Positions 1-64,000 of a stretch of DNA of 64,000 nt are shown here, piece after piece (the first letter of the stretch is position 1; every line of letters begins with the position of its first letter). The position numbers and the translations under genes are program-made. The notes under the pieces were generated by a model, which had not been told where the DNA came from, searched no databases, and worked only from the letters and a program-made list of their open reading frames with translations. This DNA is from Macrostomum lignano. Taxonomy: Eukaryota. The stretch is from NCBI GenBank assembly GCA_002269645.1, contig NIVC01003949.1, positions 1 through 64,000 on the forward strand, written 5' to 3'.

Positions 1-533
1 TTTCAATAGTGTTAAAATGACTTAGTACATTTTGCGCTTTGCTAAAGAAAATATACATCCAAAAATTATTCCGAGTAGTAACGGTCAAAATAATAGTAGA
101 AAACAAAGGGTATATTAGTTACAAAGACTAGTTGGCAGTCTAAAGACGATATCAAGGAAGTCAACACGGGGTTCCAGATACACAGCCAGAAAATGTCTTC
201 ACACTTACTACATACTTCACAGGAATTTAATAAACATGTAAGGCATACGAGCCTATAATTTTCGATAAATATGAAACTATTTAATGGAGTTCGATTAGAT
301 GTTATAAGCAAAAGATAAATATAATACACCCTGTGCTTAAGAAATTATAGCAACTGATAGGCCACTAATACTTTAAAATCTATGCGTAATTATGGTTTTC
401 TATTTTTCTAGATTGGATTTGGGGGGGGGGGGAGGGTGCGATTCCTTTGCGTTGGCGACTGAACCTTTTTACTTTCACAGAACTATTTTTAGGTAAATAC
501 GGCGCTAATCAGAGCTTTTTTTGAAAATTGTCA

Positions 534-969
534 CGCATAAAAGTGGGGCAGTCACAATTTTTGATCACCGTCAATTAATGTGACCCTGCAATGTGACTGT
601 CAAATAAATGGTTACTCACGTAAACGTCAATGTGACTGTCAAAAAATTAAACGACCGTCATTTTCACTCCTGTGCGTTAGATTAGATTGATTTAAGAAAA
701 CATATAACGGCAAAAACAAACAACTTGATATAAGTGACGTTATATTTGAAGGTCACATAAGTGACCATTTATTTGATGATCACATTAGAGGGTCACGTAG
801 ATGGTCACATTGACGATCACATAAGTAGGCGTTTATTAGACGGTCACATAAGTGACCATATATTTGACGGTCACATTGAAAGATCACTTTGACGGTCACA
901 TGCGATACCGTTGTTTGAGTGTCGAAAAATTTTCGAAAAGTCGAAATGTGACCGCTACACTTTTATACG
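534..969. mobile_element. Foldback/MITE-like element with nested inverted arms and GTCAC/GTGAC subrepeats
   Basis: Outer arms 534-559 and 944-969 match 21/26 as an inverted repeat. Inner arms 589-616 and 851-878 match 25/28. Many GGTCACAT/ATGTGAC motifs. No TSD found. Confidence 0.6.
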
Positions 970-1074
970 GGCAGTTGAACACTTACTATCATATCTAGGT
1001 GCTTGAACAAAACAGAAATAATAAATAATAATCCTGAGAAATCATTATTATAAACTACACAGCGCTGAGCAAGT

Positions 1075-4000
1075 CTACTCCAGAGCAGGAGGAAACAGGC
1101 GCTCTTCAACGTATTTCAATTGCCACACTTTCCCTGCCAATCGCTGGAATCTCTCCGGCCCCATTATGTCGCGCAGAGCGTCTTCGACGTCGTCTGGATC
1201 GCGCGAAGCGTCGTCAAGAACTTCGTAGCAACGTCGCAACAGTTGCAGACCGAGCTGTTGAAGACAGTCGCGCCTCAGCTGCACCATACGGTCGCGCATT
1301 CGTCCAGTACGGCCCAGGGTCTCCTCTTTAGACTCGATCGGTCCGCATTCGCTGTCGTCGGCTTCGTTGTCAACCTCCGTCGGGTTTGACGCTGACGCAA
1401 GTCCGATGCCGCCGCTCCAGACCTCGGCGAAGCTGCCGCAGCAGCCGCGGCCACAGTCAGAGTCTGGTTCATGTGCTCCACTAAATCGGCCATCTCCGCG
1501 CCCTGCTGCTGCTCGCGATCGCCTGAATTGCTTCGGCTGCCACCGCCTCCGCCGCCGCCGCCGCTAGAGCCGTTTCTATCGGCGGTTTTATCAGACACTG
1601 GCGATTGAGATTTCTTCTGTCTCTTCTGCCGCTTCTCTGAGGCATCAGCCTCGTGCTCGCTGCTGTCTCTGCCGGCATCGTTGCCGACTGCCGCCGCCGC
1701 TGGCACGGAAGCTTTTGGCGAATCGCGTGGCTGAAAATTAGCAAATAAAGAAATCGCTTTTTATCTATTTTGGGGCTTGCAGCCTCGCGGTTAAGAGCGT
1801 CGAACTCACGACTGAAAAGGACCCACTCGGAACAGTTTGTGGTCCTTGAGCAAGACACTTAACTCTGCATTGCTTCAGTTCACTCAGCTGTAAAATGGGT
1901 GCCAGCATTAGCTGGGGTAATTGAGGGTGTGTGGCGACACCCCCCCCCATCCTTGGGCTGAACAGCCGTACGCAGTCTTTAAAGTACCTAAAGCGGTACC
2001 TAGGTAAAAAAGCGTCCCAGAGTTGTTGCAGGGAACACGGGTGAAACAGGAACGACTCTAAAACGACGAGATGTCAGAGTACAAATCGTTAGAGTCGCTT
2101 AAAAGTAAATTTGAAGCGTCGGTTTGTCTGCGACTCTGAAACGACCTTGGGGCGCTTCTATAATGAATCTGGGGGCCGTATAGTCCCCCATATAGAGTTA
2201 GAAACGCATCTTGAATTTATAACAACAGCTTTATTTAGTCTACTTGAGTTAGTAGAAATTTCAGCGCTAACACGATTCGCTAACTCTCTGGGATGCATGT
2301 ACAAAACTTCAAACAACTCACTGAAAGTCTCGGATTGGCCGTCTTCGGTCTCCTTTGCTTCTGTTTGAGCACTAACGACTGCAGATTAGAATACTGTTCA
2401 GAGTTGGTAAATGCTGAAATTTACAAATACGTGCCATTGAATTAGATTTTAAGGCATCAGATTCAAGGGAGATTATCATGTACAGATTTAAGGGAGATTA
2501 TCATGTACAGATTTAAGGGTATAATCATGTGCAGATTCAAGGTAGATTATCATGTACAGATTCAAGGGAGATTATCATGTACAGATTCAAGGGATATTAT
2601 CATGTACAGATTCAAGGGAGATTATCATGTACAGATTTAAGGGAGATTATCATGTACAGATTCAAGGGGTATAATCATGTGCAGATTCAAGGGGTATAAT
2701 CATGTGCAGATTCAAGGGGTATAATCATGTGCAGATTCAAGGGGTATAATCATGTGCAGATTCAAGGGGTATAATCATGTGCAGATTCAAGGGAGATTAT
2801 CATGTACAGATTCAAGGGGTATAATCATGTGCAGATTCAAGGGAGATTATCATGTACAGATTCTAGGGAGATTATCATGTACAGATTCAAGGGGGATTAT
2901 CATGTACAGATTCTAGGGAGATTATCATGTACAGATTCAAGGGAGATTATCATGTACAGTTTCAAGGGAGATTATCATGTACAGATTCAAGGGAGATTAT
3001 CATGTACAGATTCAAGGGAGATTATCATGTACAGATTCAAGGGTATAATCATGTGCAGATTCAAGGGAGACTATCATGTAAAAAACATGCTAAAATGGCG
3101 ACTCACCTGGCGAATTGAGCCCCAAATGTTCGCGACGCCTTCGACGAGCGGCCGTGTTAACTCTGGGCGAAGCTTCAACAACAGCTTTTACCGCGGATGG
3201 TGTCGCTGCTGCCGCAGCCGCCGCCGCCGCCGCAGACTCCGGCACAGCCTCAGCCTCGAGCTCCGAAGCTACCGACGAAGATTTTGGCAACTTCGGCGCT
3301 GGCGCCGGAGTCGATGGCGCCGAGGTGCACGACGAGGAGGAATTTCGTCTAGACGATGGAGACGAAAACGGAGGCATGGAAGGTTGCGGAGCCGGCGCTG
3401 CCGATGTCGGCGGTCGAGGAGGCCGTCGGACATGCTCCTGCTGGTGCTGCTGTCGTTGAAGTTGTTGCGCCGAAGATGGCGAAGGCGGCAGCGGCTGCCG
3501 GCTGGCACTGTTTGGCGCGATGCCAGGACGTCGCGTACTTTCTAGGAATAGTTGAATACTCCGACGAATGAACGGATCGCGCAGGATTCGATTCACGGAT
3601 GGTCGTTTCTCAGGACTGAGATTGAGCATGCTGCGCATGAGTTCAAGCAGTTCACTGCTGTACTGTGTAGGCATATCCGGTGTGCGACCTTTGAGAATCT
3701 TGTAGGACAATGAGCTGAAGTCTCTGGCGTTGAACGCGTGCTTTAGTGTGGCCATTTCGTACACGCAGCAGCCGAGAGCCCACACGTCCGACTGGGAATG
3801 GTAGGGTAGCATTTGGATTCTATTCTACCGGATATTGGAATTCCATTCTACCGGATATTGGAATTCTATTCTCTACCAGATATCGGAATTCTATTCTACC
3901 AGAAAGTGGAATTCTATTCTCTACCAGATATTGGAATTCTATTCTCTACCAGATATTGGAATTCTATTCTACCAGATATCAGACTACTATTCTACCGGAT

Positions 4001-4798
4001 ATTGGAATTCTATTCTACCGGATATTGGAATTCTATTCTACCGGATATTGGAATTCTATTCTACCGGATATCACACTACTATTCTACCGGATATTAGAAT
4101 TCTAAGACTTCTCAGATTTAGTATATTAGATTGTACCATATATAAGAGTTCCATTCTACTAGATTATTAAATCAATTCTATGATCAGTCTACTAGACTAA
4201 AGACTTTAGAATCAAGAATAGTCCTAAACAATAAACCAGCACAAACCTTGTGATTATAGGGCTTGTTAGAGAACAGCTCCGGGCTCATATAGTATGGTGT
4301 ACCAATAAGCGTCTTGGCCATATCATTGGATGAGTCCAGCACCCGAGCAATCCCAAGGTCGCCAACTTTGATAATTTTAGATCTTGTCAAAAAGATATTC
4401 TGAGTTTTTAAATCTCTGTGCAAAATGTTTCTCTCGTGCATGTATTGCAAAGCCATGGCAACCTGGACGAACCATTCCACTATTTGCCTCTCTGGCAGCG
4501 GTACACCTTTCTGCTCTTTAAGCTTCGTGTACACGTCGCCACCTTCGCAATAGGCCATCACAATGTAGAGGATACCCTCCAGTTCAAATGAGTCCCTATA
4601 GCCAACTATGTTGGGATGCTTCAACTGGGACAGCAGTTTGCACTCCTGCTCAGCACTCTTGCGCTCTTTCTGGCTAGCATTGACCAGGCTGATCTTCTTC
4701 AACACATACTGGCGCCTATCTTTCTGATGCTTGGACAGCCACACCTCTCCATAGCTGCCTTTCCCTATCTGCTTGATTAGCTGATACTCGCCAAGCAT
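1075..4798 (-). CDS. NEK4: NIMA-related Ser/Thr kinase NEK4; 4 exons: 4798-4247, 3791-3107, 2413-2322, 1730-1075 (frame break at ~1380-1460)
   Basis: Kinase motifs GKGSYGEV, HRDLKTQN, DLG and GTPYYMSPE. GT-AG junctions give NHK|SDVWALGC and consistent phases. EMADLVEHMNQTL and the C-terminal LGLQLLRRCYEVL...QLKYVEE match the NEK4 tail. Confidence 0.9.
1772..2011 (+). mobile_element. tRNA-derived CORE-SINE in Nek4 intron 3 (antisense to the gene)
   Basis: A-box-like head (AGCCTCGCGGTTAAGAGCG). CCTTGAGCAAGACACTTAAC...CAGCTGTAAAATGGG resembles the MIR/CORE domain. The B box appears lost; short A tail. Confidence 0.65.
2458..3080. repeat. 25-bp minisatellite (~25 copies) filling Nek4 intron 2
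   Basis: Unit ATTCAAGGGAGATTATCATGTACAG with a GGTATAATCATGTGCAG variant. Confidence 0.95.
3815..4105. repeat. 23/25-bp minisatellite in Nek4 intron 1
   Basis: Unit GATATTGGAATTCTATTCTACCG, ~12 copies. Confidence 0.95.
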
Positions 4799-6209
4799 GG
4801 ATTGAAGGCCTGCAAAAACAGTCGCTTGCAATTGATAGAAACTAATAATGATTTTATGGAAATCAGTTCTAGTTAGTCAAAAAATACAAATCAAATAAAA
4901 TACTAATACATGTATCTCGATCCTACTGTTTACATTGCTAAGCGTCTCTAACTCAAAAGACAGATTCATCAAATTTTAAAATTGATAGAATGGCATTTAG
5001 GATCCAACTTTAATTATTCAAAAATTCAAGTTAATTTAAATATGACCCACACAATGACAAAAATACTAAATAATAGCATAATATTTATTATATGCCTATA
5101 TGCCTATCAACAAAGAGGGGGTCATTTCATAAGCCAAAATTATACCATGTGTTGGACTTTGAATAAAAACAAATTTATATAGTATTATCCTATGGGTTTT
5201 ATCTTGTTTATTTTTTTGAGAAATTGCTATATAAAGGGCTCAAAAGGTAGAGTTGGACAATAAGTATGCTTAAAATTGTCATAAAGAAACAAAATGGGCT
5301 CAATCAACAATTATTGTACAATTTTACCACAGTTATAACTGTTTTACATCTGTTATTTGTCTTGTTTGGCATAGTAATATACTGAATAGCATCATTGTAT
5401 CATAAGTTAAGTTAGTTTTTAATCCATATGAAGTATATCAGCCTTGATTTTATCTTGCAGATAAGCAGTTTAATGAGTTTCAATCTGTTTTTAAGTATAT
5501 CAACCTAAATTTTATGATTCAAAGGAGGCAATTTGGTAAGTTTAATACTGATAGCATTGATGTTATTCCCAATTGAAAGTAAGGAAAGTAGCATGTAACT
5601 CTTTTTATATAAGGCCTCAATGCAAGCCCTTGATTTAATGAGTTAGACAAAATCAAAGGCCCTTTTTGATAAAGCAAAATAATATTATAACTAAAGCTTT
5701 CACCTTTCAAAGCCTTTTTATTTCCTATTGCTCTTAAGAAATAATATGAGCAAATATACCATAAACTCAATCAGGTGTTTTTGCTCTACTGTGGAACTGG
5801 ACTTAAGAAATGTCTAAAAGAAAGCCAAAGGAGCAAAAAGACATTTTAGTATCAAAAATGCAAGACAAGCAGCAATTTTGAATAAATAGGTAACTGGTTG
5901 GGCTATAAAAGATTCATATTAACCTATTAGCCTATATTGACAATTTCTATAATTGCAGGAAATTATACTTTGTATATATTTAAGCACATAGCAATACAAG
6001 ACTGGTGAGTATAAAAGTCCGAAACTTTTTGCTATCATGTAACAAAGGGAATTCACTAAAAACACTAAACAAGTCTGCTCAAACCTATTACTTGATTTCA
6101 ATATCAATTTCTATTTTAAATAAAATACAAAAATGTGTTACAAAGGTTACAAAGGGCATAAAGATACAGAAGGATTGTAGAAGAAAGACTGTATCTCCAT
6201 AGTGTTTTT

Positions 6210-6435
6210 AGGTATTGTGAAATTTAGGGCTTATGAAATTTAGGTCTTGTGAAATTTAGGGCTTATGAAATTTAGGTCTTGTGAAATTCTGTGCATGCCT
6301 TTTAGGTGTTATGAAATTTAGGTTTTGTGAAATCTGTTGCATTGCTTATTTTTGACATTGTGGAAATTAGGGTTTATGAAATATAAGTCTTATGAAAGGT
6401 TCTGGTTTTGACATTGTGAAAATTAGGGTTTGTGA
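6210..6435. repeat. Degenerate ~16-bp tandem repeat abutting the truncated old mariner
   Basis: TGAAATTTAGGGCTTA-like units. Confidence 0.8.
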
Positions 6436-6439
6436 AACA

Positions 6440-7405
6440 ATCCTTATCTGTTGAAGGTCTTGGCCTAGTGGATCCACAAATCTTGACAAGCAACCAGAAG
6501 TCTGTGCAGTTGCAATATATAAAGCTTGTCCTGCAAACTTACAATCAAGATCCTGCCATCTTTCTGTCTTGCTATGTGACTGGTGATAAGACATGGATCT
6601 ACTACCATGATCCCAAGTCAAAGGAGGAGTCAAAAAGCAGTGGCTACTAGTTGGCACACCTGCACCACTGAAAGCATGGACTGGATGCAGTACAGGCAAG
6701 AAAATGCTCACTATCTTTTGGGATGCCAAAGGTCCATTGCTGCTGGACTTTCTGCTACACAAGCAGACAGTCACAGGTACTTACTATGCCAATCTGATCA
6801 CCTGTCTACACAAGGCAATCAAGGAAAATTGATGGGAAATGCTGAGCCATGGTGTTGTGTTGCAGCATAACAACGCACCTGCACACTAGTGGGCTGGCAA
6901 AGGCAGCTGTCAATGTTGCAGGGTTCCAAGAGCTACCACACCCTACCTATTCACCAGAACTTGCCAAGCAACTTTTACCTATTTCTGCATCCCAAGCGAG
7001 CACTTCATTGGCCGCAATCTGACATGAATAAAGCCCTGAAGGATGCTGCAACCTCTTGGTTTAAGAGGTGCTCAAAGAAGTTCCTTTAGAGCAGCATCAA
7101 AGCATTGCGATCAAGATGTCACAAGTGCATCTTGGTCAAAGGAGACTATGTAAAAAACATACATGCGCAACCTTAGGAATCACTCGGCCGTTTCTATTGG
7201 CAACACACACATATAAGTTGCTATTGGCTGAGAGCAGTCACGTGACTATTATTCCATCCAATAGCAACTTACATGTGTGTGTGTTGCCAATAGAAACAGC
7301 CGGGTAAATCCATAGGTTGCACCCAAGCATGTAAAAAAAGCTGATTGGATTTGCCCCAATTCTCTTTCCTTTATACCAAGGCTCAGAACTTTTTAATGCC
7401 CCTTG
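6440..7405 (+). mobile_element. Old 5'-truncated mariner transposon (transposase pseudogene)
   Basis: Frame-broken motifs VTGDKTWIYYHDP, IFWDAKG, LQHNNAPAH and PTYSPELA. The right TIR (reverse complement CAAGGGGCATTAAAAAGTTC) is followed by TA at 7406-7407. Confidence 0.85.
7162..7331. mobile_element. 170-bp palindromic MITE with TA TSD inserted into the old mariner
   Basis: Arms GGCCGTTTCTATTGGCAACACACACATATAAGTTGCTATTGG and its near-perfect reverse complement. Central GTCACGTGAC. TA on both sides (7160-61, 7332-33). Confidence 0.85.
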
Positions 7406-7989
7406 TATATACGAGTGTATATGGCCTAGTTAAATAGTTTAGAAACTTAAATAAATTAAAATATATGAAAGGTAGGCCTTACTGCCCTAGGAATGGTCAG
7501 AAATTTTTCATAGATGATTCCGCATAGGAAATGACTAAACAAAAGAAATCAAATTTATTTATTTTTTTGTACCTATAAAAAAGATATGTCTCTGTCCCCT
7601 TGTCTATATTATCGATATTAGTATAAAATAAAATTGGCTGAATCTATATAACTAAATTCTAATTTAATTTATTGTTTTTTTCACTTATTTGTTTTATTTA
7701 TTTATTTACCAATTTATTGCTTTATCCTCACTCCTTTATTCTTTTCCTCATTTCCTTTTCTCCACCTTCTTTTTATATTTACTATCTATCACTCCCTTAC
7801 CTTCTATATTTATCTATCTTTCTACCTTGTCCCTTTATTCTTATTATATTCTTACCCTCTATAATCCTCTTTTCCTCTCCTTTCTCACCTTCTTTGCACC
7901 TTTTTATAACCTTCCTCTATTTTCCTATCCTCTTTCACCCTCTTCTTACCCTCTCTTTATCCTTCTCTTTTACTTTTAATTATTAGCTT

Positions 7990-10440
7990 TGGGATCCACA
8001 AAACCCTCATCCATCGACAACTCAAACTCAATTGCCGCAAGCAACAGGCCCTGCAGTCTCAACTCCAAGGCTTAAAGGACAGCCTCCAGCCAAAACTGGG
8101 CCTCACCACATTCTCAGTCCTGTGCCATCTTATCAACAAGAAGACTCGCCAGTGTGTCAACACAGAAAGGATCAAACTTGAGAAGAAGCTCCAAAACCTT
8201 TGGCTAGAGAAGCAGCATCATGCAAGCATTTCACAAGCTATTACCAACATCTCAAGCCGGAAACTGAGTCCATCTGAACAACATGCCCTTCAATATGGCC
8301 TCCAACATCCAATCCTCCCAACTAGGCTCAACAAAATGCACATCGCCGCCGACATTGAAGCCCTTGTGTGTAAGTGCCTCTCTCACAATAACACGGGGAG
8401 TCATGAGCCGCGCCAACTTCCTGACAATTTCAAAAGAAAGATCATGTTTGAATTTGAACAATTCTCTGCCAAGACCACTAACTTTTTATCCAACAAGAGA
8501 AATAAGCTGCTCCACCATACCCTCAAATAGCTCAACAAGTCTGACAACATAAAAATTGTCAATTATGACAAGGGCTATAGGGTTGCTTTCCTCAACACCA
8601 TTGACTACATCAATAAACTTAACAACATCCTTCTGGACTAGACCAAATTCCAATGTCTGGGATCGCATGATGACATCACGATGTCCCACCCTATCCTCAA
8701 ATCCGAACGCTCTCTTCAAAACTTTCTGCGCACCCACGTCAAACAACACATTGATGAAAAATCTTTAAATGCATCATCCCCAGTGGCAGCCAACTTGGTC
8801 AGCTTTATGGGGTCTGCAAGGTCCACAAACCTGACAAACCCCTCAGACCAATTGTCTCCATGATTCATACTGCTAAATATGAACTCGCCAAGTACTTGGA
8901 TTCCCTCATCAAGCCTTGCCTCTTGTCCAATTTCTCTATAAAATCTAACAGTGAATTTCTCTATGATCTTCAACAATTTAGTGCCGATACTCCTTGTTCT
9001 AACACGCTCTGTAGCTTTGATGTTGTTTCTCTTTTCACCAACATCCCCCTTGATCTTGCTGTCGACCTGGCTACTGAACTGGTTTATAAAGCCAACCCTC
9101 CCTCCATGACCAAGACCTTCAAAAAACTCCTCCGCTTCGCAACCTCTGGCATCTTTCTGTTTGATAATAAATACTACCGGCAAATTGATGGATGTGCCAT
9201 GGGCAGCCCCCTGGCCCCCACTCTGGCCAAGGTCTGTTTGTCCCACTGGGAAACCAACAACTGGATGTCTCTTGATTGTGCCCCCAAATTCTACAGGCAG
9301 TATGATGACGACACTTTTGCCATTTTCAACAACAGCACCAAAATCGAGTTCTTCCTTCAAGCTCTCAACTCTACTCATCTTAACATCAAATTCACCCTTG
9401 AAAAGGCTACTGACCAAAAGCTTCCATTCTTAGACCTAGACATTGACCTTAGCAGTGGAACTTTTTCTACTAAAGTCTTTCGCAAAAAAATGTTCACCAA
9501 CCTGATCCTTAACTTCCACGCTTTGTGCCCTAAAAATAGGAAATCTGGCCTCATCAGATGCATGCTCCATAGAGCTTTCATTGTCTGCAACACCTGGGCC
9601 AACTTTGACTAGGAATTAAGATCTCTCACCAAACTGCTTTGTCAAAACGGCTATCCGCAAGATTTCATCTATAGCATCACTCATAAGTTCATCTCTGAAA
9701 AGGTTACCAAACAGCAAATCACCAAAAATGACCACAAAGATCCCATTCTTGTCCTTCCTTTCTTTGGACATCCTTCTCTTTACTTCAAAAGCAAAATCAA
9801 GAAACTGTTTCAGCAATTGCTTAACTGCAACATCATAGTTGTTTTTCAGACTGCCAAAGTTGGTGATTTCATTGGCCGGTTAAAATTGTGTCTCCCGCGC
9901 TCTGCATGCTGGTGTCGTCTATTAATTCAACTGCTCTGTTGACCAGAGTGTCTCCTACGTGGGGAAAACTAAGACACCTATACACTAGAACCAGGGAGCA
10001 CTGGCTCAAACTGTCTGCTATACAAGATCACTTACTGCATTGTAGTAGCTACTCTAACTGCAGCCCAAACGAGCACTTTAAAAACATTGACCAATGTCAG
10101 TCGGACTTCAAACTTAGAATTCTTGAGGCCATGCACATAAAAGCCTAGTCACCTAGCCTAAACACACAACTCTAACATAGTGGCACGGGTCACCTACTCC
10201 GTGTCTTTTGATAAGAGAGAGTACTAGGTGTACATTCTTTCCGCCCTTGGACTTCACTCTGCTATATGGACTAGCTCATGTGTTCTCCAATATAGATTTG
10301 TTCAATAATTTTTCTTATTTTCTTGTTTACCTACAATCAACTCCACATATTTATTCGCAAAACCTGTTTAATTTTGTTGTTGAAAAAAATAAACCTGAAG
10401 ATGCACCTAGGAGTGTGAAACGCATCATTACTTACACTAT
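7990..10440 (+). mobile_element. Degenerate Penelope-like retroelement (RT + GIY-YIG endonuclease)
   Basis: RT motifs SFDVVSLFTNIP, QIDGCAMGSPLAP and YDDDTF (ORF 8860-9612). GVVY...YVGKT GIY-YIG remnant and LRILEAMHI at ~9900-10150. Multiple stops and frameshifts. Confidence 0.92.
10395..10426 (+). ncRNA. Hammerhead-ribozyme-like motif at the 3' end of Penelope (degenerate)
   Basis: CTGAAGA + stem II (GCAC/GTGT) + GAAAC GC ATC. PLEs are known to carry minimal hammerheads. The cleavage triplet is AUC and stem I pairs poorly. Confidence 0.55.
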
Positions 10441-13400
10441 GTTGATTTTTGGATTCATTAGCTTCTACCTTCTACTTTCCTCTACCAGCTCTTAACCTTT
10501 TCTACTATAATACCCCTTCTACCCTTCTTTACCTTGGTACCATTTCCTACCCTCTAACCTTTTTTATCCTCTTACATTTCTCTATTTTCTCCTGCCTTGC
10601 TTTACCTTTGTATTTTTTCTCTTCTACCAGCCTCTAGCTCTACCCCCCTTTCAACCAACTCCTATCCTCCTTTAGCCTCATACCCACCTCTACTTTTCTG
10701 CCCTCTTTTCTTACCCTCATACTCTCCTTTACCTTTTTCTTACTCTCTTCTCAACCCCCTACATTCTTCTACCCTTTTGCTCTCTATGATTTTCTATCAT
10801 CCTACTTTCCTCTACTAGCTCCTACCCTTATCTATTTTCCTCAACCCTCATATTCTCCTCTACCTTCATATTGTCTTCCACCCTCTTTTCTCTCTCTTCT
10901 CTCTTCTCTCCTAATGATATTTCAATTAGTTATATATTGATAGGACCAAAACAATCTTATTTTTTAGCTTTATGTACCTACACTGTAAAAAATGTGGCTG
11001 AGGAAGTGGCCAGATGTATTTTAGAAAAAGTGGCCGAAGATAATTATTTTACCAAAGAGAAATTTTTTCTCACAAAAGGCCATAGCTAAGTAAAAATATT
11101 TGTTTTTAATGAGTGCAACGTGTAATATAACATTTTAACCATGTACAATGAATATATAGCATCGAAAATAATATGTGGCCGAGAGTAAATAATTCAATAG
11201 TACGTTCTAATCTTAAATTTACAAAGAAACTCATAATGAACTGCAAAAAGAATACAAAGTTAACCACTATGGGCATAAAACTTTATAATATTCTTAAAAA
11301 ATTGCAGTCAAAAAGCAAAAAACTTGCTAAAAATAAAATTTACTTTACAAATTTGTTAATGTACTTGCGATTTAATTTGTGTTGACTTTTATCTGATCAA
11401 ACTACTAAAATAATTTTCAAGCGTTACAGCGCATTTACCCCTCAACTCAGCATATGCTCTGCTCTCGTGCTTTGCTCAGTTTCTTTGCAAATTGCAAGAA
11501 CTTCTGAATTAACTATTGACCCAGACTACTGAAATTAGGCCCTAACAACATTGTGACTTGTGTATATATTTTTATATTTGTATATATTTATAGACTACTT
11601 ACTTATTAACATAGGCCTAGATCACAGTATTTATTCAATTCTTGCCCTTGAGCCTTACCTTTTCTTGTGCTTCATTTTATTTTTATTCTTTGTAATTCAA
11701 CATATCATTGTCTAATTATTATTGTGTCTGCTTTTTTTAGTTTATTGTCTTTGTCTTTGTCTTATAATAATAGCCTTATTCTAAATCTTTGTAAACTAGG
11801 TCTACAGTATAAATTAACATGGCCCCAGAATTTTTTTTGCTTAAATTTAGCCTTGTAAGAATCCATTTTGCTTTGATTTTTTTAAGAATGTTTCCCTATA
11901 AATGTGGGAAAACATTTGAGCAAATGTCAGGTTTTGTCCACCATTCAAAGTACACCCCTTGTCTAGAAGAGCTTCAATTAGCAAACAGGTTTACTTGTCC
12001 CATTCAACATTGCAATTTAAGTAGTTCAACTAAAGCGGGTATACTTAAGCATTTATTAAGATTCCATAACAAGCCTTATGTAGCTGAAGAGACTGCCATT
12101 TTTTCAATTGAAGACAAACTAGATGACACTTCTGGCAAAATTAATTACTTAATAGACCCCAACTTTCCAAGGTCTATTAATGAAAAAAGTGATGCAACAA
12201 ATAATTATGATGACATATCAACTAAAAATGATGAAATCATAGAGGGAACTTATGGCTTCATTGATCAAAGTTCTTCTGAACTAAAAGAGGCTCTAAAGGA
12301 AAAGCTTGTACTTGATATAATTAAGTTTTTTTCTTTCTAGTAGAGATCTGCATTGTTTACCTAATAGACTTAGTCTTTCCTTGACTGACAATGTAAAAGA
12401 AATTATTTCAACCTTTAGTAACTTGTATAATGTTATGGCTACTCAGTTTTTAAAAGAAAATAATATTTCAACTGATATTATAGAATCAACTAGTAACTTT
12501 TTGGACTTTGATTCCTTTTTAACACTTGTTTTGATATTTTATTAAGTGATTATCAGCTTTTAAATTTTGTTAAAGCTAATTATCCTTTTGTAGAACCTGT
12601 TCAAACTTGTATTAACAATAAAAAAAATTATTATGTTTCAATTGGAGAAAGTATTCAAGCAGCATTCCAGAATCTTGACTTTCTTAATTTAGTTTTAGAA
12701 GGTTCTTTACAAGAAAAATCTACTTTTTTCACAAGCCCATACTTTCTAAATTATATTGCTCCACTTGTTGATAGTCCACTTGAAAATGCTATATATATAG
12801 GGCTTTATACTGATGAGTTTGAAGTTGCTAATCCAATTGGCAAAGCACGTTGTAAGCACAAAGTGTATGCAATTTACTTAAGAATTCTAAATGCACCATA
12901 TGAGGTTGCATCAAAAGACAAATGTTTTTTTTAGTTTGTTTGCTCAAATACAAAAGTCTATAAAGCAATGATCACTTTCCTCCACTTACTTTAAATGAAG
13001 TCTATGAGCCAATTATAGCAGAACTAAATAATTTATATGACTTAGGTATTGATATCAATAAGTATGGCCAAAAAATAAATGTCTCTATAATTGCTTGCTT
13101 TTGTACAGGCGATAATTTATCAATAAATAGCCTTCTTGGTCTTCAAACTAATTTTGCCTCAGGAAAGGTTGTTGATTTTGCTTTGCCAAGGCAACTGATT
13201 GTGACTTTTGTCTCATTGAAAATAAACTATTCCAAAGAAGTTCTGATTGGGAAATAGATGAAACTACAGGTATTTTAAAGGAATGTCCATTTTTAAGCCT
13301 TGGATATGCAACTATGCCTTACTTTTTTCCTCCAGACTTTTTTCACGACCTTTTAGAAGGAATTTCCCACTTTGTAGTTTGCTCTGTTCTTAAGTTTTTA

Positions 13401-14049
13401 TTAAAGTTTTAATGAAATAAAGGATACATTTAACTTTTTTCCTTTGTCTATGCCAGCAATTCTACCAAGCCATATAAATAACAATAGACTACCTTTCTGT
13501 GCAGCAGACATGATAGTTGTAGTATCAAGAATGCCTTTGTATTTTGGGCCATATATTTGTGATATCAACAATGAACATAAGGATAATGTTATGATGCTCC
13601 TTATTTTGCATTGTGAACTTATGTCAATTTTGCTATCAAATGCCAGTGTTGAACATGACACCACATATCTAAAACATTTGATTACACAGCACAATGAGTT
13701 ATTATTCTTAATATCAAATGGTCAGTTAAAAAAGTGTAAGCTTCATTATTTACTTCATTACCCAAATCTTATTCTATTTTATAATGGCATTAAAGTAGCA
13801 TGGACTATGCGTTTTGTGGCCATGCACCAATTTTTCAAGCATATTGTTCCAAACCTCCATTGTTTTAAAAATGTTGCTTTGACTGCTGCTAAAAGACATC
13901 AGTTACATAAGGCTATTGTAACATGTACTCCAGTTAATTTATCTACAAGCTCTACATCAAGCATAAAGCAAGCATGTATGAAAGATCTTTTTGATTTAGA
14001 GACAATTTCTTCAATAGCCAATTTCTTGACAATAAATGTTGATAGACTA

Positions 14050-15352
14050 CGAGGGTCACTCCGAAAGTTTTTGCATTCGACCACTTCCCCGCAAGCCAGC
14101 GCTGTAAAATTGCACCAAACCTTAATTCCAGAAGTTTTCAACTTGCATATAAAAATTCAAGTGCCCAGCTTTAAGAGAAGCAACGCAATCTGCAATTGAA
14201 ATTCAGTTTTCAGCTGCCTGCCAGCCATGGCTGCCGAACTGTAGAGGCGCGACATCCGCGCCATAATTTTCTACAACTTCAAGCGCGGCCTCATGACGCA
14301 GCAATGCCACGAGGAGATGCAGGCAGCTTTGGGAGATTCTGCGCCTTCAATCCGCACCATCCAGAACTGGTACCGCGACCTTCGGGCTGGACAGTGCAGC
14401 CTGGACGACGACGACCGAGGACGTCCTGCGACAGCAACGACTGGAGAAAACGTCGAGCTGGCACGCAGCCTGATCGAAGAGGATCGGCGTGACCCACGTG
14501 CAATTGGAGCAGCAGCTGGGCATTGGATCTGGGCAAGTGCAGAAGATTTTGCACAAACACCTTGGCGTACGGCAACTGTGCGCTCGTTGGGTGCCACATT
14601 TGCTGACGCAGCAGCAGAAGGATGAACGCGTGCGATGGTGCCGCCAGATGCTCGCTGACTTCCAGGACGGCGCCGCACGTGGTGTTTTCGACGTCGTGAC
14701 GGGCGACAAAACCTGGGTATTCCAGCACGACCCCGAGACGAAGCGCCAGTCATCGGTGTGGTGCTTCTTTGGCGAGGAGTCACCAACGAAGGTTTGCCGC
14801 TCCAGGAGCGTCGGCAAAGCCATGGTTGCCAGCTTCTTCGGCAGATCAGGCCACGTGGCGACTGTGGTGCTGGACGGGCAGCGAACAGTGACGGCGGAGT
14901 GGTACGTCACAGTCTGCCTGCCACAGGTGCTGCAGGCGTGGCAGGAGCGGCGTCCCAAACGCGGAATCCGCGGCCTTCGCCTGCACCATGACAACGCGAG
15001 TTTGCACACGGCGCAGCGAACCATCACATTCTTGGCCGAAAATCATGTTTCCGTGGTCGGACACCCGCCCTACTCGCCCGACCTGGCTCCGTGTGATTTT
15101 TTTCTGTTTCCGAAGGTGAAGGCCGGGCTTCGTGGACAGAGATTTCCCATGGTTAAGGACGCGATTTATGCGTACAGGGACGGTGTGGATGCACTGACAA
15201 AACAGGACTGGGCTGCGGCCTTTGAGCAGTGGTTTGAGCGAATGCAAAAGTGTGTGTGCGCGCAGGGCAACTACTTTGAACAGATGTGAGGGGGTTTAGC
15301 TCTGGCGAAAGCTGAAAGTGGTCGAATGCAAAAACTTTCAGAGTGACCCTCG
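14050..15352 (+). mobile_element. Full-length 1303-bp mariner (DD34D) with 37-bp TIRs and TA TSD
   Basis: TIR CGAGGGTCACTC(C/T)GAAAGTTTTTGCATTCGACCACTT, 36/37 identical. TA at 14048-49 and 15353-54. Motifs TGDKTW, HHDNA and YSPDLAPCDF with 34-residue D-D spacing. Confidence 0.97.
14227..15289 (+). pseudogene. Mariner transposase with an in-frame TAG (14242) and a frameshift (~14488)
   Basis: MAAEL*RRDIRAIIFYNF...IEEDRR continues in another frame as (V)THVQLEQ...GNYFEQM. Confidence 0.85.
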
Positions 15353-15881
15353 TACCAGCTAATTGTATAGTGACAAATAGCCTCAAAGTTGCTTCACTAG
15401 AATTCAAAGCCCCAACATTAACAAAGTATATGCTAGTTTTTAAAAACCTAGGACTAGATTGAGATCCTGAACTTCATTATGTTTAGAAAATCATCTGTAT
15501 TAAAGGCAAGTGGCTATTAGTAGCTAAGAAATGCAGATCAGTTTTTTTACCCTCATATTTTGCATTCTACTGTGAGCCACAATCAGATATCGACATCATT
15601 GATCCAACAAGCAAATTCTTTCACTCCCCTATATTTGTTGACATCATTGCTGGAAACCATTATGCTGTTTTTTCTTCTTTTCCACCATTTTAACTTGTTT
15701 AGGGACGTTGTTCATGTTCTGCATGTTCATTTATGCAGTGCACATATTAACATGGTAAAGCCAGGCAAGCATAAACACTTGCGGGTCATATTATTTTCTA
15801 AAGTCTCTCATGTCACAATGAACACTAACTAATAATTACAATAAATATTTTTACCCACAGCAAACTGCAAGCCTGCTTGGC

Positions 15882-17470
15882 ATGGCGATGGCATCTGCTG
15901 AACTGTCACTCTATGCTATTGCAACAGCAGACAAGAAGAAGGTTTTCATTTGATCTAACAAAAAATTCCAAGACTTTATTGCTATTGGTTGCAATGCTTT
16001 GGGAGTTGACCCAATTGGCATCGTGATAACAAACGAAGACGGTGTCAAAATTCAGGAGGAAGAGATATGGCTAGCACTAGTAGCCGAGAAGCATTTGCAG
16101 CTATTTTTATTTGTGACGTCTTCAGCTTCTGCTAATGCATGCTCTGCATCTACTGCATCAGCTACAGTAGCTGAATTGGATTCAGCAATTGCATCATCAT
16201 CTCAGGCGGAAGTACCAACGCTGCCTCCAGTGCCAGCATTTTACAAGATACCACAGTATCCTACTACTTTGGTTTTAAGAATTGCTTCTACAAATACGCG
16301 AGAAAAGGCAGCGAGATTAATGATGGACGAAACTTTTGTGCACTGCCTTGTTCATCCAATTGCTGATGAAATCACGAGCAAGTATGCGAATACGGAGAAA
16401 ATAAGCCTCAGATCAACGGAACTCAAGGTGTTTTCAAGTGCCATCGTTGCTGAGTTCCCAAATTTGGCAGATGTTAACACGGTGGCTAGCCACACTTTTT
16501 GGCGACTCCGGATTTGCCGCAGCCTTAAAACCTAGTGGGAAAAAACGTTTGTCTGTGGCAGTGCTTTGCCACCCAAAGTTCTTGCCCAGCGAGAGAAGTA
16601 TGGCCGCGGACAAGGCCAGGACAAAAATTGACAAGCGAGAAAGACTAGCAACCACAAACCACGGCAATCTGCTGCTTTGCTATCTGATGACGAAGACGGT
16701 GAGGAGGTTGATGAGGAGCAAGATGACGGCAGTGATTCTAAGGAAAATGCTGAATGTGAAGTAGAATGCCGAGCTAGCGATCTGACTTCACTTATTGATG
16801 AGTTGCTCATTGAATTCGGGGCTGCTGGTGCTAGCCAAGACTTTGCGGCTATGATCGAAGGTGGACAGCTGCTAGTCAGCATGCAAGAAGCATCCGAGGC
16901 AATGGAAGCGACATTTGCAGAACGCAGTCATGCTGTGCAAAAAATGACACTAGCCGAGAAATTTTTGGCATATCCGCTGTTATCAAACTCGCAGCTTCTC
17001 TGTGAGGAGGCCATTCAAGTAGTAAATGTCTACTCCAGCAATTCTAAATCGGACTACCTGGCTCAGAACAGCACAAAAATCTGCACCCTGTTAGACCAAT
17101 TGCGCGATCTTACACAGTGGATGAATGGAAGCACTTTGCTTCTGTCTAGGTCATCTTGTACCAAGCCGTTTCTCCAACAGTCAGACGATCCTGAAGTTTC
17201 CATTAAAAACGGTTTTATGCTTCTGGCCATCAAGGCCAAAGTGCACAACCTTGACGCCTTTTTCGACTCAAATCGCCACATTAGCATTGTGGCAGATGGT
17301 GACGTTTCAAGTTTTGACGGTCGTTGGAGTGGCGTGCAGGTGTCCACAACTAATATCAAGACGGAATCTGCTTTGGAGACGATTCTTTTGTACGTTCTAG
17401 CATTTCTGGCGTTAAATTTAAAGCATGACCGCCGCACAGAAAACCTGCTGGAGACGGTTGAGAAATCCTA
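15882..17470 (+). pseudogene. EnSpm second ORF (disrupted) with a CIDE-N-like N-terminus and an acidic tract
   Basis: ...KKKVFI*SNKKFQDFIAIGCNALGVDPIGIVITNEDGVKIQEEEIW resembles the CIDE-N EDGT-V-DEEYF motif. ORFs 15999-16535 and 16677-17471 lie inside the element. Confidence 0.6.
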
Positions 17471-18401
17471 AGCGAGCCACCAATCAGTCAGTCGAGTTGA
17501 CAGTGCAAGTTTTGCCCAGTAGTTTTTTGTGATCAACAATGAACTTGACAAAGTGTCTCATCCTCCAATTGTGCTTCTCAGAAATTTCCTAGCCACCCAA
17601 ATCTCCCATGACCAGCCACCAAAGTCTCCCCTATACTCAGCCATGCACCCAAATCTGCCGAAACCAGCCACCTAAGTCTCCCCTACTCAGCCACCCAAAC
17701 AGTTTCTCAGTTGCTCACATTTGCTCAGTTGCTTACCATTGCTCACATTTATTCACAATTTCTCACAATTGCTCTATGTTCTGTTTTTTTGTTTCTTTAA
17801 TAAAAAAATACAATTAAAGTGCTGGATAACTAAGACAATTATTCCACTATTCAATCAATGAAATGAATTATGAAATTTTGAATCTTGATTAATAGGCCTA
17901 CATAAAACATAGGTAAAATTTACCTAAAATGTAGGCCTAGTCTGATACAAATGATGCAGATAAGGCTCAAATGCTATATTGATTTTATTAGAAATTAGGA
18001 GTCTAGAATTCTGAAGCTAGATGCATATTATTTTTTGTATTTGTATAGAAATATAAATTTTGCTATATAATTTGCTTCCGTATTATAAGCTCTCATATTT
18101 TAGTTTAAAAGTTTGACTAAACCCAAGCATCTCAATTCTTACTTGCAGCTAGTGAGCAAGAAAGTTATCTGAAGACTTTCAATATTCCCATGTTTTTCAT
18201 GCTAAACACTTGTTTTGGTTTGCAACACTGAGCCTTAGTTATTAATATTACTAAGGTTATATAGGTTATAGGCCAAGGCCAATGAGGTTTATAAAGTTAA
18301 GCCGTACAATTAAAAAAATATTTTAAAAGTTTAAATTATTTTTTAAATATGTTTTAAATACAATAAGGCAGAAAGTATGTATAGTATATATAGTTATAGG
18401 C

Positions 18402-18513
18402 GGCTATCCTATAGTTTTGCACGTTAAATTATTACCCCCACCCCCCACCACCCTTGAATAGAGGGCAAAATAATTCCGTAAAATAATTTAACGTGCGAAA
18501 CTACAGGATAGCC
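18402..18513. mobile_element. 112-bp Merlin-type MITE
   Basis: 32-bp TIR GGCTATCCT(A/G)TAGTTT(T/C)GCACGTTAAATTATT starting with GG. Perfect 8-bp TSD TTATAGGC. Confidence 0.88.
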
Positions 18514-18864
18514 TTATAGGCTTATTTGTCATTTTGTCCATATATATTGAGATTTTCCTTTAGGTTTAAGCCCTACTTTATTTCAATTCATTTGGTTAAT
18601 TCTAAATTAAAATAAATAGGCCTAATCTTTAGGCCTAACTTTAAAATAAATTTCTAGTTAATGCCTAGTTAAATAAAATTTTTGGTAAATAAGCCTTTTC
18701 ATATGATGTTGCTTGTTTTGGTTCTAGAACCAGATCATATTTGTAAAGTATAACTTTTTGCCTCCTAAACTAATGAATAGGCATATAGCTATAGGGCTAG
18801 CTAGGCCTATATGTGCTATAAGTATTTGTATATATAAAGTTGTCATTTTTACTTTAGCTATAAG

Positions 18865-19439
18865 CCACACTCAGGAAGGTTACATGTAAGCTGGAATTTT
18901 CCGGCGTACCATTGAAAAGTTTGGCTATTTTGGCGTACCACTTTGGCGTACCACTTTGAGCTCGAGAAATTTTTGGCGTACCAATTTTGGTGAATAAATT
19001 CATGCCGTGTATAAAAATTGTAATGTAAATTAACCCTTTTTAGTTTTAGTTTTACATAAAATAAAGGAAAATTAGTATAGTCTAGAAAATAAGTGATAAA
19101 CTTTCTGCTGTTTTAAAATTAACAATAAATAAAACTTGAGTAAATTATTGCTAAGAATGTAAATTTTGCATTTTTTTCTGTAGGTTTAATTTAAGTTTGT
19201 TTAAAATGAAAATATTCGTAATTTTTTGATCAAGAATTTTCGTACGAAAACCTTTCTTAGAAAACTCTACTCGTCAAAACCGAATGACCTTTTTTAGGAG
19301 GAATTTTTGGCGTACATTTTAGGGAATTTTTTTGTTTTTGGCGTTAAATTATAATTAAGTAAGTAAATTACACTGGCGTACATTTAGCTGAGATAGGATT
19401 TTTGTTCCGGCGTACACTACTACACAATCTGAACCATGG
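18865..19439. mobile_element. 575-bp non-autonomous DNA element (hAT-like) with GGCGTAC subterminal repeats
   Basis: 8-bp direct repeat GCTATAAG on both flanks. Seven GGCGTAC copies clustered near both ends. TIRs degenerate (CCA..TCAG). Confidence 0.65.
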
Positions 19440-19743
19440 GCTATAAGTTAGAAAAAAACTTTCAAAGAAAGCATTCAAAGGAAACCCTTGTGATTGAAGG
19501 CTTGCCTAACTGTACAAAGCATAACTGCCATAAGATTAAGATTTAAGAATATACGAGTTAACTGTAGGGCCTATTAATTACAGCAACATTAAACGTTCTG
19601 GCTCATTCCAAGTGTTTAAAGAACGGAATTTACAGAATAGCATGCTGGACCACTATTTTTACTATAATTAGGACGCAAAGATTCAACTCAAATTTATGCG
19701 TTATTAAAAGTCACAATAAAACACAATTTTTTTATAATTACTA

Positions 19744-20100
19744 TTTTTTTTTAGAGGCAGGGGGGTTGTGTGCACCCTGGCGCACTTTAAGCGACATAGG
19801 CACACAACCGGCGAGAGGCATTACTGCCCATTCCGCCGACTCCCCTGAGCAGGCATACAAGCGCGCGGATACGTTACGCAGGCACACACTCACACAGGAG
19901 TGTACAGCGGCCCTAACTTTATCAATTGTTAGGCATGTACACTTCACTGCGCCTTGGGGGGTTGGCTCTCAAGGCCGTTAATTGCACAAGCGAGCCAAGC
20001 TGAAATTCCAATTCAGCCCCAAATTAATGTGGCTGCACTTGGAATCGAGCCTGGGTCGCGGCACACCAGAGCAGCTGCGCTACCACTGGGCTACGGCCCC
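19744..20100 (-). mobile_element. tRNA-derived SINE with an A tail
   Basis: The minus strand starts GGGGCCGTAGCCCAGTGGTAGCGC (A box), has GGCTCGATTCC (B box-like), a unique body and a 9-nt A tail. Confidence 0.75.
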
Positions 20101-20293
20101 CTAGTTTAATAATATAATAATATTATAATTTATAATAATAAATTGTTATTGTTTGAATAGAAAAATAAAATTGACCAATATCTGGTCTGTTATAATTAAA
20201 TATTAAAGCTATATAAAGAACTTTAAAATTAAGACACCGTAAACTATCCGCGCCGGCGTAATGCGCGCTACAGTCACATGGAGGACAATGAGG

Positions 20294-20337
20294 CAAGGAC
20301 GACTTGCAATCGTCCTTGAGTCCTTAAGTCGTCCTTG
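20294..20337. mobile_element. 44-bp micro-MITE
   Basis: Perfect 12-bp TIR CAAGGACGACTT and perfect 8-bp TSD CAATGAGG (20286-93, 20338-45). Confidence 0.75.
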
Positions 20338-20763
20338 CAATGAGGCTTTTAACGAGGCTTTTCATATAGGGGCCTACCAATTCCAGAACCAAAATCATTT
20401 CGGATCTTTGCAGAAAAAAGCAGTAAAACTTTATTAGATGGTTGACTGCCTAAACAGCCTAATTTTGCCCAATTTTTTTCACTTTGGTCGTGAATATTTC
20501 TATTCAATATTTGCAACTTTAATTATAGCACGCATTTTCCTTTTATTTTTTGGAGACAAAAAGTTAGGCCTATAGGGCCTACTTTACAAATTGGATCTGG
20601 TTCTAAAACCAGAGCAAGCAATATGAAAAGACCCAATGTTAGGCCATAGGTGGGGGTTGGATAATATCAAATTTTCGAGATTAAATTCTTGCTCATGTTC
20701 AATATTCAAGAATCAAGATTAGGCCTAATTTGCATAATTGCATAGGCCTATAGTAGGTAGGTA

Positions 20764-22009
20764 GGCAATTTTCCTTTTCCGTTCATTAAATTATTTTTTC
20801 AATTGAAACGTATTGGGAACATTGTGAAACACTCAAAAATGATGTAACTAAACAGAACAGAACAGAACAAGTGTAGTGCTGATTAGTGTTCACTCAGCAC
20901 TCAGCACTCTGGTCTCTGCAGTGATATTTACACAACGTAGTAGTGGGCGATCCAGTAGAGCATGTTGCCGAAGGTGTTGGTGGGATGCATTTTGTGCCAC
21001 ATTAATTCTTCTAGGTAGGACTCAAACAGAGCCTTACTAGTACCATGCATGGCACAAAATTTGGCCTTGCAGTGTGCCCATGTCCCCTCAATGAGGTTTG
21101 TGTGCATCATTGGGTCCTGAGGATTAACAAATGCCAGCTAGTGGTTCACAACTTGGTGGTTCACACCTGCAGCCTAAAGCTAGGCATAAGCTTGCCATCT
21201 GTCCATTATGATGCGAGTTCCAGGAAGGACATGGCATTGGATGAGCGGCAGGAGGGTGGCAGCATTGCGTTGCGCAACTGGCACGAGTATACACTTCCTG
21301 GCCCCATGCTCTATCATGCTAAGCACCCACTGACCGTCATGGTGAGCTCCTTGGTAGAACTTGCAGTAGAAAAAGTATGATTCATCTATCTCCACTTTGC
21401 GGCCGGGGCCACCAAGCTCAATGGGATGGTCCGTGAGGAATTGGGTGCAGATATCACAAATGAAGTTCTGCCAATCAACAATTGCATTGTGGCCAATGTT
21501 GCTCTGGCGTTGGCACTTACCTTGCTTCACATTGGTTGCCCACTACCAGATTAGGTCTAGCAGTTGCGTCAGCGTCAGGTGGCTACCCTTGAAAAACGAT
21601 CCCTTCCTGATTGACACTTGAGCATGACACCCAACATACGCCCACACAAGCCCATCAATGTAGCGGTCACCTGCACGCCATTGCAGCCGCATTGCCGGTG
21701 CTCCAGGACAGGCTACACAAGAACATGTGTTGGCCAGCAGGTGGTATGACACCATCTAGTTGACAACATCTTGGGATATAGCCATGATGGCCCCTAGCTC
21801 TCGCATGGTAAAATTGATGTTTGTCAACTCCATTGCTAGTCGCACTTGAGCAGGGGGCACGATAAACTTTAGTGCAGCAGGGCGTCTAGCCATGTTGTTC
21901 AAGATACGATGATCAGGCTGAAAAGTTACATCATTTTTGAGTGTTTCACAATGTTCCCAATACATTTCCATTGAAAAAATAATTTAACAAACAGAAAAGG
22001 AAAATTGCG
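20764..22009 (-). mobile_element. Merlin (IS1016/ISXO2-like) DNA transposon with decayed transposase
   Basis: ~85-bp TIRs (5 mismatches) and 8-bp TSD GGTAGGTA. Transposase fragments SIRKGSFF, GGPGRKVEIDES, LPGTRIIMD.WQAY, HTNLIEGTW and YLEELMW. Confidence 0.95.
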
Positions 22010-22675
22010 GGTAGGTAAGTAAGTAGGGCAGTAGGCCTATCCTCTAATATAATAACTGTATAGGCTATTTTCACTAGGCCTAGGCCCTATTCTATCTATC
22101 AATATTGTTATTGTTAGTCTACTTGTTGTTTAATGTTTACAGTGATGATAATATTAAAAAATAAGCTTGTTAATTACTTAATCAAGTTGATATAGGCCTA
22201 TATAAATGTAAGTATTGATATTGAATAAAATTGGCAAGCTTCAAGTTTGTTTTATAAAATGATTATTTCTTATCATCCAAAGCTAAAACCCAAAAGTGAC
22301 CCAAAATTTTAATGTCAACAATGCAAGCAAGCATGTAATTGAGATAGGCCTATAGGCTATAGCTTATTCATTTTTATTCATTAAAAATATTCAAAAATGT
22401 CATTATTTATTCAGCTTATTTAGAGCTTTAAGTTCAAATTAGCTTCAATGAACAATAGCTATTGTGTAGTTTCAGCTAAGAGCAATACCTCTTCTTGGTC
22501 ACAATGAGTCTCTTAGGCTTAGCATTAGGCCTAGGCCTAAAGAGATGTTCAGAATCTGTTTTTCAATTAATATAAAGCTGTGCACAAGACATGGCTTTTG
22601 GTGTTTGGGAGCTGCAAACTTGGGAGGTTTGTTATTAAATAATGAATGAGGAAGGTGATTAGTAGAGTTTAGATG

Positions 22676-23056
22676 GCAAGGCAAACCCATAAAACTCCAT
22701 TAGCAAGAAAAGAGAGAGAGGGGGGTTAAAGTGGCAAACATTGAAGGACTGGGGGGGGGGAGGAAGGGTTGGCTAAAGTGACAAGAAACAAAAAATATTA
22801 TTTCTTTTCAGTATAAGTCCTTCAGCACTAAAGAGAAATTCAGAATCTGCACTAGAGGCAGGGCCAACTTAGGGGGAGGGGTTGAAGTCAATGAAAAACG
22901 AAAGTGATCAGTGAAGCCTACAAGTTTAAGTAGCAAGGCAAACCCATAAAACTCCATTGCAAGGAGAGAAAGAGAGAGAAAGAGAGAAAGGAGGTTTAAA
23001 GTGGTGAATATTAAGAGACTGGGAAAGAGAAGAGGAGGGGTTGGCTAAAGTGACAA
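22676..23056. repeat. Two diverged ~110-125-bp purine-rich direct repeats
   Basis: GCAAGGCAAACCCATAAAACTCCATT...GGGTTGGCTAAAGTGACAA at 22676 and 22933. Confidence 0.75.
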
Positions 23057-24756
23057 ACATAAAGAAAAGGGGAGGGAGTTAAATGGGAGCAGATTTAGAT
23101 TTGTCTCTTGTTTTCTATATTAAGTTGATGGGCTTATTATCAATTTATATAGATTGATTCACTAATTGTGACTATGGTATGTCTGGTACCCTGTCTATGC
23201 CCTAGCAGTGCCTAGGCCTAGTCTAGACTCTAGTGTTAAGATGATAAAATTTCTGACTTACCTTCCAAGCTGTTTCTTTCCTATCCTGTTTTGATTGAGT
23301 CACTATAGTCATTGATTACAATACTTACATTTAATTCAAACATTTATCTAACCCAATAATGAAATTAGGACATACCCAAACCTTTTATAGAAAGTGCAAT
23401 ATGCATAGCAAATGGTTCTAACAAATCCTAAATAATACAATGAGACTCAAATTTTGGGTATCATTGTACCCAAAAGTGTAAATAGATAAGAGCAAAATAA
23501 ATAGAGCAATAGGCTAAAGTTGTAAATAAAGCAATAGATAGGCCTAGGATAATAAAAATAGCAATCAATAGATAGATAGATAGATAGATAAAGCAATAGA
23601 TAAGACTTAGAATCTAGATCATTTTCTGATGCTGTTTCCTATCCCTTTTCACTTTTGGTCACAAACATCATTTTTTAGCCCATCTACCATGGCATTATGT
23701 TGCACAGTTGCAGCAACAATTCAAGCTTGAAAATATTATTAGGAAACAAACAAATTAGAAAATCACCATAATCTTATAATACCATAGCCACAAATCTCTA
23801 ACTATAAAAATCAATAGTCATATAATTACAAATCTCAACTTTTTTTCAAGATTTAAAACTAAGATGCCAAGTGCCAAGATCTTGACAATCAAGATTGTGA
23901 ACAAGATCCCTAGCCATAGGCCATGAAAATTAGTTTTACAAAGATAGGTTCTCAAAGACCATGATATATAACTTATGATAGGCCACCTATTAATCACTTA
24001 TATTGCTATATAAGCTAATGCTATAAAAACTTTGCAACTTGCAACAATGCTAAAATCAATAGGGCATATTGAACTTAATTTTATTAGTGTTTCTGCAATA
24101 TAGGCATCTGTCTTTTTGAGTATTCAACTTATTTGTAAGCACTAAGCATGTCCAAAATATTAAAATTCTATTCTAGTAAGATACTTGCAAGGTTGCAAAG
24201 GCTTTCTTGATTAGATGATTTATATCTTACAAGTAGAACTCCTTCTCAGAAGAGAAAAGAGAAGAACTTATATCACCAGAATTCTATGATTTTATACCTC
24301 ACAAAATGAACAATAAAAAGAAGCTGTTTGCTGTTTGCATTATTGGCTAGTTCTGTTTAAATTAATATGTATATTAAAAAATCACAGTCACATACAGTTT
24401 CTTACATAGTCTAGTTACAATCATGCACAAAAATCATTGTTGGTTGATTTTAAAATTTGATATGTACTAATATTGACAATAGAGATAAAAATAATGGCAC
24501 AATGCTTAGTTTAGCTGATTATATATATTGGTGGCTATATATTCTAGAGTGAAAAAATAGTGTCAACAAAGATTAAAAAGTTTTGTTCTCAATCATGCTT
24601 GGCACTTTGTCTCACATGTTTGCTCTGCTCACTGGAAAACTAGTCAAAAGTCTATATTTAAGACATGTAGGCTTGTATATTCATATATTGAATTAAGATA
24701 TGAAATATAAATAAGACATGTATATAGCAAGGCACTCAGTAACTCCATTTTGATTT

Positions 24757-26660
24757 TTTTAACTCCGTTGCCAGTGTCAGGTGCCCCAGCATTACACAGC
24801 AGGCAGTCCATGTATCGATAGGTTTGGGCTTGACCCCGACTTATTTTCTCCCTGCAATATGAGCAGCAGGACGTCCTGAATAGGTTGGCAGCAGTAGCCC
24901 TCGGCCTGGATCATGTGGCCTGCCAGTTAAAGTTACTGCTGGCACAGGATGGTGGACAGGCACTGCAGCTTGGCCCGATCATACAGGGCCTCGGTCATAA
25001 TGCTCTTGTCAGCTCAAGTTACCCTTGAACTCAACACCGAGTCAAATGCCTTTTGAAAGTCAACAAAGACAATGATCAGCGTAGACTAGCGGATACGCGC
25101 CTCCTCGATGACCCGGCGGAGTGCAAGGATCTGTCACTGTACCCCATTGGGGCCGAAATCCGATCTGCTCGTACTGCAGGTACGGGTCCAGCACCGACTG
25201 CAGGCGATCGAGAAGCAGACGGTTGAAGAGCTTCGCGGTGCAGGACATCAGCGAGATCCCGCGGTGGTCTTCTTTCCGCGTGCGCCTGCCTTCTTTTGAT
25301 CGGCACGATGTGCGCGACAGTCCACTCATGACGCCTGTGACCTGGGAAGCCACACAGCGGAGCCGCAGCGTCTCGACCGAAACTTCGTCGGGGCCGAGCG
25401 CCTTGCCGCCTGGCTCTTCACGTCGGGGCCGACTGCAGTGATCGAACTCAAACGCGTCTTCAGCGTCGCCTGTGGGCCGCCTGTTGAAGTCGCTCGATGT
25501 TGAGCCGCGCCTGCCTGATGGTCGGGTCGCTCTGCCAGACAGGCAGCGATTTTTGCGCTGGCCGCATCAGCGGGACCGTCTACTCCGCAGTGGCTCTAAC
25601 GGCGGTGCTGATGTCGGTATACTCCGCCTCGCGCTGGTCTCCAAGCGCGCCGACGAAGGCGCCCGCGAATTGACGCTTCACGCGGGTGTCAAACAGTGCG
25701 CGATAGTAGCGCCGTGGCCGCTGCTTTGGCGGTCGGTAGAGCTGGTCGCGGAGCCGCAAGTCGCAGATCAGGAGTCGATGGATGGTCTGACCGGAGAGCC
25801 AGCGGAGCCATGGTGTCGCAGTAGACGCGGAGGCGATCGCGAGTGCGAACCAGCGCATGATCGAGTTGCGCCAGTCTCCTCGTGGTGTTCCGCCCGCATG
25901 AGTTCCGTCACCTTTTGCAGCCCGTAAAGGTGACTTGCAGCCCGCACCGCAGGGGGCTTGCGGAACTGGGTGTTCGCGGACACCAGATCCAGCCAGTCAA
26001 GCAGGTCCTCCAGCGCATCGGTGTTTGGCGTTCTCGCGTCCCGCGACAAAAGACGAGTGCTCGGACCTCCGCAGGACTGCGTTCAGGTCTCCGAGCACTG
26101 CCAGCGTGTCGCGGTTTGGCACCTCTATCAGCTGCCTAGCCAGGAAGTCGAAAAACACGAGCCTCCTCGGGGTGAGCAGCGGTGGGTGCATACGCGCAGA
26201 ACAGCCGGATGCTGTTCCACCCGCATCAGTCGCGGGGACAGCGAGATGCAGTGCACGCTCTGCTGGAGGCGCGGTCCGATCAGCACGCCGACACCGCCTC
26301 GGCCGCGATCGTCTGCCGACGTGTACAGGAGGCTCCAGCCGGCTCCGAGGTCCTCAGAGTGGAGCCCCGGCTCAGCCACAATAGAAACCTCCTGCAGTGA
26401 GACGAGGTCCAGCTGTAGGTCGTGGGCCAGCTGGACAATGATGGTGCGACGCCAGGGGCCTTCAGAGTTCGGCAGTTCATCGTGCCGAGTCTGAGGCGGC
26501 CTTCTGGTACAGCTGGGGCCAGATGGAGGTTGGCCTCGTGGTCCCCGGCGCCACCCGGCTGATCCATAGTTTGATCCATAAGACACTAGCAGGGACTGGG
26601 GGCAACAAGCGCCTGGCCGCGCCACGGAGTCGCCCTCGCCGGTTGCGCTCGCAAGGATAC
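24757..26660 (-). mobile_element. RTE-clade LINE, degenerate, with most of the RT internally deleted
   Basis: APE motifs LGTMNCRTL, LQEV, GGVGVL and VLGDLNA. RT start RGISLMS...QIGFRP...FVDFQKAFDSV joined directly to the C-terminal LAGH region. Confidence 0.85.
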
Positions 26661-27473
26661 TCGCGACATGGACTCAGTATCACAGCATCTTAAATTGCGC
26701 ATACATTTAATGAACTCAAAACATTTTGAAAGCCAGATATGCAAAGAGATCAAACAACGCATCTGATTCATTGTGAATAATTCTAGGAAAGACAGCGTAT
26801 TTCTGCTTACTTTTGTTGTTGCTTCAGAAAACGAGCTGTCTTCTAATTCAGTCTATATCTGTCAAACACTGAATGCGCACTTATTAACTAACCCACGCAA
26901 TAAGCCCAGCCTTTCCATATTAAGATTTTAGTATATAAAATTCAACACTTTGTGCAAGTGCACTGAACTCTTATCTGCTATAAACTGCCCAGGGCTAGAT
27001 CTGTATATACATGGCCGATTCATACGAGTCTTCTAGCATACCGCGTGGAAAGATATATTAAATATAAGAGTACCACCAACCAGTCTAACCGTAGCTGTTC
27101 GTTTAATTTTGATAATTATTAAAATGCATTATTTAACTAGCAATTGCTCTTTCGTGTAGCTTCAAATGTCGATTCGTGTGCTCAGTGTGTGTACTCTCTT
27201 TCTCTCTGCCTTTAACTACATAGACTTACCTGTTGCTAGAAAAAAATGTTGGCGAGTTTACACACGGCTGGGTAGCTGCTGCCCATTAAGGGGCTGCTTG
27301 ACAGCTCCACAGCTCCCCGCACCTTCATAATTGAAGCGTTTGCCTAGGTAGCTAATAAACTGGACAGGTCTTAACAGTGAATGGATCTTGTTATAATAAT
27401 TATGTTGCTCCAAGTTTCAGCTGATGTGTTAATAAATTGAACAGTAGAGAGAAAAGGTCAGTATTTAGACAGC

Positions 27474-30400
27474 ATGCAAGCAGCAGACGATCGGCGTCTG
27501 TGCGATCCAAGCTACGGCAGTGACGGCTGCGTGCTCAGAGAACTGCTGCCCGATTTGCTGCAGTTCCTTAGTCAGGATCTTGAGCAGGAACAGCTGACTG
27601 ACGCCTGCAGTGAGAAACGGCGAGCACTTTTACAGCAGTTGAGTCTGTTCAGGATTGCCCAGTGCGGCGGGCCTAGTCAAGCTGTCAAGACTAGGCGTAG
27701 CCAGCCTCCGCCACCCGTGCCGCCGCATCAACAGCAGCAGCAATCAAGTGCCACCGGTTTTGGAGGCTTTCTCACCGATGCCATGTTTAATCGTCGGTCC
27801 CAGCTTATTGGCAATAGTAGAGGCGGTAAAGGTAAGCGTATGGCATCTTAACAACTCCCAAATTGAGCCATAGCATCTCAGCAACTCCCCATTGAGCCAT
27901 GGCATCTCAGCAACTCCCCATTGAGCCATGGCATCTCAGCAACTCCCAAATTGAGCCATAGCATCTCAGCAACTCCCCATTGAGCCATGGCATCTCAGCA
28001 ACTCCCCATTGAGCCATGGCATCTCAGCAACTCCCAAATTGAGCCATAGCATCTCAGCAACTCCCCATTGAGCCATGGCATCTCAGAAACTCCCCATTGA
28101 GCCATAGCATCTCAGCAACTCCCCATTGAGCCATGGCATCTCAGCAACTCCCCATTGAGCCATGGCATCTCAGCAACTCCCCATTGAGCCATGGCATCTC
28201 AGCAACTCCCCATTGAGCCATGGCATCTCAGCAACTCCCCATTGAGCCATGGCATCTCAGCAACTCCCAAATTGAGCCATGGCATCTCAGCAACTCCCCA
28301 TTGAGCCATGGCATCTCAGCAACTCCCCATTGAGCCATGGCATCTCAGCAACTCCCCATTGAGCCATGGCATCTCAGCAACTCCCCATTGAGCCATGGCA
28401 TCTCAGCAACTCCCATTGAGCCATGGCACCTCAGCAACTCCCGAATTGAGCCATGGCATCTTAGCAACTCCCATTGAGCCAATTGGCATCTCAGCAACTC
28501 CCATATTGAGCGAGTAATAGATTTAATACTTTTATATATTGAGTTTAATCAAACGAAAAATTGATTTTAATCATTTTCTAGATTTGAAGAATCGTAAGTC
28601 ATTGCCGCCACAGGCCTTCTCTAAGTGAGTATTTGTCAGTTTTTATTCTTATTCTAGTGTCAACTGGGTCGTGGGGTCATTTTGGGTAAAAATAAAGCAG
28701 TGCAATGTATAGTTGTTATAACTGATCAGCAAATTCAACTGTCTACAAAGTGTCCTTTCGTGTCCCTTTGTAGTTTTGGCTTCACATTTGACAAGCACGA
28801 AGCGGAGGCACCGTTAAATGAATCTGGTAAAGTTGGTCATTCTATCTCATCAATATTTTCCCCCTTGGGAGAAATATATATGTTATTCTGTATTCTTTTA
28901 TTTTGTTAAAAAACCATCATATTGATAATATATTTTCAGACTATGAGACGCCAATTTCTATGGATCTTAATGGTCAGATACTGTGAGTTTGATAACACAA
29001 AGTACTTTGGAGGGAAAGGAGTAGCGCCACTCCGTCAAGAGTCTGAGATGAAGAATGGGGGTAGCGCCACTCCATCAAGAGTCTGAGATGAAGAATGTGG
29101 GGTAGCGCCACTCCGTCAAGAGTCTGAGATGAAGAATGGGGGTAGCGCCACTCCATCAAGAGTCTGAGATGAAGAATGTGGGGTAGCGCCACTCCGTCAA
29201 GAGTCTGAGATGAAGAATGGGGGTAGCGCCACTCCATCAAGAGTCTGAGAAGGGGAATGGGGAGTAGCAACCACTCCATCAAGAGTCTGAGAAGGGGAAT
29301 GGGGAGTAGCAACCACTCCATCAAGAGTCTGAGAATAGGAATGGGGAGTAGCAACCACTCCATCAAGAGTCTGAGAATGGGAATGGGGAGTAGCAACCAC
29401 TCCATCAAGAGTCTGAGAATGGGAATGGGGAGTAGCAACCACTCCATCAAGAGTCTGAGAAGGGGAATAGGAAGTAGCAACCACTCCATCAAGAGTCTGA
29501 GAAGGGGAATGGGGAGTAGCAACCACTCCATCAAGAGTCTGAGAAGGGGAATAGGAAGTAGCAACCACTCCATCAAGAGTCTGAGAAGGGGAATAGGAAG
29601 TAGCGCCACTCCATCAAGAGTCTGAGAAGGGGCTGTTCAAAATTCCTATAAACTGACCCAAATCTCATCTTAATCATTGCTACTCCAGACTGCCAGGCAG
29701 ACGAAGCGCTGGAGGTGCAGCTGCACCTGGCGTTTCCAGTGTGGCGTCGGCTCCTAGCATCTGCGGCGCGCTGCATCATCGTCACGAGGACACGTGCCGC
29801 TGGCAGTCGTATCCCCTGTGTCAGCTGATGCCAGCCGGGTCGCGTCTGTTGCTTTATAAGTCCTCGCGAGCCACCGGGAGCCCGTCGCTGACCCTACTAC
29901 TAGCTGGCTACACCGCTATATATGTTGAACGGGAGTCTTCAGCTAATCATGTGATCAAACTGACTCATCCAAGTCTGCCAACTCACGCACTTTCTGCCGA
30001 TTCTGAAGATGAAGCTCGAGCTTGGGTTGCTAAGATCAATCTTTTGCAGCAGCAGCAGCAGTTGCAGAATCTTCGGGAAATGTTTTTCCCGGGATTCAGT
30101 CAGGAGCCTGACAGTGGTTTCTCTGGTCCGGTGTCTTCTAGTTCCACTGACTCCTGTGATCACCAGCAGCAGCGGAAACCGAAGTTAACAAAGTCTACTA
30201 CGTTTTCTGGGCTTGGTTAGTGCAATCAAGTTTGTCTCACTTATATTATCTCTCATCTCACCCTCATTTTGTCTCATCTCACCCTTGTTCTGTCTCATCT
30301 CACCCTTATTCTGTCTCATCTCACCCTTATTCTGTCTCATCTCACCCTTATTCTGTCTCATCTCACCCTCATTCTGTCTCATCTCACCCTCATTCTGTCT

Positions 30401-33400
30401 CATCTCACCCTTATTGTCTCATCTCACCCTTATTCTGTCTCATCTCACCCTTATTCTGTCTCATCTCATCCTCATTCTGTCTCATCTCAATCTTATTCTG
30501 TCTCATCTCACCCTCATTCTGTCTCATCTCACCCTTATTCTGTCTCATCTCAGCCTCACTCTGTCTCATCTCACCCTTGTTCTGTCTCATCTCACCCTTA
30601 TTCTGTCTCATCTCACCCTTATTCTGTCTCATCTCACCCTTATTCTGTCTCATCTCACCCTCATTCTGTCTCATCTCACCCTCATTCTGTCTCGTCTCAC
30701 TCATTCTGTCTCATCTCACCATCATTCTGTCTCATCTCACTCTCATTCTGTCTCATCTTATCCTCACTCTGACTCATCTCACCCTCATTCTGTCTCATCT
30801 CACCCTCATTCTGTCTTATCTCACTCTTGTCTCATTTGACTCTCATTTTATCTCAGTCTATCTCACTCTCCTCCTCATTCTCAGTGTCTCAGTCTCCTCA
30901 GCAGTTAAGCCGCATAAGAAATCTATGATTTTGCAGGTCAGCATCACGCCGATGATGGGGCAATGCTATCGGCCGAAGCTTCGGCGGCCGCATCCGCTGC
31001 GGCGCACAGCCGCCAGCATTCCGGCGGTTTTATGCGTCGATTACGAAGCTCGTTCGGCGCCGGCAGCTCGAATCGACGGAATCAACGCGAGGCGGCGGCT
31101 GCGGCAGCGGCGGCCGAGGCGGATGCCGCCCTGGGGACAGATGACTGCTTAGTGGAGAGCGACGCTGAAGCCCGGCTTGGTGGCCAGGGGCGTTGGCTGC
31201 GGTGTCGGGCTCGGCTTCGTCGAGGCGGCCGGCTCTGTCTGCCCGGCGTGGCCGCTGAGCCCATCTTGCTGGACGATCGGACCAGCCTGCAGCCATTGAA
31301 CGGCGGCGATAGCGGGGTCTCGTCGGGACCAACTGAAGTTGTGGTTGCCGGCCAGGTTGTCAGGCGGCGGCAGAAACGAAACGGCGTAGACGGTCAAGCC
31401 TGCGGTATTCGAGTCGTTCGGGTAGCTAATTATGATAATTATTATAATGTTACTAGTAGCCAATCAATGTTTGTTTACAGGGACTCGGTGTCCTAAACTA
31501 AAACTAGACTATCATAAACTGAAGCTAGACACAGACCTAAACTGAAGCTAGACACAGACCTAAACTGAAGCTAGACACAGACCTAAACTGAAGCTAGACA
31601 CAGACCTAAACTGAAGCTAGACACTACCTAAACTGCAGCTGGACACAGACCTAAACTAAAGCTGGACACAGACCTAAACTGCAGCTGGACACAGTCCTAA
31701 ACTGAAGCTAGACACAGACCTAAACTGCAGCTGGACACAGACCTAAACTAAAGCTGGACACAGACCTAAACTAAAGCTGGACACAGACCTAAACTGCAGC
31801 TGGACACAGACCTAAACTGCAGCTAGACACAGACCTAAACTGAAGCTAGACACAGACCTAAACTGCAGCTGGACACAGACCTAAACTGAAGCTAGACACT
31901 ACCTAAACTGCAGCTGGACACAGACCTAAACTAAAGCTGGACACAGACCTAAACTGCAGCTGGACACAGTCCTAAACTGAAGCTAGACACAGACCTAAAC
32001 TGCAGCTAGACACAGACCTAAACTAAAGCTGGACACAGACCTAAACTGCAGCTGGACACAGACCTAAACTGCAGCTAGACACAGACCTAAACTGAAGCTA
32101 GACACAGACCTAAACTGCAGCTAGACACAGACCTAAACTGCAGCTAGACACAGACCTAAACTGAAGCTAGACACAGACCTAAACTGCAGCTGGACACAGA
32201 CCTAAACTAAAGCTGGACACAGACCTAAACTGCAGCTGGACACAGTCCTAAACTGAAGCTAGACACAGACCTAAACTGCAGCTGGACACAGACCTAAACT
32301 AAAGCTGGACACAGACCTAAACTGCAGCTGGACACAGACCTAAACTGCAGCTAGACACAGACCTAAACTGAAGCTAGACACAGACCTAAACTGCAGCTGG
32401 ACACAGACCTAAACTGCAGCTAGACACAGACCTAAACTGAAGCTAGACACAGACCTAAACTGCAGCTGGACACAGACCTAAACTGAAGCTAGACACAGAC
32501 CTAAGCTAAAGCTGGACACAGACCTAAACTGCAGCTAGACACAGACCTAAACTGAAGCTGGACACAGACCTAAACTGCAGCTAGACACAGACCTAAACTG
32601 AAGCTAGACACAGACCTAAACTGAAGCTGGACACAGTCCTAAACTGAAGCTGGACACAGACCTAAACTGCAGCTAGACACAGACCTAAACTGAAGCTGGA
32701 CACAGACCTAAACTGCAGCTAGACACAGACCTAAACTGCAGCTAGACACAGACCTAAACTGAAGCTGGACACAGTCCTAAACTGAAGCTGGACACAGACC
32801 TAAACTGCAGCTAGACACAGACCTAAACTGAAGCTGGACACAGACCTAAACTGCAGCTAGACACAGACCTAAACTGAAGCTAGACAGACAAATCTCAGCT
32901 TTAGTTAAGTTAGATAAAGTAGTTGTGTTTAAACCACAGAACTGAGAATTCTCATAAAATGAGAATAGCATTCTAAAGCATACAAAACCTCTACTCAAAC
33001 AGCAAACACCTCCGGGCTCCGCCGCTGGTGCAGCTTCAACTATCGTAGCCGAACTCAAAGGCCTAGACAAACTGGCCCTAGGCGAATGGATCAAGCACAT
33101 GGCCTTAGCAACCGGCATGGCCCCGCAATACGAGCCAATGCAAACCGAGCTATTGGATTTACACAGCGCCCGCGCCCTAGTCGATAGCAGGCGTCGCGCG
33201 TCCATGCCCGAGCGTCAGTTGAATTGCCTCACTGATTTGGTGTCCGCCGCTGCCGCCTCAGGCAGAGCGCCGCGACCCCTGCCGCCTCTGCCAGACAATT
33301 CAATTACTAGCGGCTACGGCTTAGGCGGCAACACTGCCGAGTCTGGCTGCGCAGTCCAGCCCGCTGCTCCGTACTGTCTGTACGATATGGACTGCCATGA

Positions 33401-33425
33401 GCAGATGAGCTCAAACTGCGGCTGA
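27474..33425 (+). CDS. AFAP1: AFAP1-family adaptor with two PH domains; exons 27474-27831, small exon(s) at 28582-28624 and/or 28940-28972, 29689(or 29697)-30215, 30937-31421, 33003-33425
   Basis: N-terminal LLPDLLQFL...EQLTDACSEKRRALL helix as in AFAP/SKAP. PH1 ICGALHHR...LLLYKSS...ARAWVAKI. PH2 ends IVAELKGLDKLALGEWIKHMALATG, like AFAP1 [24 protein letters not shown]. Small middle exons uncertain. Confidence 0.78.
27840..28510. repeat. 29-bp minisatellite (~23 copies), AFAP intron
   Basis: Unit CATCTCAGCAACTCCCCATTGAGCCATGG. Confidence 0.95.
29010..29632. repeat. 41/42-bp minisatellite with two sub-blocks, AFAP intron
   Basis: Unit GAGTCTGAGAAGGGGAATGGGGAGTAGCAACCACTCCATCAA, ~15 copies. 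Confidence 0.95.
30232..30900. repeat. 21-bp pyrimidine-rich minisatellite, AFAP intron
   Basis: Unit CTCATCTCACCCTTATTCTGT, ~30 copies. Confidence 0.95.
31494..32890. repeat. 23-bp minisatellite (~60 copies), AFAP last intron
   Basis: Unit CTAAACTGCAGCTGGACACAGAC. Confidence 0.95.
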
Positions 33426-33569
33426 TAAATGTGTGGCAAAAATGTTTGACCTTTTCTATTTTAATATCCTCTTGCTAGACATTTTTTATCTTAGTCTGCA
33501 TCTTCACGAGCTTAGTTACTTCTGTTCGACTTTATTAACTCTCTCTTTCCATTCCTCTTTCTCTTCAGT

Positions 33570-34480
33570 CTACTTCTCTTCTCTTTCCTGTCTGCCTCTC
33601 TCCTCTTCTCTTCTCTCCTGTCTGCCTGTCTCCTCTCCTCTTCTCTCCTGTCTGTCTGTCTGTCTCTTCTCTTCTCTCCTGTCTGTCTGTCTCTTCTCTT
33701 CTCTCCTGTCTGTCTGTCTCCTCTTCTCTCCTGTCTGTCTGTCTCCTCTTCTCTCCTGTCTGCCTGTCTCCTCTCCTCTTCTCTCCTGTCTGCCTGTCTC
33801 CTCTCCTCTTCTCTCCTGTCTGCCTGTCTCTTCTCTTCTCTCCTGTCTGTCTGTCTCCTCTTCTCTCCTGTCTGCCTGTCTCCTCTCCTCTTCTCTCCTG
33901 TCTGCCTGTCTCTTCTCTTCTCTCCTGTCTGTCTGTCTCCTCTTCTCTCCTGTCTGCCTGTCTCCTCTTCTCTCCTGTCTGTCTGTCTCCTCTTCTCTCC
34001 TGTCTGCCTGTCTCCTCTCCTCTTCTCTCCTGTCTGTCTGTCTCTTCTCTTCTCTCCTGTCTGTCTGTCTCCTCTTCTCTTCTGTCTGTCTGTCTCCTCT
34101 TCTCTCCTGTCTGTCTGTCTTCTCTTCTCTCCTGTCTGTCTGTCTTCTCTTCTCTTCTGTCTGTCTGTCTTCTCTTCTCTCCTGTCTGTCTGTCTTCTCT
34201 TCTCTTCTGTCTGTCTGTCTCCTCTTCTCTCCTGTCTGTCTGTCTCCTCTCCTCTCCTGTCTGTCTGTCTCCTCTTCTCTTCTGTCTGTCTGTCTGTCTC
34301 CTCTTCTCTTCTGTCTGTCTGTCTGTCTCCTCTTCTCTCCTGTCTGTCTGTCTCCTCTCCTCTCCTGTCTGTCTGTCTCCTCTCCTCTCCTGTCTGTCTG
34401 TCTCCTCTTCTCTCCTGTCTGTCTGTCTCCTCTCTCCTGTCCGCTTCTCTTCTCCTCTCTCCTGTCTGCCTTTCCTCTTT
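33570..34480. repeat. Compound CT/CTGT/CTCTT low-complexity array
   Basis: Almost pure pyrimidine plus-strand tract built from CTCCTGTCTGTCTGTCT-type units. Confidence 0.95.
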
Positions 34481-35077
34481 TCTCCTCTTCGTCTTTCCCT
34501 CGTGTCTCTTGCGCTTTTCCCTTTTTCTCTGTCCTGTCTCCCTTGTGCAGTCTGTCCGAGTGTGTCAGGGAGCATTTTTTCACGCAAATAAACAACTTGA
34601 TTTACATGTAAAATTTAATGTAAGTAGTTTTAATTGATAACAGCAAGTTATTCTCTAATTTTCCGTAGTTCTATGCCCAACTATACTACTCACTACCAAT
34701 CGTGTTACTAGTAGTATATACAATGCAACCAGTGTCTTTTCCGTTCGCCTTCCGACAGTCGTTTCGTGTTTTCATTTTGTGTGTTCGGCAGATCAGTTCA
34801 ACAAAAATTGCTCAAAAAATGTCGCGTATTAAAACCCCTGTCTTGATAGACGACTGTTTGATAAGAAACCATGCTTATAGCTAAGAAATTTTCAACTTTT
34901 TAGAAAATTATCTTCAATCCTGTTTCTAGCTAGCAATCTTTGCCTCTTCCTTGGGAAGGCAGGCAACACAAGAAAGAAATAATTTTTTTAGCAAAATATT
35001 TATGTAGTTCTCGTACGATGTTTGAACCAAAAAAGCAACTCCCATGAAAATCTTTTTAGATGTGGCTTGATTCTTGG

Positions 35078-35375
35078 CCCTTGACGTCTCAGCAATTCCC
35101 CCTGTAGGCCTTGGCATCTCAGCAATTCCCCCCGTAGGCCTTGGCATCTCAGCAATTCCCCCCGTAGGCCTTGACATCTCAGCAATTCCCCCCGTAGGCC
35201 TTGACATCTCAGCAATTCCCCCGTAGGCCTTGGCATCTCAGCAATTCCCCCCGTAGGCCTTGGCATCTCAGCAATTCCCCCCGTAGGCCTTGGCATCTCA
35301 GCAATTCCCCCCGTAGGCCTTGACATCTCAGCAATTCCCCCTGTAGGCCTTGACATCTCAGCAATTCCCCCCTGA
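35078..35375. repeat. 30-bp minisatellite related to the 29-bp AFAP array
   Basis: Unit TAGGCCTTGGCATCTCAGCAATTCCCCCCG, ~10 copies. Confidence 0.95.
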
Positions 35376-36494
35376 GCTTTCAAGAATTCTGGATACTAAT
35401 AAGGTGGCGAGGACACGACATTCATACTCACTCTGGCCTGCTACCCAGTCTAAATTAAGGGTTAAAATTGTTTCAATTAGAGTAAGCCCTGATGACTTCA
35501 AAAATTGATGAGCACAAATTAAAAAGTTACTTTTTTTCTTGCATCGAATCGCGGCGGCTTTTTTAATTGATTTTTCATTTTTATACTTTTTGTATTGTAC
35601 ACGGTAATACCCTGATAGTGGTATTAATATTTATCGTTTACATGATCATGAATTTTATGTCCTAATATTTTAATAGCCTTATTTCCTGTATTCACTATTG
35701 AAGTCAGTATAGTAGACTTATTGATTAAAACTTGAGCAGGTTTCATAGATCAATTTATAATTTCTTATTATTTCATCGCTTATTAGATGACGAGGCATTT
35801 GAAGTATAGTAAGAAAGTCATAGTTACTCCTGCCGTTTTCCCGTCCGCGGCTGTGTTTTGTATAATTGCTTTTTTCATAAAAAACCGGCTTCAATATTGT
35901 TAGCAAGCAGTTTGATTTTTTCTACAAAAAATTTTTGCTACAAAGTTTTGTATTTTTATAATCATTGTGTAGTATTCCTTGTAAATATTTATTACCAGTT
36001 ACCAAAATTGTATAAAAACCAATGTATAAAACAAGAATTCTATTTAAAAACTAGTTTTTGTCAGTATTTTTTAATACAAAAAACTGTTACTTTGTTTATA
36101 AAAAATCAATCCAAGTAGCTTCATCTGTTTTTTTAAAAGATTTTTATTGAACTGTGCCGAACTTGAAGTTTTTATCTGTATAATATAAAAACTTTTCGTC
36201 GAATAAATAAAAATAATACTACTGCTGAAGCGCTTTGAATAGTAGTGCTAAATGCAAATTTTGTTTTAAAAAATAACGAGAAAATATTAACCATATTTTA
36301 ATTGTTTTTACAAGATATTTAACTCAGAGCAAATGCAGTTATAGAAATCGTATTTGAATTCTTAGCACTACTATTTAATGATGGTTCAGTGAAAAGCGTT
36401 TATGCGTCTTCAATCAATTAAATTCTATATTTCGTAATCTTATCAAGAGCTTGCCTTCACTTTTTTCTTCAATGCTTTGCCTGCTACCAATCTC

Positions 36495-37840
36495 CTAGAT
36501 CCAGAGTTGCTGGGCCAGCCTCCCAGATCGATCCTCAGTTGCTGGACCAGCCTCCCAGAGTGTCAGTTGCTGGGCCAGCCTCCCAAATCCTCAGTTGCTG
36601 GACCAGCCTCCCAGAGTGTCAGTTGCTGGGCCAGCCTCCCAAATCCTCAGTTTCTGGGCCGGCCTCCCAAATCCTCAGTTGCTGGGCCAGCCTCCCAAAT
36701 CCTCAGTTGCTGGACCAGCCTCCCAGAGTGTCAGTTGCTGGGCCAGCCTCCCAAATCCTCAGTTTCTGGGCCGGCCTCCCAAATCCTCAGTTGCTGGGCC
36801 AGCCTCCCAAATCCTCAGTTGCTGGACCAGCCTCCCAGAGTGTCAGTTGCTGGGCCAGCCTCCCAAATCCTCAGTTTCTGGGCCGGCCTCCCAAATCCTC
36901 AGTTGCTGGGCCAGCCTCCCAAATCCTCAGTTGCTGGACCAGCCTCCCAGAGTGTCAGTTGCTGGGCCAGCCTCCCAAATCCTCAGTTTCTGGGCCAGCC
37001 TCCCAAATCCTCAGTTGCTGGGCCAGCCTCCCAAATCCTCAGTTTCTGGGCCGGCCTCCCAAATCCTCAGTTGCTGGGCCAGCCTCCCAAATCCTCAGTT
37101 GCTGGGCCAGCCTCCCAAATCCTCAGTTTCTGGGCCGGCCTCCCAAATCCTCAGTTGCTGGGCCAGCCTCCCAAATCCTCAGTTTCTGGGCCGGCCTCCC
37201 AGAGTGTCAGTTGCTGGGCCAGCCTCCCAAATCCTCAGTTTCTGGGCCGGCCTCCCAAATCCTCAGTTGCTGGGCCAGCCTCCCAAATCCTCAGTTGCTG
37301 GACCAGCCTCCCAGAGTGTCAGTTGCTGGGCCAGCCTCCCAAATCCTCAGTTGCTGGGCCGGCCTCCCAAATCCTCAGTTGCTGGGCCAGCCTCCCAAAT
37401 CCTCAGTTTCTGGGCCGGCCTCCCAGAGTGTCAGTTGCTGGGCCAGCCTCCCAAATCCTTAGTTTCTGGGCCGGCCTCCCAAATCCTCAGTTGCTGGACC
37501 AGCCTCCCAGAGTGTCAGTTGCTGGGCCAGCCTCCCAAATCCTCAGTTTCTGGGCCGGCCTCCCAAATCCTCAGTTGCTGGGCCAGCCTCCCAAATCCTC
37601 AGTTTCTGGGCCGGCCTCCCAGATCCTCAGTTGCTGGGCCAGCCTCTCAGATCCCCAGTTTCTGGGCCAGCCTTCCAGATCCCCAGTTGCTGGGCCAGCC
37701 TCCCAGATCCTCAGTTGCTGGGCCAGCCTCTCAGTTCCCCAGTTCTGGGCCAGCCTCTCAGATCCCCAGTTGCTGGGTCAGCCTGTCAGATCCTCAGTTG
37801 CTGGGCCAGCCTTCCAGATCCTCAGCTGCTGTGCCAGCTT
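36495..37840. repeat. 28-bp minisatellite family B, locus 1 (~48 copies)
   Basis: Unit CCTCCCAAATCCTCAGTTGCTGGGCCAG. Confidence 0.95.
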
Positions 37841-38586
37841 CAGAGTGGCACTAAAGCTGCCTATTAGAATGCACCGAACACCTCGCGAAATCGGTTTAGG
37901 TCTAACCGTACGAAGTCACAGTCTTCTTGTCTTCGAAACTGCTCAAGCCTCACATACCCGACCTATATAATTATGCCGTTTAGCTACGGGAAACCTATAT
38001 TTGCATTGAATCTTTCAGTGCTCCACTGTTTGTGTTGAGTTATTATTTAGATCTTCTATTTTTTAAATAAGTGACTCTTAAGGTCTGGCGTCCCCCTCTC
38101 TCTCTGTATATAAACTCATCAACTGTCTTGACTGGCTGCTTTCTCACTGTAGACACAAGGCGTTTTCTTGACAGGTCTGGGTATGCTGTTGGTCTATCTA
38201 AAGCTAATACAATGGCTAGAGTAAACTCTCTCTGGTTTGGCGAATGAGTATAGAAATGCATGATGAGAAGGCATCGCCTACCCTTCACGGTCTTCTTTTT
38301 CTTAGCTATAATTGTGTTTGATCATTTTTTCGGCTATCTCTCTACACTCCAGTTTGCACTGTGGTTGGCTGAAAAGCTCGTGCATTTAATAAAAAACCTC
38401 TACTCTCAATCTGCACCTCTCTCTCTCTCTCTCTCTAAGCTACTCTGCGTAGAGGTATAAAGGCAGTTTTTTTGTTGAAAAAGACCGTTTCAATTATTTA
38501 TATTAGAAAAATAGTATTTATTTAGTATATTTAGATTGAGAAAGACGCGGTCTTACGTGTAGCTCGAGAATTTCTGTTAGCTCAAC

Positions 38587-41500
38587 ATGGTGGTCAGGTC
38601 AGCCTTTGTCTGCCTGGTGATCTTATCATTGAGTATAGGTGAGTCTATCGGTGTCTTATGTTAGACAATTAACGCGTCGCCTGTTAGATAGGGATACAAT
38701 GTACATCACCTGTTATATATGAGTACATTATCTGTTAGACACGCGGCCATCACCTGTCAGGCACACGGCCATCACCTGTTAGACACACTGCTATCACCTG
38801 TTAGACACACTGCCATCACCTGTTAGGCACAGGGCCATCACCTGTTAGACACACGGCCATCACCTGTTAGGCACAGGGCCATCACCTGTTAGACACACGG
38901 CTATCACCTGTTAGGCACACTGCCATCACCTGTTAGACACACGGCCATCACCTGTTAGACACACGGCCATCACCTGTTAGACACACGGCTATCACCTGTT
39001 AAACACACGGCCATCACCTGTTAGACACACGGCTATCACCTGTTAAACACACGGCCATCACCTGTTAGGCACACGGCCATCACCTGTTCGGCACACGGCC
39101 ATCACCTGTTAGACACACGGCCATCACCTGTTAGACACACGGCCATCACCTGTTAGACACACGGCCATCACCTGTTAGGCACACTGCTATCACCTGTTAG
39201 ACACACGGCCATCACCTGTTAGACACACACTGCCATCACCTGTTAGGCACAGGGCCATCACCTGTTAGACACACGGCCATCACCTGTTAGGCACACGGCC
39301 ATCACCTGTTAGACACACGGCCATCACCTGTTAGGCACACTGCTATCACCTGTTAGACACACGGCCATCACCTGTTAGACACACACTGCCATCACCTGTT
39401 AGGCACAGGGCCATCACCTGTTAGACACACGGCCATCACCTGTTAGGCACACGGCCATCACCTGTTAGGCACACTGCTATCACCTGTTAGACACACGGCC
39501 ATCACCTATTAGACGCACCACCATCAGCTGTTAGGCACACGGCCCGCACCTGTTAGACAAGTTCAACCTTTATTACCGAAATTCCCTCCGCTAATCCCAG
39601 TCACCATGACAACAGCCGCCTCCGCCTGCGGTGGCTACCGCGAAGGCCTCAACACCGGCCAGTCGTTCACCCTGACCTCGCCGAATTATCCCAGCAACTA
39701 CGATAGAAATCAGCGCTGCATTTGGCTGTTTGCAGCCAAGAATGGCACCGGATTTCGTATTAATGTCACTTCAGTCAGTTTAGAGGGCACCGGCAACAAC
39801 AGCACCGGCTGCAGAGACTACTTGCAGATCACGGATGGCAGCTCGGTGGCCACTGAGCTGGCCTACCTGTGCCAGGTGGGTGTCTTTGCATATTTGATTT
39901 CATATATAGAATTTAAAGGCTTCCAGTGAGATTTCTTTAGATTGGTAATTTTCTTAGTTTTAAGAGGCGTCATGGATTTTATGGTGTTCCATGGTTTTCT
40001 GCATGTAAATGTACATGACTAAATTTCTAAATGTACTCGGGTGTGGGGACGAAGCCAAGAGTTATTATTACCAACATTATTGGTGTTGTCAGCGCTCATT
40101 TTAGCGCCTCAGGCACTCATTTTGGGGCCTCAGGCTCTCATTTTGGTGCCTCAGACTTTCATTTTGACACCATTTTAGTGCCATTTTGGTTCCACTAACT
40201 ACCGCAAACATTTTCAGGTGTCGAGTCCGTTACTATTAACAGCTAATCGTGTCTACCTGTGGGTGAAATTTCAAAGCAATCACCAAATCCAAGGCGCAGG
40301 ATTTCAGATGACAGTAACTACAGTGACTGACATCACTTCTGTTAGCAACAGCACGCCTGTAAAATGTGCGTTGGAGATTAAAATCCCCTTTTCTAAGCTT
40401 AGTTGTAATTAAAATCCCATTACCTATCCCCAATTAGGATTGAAACGAAATCCCATAACATATTACAAAATAGGATTGAAATCCCATCACATGTACCTAT
40501 TCCCAATTAGGATCAAAATCCCATTACCTATCCCCAATTAGGATCGAAATCCCATCACATGTACCTATTCCCAATTAGGATCAAAATCCCATTACCTATC
40601 CCCAATTAGGATCGAAATCCCATCACATGTACCTATTCCCAATTAGGATCAAAATCCCATTACCTATTCCCAATTAGGATAAAAAATCCCATTACCTATT
40701 CCCAATGAAGATCAAAATCCCATTTCCTATCCCCAATTAGGGTCAAAATTCCATTACCAATTCCTAATTAGGATCAAAATCCTAGTACCTATTTTTCAAT
40801 TAGGATTAAAATCCCATTACCTATCCACAGTTAGGATCAAAATCCCATTACCTATAGGATCAAAATCCCATTAGCTATAGGATCAAAATCCCATTACCTA
40901 TAGGATCAAAATCCCATTACCTATTCCCATGAAGATCAAAATCCCATTGCCTATTACCAATTAAGAAGCATAATCCATTTTTTCCTAAACTGGGATAAAA
41001 ATCCCCATGTACACGTATGCATCGAATCAACATCGAGTTATCCCCTAACCGCAGCATGTAAAAATAGGTACACCTGTCCGAACAAGGAGTGCGTTTATCA
41101 GGGCAGTCTGTGCGACAACATCAACGACTGCGGCTGCGATGACTATGGTTGCGACGAGACCAAATGTTGGAAATTCGAATTTCTTAACGGTGAAGAACTG
41201 ATGGGAGTTTTACTGATTCACTAGGATCAATTGGGATTCAGATCCCCATAATATCAATAATTGGGATTCAGATCCCCATAATCTCAAACAATAGGGATTT
41301 AGATCCCCATAATCTCAAACAATTGGGATTCAGATCCCCATAATGTCAAACAATTGGGATTTAGATCCCCATAATGTCAAACAATTGGGATTTAGATCCC
41401 CATTTTCTCAACAATTGGGATTCAGATCCCCATTTTCTCAACAATTGGGATTCAGATCCCCATAATCTCAAACAATTGGGATTCAGATCCCCATAATGTC

Positions 41501-43593
41501 AACAATTGGGATTCAGATCCCCATTTTCTCAACAATTGGGATTTAGATCCCCATTTTCTCAAACAATTGGGATTTAGATCCCCATAATCTCAAACAATTG
41601 GGATTCAGATCCCCATAATGTCAAACAATTGGGATTTAGATCCCCATTTTCTCAACAATTGGGATTCAGATCCCCATAATCTCAAACAATTGGGATTTAG
41701 ATCCCCATAATGTCAAACAATTGGGATTTAGATCCCCATAATGTCAAACAATTGGGATTTAGATCCCCATTTTCTCAACAATTGGGATTCAGATCCCCAT
41801 TTTCTCAACAATTGGGATTCAGATCCCCATAATCTCAAACAATTGGGATTCAGATCCCCATAATGTCAACAATTGGGATTCAGATCCCCATTTTCTCAAC
41901 AATTGGGATTTAGATCCCCATAATCTCAAACAATTGGGATTCAGATCCCCATAATGTCAACAATTGGGATTTAGATCCCCATAATGTCAACAATTGGGAT
42001 TTAGATCCCCATAATGTCAAACAATTGGGATTTAGATCCCCATAATCTCAAACAATTGGGATTCAGATCCCCATAATGTCAACAATTGGGATTTAGATCC
42101 CCATAATGTCAACAATTGGGATTTAGATCCCCATAATGTCAAACAATTGGGATTCAGATCCCCATAATGTCAACAATTGGGATTCAGATCCCCATTTTCT
42201 CAACAATTGGGATTCAGATCCCCATAATCTCAAACAATTGGGATTCAGATCCCCATAATCTCAACAATTGGGATTTAGATCCCCATTTTCTCAACAATTG
42301 GGATTCAGATCCCCATAATGTCAAACAATTGGGATTCAGATCCTATACTGACTGCAAAGATTCAAAATCTCCCCTTCACAATGGGGATAAATATCCCACT
42401 TTCCTATATTCTTTTCGTCGCAGACCCGTCGGTTGTGTGGGGCCTTGGCATGGGCATCGGCCTGACGCTTTCCATCGCAGTGTTCATCATCTGCGGCTTC
42501 GTCGAGATGCCGGAGCGCAAAAGGCCCGAGTGCATGCGACGGAGGGAGAACCAAACTGGAGGCTGCCTGGGCAGGTGCGGCGCCAAGAACAAGGTGCAGC
42601 AGCAGGCACCCGAGGACGCTTTCATGGCCATGATGAAAAGGATGACCGCTGGGAAATCCCTGCAGTGGTGAGGAAAAGGAATTTTATAGCGTGTCTAACA
42701 GATTACATTGTTCATGTCTAACAGGTTGCATTATCCATGTCTAACAGGTTACATTATCCATGTCTAACAGGTTACATTATCCATGTCTAACAGGTTACAT
42801 TATCCATGTCTAACAGGTTACATTATCCATGTCTAACAGGTTGCATTATCCATGTCTAACAGGTTGCATTATCCATGTATAACAGGTTACATTATCCATG
42901 TCTAACAGGTTGCATTATCCATGTCTAACAGGTTGCATTATCCATGTATAGCAGGTTACATTATCCATGTCTAACAGGTTACATTATCCATGTCTAACAG
43001 GTTACATTATCCGTGTCTAACAGGTTACATTATCCGTGTCTAACAGGTGACATTATCCATATCGAACAGTTCAAGGGGCCGCAAGATAAGCACTGTAGGA
43101 TAAGCGCTGTAGGATAAGCGCCACAGGATAAGCGCCACAAGATAAGTGCCACAGGATAAGCGCCACAGGATAAGCGCCACAGGATAAGCGCCACAGGATA
43201 AGCGCCACATGATAAGCGCCACAGGATAAGCGCCACAGGATAAGCGCCACAGGATAAGCGCCACAGGATAAGTGCCACAGGATAAGCGCCAAACTGTATT
43301 CCGAACAACCGCAACCCTTGCGCAGGGAGGGCGCAGATTCGGACGAGTCCACCACTCGAAGCAGCAGTCGCGCCGACGTCTCCCGCCGGAGCTCCGTGTC
43401 GGTCGGCAGCGCCCTCGGCAGCCGACGCTCTTCGGTGTACGCGCCAACCTACGGCAACACGCTTAGCCCGAATTATTCAGCGCCAAGACCGGCGGCGTCG
43501 CCGACGACGGCGGCTGCCAACGCAGCGCCGCAGACGGAGCAGAAACCGCCGGGACCGGTGACCTTGGCCGTGCCGAAAGTGAGCTCAACTTGA
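38587..43593 (+). CDS. Signal peptide-CUB-LDLa-TM type I membrane protein (~373 aa; MIG-13/LRP12/NETO-like architecture); exons 38587-38638, 39601-39875, 40218-40365, 41055-41189, 42424-42667, 43326-43593
   Basis: SP MVVRSAFVCLVILSLSI. CUB TSPNYPSNY...CIW...CRDYLQI...FQSN...GAGF. LDLa CPNKEC...LCDNINDC...DE. TM WGLGMGIGLTLSIAVFIICGFV. All junctions GT-AG and phase-consistent (exon 3 donor least certain). Confidence 0.85.
38735..39560. repeat. 22-bp minisatellite, CTAACAGGT-core family, CUB gene intron 1
   Basis: Unit CACCTGTTAGACACACGGCCAT, ~37 copies. Confidence 0.95.
39963..40190 (+). mobile_element. Degenerate copy of the 21-bp-satellite-carrying hAT-like element
   Basis: Shares CATGGATTTTATGGTG, CATGACTAAATT and GTTGTCAGCGCTCATTTT with 56392-56520, followed by ~4 decayed units. 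Confidence 0.7.
40405..40975. repeat. ~31-bp minisatellite, CUB gene intron 3
   Basis: Unit GGATCAAAATCCCATTACCTATCCCCAATTA with length variants. Confidence 0.92.
41228..42345. repeat. 30/31-bp minisatellite (~36 copies), CUB gene intron 4
   Basis: Unit ATTGGGATTCAGATCCCCATAATCTCAAACA, containing a GGGAT-TCAG-ATCCC hairpin. Confidence 0.95.
42712..43060. repeat. 23-bp minisatellite, CTAACAGGT-core family, CUB gene intron 5
   Basis: Unit CTAACAGGTTACATTATCCATGT, ~15 copies. Confidence 0.95.
43095..43290. repeat. 14-bp minisatellite, CUB gene intron 5
   Basis: Unit CAGGATAAGCGCCA, ~14 copies. Confidence 0.95.
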
Positions 43594-44269
43594 GCTACTG
43601 GTGCTCAGCTGAGCAGCCTTGCTTTTGTTTTATTTGTAGATTCTTTGTTGGATATTAATAAAAATAGTAGTCTTTGTTTGAGTATAGATGTCTTTGAGTA
43701 CATGTGTCTTTGTCTGAGTACAGGTGTCTTTGTCTGAGTACAGGTGTCTTTGAGTACAGGTGTCTTTGAGTACACGTGTCTTTGTTTGAGTACGGGTTTC
43801 ATCGCTTTCAAGTTTTTATTACTCTTGAAAATCGACAGACTTCAACCCTATTTCTATTTTCAATCAACACTTCTTAAATGCTTTTTTAAAGCTTAAACTA
43901 TACATTTAAGCTGTTACGTAGCTTAGTGAAAAAGCTGTTTTTCTGTACACAAGAGAATTTGTCTACCTGCAAATTACCTATCTTGCATAAAGAGAGCTCC
44001 TGGATTGACTGAATGATTTGTTTTTTATATTAAAAAGTAATTTTTTTACCTGTCATTTTTTATTTTAAGCACTTCATAGGCTTATGGTGGCATAAGTAGA
44101 CCAAGACAACCCAACTTACATACATCGAGATATTATTCGCTACCTATCTAGAGACTTTCTTACACGTCTAGAGACCATTAATCTAGATCTAGAGAACTGG
44201 ACAATTACCTAAATGCTGTAGAACCAATCTATAAGACCCACCTGGAGCACCCCAGGAAATTAACAGTCA

Positions 44270-44800
44270 CTGATCTAGAAACCCTGTCACTGATCTAGAG
44301 ACCCTGTCACTGATCTAGAGACCCTGTCACTGATCTAGAGACCCTTTCACTGATCTAGAGACCCTGTCACTGATCTAGAGACCCTGTCACTGATCTAGAG
44401 ACCCTGTCACTGATCTAGAGACCCTGTCACTGATCTAGAGAACCTGTCACTGATCTAGAGACCCTGTCACTGATCTAGAGACCCTGTCACTGATCTAGAG
44501 ACCCTGTCACTGATTTAGAGACCCTGTCACTGATCTAGAGACCCTAAGTCACTGATCTATATATCCTGTCACTGATCTAGAGACCCTAAGTCACGGATCT
44601 ATATATCCTGTCACTGATCTATAGACCCTGTCACTGATCTATAGACCCTGTCACTGATCTATATATCCTTTCACTGATCTATAGACCCTGTCACTGATCT
44701 AGAGACCCTAAGTCACGGATCTATACATCCTGTCACTGATCTATAGACCCTGTCACTGATCTATAGACCCTGTCACTAATTTACAGACCGTCACTGATCT
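44270..44800. repeat. 20-bp minisatellite
   Basis: Unit CCCTGTCACTGATCTAGAGA, ~26 copies. Confidence 0.95.
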
Positions 44801-45520
44801 TTAGACATCTCGATAGACATCTAGAGACCCTACATTTCGCTCGTATGTACCATCATTGCTTTCACAAAGCAATATCTTTGCCTCTGTCAACAGAAAGCCA
44901 GATGCAGGAAAGTCTTCCTTCCACTAATTGGCGCAGCTGTGTTCAGCGCTATGCCAAAAATAGACAGACAGATGGCCCTCCTGTCAACGGCAAAAGAGAA
45001 AAAGTATAATTCATAACTTATGGGTCCGCTGCAGTTGCAGTTTCTTTTTTGCAAAAGAAACCGAAAGTGTGTAACAAAAAGACAGTCGGTCACGGGAGGC
45101 TAAAAGTACACGGGGCAGTAACCTCTGCAGAACAGCTGTCGTAGGAGTGAAGGTCGGTTAGATCCTAATCGCACCTCTGCCAGCAAAGAACAGAAAATCT
45201 TCTTTTCGAAGAAACTGTCGATCAACCGGAAAAGCTCCTGTCTTCTGGAGTCTGTTGGCGGGCTGCTTTGGTTAGAAGAAATACTCACTTGGTAAAGACA
45301 GTCCGGCTCTCTCGGGATTAAAGTGAGTTACTCGTAGTGGGTAGCCAGTCCAGCCTATCGATTTATCTGCCACTGGCTGGTCTGGCTTCAAATAATTCTC
45401 CCGGGGCCTGCCAACCAACTGCCGAGCGACAGATTTCCAGCTGTCTACCAGTGAGACTCTCGTGTTAAAACATCAAAGTCCAGAGGTCGGCAAACTCCCT
45501 TGATTCGATTCCGACGCGCT

Positions 45521-45561
45521 GACTGACTGACTAACTAACTAACTGACTAACTGACTAACTG

Positions 45562-45592
<31 letters not shown>

Positions 45593-45653
45593 GACTAACT
45601 AACTAACTGACTAACTGACTAACTGACTAACTAACTAACTAACTAACTAACTG

Positions 45654-45700
<47 letters not shown>

Positions 45701-45713
45701 GACTAACTAACTG

Positions 45714-45756
<43 letters not shown>

Positions 45757-45817
45757 GACTAACTAACTGACTAACTAACTAACTAACTGACTAACTAACT
45801 AACTAACTAACTAACTG

Positions 45818-45861
<44 letters not shown>

Positions 45862-45897
45862 CCTAACTAACAAACTAACTAACTAACTAACTAACTG

Positions 45898-45940
<43 letters not shown>

Positions 45941-45953
45941 GACTAACTAACTG

Positions 45954-46004
<51 letters not shown>

Positions 46005-46065
46005 GACTAACTAACTGACTAACTAACTAACTAACTGACTAACTAACTAACTAACTAACTAACTG

Positions 46066-46097
<32 letters not shown>

Positions 46098-46098
46098 C

Positions 46099-46132
<34 letters not shown>

Positions 46133-46154
46133 GACTAACTAACTGACTAACTAG

Positions 46155-46188
<34 letters not shown>

Positions 46189-46189
46189 G

Positions 46190-46224
<35 letters not shown>

Positions 46225-46390
46225 GTCTTACTAACTAACTAACTAACTAAGTGACTAACTAACTAAATAAATAAATAATTAACTAACTAACTAACTAACT
46301 GACTAACTAAAATAACTAACTAACTAACTGTCTTACTAACTAACTAACTAACTAACTGACTGTCTAACTAACAAATTAACTAACTTAGTT
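45521..46390. repeat. (TAAC)n microsatellite, ~870 bp
   Basis: CTAA repeats interspersed with CTGA. Confidence 0.97.
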
Positions 46391-47504
46391 ACTAGCACAC
46401 TGTGAAAATTAACTTTCAATTAAATGTGCACTTCTCAATAAAGATTGTTCAGAAAAATAAACAAACCACCTGTCTGTCTGCCTCTCCATCGTGAGACTGT
46501 GGGTTTTGCCGCTCAATTGGTGTGGGAAAATTCAGTGGATCAATAACTCTTGCATAAGCAAACAGAATCCCGTAGTGTAAACCCTTTATTAGCATCGATT
46601 CTCAAGGCCCAGGGAGTGAACTGATTAGGAAGATTGCCATAGCAGTGGCATTGCCCAATCCGCTTGTAATCAGTTTAAAATCGACATTCTGTAGGAATAT
46701 TGTGTAAAACTTTGATGCATAGTGCTTATAACATAAATATTATACTAGTGCATAGTAGCAGAGCAGTAGACTTGCTCGCAAATTGTGTCGGAAACAGAAC
46801 GAGGTCAGACGGGAGAGAGTGAAGGCGAGGGAGAGGATCGAGAAGGGAGAGAGAGAGTTAAGGAGCGAGGAGTGAGTGAGAGGCGAAGGCAGCTGCTGCC
46901 TCTGCTGGGTAGTTTCTGGACCTTGGCCAATAAAATCGAAGCCCCACATGGCCAGCCAGAGAGCCTCAATACCCAGGCTTCCCACCCAAGGACCCGCTGA
47001 TCCCGAATGCTTGGCCCTCTCGGTTTCGTTCGCCTCCGTTTCTAACTCTCGTCCTCCCTCTCTCCCCCTTCTATTTCCCCTCTCACTTCAGTCTCTGCCA
47101 GTCTTAAAGCTCTGTCGTTCAAAATTGTTCAATCCTTGACAGTTGGGGAACCTCGTTGTCCCCCAGTTAATTCCCTCAACTCCCCTCTCTACTCCCTTTG
47201 CTTCTTAGCCAAGGGTTCAAGAAATAGGACACCAAAAAAATCCGAGGCAAAACTCAAACTTCACTTGTTTTTGTTCGACCAGATCGGAAAGGTAAGGCGA
47301 ATCATGGCTGATGGATTTCTGGCTTGTAGTTGTAGGTGATGTAGGTGATAATGATTATTTGGGCCAAGCCCCAAGGCAGAGACCTTTTTATAGGAACCCG
47401 ACTTTTATTACTTTCATTATTAATCAGACTTTTATCAGGCACCTGACTTTTATTACTTAATTTGGCACCAAAAGCAGCTGGCATCAGCTGCTTTGCATGA
47501 ATGC

Positions 47505-47893
47505 ATTTTACTGCAGGGTGACAAAACATAGCGCCTGCGGCGCTAAAATGAGCGCCTGCGGCGCTAAAATGAGTGCCTGCGGCGCTAAAATGAGTGCCTG
47601 CGGCGCTGAAATGAATGCCTGCGGCGCTAAAATGAGTGCCTGCGGCGCTAAAATGAGTGCCTGCGGCGCTAAAATGAGTGACTGCGGCGCTAAAATGAGT
47701 GCCTGCGGCGCCAAAATGAGTGCCTGCGGGGCTAAAATGAGTGCCTGCGGGGCTAAAATGGGTGCTGACAACACCGGTTCTAAAAGTAATTGGTACATGA
47801 TAATTTTTATAAAAAAATGGAAAAATCTAACTCGACAGGGGGCCGCCACTGAACCTGCCCCCCCCCCAAATTTTTGAAACGTTCCTACGCCTG
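47505..47893 (-). mobile_element. hAT-like MITE fragment carrying 11 units of the 21-bp satellite
   Basis: Minus-strand end CAGGCGTAGGAAC...G-run. Both array junctions match those of the 56392-58464 element. The other end is missing. Confidence 0.65.
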
Positions 47894-48002
47894 TCTCAAA
47901 ATACGAGTAGGATGTCCTGAAGAGATGGAGTATCAGAGTTTCTTTATTCAGTAACGATCCTCACTGTCTCCTCTCTGGATTTCAACAGTCAGTCGGAGAG
48001 AC

Positions 48003-48740
48003 ATGCCAGGCTACGACGCTCTGAACACGCAGACAGCCCCAAGCAAGTCGGTGTTCGACAGTCAGCAACTGTCCAGACCGGCTGCCTACCGGCACTGCGG
48101 CCGCGCCAGCCTCATTATCGGCATTGTCTGCATCCTGGCCGAGGTGTCCGTGTTCGTGCTCAAACGCGGCCTCACCACACTGGGCGTGGGCATCTGGACT
48201 GGAGCGACATTTGTAATGTTCGGCGCAGCGAGCATGGCGGTGCCAAAAACTCGGAGCGTCTGCAGCGTCAACACCTGCTTCGCCATGGCCCTGTGCTCCA
48301 TGGCCATCTGCGTACTCGGCGTCCTGGCCTGCATAGTCCACATCCTGATGCTGCACTCCATCCTGCAGTACAATTACACTCCGCGGCCGAATTTTGAGTT
48401 GACCTGTGAAATCTGCGGCCTGGCAATCATCATGAAGGAAGTTGGTCAGGTGGTGCTGCTGCTGGCTCAGTTCCTCGTCTCCCTGGCGCTGCTGTACTTC
48501 GCTTACACCGACTGCTTGTGCTGCCGGGCCACCGAGACTGAGGTCATCATGCAGGGCGGCTCGGGCCCGGCAAAACCTGCAGCTGCCCCTGCGGTCCCGG
48601 GTTCGATCGCTGTGAACATGCAGGCCATGCAGGGCTCGACGAATCATCAGTCCAGCCAGGGTGGCAACGTGTTCTCTCAGCTGGCCTCGGCCAGAATCGG
48701 CGGAGCCAGCGCCTCCGGCCCCATGCTGTACGAACTCTGA
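48003..48740 (+). CDS. MS4A/CD20-like four-transmembrane protein, 245 aa, single coding exon
   Basis: Four hydrophobic segments, GIWTGATFVMFG in TM2, a CLCC after TM4, GC-rich coding-like composition, and an acceptor 14 nt upstream of the ATG. Confidence 0.8.
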   Translation: MPGYDALNTQTAPSKSVFDSQQLSRPAAYRHCGRASLIIGIVCILAEVSVFVLKRGLTTLGVGIWTGATFVMFGAASMAVPKTRSVCSVNTCFAMALCSMAICVLGVLACIVHILMLHSILQYNYTPRPNFELTCEICGLAIIMKEVGQVVLLLAQFLVSLALLYFAYTDCLCCRATETEVIMQGGSGPAKPAAAPAVPGSIAVNMQAMQGSTNHQSSQGGNVFSQLASARIGGASASGPMLYEL

Positions 48741-49264
48741 TGTGAATTTTGTGAGCTGAATTTCGTGTTTTACTGCTGTTAATTATTAGTTAATAACTGA
48801 AATGCATTGTACATACGCATACGACTTTAGTGGATCGTATTTTTTAAGATCAGTTATCTTCTTAAATGCAAATCTGAACTCTAAATTGAACTTGAAGAAT
48901 GGCAATTTTTAAGAAGAAAGAATTTTTAAAGCTAATTTTCTTGCTGTTTTTCTTCTTGTTACAAAAAGAATCAATTATTATTTATTATTCACCTCAGACG
49001 TATCTTAGCACACGACTGCTCTTGCCCAGAAAATTGCTTCTTGAAAGATTTTTTTCACTATCTCTTCAACCAAGTGTTTTTTATGCGTATTTGTCATACA
49101 AGCACAAGAAAACACTGGAGCAGACGGAGAACCTTAAAGTAATTTCTGCGTGTTTTGTTTTAATTTTATTTTGAAGTGAGTCGTTCGTTTCTTTAATTGG
49201 TTTATTTAAAAGGAGGAGTGTGAGACTGTAAGACTACAAGAGTCTAACAGAGGCTATTAAAGAG

Positions 49265-49720
49265 TCAGACACTGCTTGAGAAATGACGAGAGGGTCAGAC
49301 ACTGCATGAGAAATTATGAGAGGGTCAGACACTGCATGAGAAATTATGAGAGGGTCAGACACTGCATGAGAAATTATGAGAGGGTCAGACACTGCATGAG
49401 AAATTATGAGAGGGTCAGACACTGCATGAGAAATTATGAGAGGGTCAGACACTGCATGAGAAATTATGAGAGGGTCAGACACTGCATGAGAAATTATGAG
49501 AGGGTCAGACACTGCATGAGAAATTATGAGAGGGTCAGACACTGCATGAAAAATTATGAGAGGGTCAGACACTGCATGAGAAATTATGAGAGGGTCAGAC
49601 ACTGCTTGAGAAATGATGAGAGAGTCACACACTGCTTGAGAAATGATGAGAGAGTCACACACTGCTTGAGAAATGACCAGAGAGTCAGACACTGCTTGAG
49701 AGATGACCAGAGAGTCAGAC
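49265..49720. repeat. 30-bp minisatellite (~15 copies)
   Basis: Unit GAGAGGGTCAGACACTGCATGAGAAATTAT. Confidence 0.95.
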
Positions 49721-51754
49721 CCGGTTCTGCAAGGAAACTGTTAAAACACAGAAATATACAAAAATTAAAATAAATCCACCAGATTCATAATTATAATTGA
49801 AATTCAAGAGAATTTTATAAATATTTTATGTGCTTTCTCTGCGATTTATTTAGCAGAAAAGAAGGTATTGAAGCATTTTCTATATTCACAAGCAGTTCGT
49901 GCAAAGCAAAACACTTCACAATACAGAAAATCGTTAAATTATTTATGGAAAATGACAGAACAGAAAAGTCGAGATGCGGTTTACATAATAAAACTGGCGA
50001 GGCACAATGGGACACTTCAAAATACAAAGTTGCATGCAATCACATTTTAGCCGACTTGCAATTGTACACTAAAAGCGACAGAGACACGAAACAATAGTTT
50101 TTAGTTTCTTAATAGATGAGAAAGCATATCGATCTTTTACTTTTTTGGTGCTCTTGAGAATAGATATTCTCTATTTACTGTCTTTTTAACTACTGTTAAT
50201 CAGTAGTGTAAGCGAATGTTTCAGGGCTGGCTCTTTTTTTTATTTTCAATATCAAAATATGCAATCTCAAGGGCCAACTCGTGTGTTTGAAAATTGACTT
50301 ATCGAAGGAAATTCAGGTAAAGTATCGGCGTAGAAACACGGAACAGTAATTATATTGGGTGACAGACGAAACCGGTACATTGTAATTCATCAAGATTACA
50401 CGAAATTTAACTCGATTATTATTTTAACTCAGAAACGTCACAGTTACCATAGAAAAGTGTTTTTAAAACATTAGGTGTAGTTAAACTCGTGGGCGTTAAT
50501 TGTTTTGTTATAGTGCGTGTTGCAGACTATAGATTTTTGAAAACGCGACAATATTTAACAAAAAAATCTAGCTGGTAATTTGCCAATGAAGCTTGTTGAG
50601 TTACTCGACGTAAGTTGTATTAAATATGTGCTCGCGAAATTCATAGCGCTTACTACTCTCGCAGAAGTGTACTTTTCACAGGTATAAAATGCAGGTATGC
50701 GGTACAGGACCTTACCGAAACACACACAATATATATAGAACTCAGTGTGGATTATAACAAATTGATACGTTATTACAATGGAAATCGAAGCAGATTCACG
50801 TAATGTAAAAGCAAATTTAGAAATTTCTAATTTATGTTAAAAAATAAAAATTCACTTCGTCGTCAGTGACACAGTCAGTTAAAATCAATTGCTACACACA
50901 ATAATAGCCAAACAATGTTATAACTAAATTTTTTCTTTAACGTTACATACGCACAAACCACATACATTTGCTCACAGAGCTCCCTACAGCGACACTCAAA
51001 TTTTGGGCTTCTGCAAAGTTTATGTCGATGTCCGAAATTATTACCAGTTGCATATATCCGCCTCGTGTATGCATGTAGCTAAACAGAAATTGCAAATGTC
51101 TATGGCCATTCTGTCTCCTCATTTGCCAGGTTAGGACCATAGACAACTTTTAAGGGTTCTAATTATAGGCTTAGATTCACCGTCAATTGAGTCAAGCCTT
51201 TTGGAAGATAATCGATTTCGTACAAACAAACAAACAAACCATTTTTAGTATATGGATGCTGAATATTGTTGTGAATGGGACGTAACTTCCAGTGAGTGAA
51301 ACGAGTATGAGAGCGTGCTAAAGTTTGGCTACGAAAAGTCCAACTCCTTTGTGAAACTAGAGACTGCAGAATTTCACTCATTGAATAAGAGTTTTTAGTG
51401 CTTGCAAGAGTGCCATATATGTTGCCGCAATGAAGGACTCACTTCTTGCACACTTGCCTTTCTCCCCTTCACACGATACTGTTTTTTAAACGTACTTTCC
51501 TACAACCGACAAAAATTTAGATATGCAAGAAAATACAGCCTTACTACATCAGCCATAGAAACAACAACTCAATGTCACTATGTAGACTCGTCTAGTTCGA
51601 TCAGGTGCTTACGGTAATTAAGCTCTCTGGTCGGTTATACTGCCGGCTTGGGCGACTTGCAGCCTCCCGGCCAGCCATCGGACTGGTGGCTGAGCTCTCC
51701 AGACCGTTGACAGCTGCGGTTGGTTTGAGTTGAGATGAGGCGTTACATGTGGGT

Positions 51755-51917
51755 AGTTAGTTGGTTATTTAGTTAGTTAGTTAGTTAGCTAGTTAGTTAG
51801 TTAGTTAGTCAGTTAGTTAGTCAGTTAGTCAGTTAGTTAGTTAGTTAGTTAGTTAGTCAGTTAGTTAGTTAGTCAGTTAGTTAGTTAGCTAGTTAGTTAG
51901 TTAGTTAGTTAGTTAGC

Positions 51918-51968
<51 letters not shown>

Positions 51969-52158
51969 CTAGTTAGTTAGTCAGTTAGTCAGTTAGTTAG
52001 TCAGTTAGTTAGTTAGTTAGTTAGTCAGTTAGCTAGTTAGTCAGTTAGTTAGTTAGTTAGCTAGTTAGTTAGTTAGTTAGTCAGTTAGTCAGTTAGTCAG
52101 TTAGTTAGTTAGTTAGTTAGTTAGTCAGTCAGTTAGTTAGTTAGTCAGTCAGTTAGCT
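51755..52158. repeat. (GTTA)n microsatellite, ~400 bp
   Basis: Reverse complement of the 45521-46390 array. Confidence 0.97.
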
Positions 52159-53020
52159 ATTTCAGGAACTCACTGTTGAAATTGGAGGCGTGAGACACCA
52201 CCCTCGGCTCCCCGGGGCTGTGCGCGTCGCGATGATTGTCGTCTGAAAGCGATCGAGGGAAAAAACTGTTTATATTTTCGGAATATTTCTCCACTGTAAA
52301 ACGACAAAAATTTTAGCATTTAAATCAAGCGTCACTCATGCCGTGGTAAAAATATTCAATCAATGAGATGTTTCGTACTATTAAATCATTTTAGGAGTAT
52401 AGCTAATTTTCAGTACGTCCATCATGCTTAAATAACGAAAAAGTGGCTACAGATTATTTGATTTCGCGAGACCAACAAAAACAATAATATTTTACTTGTT
52501 AATTGAAGATATTGTTGGTTCTTATAATGTGTCACAGAAAAAAAATATTAATTAGGCTGTTTGTTAGTCGTAATAACACTTTAACAATATCGAAAAAGCA
52601 AAATACTCCTTATTTTGTAATTAAAATTAGAAATTAAAGTCGTAGCATTTTTAAAACAGAAAGAAGAGTATCGTCATTTGTTGCTTTTAACTAAACAAAA
52701 ATATTTTCTGACGTTTGAATAGGCATTAAATTTTTGCCCCCCCCCCTACTGAATCTAGTAGTCTGTAAAGTATATTACATTCGATACATATTTTAGAAAG
52801 TTTTATCGGTTCCATATCGATGGATGTTTAAAATATTTTGCTCTGAAACTCAATCATTAGTTGCTATGCAGTTATAGAGCAGAGTAAGTAAAAATTTCTA
52901 CGAGAAACCAAGGTTAAGTCGAGACAAAATTCGAAGACAGTATTATAGGTTATTATTATAGAGGATTAAATATATTCGATTGCTTGAACTTTAGCACAGG
53001 TGGCTTTGTCTAAAAAACTG

Positions 53021-56000
53021 TTAGAAAAAGTATATTGATAGAGGGGTACCGCTGTCATCGTCATTAGCAGACGAAGCCCTCGGACTGAGCGAAATCGGCT
53101 GCTCAACGGAGGCCAAAACTGGCTCAGCTTCGAGTTGAATCACGGCAGCTCTTCGAGCGCCCAGCTGCATCGCCGAGCTGTTGCAGAGCGCTGTTGAATC
53201 GCCTCCGCTGCTTAGCAGCATCGGCAGGTGGTCCTCTTTTATACCTGATCGACATTCGAGAACGATCGGTTTTTCGGGTTTTCTTAGTTTGCTGGACAAC
53301 AGAGTAAGGCAAAGCTAGCAGTCATGCTTATTCCACTGAGCCCCTTGAGAATGCTCACGCAGGGTGCACACTCTCTGCACCTTGTGTTTAGGGTGAGGTA
53401 ATTAACTCTCATGGTCGGGAAATGCAGCGACAAAGCACTCCACGTCAATTTTAAAGTGCACGCGTTACTTTAATTTAGTATTTTCAAATCCACTCAAAAA
53501 ATAGATGATGATTAAAACAAATGATGATTCAAACAAAATACCTTGGATTGAATTGTCTTGAAACATTTAGGCGACAAAACATAGGATGAGCTACCTGACC
53601 CGTTTTTTTATGTTTCATGCTAAAAATTGACTTTCAAAATTTTTTAAAGAATTGGTTCATTTTCAAAGGTTTCATCATCATTCGTTTTTACAAGCGTAAT
53701 TTGTTACTCTGACAATTTGAATTAGGCAAGCCGAAGTTTCAATAATGAGTCCAATAAATAGTGCAGTTAAAGTCGAGCCAATTTCTGTATCAATAAAAGT
53801 CTGTCTGTAACCTTGACGATAGGCTTTGCGGAAGTGGATATTGTTTTCTACGCACTTCAAAATTCTTACCTACACGAGAGTTGGCCAAAGGTTGGAATTA
53901 GCTAGCTCGTACCCAGAATCATATCTGTAGCTTAATTTCACTCTATGCGCCATTTTTGTTTTTTTATTCGATACAAAAGTGTGACGCGTAGACATTTTAT
54001 TGTGCTGAAGATGCTTCAATGTGTATCATATTTTGCGCTGAGAAGTAGCTAAACGGCTGCATCGCAACAAGCTGAGATGGTCTCATTGGTTTCAACAGAA
54101 TTAAAATACAGATCAGGTTCAACTTCCGTAAACAACCTACAAAAAGTGACCTAGGCATTGGATACATCTGAGATTAGATACTACAGTGTATTGGGATGAG
54201 GCGTCCCAATAATAAAGCTTATCCTAAAACGGAAAAAGACTGCCCTCTGTATAGTTCTCATCTGTCTGTTTGAAACAGCTTTTTTCTGTAGCCAAGGCTT
54301 GAATCCAATGGAATTTGCGACAGATAAAATTTACGGATGTTTCCTTTTAACCTTAGTAACCTACAGTATGTATACAATTGATATGTCATTCTGCTCATAC
54401 TGACACCAGCAAGAACTTGTGTTTGAAAATTGACAGCCCCTAATTTTATGCTTTTTGGGACACCCGTTAGTGTGCATTCTTTGATTCAGTGTGATTTTTT
54501 AAAGAATATTGATAAATAATAATTACAAAGTCTGAAACGATTTCCTTTCAGTTCTTTAATTGTTTTTGTATCCTAAAAGCCAAACAGTGAAATTCTTCAC
54601 GATAAGTAGAGTAAGGACGCAAACGGAAAATCCAGTGCATAATAATCCCGTACCTCTAGCTTTGGGCTTCAATGTGTAACCTCTGTCCCTCTAAGGTCCC
54701 TCTAAAACTTTTTTGTTCTAATGGAACCCAACCTTTGACAAGCTTCATTTAAAACGCTAGTACGCTCGTATTTATAGGCATAGAGGTCGCGATTTTACCT
54801 GTGCAATGCACATTTTGGCATTGACTAAATTTAACTTCTAGATCCTCTACAGTATATACAGAATGACTAATGCAGTCATCAAAATGTACCAATGGAAACC
54901 GCTTGAAAATTATGATTTGGTAAATGCGACGCAATGGCACAGCTTCCTGCTAGCTAACTGATGTTTTGGATGTATTATCTATCTGACCCGGCGATGATGC
55001 GTGGGTGCGGATGTACTTTTAAGTAAGATCAGAATTATATGTGAAATCGAACTACTCGAGAACTAAGATGATTCGCCCCTGTTGTCGTTGAAACTATAAT
55101 AGGTCACCGTGATGACACGTATGACCTTATGCCAACGTTCTACCATTATATATCCTGCTAGCTCAGTGATTCTTGGGTTTTGATGCACTTTTCAGCAAAC
55201 AAAACTGTTGATACTATAGCATTATGCAGGCACACAAAGATGTCTTTTAGGCTCTAACGAAGTCTACAACACTACAAAGCTGCTGCTGGTCTGAGTTCTG
55301 AACTATGCGAAGCATTGAAGACATATCTGTTGCTGTTGGAACTAATTCAACAGCAATTAAGTTGCTTACCGAACCGGTTGAATTTCGACTCCAAGACAGA
55401 GCTGCCCATTCCACCGCCGCCAACGACTTTGTCAGCGTTGGTTCTTCGGCCGCCGACGTGACTGGACGAGCCGCCGCCGCCGCCGCTGCCGCCGCCCGCG
55501 CTCTTCGCCCCGCTACCAGGCGGTCCCAGAGTCGCAGTTGGTGCCTTCGGCCTGACGGCTTCAACTGGTAGCACGCGGCGGCGCTTCTTTGGCAGCTTAC
55601 TGCGCGCTTGAGTGTGCGAGTAGAACATTGAGAAGTTGGACACGATCACTGGCACCGGCAGGGCGATGGTAAGCACTCCAGTCAGTGCGCACAGTGCTCC
55701 GACAAGCATTCCTGAGTATATTTTTCAAGTGATTTATGAGAATCAAAATATTTCCAACGTAAAAAAGTCGAGATGAACGCTTAGCAGTGCCAGTGTCAAT
55801 CAACACCCGATCGTGTATTTACAAAGCTATTTTAACGACTTTTAGGCACAGGACATGTATATAAGCTGGTACGTAGGATAAAAAATTTATATAGAATCCT
55901 AATTTTCTAAACGAAAAGCTCTACAAATTAGGACAATAGAACTTTTACAAAGGCAAGTCATATCAGAAGACGAACATTGGGTCTGCCTCCCATCAAAAGC

Positions 56001-59000
56001 AGCAATTGCAATTTTGGCGTTGAAAAAATGAAAACCTCTGTTCTCCGCAATGTATTTTTTCCCGGTAAAATCTGTCTCCTAATAATTTCCTACTTAAGTG
56101 GCTCAACCACCCTGTTCTAAATTCATCTTGCCTTTCAATATTTGTTTGACTGTTCTTCTCGTCTCTTTGAGAGCAACAATGCAAATTAGTTTCGAGTGAA
56201 AGACACTTGTTCTAGCTGCGGCCATTGTGCAAAGCAAACGCTACATTATTTAATCAGCATAGTAGTCTTTTGAATTCCCAGCGGACATGCAGCCGTCCGT
56301 TCCCATTTCAGTTCCAAACTGGATTTGTGTAAGACTAATTTAATCTACAGAAACAGCTTTGCTGGATCACTGGATATTCAGCTATTGTAGTCAGGGGCGT
56401 CGCCATGGATTTTATGGTGCGGGGGGGGGTGACAAAACCAAGAATTCAACATGAACATGTTCATGACTAAATTCCTACATTTCCATTATTTTGAGAATCG
56501 CGTTGTCAGCGCTCATTTTGGCGCCGCAGGCACTCATTTTGACGCCGCAGCCACTCATTTTAGCGCCGCAGGCACTCATTTTAGCGCCACAGGCACTCAT
56601 TTTAGCGCCGCAGTCACTCATTTTAGCGCCGCAGTCACTCATTTTAGCGCCGCAGTCACTCATTTTAGCGCCGCAGGCACTCATTTTAGCGCCGCGGGCA
56701 CTCATTTTAGCGCCGCAGGCACTCATTTTAGCGCCGCAGGCACTCATTTTAGCGCCGCAGTCACTCATTTTAGCGCCGCAGGCACTCATTTTAGCGCCGC
56801 AGGCACTCATTTTAGCGCCGCAGGCACTTATTTTAGCGCCGCAGGCACTCATTTTAGCGCCGTAGGCACTCATTTTAGCGCCGCAGGCACTCATTTTAGC
56901 GCCGCAGTCACTCATTTTAGCGCCGCAGGCACTCATTTTAGCGCCGCAGGCACTCATTTTGGCGCCGCAGGCACTCATTTTAGCGCCACAGGCACTCATT
57001 TTAGCGCCGCAGTCACTCATTTTAGCGCCGCAGTCACTCATTTTAGCGCCGCAGTCACTCATTTTAGCGCCGCAGGCACTCATTTTAGCGCCGCGGGCAC
57101 TCATTTTAGCGCCGCAGGCACTCATTTTAGCGCCGCAGGCACTCATTTTAGCGCCGCAGTCACTCATTTTAGCGCCGCAGGCACTCATTTTAGCGCCGCA
57201 GGCACTCATTTTAGCGCCGCAGGCACTTATTTTAGCGCCGCAGGCACTCATTTTAGCGCCGTAGGCACTCATTTTAGCGCCGCAGGCACTCATTTTAGCG
57301 CCGCAGTCACTCATTTTAGCGCCGCAGGCACTCATTTTAGCGCCGCAGGCACTCATTTTGGCGCCGCAGGCACTCATTTTGACGCCGCAGGCACTCATTT
57401 TAGCGCCGCAGGCACTTATTTTAGCGCCGCAGGCACTCATTTTAGCGCCGCAGTCACTTATTTTGGCGCCGCAGTCAGTCATTTTGGCGCCGCAGGCACT
57501 CATTTTGACGCCGCAGGCACTCATTTTAGCGCCGCAGGCACTCATTTTAGCGCCGCAGTCACTTATTTTGGCGCCGCAGTCACTCATTTTGGCGCCGCAG
57601 GCACTCATTTTAGCGCCGCAGTCACTTATTTTGGCGCCGCAGTCACTCATTTTGGCGCCGCAGGCACTCATTTTGACGCCGCAGCCACTCATTTTAGCGC
57701 CGCAGGCACTCATTTTAGCGCCGCGGGCACTCATTTTAGCGCCGCAGGCACTCATTTTAGCGCCGCAGTCACTCATTTTAGCGCCGCAGGCACTCATTTT
57801 GACGCCGCAGCCACTCATTTTAGCGCCGCAGTCACTCATTTTAGCGCCGCAGGCACTCATTTTAGCGCCTCAGGCACTTATTTTGGCGCCGCAGTCACTC
57901 ATTTTAGCGCCGCAGGCACTCATTTTAGCGCCGCAGGCACTCATTTTGGCGCCGCAAGCACTCATTTTAGCGCCGCAGGCACTCATTTTAGCGCCGCAGT
58001 CACTCATTTTAGCGCCGCAGGTACTCATTTTGGCGCCGCAAGTACTCATTTTAGCGCCGCAGGCACTCATTTTAGCGCCGCAGGCACTCATTTTAGCGCC
58101 GCAGGCACTCATTTTGGCGCCGCAAGCACTCATTTTAGCGCCGTAGGCACTCATTTTAGCGCCGCAGTCACTCATTTTAGCGCCGCAGGCACTCATTTTG
58201 GCACCGCAGGCACTCATTTTAGCGCCGCAGTCACTCATTTTAGCGCCACAGGCACTCATTTTAGCGCCGCAGGCACTCATTTTAGCGCCGCAGGCACTCA
58301 TTTTGGCACCGCAGGCACTCATTTTAGCGCCGCAGTCACTCATTTTAGCGCCACAGGCACTATTGTCGCCCTGCAGCAACATTATTGATTTCCATAACGG
58401 GTCACAAGGGGGGGACAAAGCATTGGCATGTCCCCTTGTCCCCCCCCCGGTGGCGACGCGCCTGTTTGTAGTTATAACCAACTATATCCACGTGAAAATC
58501 GAAGTTTTCACTAGACAAGGATAGTTTTCCAGTCTATCACGGGTTGCTCTAGTAGAGAGTTAATGGAATATCAGAGACTATCCTAACTTGGTCGATACGG
58601 CCAGGGTGGCACGGAGTCACACTACCCTCGGGCCATGTGTATCTGGGCGAGCAAAGTCATTTTTCCTACCGTACTATCCTACACTCTGTTTTATCCCATA
58701 CAGTCCATCTCTCTCGTTAGCGAATGCTCGCTTCATTAATTCCCATTGCATGCATGGCAAACTGTTGGGATATTTGCGCCCAACGGCTACCTAAGAGTTT
58801 AGGTCTTAGAGCTTCTTTTTCATTCCTTAGGGATTCTATAGTTGCTTATTTAATAGTTTCTTTTTCTGCAAAGGTGTGCGTGTAAGATTCTGTTTCATGT
58901 GCATGGATAACCTCCTGAGGGGTTCTTAAACGAAAACGATTTCTAAGAAATGAGCTGCATGATGGTAAGAAACGTGTCTGTATATATTTGTTGTTACGCT

Positions 59001-62000
59001 AGCGCATTCAGTATGCTCTAGAGAAATCTGATTACTTTTTGTCTATGGCAAACCCAATTCAGCGCTGTGCGTTCTTTTGGAGTGCGGTTTGAGTCACGAC
59101 TAGAAAATTCAGTTCTTTAAAACAACTGAAACCAGCCTCATCTTCCTAACTTCAGGCAGAATTTATTCTCTTTTATGATCTGTAAGGAAGGTATTTCTGA
59201 GCACGTAGTTGAAAAAACCCACTTTTGAAAGCTGATTCTAAAAGCAACTTTGTGTGTGTCATGTTTTCTATTTTAATATTTTGTATGAGTCCCGTAGTAG
59301 TAGTAGTAGTAGTAGTAGTAATGCGATTACAAAAAAGCACCGCGTCAAGAACCTAAACTACTTTTACGAGTAAGAGACCTTTCAAGCATTTTATTGACAA
59401 CTAACAACTGAAAACAACTGACAACTGACAAAGTAGAACTGGGGATCTGGGAGGCTGGCCCAGCAACTGACATGCTGGGAGGCTGGCCCAGCAACTGAGG
59501 ATCTGGGAAGCTGGCCCAGCAACTGAGGATCTGGGAGGCTGGCCCAGCAACTAAGGAACTGGGAGGCTGGCCCAGCAACTGACATTCTGGGAAGCTGGCC
59601 AGCAACTGGGGATCTGGGAGGCTGGCCAGCAACTGAGGATCTGGGAGGCTGGCCAAGCAACTGGGGATCTGGGAGACTGGCCAAGCAACTGGGGATCTGG
59701 GAGGCTGGCCCAGCAACTGGGGATCTGGAAGGCTGGCCAGCAACTGAGGATCTGGGAGGCTGGCCCAGCAACTGAGGATCTGGGAGGCTGGCACAGCAAC
59801 TGAGGATCTGGGAGGCTGGAACGGCATAGCCGTTCATCAATACATCAATTGACAGAATACATTTTTCAATGCATGATTGAATAAGTGACTCACCTGCATA
59901 AGTTTTGGGCGTCATGTCTCCATATCCGACGGTTGTCATGGTAACAATGGCCCACCAAAGACCAATTGGGATTGAGTCGAAGGAATTATCGGGATTGTAC
60001 TGAATTCGCTCGGCATAGTAGATCAGCGCAGCAAACACTACGATGAAGACTATTAGAAAGAACACCAGCAGCAGGAGCTCCTTGGCTGAGGCTTTAAAGG
60101 TGTGAATCAGGATCTTCAGGCCGGAGATGTGTCTGCGAAATTGATAATTCAGTCACGCGTTTTGCATCTGTGATTGATTTGTCGCACTGCATGTTTTTAT
60201 AAAATGAAGCTGACATGCCACAATCTGCACAGGATGACGCTAACTCTAGCAGGTGGCATCCCTGTCTAACAGGTGACACAACCCTATTTAACAGGTGACG
60301 CAATCCTGTCTAGCAGGTGACATCCCTTTCTAACAGGTGACACAATACTATCTAACAGGTGACACAATCCTATCTAACAGGTGACACAATACTATCTAAC
60401 AGGTGACACAATACTATCTAACAGGTGACACAATCCTATCTAACAGATGACACAATCCTATCTAACAGGTGACACAATCCTATCTAACAGGTGACACAAT
60501 CCTATCTAACAGGTGACGCAATCCTGTCTAGCAGGTGACATCCCTTTCTAACAGGTGACACAATACTATCTAACAGGTGACACAATCCTATCTAACAGGT
60601 GACACAATCCTGTCTAACAGGTGACACAATCCTATCTAACAGGTGATACAATACTATCTAACAGGTGATACAATACTATCTAACAGGTGATACAATACTA
60701 TCTAACAGGTGATACAATACTATCTAACAGGTGATACAATACTATCTAACAGGTGATACAATACTATCTAACAGGTGATACAATACTATCTAACAGGTGA
60801 TACAATACTATCTAACAGGTGATACAATACTATCTAACAGGTTGCATTCCTATGTAACACGTTACATTCCTATCGAACAGGTGACATAATCCTGTCTAAC
60901 AGGTGACACAATCCTGTCTAACAGGTGACACAATCCTGTCTAACAGGTGACACAATCCTGTCTAACAGGTGACACAATCCTGTCTAACAGGTGACACAAT
61001 CCTGTCTAACAGGTTGCATTCCTATCGAACAGGTGACACAATCCTATCTAACAGATGACACAATCCTATCTAACAGGTGACACAATACTATCTAACAGGT
61101 GACACAATACTATCTAACAGGTGACACAATCCTATCTAACAGGTGACACAATCCTGTCTAACAGGTGACACAATCCTATCTAACAGGTGACACTATCCTA
61201 TCTAACAGGTGACACAATCCTATCTAACAGGTGACACAATCCTATCTAACAGGTGACACAATACTATCTAACAGGTGACAATATTCTATCTAACAGGTGA
61301 CACAATCCTATCTAACAGGTGACACTATCCTATCTAACAGGTGACACAATCCTATCTAACAGGTGACACAATCCTATCTAACAGGTGACAATATTCTATC
61401 TAACAGGTGACACTATCCTATCTAACAGGTGACGCACTAGTGCAAGAGGTGTCATTATTATTAGTATTATACATACTAATTTTATGTTCGTAAAGTAGTT
61501 TTTGAAGGAAAAAATTATATCTACAAAATTAGCTTCAACTCAAATCGGCAGGGTAATTATCGGAAATCTACCATTGCTCAAGTATGACTTACTTGGTTGA
61601 TAATAGCAATTACCATGACAGATCATATGCAAGATTCTGGCATTAGTCAGAGCAAGGCATGCAGGGGCATCTCGTGGAACTCCTCTGCCCGCCCCACAAA
61701 ACTTATCAAGGTTAGCCGAGGCTGTTTGGCCATATCTGTGTCCCAACTCTCTCACTCTCTTACCCTCTCTGCTCCCAGCGCCGCGAACTCAGAATCTTGA
61801 TGCAGATTCGCTTCGCTGGCCAATTCGCTCGGCACACCGAGTTGACATTTTCCAACTGCATTAGGGAGGCTCCCCAACATGCCGCGATCCCTGCTAGCAA
61901 CCCGAGCCGAGACATTAGCCAAGCCGCTCCCGTAGGTCGCAAGTCCCGGAGTCCCATTCCAGTAATAACACCGCCCCCCCCCCCAATCACATTCTGCTCC

Positions 62001-62093
62001 GGCTGGCTGCACCAACCCCAAGCCAACCGTGTGTGCGCGTTTGCCCCGTCTTGTGGAGAAGACAGAGGAGTAAAGACTAAACACACAAGCCCT

Positions 62094-62150
<57 letters not shown>

Positions 62151-63814
62151 AATTTCGAGTCTCCAGACCTCACGGTATGCTTTGGTACAACTGATCCGAA
62201 AGAGCTCACACGCTGCCAGACAGAGCGGCAGCTGTTACAAATTGTATCACTGAGGTTTAACCTTGACTTTCCAGATCTGGGAGGCCCAGCAACTGAGGAT
62301 TTGGGAGGCTGGCCCAGAAACTGAGGATCTGGGAGGCTGGCCCAGCAACTGAGGATCAGGGAGGCTGGCGCAGCAGCTGAGAATCTGGGAAGCTGGCCCA
62401 GCAACTGAGGATTTGGGAGGCTGGCGCAGCAGCTGAGAATCTGGGAAGTTGGCCCAGCAACTGACACTCTGAGAGGCTGGCCCAGCAACTGAGGATCAGG
62501 GAGGCTGGCGCAGCAGCTGAGAATCTGGGAAGCTGGCCCAGCAACTGAGGATTTGGGAGGCTGGCGCAGCAGCTGAGAATCTGGGAAGTTGGCCCAGCAA
62601 CTGACACTCTGAGAGGCTGGCCCAGCAACTGAGGATCAGGGAGGCTGGCGCAGCAGCTGAGAATCTGGGAAGCTGGCCCAGCAACTGAGGATTTGGGAGG
62701 CTGGCGCAGCAGCTGAGAATCTGGGAAGTTGGCCCAGCAACTGACACTCTGGAGGCTGGCCCAGCAACTGAGGATCTGGGAGGCTGGCCCTGCACCTGAG
62801 GATCTGGGAGGCTGGCCGGCAACTGAGAATCTGGGAGGCTGGCCCGGAAACTGAGAATCTGCGAGGCTGGCCCAGCAACTGGGAATCTGCGAGGCTGGCC
62901 CAGCAACTGACGATCTGGTAGGCTGGCCCAGCAACTGAGGATTTGGAGGCTGGCCCAGCAACTGAGGATCTGGGAGGCTGGCCCAGCAACTGAGGATCTG
63001 GGAAGCTGGCCCAGCAGCTGAGAATCTGGGAGGCTGGCCCAACAACTGAGGATCTGGGAGGCTGGCCCAGCAACTGAGGATCTGGGAGGCTGGCCCAACA
63101 ACTGAGGATCTGGGAGGCTGGCCCAGAAACTGAGGATCTGGGATTGAATCAATCGAACTCCAGCCCACTCACCTGGTCAGCTTGAACAGCCGCATGATGC
63201 GGATGATGCTGAAGAACTCGAGCACCTCATAGCTGGCCTCATCAGCATTCAGAGCGCTGTTCAAGGCCAAGTCCATATAGAAGGACAGCGTGGCAATAAA
63301 ATCGATGATGTTCACTGGCGATTTTAGGAACTCCAGCTTACTTGGAGTCACGGCAAATCTGGTGACGATCTCGAAGGTGAACCACGAGTTGCAGACGCAC
63401 TCGACGAAGAAGAACGCCTGATGGGGCTCGCTGCGGTGCTTGTAGAAGGCGAAGGACTGATTGCCCAGCAGGTCCAGCACCACCGTCTCATTCGAGATGA
63501 TCGGCACTCGCAAGCCGGGAAAAGTCTTCAAACAGAAGGACAGGATGCTGATCACGATGAAGAACACTGAGACTACAGCGACAATTTTTGCCGCGGCCGA
63601 GGAGTAGGGCTCGTCGAACAGGGCCCAGAGCTTCGGTTTCAACCTCTGCCAGATGTTCAACTCGTTGTTAATGAATTTCTCTTCTAAGCCGAACTTTTTG
63701 TAGAGATCTCTTCTTCGCGAGCTTGTCGGTGTCCAGGTCGAGTCTGTCCAGAATAGTGAGCGTCTCCTGGGTCTCACGGTGGGAGGTGTACGTCATCCAG
63801 CAGCACGGCTCCAC
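53021..63814 (-). CDS. Shaw: Shaw/Kv3 voltage-gated K+ channel, 5'-partial; exons 63814-63173 (frame break ~63715), 60132-59894, 55711-55370, putative 55015-54988, putative 53291-53021
   Basis: T1 end [31 protein letters not shown]4 [12 protein letters not shown]|HISGLKIL, pore [15 protein letters not shown]6 [12 protein letters not shown]. The core junctions are canonical; the last two exons are inferred from phase. Confidence 0.9.
56392..58464 (+). mobile_element. hAT-type non-autonomous element containing a ~1.85-kb 21-bp minisatellite, in a Shaw intron
   Basis: TIR CAGG(G/C)GCGTCGCCA (13/14). 8-bp TSD ATTGTAGT/TTTGTAGT (7/8). G-run and C-run inside the ends. Confidence 0.85.
56511..58365. 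repeat. 21-bp minisatellite (~88 copies) inside the hAT element
   Basis: Unit TTTAGCGCCGCAGGCACTCAT, with a 399-bp (19-unit) block duplicated. Confidence 0.97.
59440..59820. repeat. 28-bp minisatellite family B, locus 2 (inverted relative to locus 1)
   Basis: CTGAGGATCTGGGAGGCTGGCCCAGCAA units. Confidence 0.95.
60255..61435. repeat. 22-bp minisatellite, CTAACAGGT-core family (~53 copies), Shaw intron
   Basis: Unit CTAACAGGTGACACAATCCTAT. Confidence 0.95.
62095..62148. repeat. (CT)n microsatellite
   Basis: Pure CT dinucleotide run. Confidence 0.95.
62275..63142. repeat. 28-bp minisatellite family B, locus 3, with a 140-bp higher-order repeat
   Basis: The GAGGATCAGG variant recurs at 62351, 62491 and 62631. 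Confidence 0.95.
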
Positions 63815-63834
63815 CTGCGGACAGCGTTGAAGGA

Positions 63835-64000
63835 GCAGGTGGATTAACAGACAGGTGGTGAAGAACCAGGTAGATCAACAGACATATGAAGGACAAGAAC
63901 CAGGTGGAAGCATTAATAGACAGGTGAAGGTCAAGAACCAGGTGGATCAACAGACAGATGAAGGTCAAGAACCAGGTGGATCAACAGACAGATGAAGGTC
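63835..64000. repeat. 34-bp minisatellite, runs off the window
   Basis: Unit GAAGGTCAAGAACCAGGTGGATCAACAGACAGAT. Confidence 0.9.

Follow-up and report, generated by a model that had tools for sequence, protein, structure and literature searches.

A short transposon-like element holds a 21-bp minisatellite in a Macrostomum lignano intron and shares its arm with an array in a second gene

Introduction

Tandem repeats that are carried, and later shed, by MITEs have already been published for miDNA4, Xstir, pearl and Tetris, with the MITEs miDNA4 and Xstir treated in PMC9659126 and PMC12628747. In these accounts, which relay Scalvenzi & Pollet 2014, miDNA4 is a Tc1/mariner-type MITE of Xenopus tropicalis with an internal satellite of variable copy number. 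Macrostomum lignano is a model for regeneration and stem-cell research, and the assembly of its genome has been hampered by its tandem repeats (PMC5730564). Here we describe a stretch of 64,000 nucleotides of this species (assembly GCA_002269645.1, contig NIVC01003949.1, positions 1 to 64,000 of the forward strand; henceforth the window), in which a single 21-bp unit makes up three arrays, one of them the cargo of a transposon-like unit.

Results

An array between inverted termini and a target-site duplication

The first array (copy 1) forms the interior of a short element on contig NIVC01003949.1, which we refer to as element 1 and which is composed as follows.

56384-56391, + strand: left 8-bp copy of the target-site duplication, ATTGTAGT; left flank and duplication are also found in contig L001
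56392-58464, + strand: element 1, 2,073 bp
56392-56405, + strand: left 14-nt terminal inverted repeat, CAGGGGCGTCGCCA
56392-56511, + strand: left arm, i.e., terminal inverted repeat, then a G9 tract, an AT-rich stretch and the junction GTTGTCAGCG
56512-58361, + strand: minisatellite of 88 units (88.1, in a single assembly) of 21 bp, consensus CTCATTTTAGCGCCGCAGGCA, with 93% matches, no indels and perfect register
58362-58464, + strand: right arm, i.e., degenerate last unit and junction (CTATTGTCGCCCTGCAG), then a G7/C9 hairpin-like subterminal region and the terminal inverted repeat
58451-58464, + strand: right terminal inverted repeat, TGGCGACGCGCCTG, at the distal end of the right arm
58465-58472, + strand: right 8-bp copy of the target-site duplication, TTTGTAGT, with one mismatch to the left copy

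The termini CAGGGGCGTCGCCA and CAGGCGCGTCGCCA match as an inverted repeat at 13 of 14 positions. The inverted repeat runs on past a 14-nt indel into C-G9-GACAA (the G9/C9 subterminal region; z = 5.3), and in all covers ~45 nt of the left end and ~30 nt of the right one. Direct repeats abut the termini and agree at 7 of 8 positions, and in this single element only a duplication length of 8 works. Such an end structure (14-nt termini with an 8-bp duplication) was matched by none of 200 flank shuffles and by none of the 22 other arrays, which excludes chance. Likewise, a wider scan of all 23 arrays in the window, with 12-nt termini and duplications of 5-10 bp, returned one match in total (null 0.0), meaning that element 1 is the only array of the 23 with inverted termini and a target duplication. 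The sole resemblance between unit and arms is at the right junction, which looks like a degenerate unit.

Without its cargo element 1 is MITE-sized (arms of 120 and 103 bp), and with it the element fills half of a ~4.2-kb intron in a K+ channel gene of the Shaw/Kv3 type. These observations support reading element 1 as a transposon-like unit in which inverted termini and a target duplication enclose the minisatellite as cargo. No empty site was found: the window and L001, the two versions that are informative, both have the element. The three copies in the window include a single complete one, with the L001 copy representing the same insertion and no second complete copy carrying a different target duplication; the duplication, with its one mismatch, is therefore unreplicated.

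The arm of element 1 recurs in the intron of a second gene

The third array (copy 3) lies 16 kb from copy 1 on the same strand, between unrelated flanks.

39963-40094, + strand: left arm of copy 3, i.e., decayed terminus (AGAGGCGTC and, after a gap, ATGGATTTTATGGTG), then a stretch with CATGACTAAATT, then the junction GTTGTCAGCG
40095-40190, + strand: array of copy 3, ~3.4 recognisable units (40095-40166; CCTCAG variant) decaying into 11-bp partial units, to ~6

It sits in a 341-bp intron (39876-40216) that splits a CUB domain, at a position spanned by the annotated CUB gene in contig L002. The preliminary description of this window had proposed that the left arm is common to copies 1 and 3, and we found that homology between the two arms sets in at the extreme end of the terminus (z = 13; reached in 0 of 500 shuffles), with 120-130 bp of shared non-repeat sequence that starts exactly at the terminal inverted repeat and an identical junction between arm and array. 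Copy 3 has one end only, its right arm being absent; its left arm is identical in L002 and present with a 57-bp deletion in L001. Because copy 3 shares the left terminus, arm and junction of element 1, the array appears to have travelled with the element, and the presence of copy 3 in the intron of a second gene supports such a joint movement.

The left junction GTTGTCAGC is common to all three copies and the right junction CTAT(GT)TTGTC(G/A)CCCTGCAG to copies 1 and 2, as had been claimed when the same unit with the same junctions was reported from three arrays. A fourth locus in M. lignano is the ALAD gene model P0121, which reads ~6.5 units beginning with the junction-type 'STHF'. Neither P0121 nor P0001, a K+ channel relative, has DNA on record. 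This model was the sole match to the three-frame translations of the array in a word-indexed protein search, and in an exhaustive HMMER search with 976 low-complexity matches it alone among the best 150 contained the true heptad. Unit number differs between the dispersed copies (88, 11, ~3.4-6 and, in P0121, at least 6.5). The pattern of the 21-bp unit had no match in JGI metagenome contigs and viral contigs, and an unrelated M. lignano locus of 18 kb (L004) contained neither unit nor arms.

Copy 2 consists of an array and its edges

The second array (copy 2) is in the opposite orientation and is absent from three other assembled versions of the locus.

47470-47871, no strand assigned: window-specific block holding copy 2; in L001-L003, the contigs without the array, ~104 bp of different sequence takes its place
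47505-47781, - strand: copy 2, i.e., right junction (47505-47532), 11 units (11.1; 47533-47765) and left junction GGTGTTGTCAGCA (47766-47781)

A different terminus, CAGGCGTAGG, had been ascribed to this copy. We reject it, because the same sequence is present in the three versions without the array (L001-L003) and is thus ordinary flanking DNA; homology of the flank with these contigs picks up again near 47873-47878, inside the supposed terminus region. Within 2.5 kb of copy 2 neither CAGGCGTAGG nor the element-1 terminus has a partner and there is no target duplication, a search for inverted repeats in the surrounding 46.4-48.0 kb found nothing, and the outer sequence has no significant similarity to either arm of copy 1 (z ~2). 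No element termini bound copy 2, which retains just the array with a short junction at either edge. Its presence or absence varies among assembled versions of the locus, and small palindromes border it. The array lies upstream of a coding sequence made up of one exon, ~240 bp from its ATG (48003), where an intron is not demonstrable, so that the placement of all three arrays in introns, as first described, stands for copies 1 and 3 and not for copy 2.

A polymorphic array with junctions, without inverted termini or target duplication and with small palindromes alongside, favours an explanation in which the array family spreads mainly without a transposase (through extrachromosomal repeat circles that reintegrate, template switching or ectopic repair) and the ends of element 1 are incidental. 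In one possible variant, a MITE was there first and an array inserted into it or was taken up by it. Other minisatellite families in the window (28-bp units and TCTAACAGGT-core units) recur without shared flanks or transposon ends, and transposase-independent transfer would explain their 'naked' recurrence as well. However, copies 1 and 3 share a long non-repeat arm, beginning with the terminal inverted repeat, at unrelated sites, and their identical array-to-arm junction is predicted by movement of the whole element and unexpected for the transfer of a naked array; we consider this explanation unlikely. We give a similarly low probability to a combination of two seeding routes for M. lignano minisatellites, i.e., a locally hopping hAT-like MITE for copies 1 and 3 and transposase-independent transfer with edge units for copy 2. 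If true, copy 2 would be a polymorphism caught in the act, with palindromic filler at its border.

The idea of a mobile seed for intronic satellites holds insofar as element 1 carries an array and copy 3 shares its arm. Since inverted termini with a target duplication are missing from 22 of the window's 23 arrays, the element is not established as a general seeding mechanism.

Assignment to a superfamily

Elements of the hAT type have the 5' terminal motif YARNG and target preferences nTnnnnAn (Ac-type) or nnnTAnnn (Buster-type), while the termini of Mutator and Merlin begin with GG... and those of P elements with CATG.... The left end of element 1 (CAGGG) fits YARNG and is unlike the Mutator, Merlin and P termini, whereas the right end (CAGGC) differs from YARNG at position 5. 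The target duplication at the single site available, ATTGTAGT, reads T at its second position, GT at its fourth and fifth and G at its seventh, and fits neither the Ac nor the Buster consensus. Within the window, the check for an autonomous partner found only a mariner-like DDE ORF and an RT ORF, and no hAT transposase linked to element 1.

Published hAT criteria are an 8-bp target duplication and inverted termini of 10-25 bp (PMC3942097); element 1 has an 8-bp duplication (7/8, in one element) and 14-nt inverted termini (13/14), the textbook hAT pairing according to the same source. Short terminal inverted repeats starting CAGGG... and an 8-bp target duplication thus make element 1 look hAT-like. 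Of the initial hAT call, the inverted termini and the duplication were recovered, and the superfamily name, drawn from one 8-bp duplication and one pair of short termini, is tentative. That the array is borne by a transposon of another class II superfamily with duplications of ~8 bp (P, Merlin, Mutator-like or Novosib) strikes us as distinctly improbable in view of the CAGGG terminus and the pairing of termini and duplication, although the hAT call draws solely on a short inverted terminus and on how long the duplication is, the target site misfits both hAT consensus patterns, and the sole DDE ORF in the window is mariner-like.

Two further types of element were considered and rejected. Helitrons and Helentrons have no inverted termini or target duplications, their ends are 5'-TC...CTRR-3' with a 3' hairpin and they insert between A and T; the ends of element 1 are CAGG...CCTG, and it has both inverted termini and a target duplication (8 bp), which argues against a Helitron or Helentron with a central array. 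A Tetris-like foldback does not fit because the direct repeats of the array form one block in the centre and the termini are not built of tandem repeats.

The array changes in place

The array of element 1 contains an internal duplication.

56575-56973 and 56974-57372, + strand: 19-unit (399-bp) block in two exact tandem copies, 0 mismatches in 399 bp

Both the ~88 units and the 19-unit duplication of the preliminary description were confirmed, the latter with an identity that reaches 419 bp, and array size and perfect duplication alike rest on a single assembly. At the same insertion site in L001, which represents a different haplotype or a duplicate in the assembly and where identity to the window is 93% in the arm and 95% in the flank, unit variants and their order differ from unit 1 onward (comparing the first 12 L001 units). 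Change of this array in place is therefore real. Whether or not they have transposon arms, nearly all of the minisatellites here vary in unit number between assembled copies, and array-length instability is general minisatellite behaviour in this genome and is not conferred by the transposon. Expansion in place, as first proposed, accordingly keeps its evidence (exact duplication and altered unit order) and loses its special tie to the element. The single-strand structure of the 21-bp unit, considered as a slippage driver, was not unusual (z = -0.18), and Rfam and tRNA scans of 39.5-59 kb found nothing.

We also weighed whether the 88-unit size and the perfect 399-bp duplication could be assembly artefacts, in which case the element would be real and its 'expansion' overstated. 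Assembly errors are common in long tandem arrays, and at arrays the Mlig_3_7 contigs either stop, as L002 does near 52.9 kb, or disagree with one another; in addition, the L001 version of array 1 was read for its first 12 units only. By contrast, the unit variants in array 1 are diverse, ordered and not collapsed, and the length differences between independent contigs are large yet internally consistent at all arrays (e.g., L002 and L003 agree at 120.3 units for the 30-bp array), which makes an artefact very unlikely. Finally, an origin of the three arrays by local duplication (segmental or exon-intron) with no mobile process, suggested by their location within 18.5 kb and by an assembly rich in duplicated blocks (PMC5730564), has a negligible probability. 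It is effectively refuted by self-BLAST with the arrays masked, in which the flanks of no copy resembled those of another, and is also opposed by the unrelated host genes (K+ channel, CD20-like and CUB-LDLa) and the reversed orientation of copy 2.

Discussion

We think it probable that a non-autonomous, hAT-like cut-and-paste element carried the 21-bp array, that the array later changed in place, and that copy 2 was rearranged or transferred by repair. Specifically, element 1 would be a non-autonomous cut-and-paste DNA transposon with a 21-bp minisatellite as its interior, residing in the K+ channel intron. The older, decayed copy 3 in the CUB-LDLa intron suggests that the array, or a short version of it, may already have been inside the element at transposition. 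After insertion, unit number would have shifted in place, presumably by replication slippage or unequal exchange. Copy 2 may have reached or left its site via a complex indel, and could be either a rearranged copy of the element or a repair-mediated transfer of an array fragment.

Simple or tandem repeats make up ~15% of the M. lignano genome. If confirmed genome-wide, the movement described here would provide a concrete source for part of this unusually large fraction and would add a flatworm, hAT-like case to the MITE-to-satellite pathway. Such arrays inflate introns (element 1 being half of its host intron), are polymorphic beside genes (e.g., copy 2 at 240 bp upstream of a coding sequence) and can contaminate gene models (the ALAD model P0121 reads the repeat as protein).

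Element 1 is a further example of an already described route by which mobile elements spread tandem repeats; the mechanism is not new, and with it established elsewhere the element opens no new question. As far as the cited accounts describe it, miDNA4 is like element 1 a short non-autonomous element with inverted termini and an internal tandem repeat of one to many units, whose arrays grow in place. Some of its copies lose their termini and become 'naked' arrays, and a parallel series is seen here, with copy 1 complete, copy 3 with one arm and copy 2 with none. The two differ in that miDNA4 has a TA duplication and belongs to Tc1/mariner, whereas element 1 has an 8-bp target duplication and CAGGG termini. 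They also differ in host phylum, in the repeat (a satellite monomer versus a 21-bp minisatellite) and in extent (a genome-wide family versus three or four documented copies). The Xmix/Xstir system of Xenopus laevis (Hikosaka & Kawahara 2004, as summarised in PMC12628747) likewise has MITE, MITE-plus-array and pure-array forms together. In that summary, however, the Xstir unit derives from the interior or inverted terminus of the MITE itself, while the unit of element 1 is not recognisably derived from its arms.

Among other systems, the bivalve pearl/CvA/DTC84 and Helitron/Helentron arrays (PMC12628747; PMC5139131) resemble this locus in having conserved ends around a central array of variable length, and arrays inside and outside elements that are dispersed in gene-rich regions; they are rolling-circle elements without inverted termini or target duplications, both of which element 1 has. 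In the Tetris foldback of Drosophila virilis (PMC4079207) a DNA transposon also supplies the building blocks of expanding tandem arrays, but there the repeats belong to long inverted termini, whereas element 1 has short termini and its array is central direct-repeat cargo. The hAT-derived MITEs Mar of Drosophila (PMC3517528) and BuT2 (PMC3942097) are similarly short and non-coding, with inverted termini of 10-25 bp and 8-bp duplications, and lie in or near genes. They have an identified hAT master and many copies with different target duplications, compared with one complete copy and no master found for element 1, and they are not described as minisatellite carriers, whereas element 1 carries a minisatellite.

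The 21-bp minisatellite lies within a transposon-like element

Using Tandem Repeats Finder, we detected the 21-bp unit CTCATTTTAGCGCCGCAGGCA in three places in the window, henceforth copies 1 to 3:

56392-58464: copy 1 (element 1), large array at 56512-58361 (88.1 units, 93% matches, no indels)
47505-47781, minus strand: copy 2, array at 47533-47765 on the reverse strand (11.1 units, 94% matches)
39963-40190: copy 3, left arm at 39963-40094, array at 40095-40166 (3.4 units, 88% matches)

Element 1 is 2,073 bp long, of which 223 bp are non-repeat sequence: a 120-bp arm to the left of the large array and one of 103 bp to its right. At their tips the arms have the inverted pair CAGGGGCGTCGCCA / CAGGCGCGTCGCCA (13/14 match), the inverted repeat resumes past a 14-nt indel (a G9/C9 tract, then GACAA), and the 8 bases outside the ends, ATTGTAGT and TTTGTAGT, form a target duplication for which no other length works. 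Element 1 is real and its ends are not due to chance, because three controls exclude this: termini of at least 13/14 combined with a target duplication of at least 7/8 were reached by none of 200 flank shuffles and by none of 22 other arrays in the window, and a scan with wider settings (termini of 12 nt, duplications of 5-10 bp) returned element 1 as the sole case against a null of 0.0. It is best read as a non-autonomous class II element carrying a minisatellite.

An 8-bp duplication and short inverted termini are regarded as hAT-like features (PMC3942097). The preliminary description called element 1 a hAT, an assignment which we keep as tentative (“hAT-like”), as it derives from one 8-bp target duplication and short CAGGG termini; no transposase partner was found, and a hAT transposase was absent from the window. 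The target duplication, a single site, fits neither the Ac nor the Buster target consensus. Of the ORFs at 8758-9609, 11813-14196 and 14474-15286, one encodes a reverse transcriptase and another a mariner-like DDE transposase, besides a series of long ORFs. The latter, at 11.8-14.2 kb, may encode a transposase of uncharacterised type; the one ORF of this series that was scanned, 13405-14196, had no Pfam match.

When the large array was mapped one unit at a time, units 4-22 proved equal to units 23-41, with 19 variants in the same order, and the 399-bp blocks 56575-56973 and 56974-57372 are base-for-base identical. The single-strand fold of the 21-bp unit was unremarkable.

Two of the three copies probably represent independent insertions

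Local duplication as the origin of the three copies was excluded, since their flanks showed no resemblance to one another after masking of the arrays. The left arm of copy 3 is homologous to that of copy 1 from the tip of the terminus onwards (AGAGGCGTC-gap-ATGGATTTTATGGTG ... CATGACTAAATT; z = 13, reached by 0 of 500 shuffles), and both copies have the arm-to-array junction GTTGTCAGCG, which implies that the array was already inside the element when it moved. A right arm is missing from copy 3. The best reading is therefore of at least two independent insertions (copies 1 and 3). In copy 2 only the array and its two junctions are shared: 11 nt on the left and about 24 nt on the right, the latter resembling a degenerate last unit. 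Compared with the two arms of copy 1, its outer sequence showed no significant similarity (z = 1.8-2.1), and a search for a partner terminus or target duplication found none.

Four genes are represented by exons in the window: a NEK-like kinase, a CUB-LDLa-TM protein, a CD20-like four-pass membrane protein and a Shaw/Kv3 K+ channel. The CD20-like exon is 99% identical to Macrostomum lignano BOX15_Mlig024904g2, and the channel exon matches a further protein of this species at 87% identity. All three copies had been described as intronic, which holds for two. Element 1 takes up about half of the channel intron, between the exon ending near 59.9 kb and exon 55350-55724 (both minus strand), and copy 3 occupies most of a 341-bp GT-AG intron (39876-40216) which splits a CUB domain. 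Copy 2, by contrast, precedes the single-exon CD20-like coding sequence, whose ATG (48003) is ~240 bp downstream; this setting is 5' flank or UTR rather than a demonstrable intron.

Comparison with other contigs of the locus

We then compared window positions 38000-55528 with the three contigs of assembly GCA_002269645.1 (Mlig_3_7) bearing the CD20-like protein (L001-L003). This sequence is a mosaic of the three: identity is 100% to L002 from 38 to ~41.2 kb, 100% to L003 from 54 to 55.5 kb, and mostly 92-98% to L001-L003 in other parts; the end of L002 falls near 52.9 kb of the window. The contigs are therefore allelic or duplicated versions of one locus.

Copy 2 is missing from all three contigs. 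Flank homology ends at 47469 and picks up again at ~47873-47878, such that a 402-bp block in the window faces about 104 bp of different sequence; the difference is a complex indel rather than a clean insertion. The “CAGGCGTAGG terminus” proposed for copy 2 did not survive this comparison: the sequence holding it, GAAACGTTCCTACGCCTGTCTCAAAATA, corresponds to TTGAACGTTCCAAAACGCTTCTCAAAATA in the contigs that lack the array. Within the window-specific block (47470-47871), 41 bp beside copy 2 (47470-47510) consist of two small palindromes (AAAGCAGCTG-GCAT-CAGCTGCTTT and TGCAT-GA-ATGCA), and on the other side (47837-47868) a terminus-like CAGGGGGCCGCCAC precedes C10 in the wrong relative orientation.

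Copy 3 is present and identical in L002; in L001 it has the same unit number and a 57-bp arm deletion between GGTGT microhomologies (L001 1152-1153, corresponding to window about 39984-40040). L001 carries copy 1 at the identical site: the left target duplication and terminus are retained, the G tract is shorter, and the first 12 units of its array (the part read) already deviate from the window in variant order.

Beyond this locus, three-frame translation of the array matched one M. lignano gene model, the delta-aminolevulinic acid dehydratase (ALAD) P0121, in which about 6.5 units read as STHFGAAG...AAGTH replace ~80 residues of the conserved core, the first heptad having the junction-type S instead of G. 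P0121, for which no DNA is on record, is a fourth locus of the repeat; the array there is either exonised or an artefact of annotation. An exhaustive HMMER search gave nothing further among the best 150 matches, the unit had no match in metagenome and viral collections, and an unrelated 18-kb M. lignano locus held no copy.

Unit number changes in nearly all arrays

Some 35 kb of window sequence (27840-63143) contain more than 20 unrelated minisatellite families (unit size 14-42 bp), and unit number varies between the window and L001-L003 for nearly every minisatellite at the locus:

Unit numbers of selected arrays
30-bp array (49264-49720): window 15; L001 76; L002 120; L003 120
20-bp array (43670): window 7; L001 25; L002 25; L003 not covered
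20-bp array (44266): window 26.5; L001 6.8; L002 6.8; L003 6.8
31-bp array (41228): window 36.6; L001 54.6; L002 30.5; L003 not covered
(ACTA)n: 216 vs 375

The 30-bp, 20-bp and 31-bp arrays listed have no transposon ends. Expansion in place is general to minisatellites here and not specific to element 1. Other families also recur: a 28-bp unit forms three separate arrays (36505-37838, 59437-59819, 62283-63143), and a core, TCTAACAGGT, similar to a branch point plus splice junction, is common to different units of three further arrays (38732-39559, 42692-43069, 60261-61433). As these families have no common flanks and no inverted termini with target duplication in the window, they recur “naked”. 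An expandable, transposon-borne seed is a plausible mechanism for two of the three copies. The preliminary description was mostly correct as an observation, but what it claimed on copy 2, on introns and on generality does not hold.

Proposed history and relation to known systems

We propose that a non-autonomous class II element would move with the minisatellite inside it, that the array would turn over after insertion by slippage or unequal exchange, as for all arrays in the genome, and that the arms would be gradually worn away by small deletions such as that in the L001 copy 3 arm. Copy 2 would be either an arm-less end stage after rearrangement or the product of transposase-independent transfer.

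The M. lignano genome contains 15% simple and tandem repeats (PMC5730564). Reviews describe MITEs with variable-copy internal arrays whose termini are later lost (miDNA4, Xstir), pearl and Helitron elements with central arrays, and Tetris, with arrays made from inverted termini (PMC9659126, PMC12628747, PMC4079207). We found no paper describing element 1 itself. Its pathway is the MITE-array pathway of these reviews, and element 1 therefore adds another case to a known kind.
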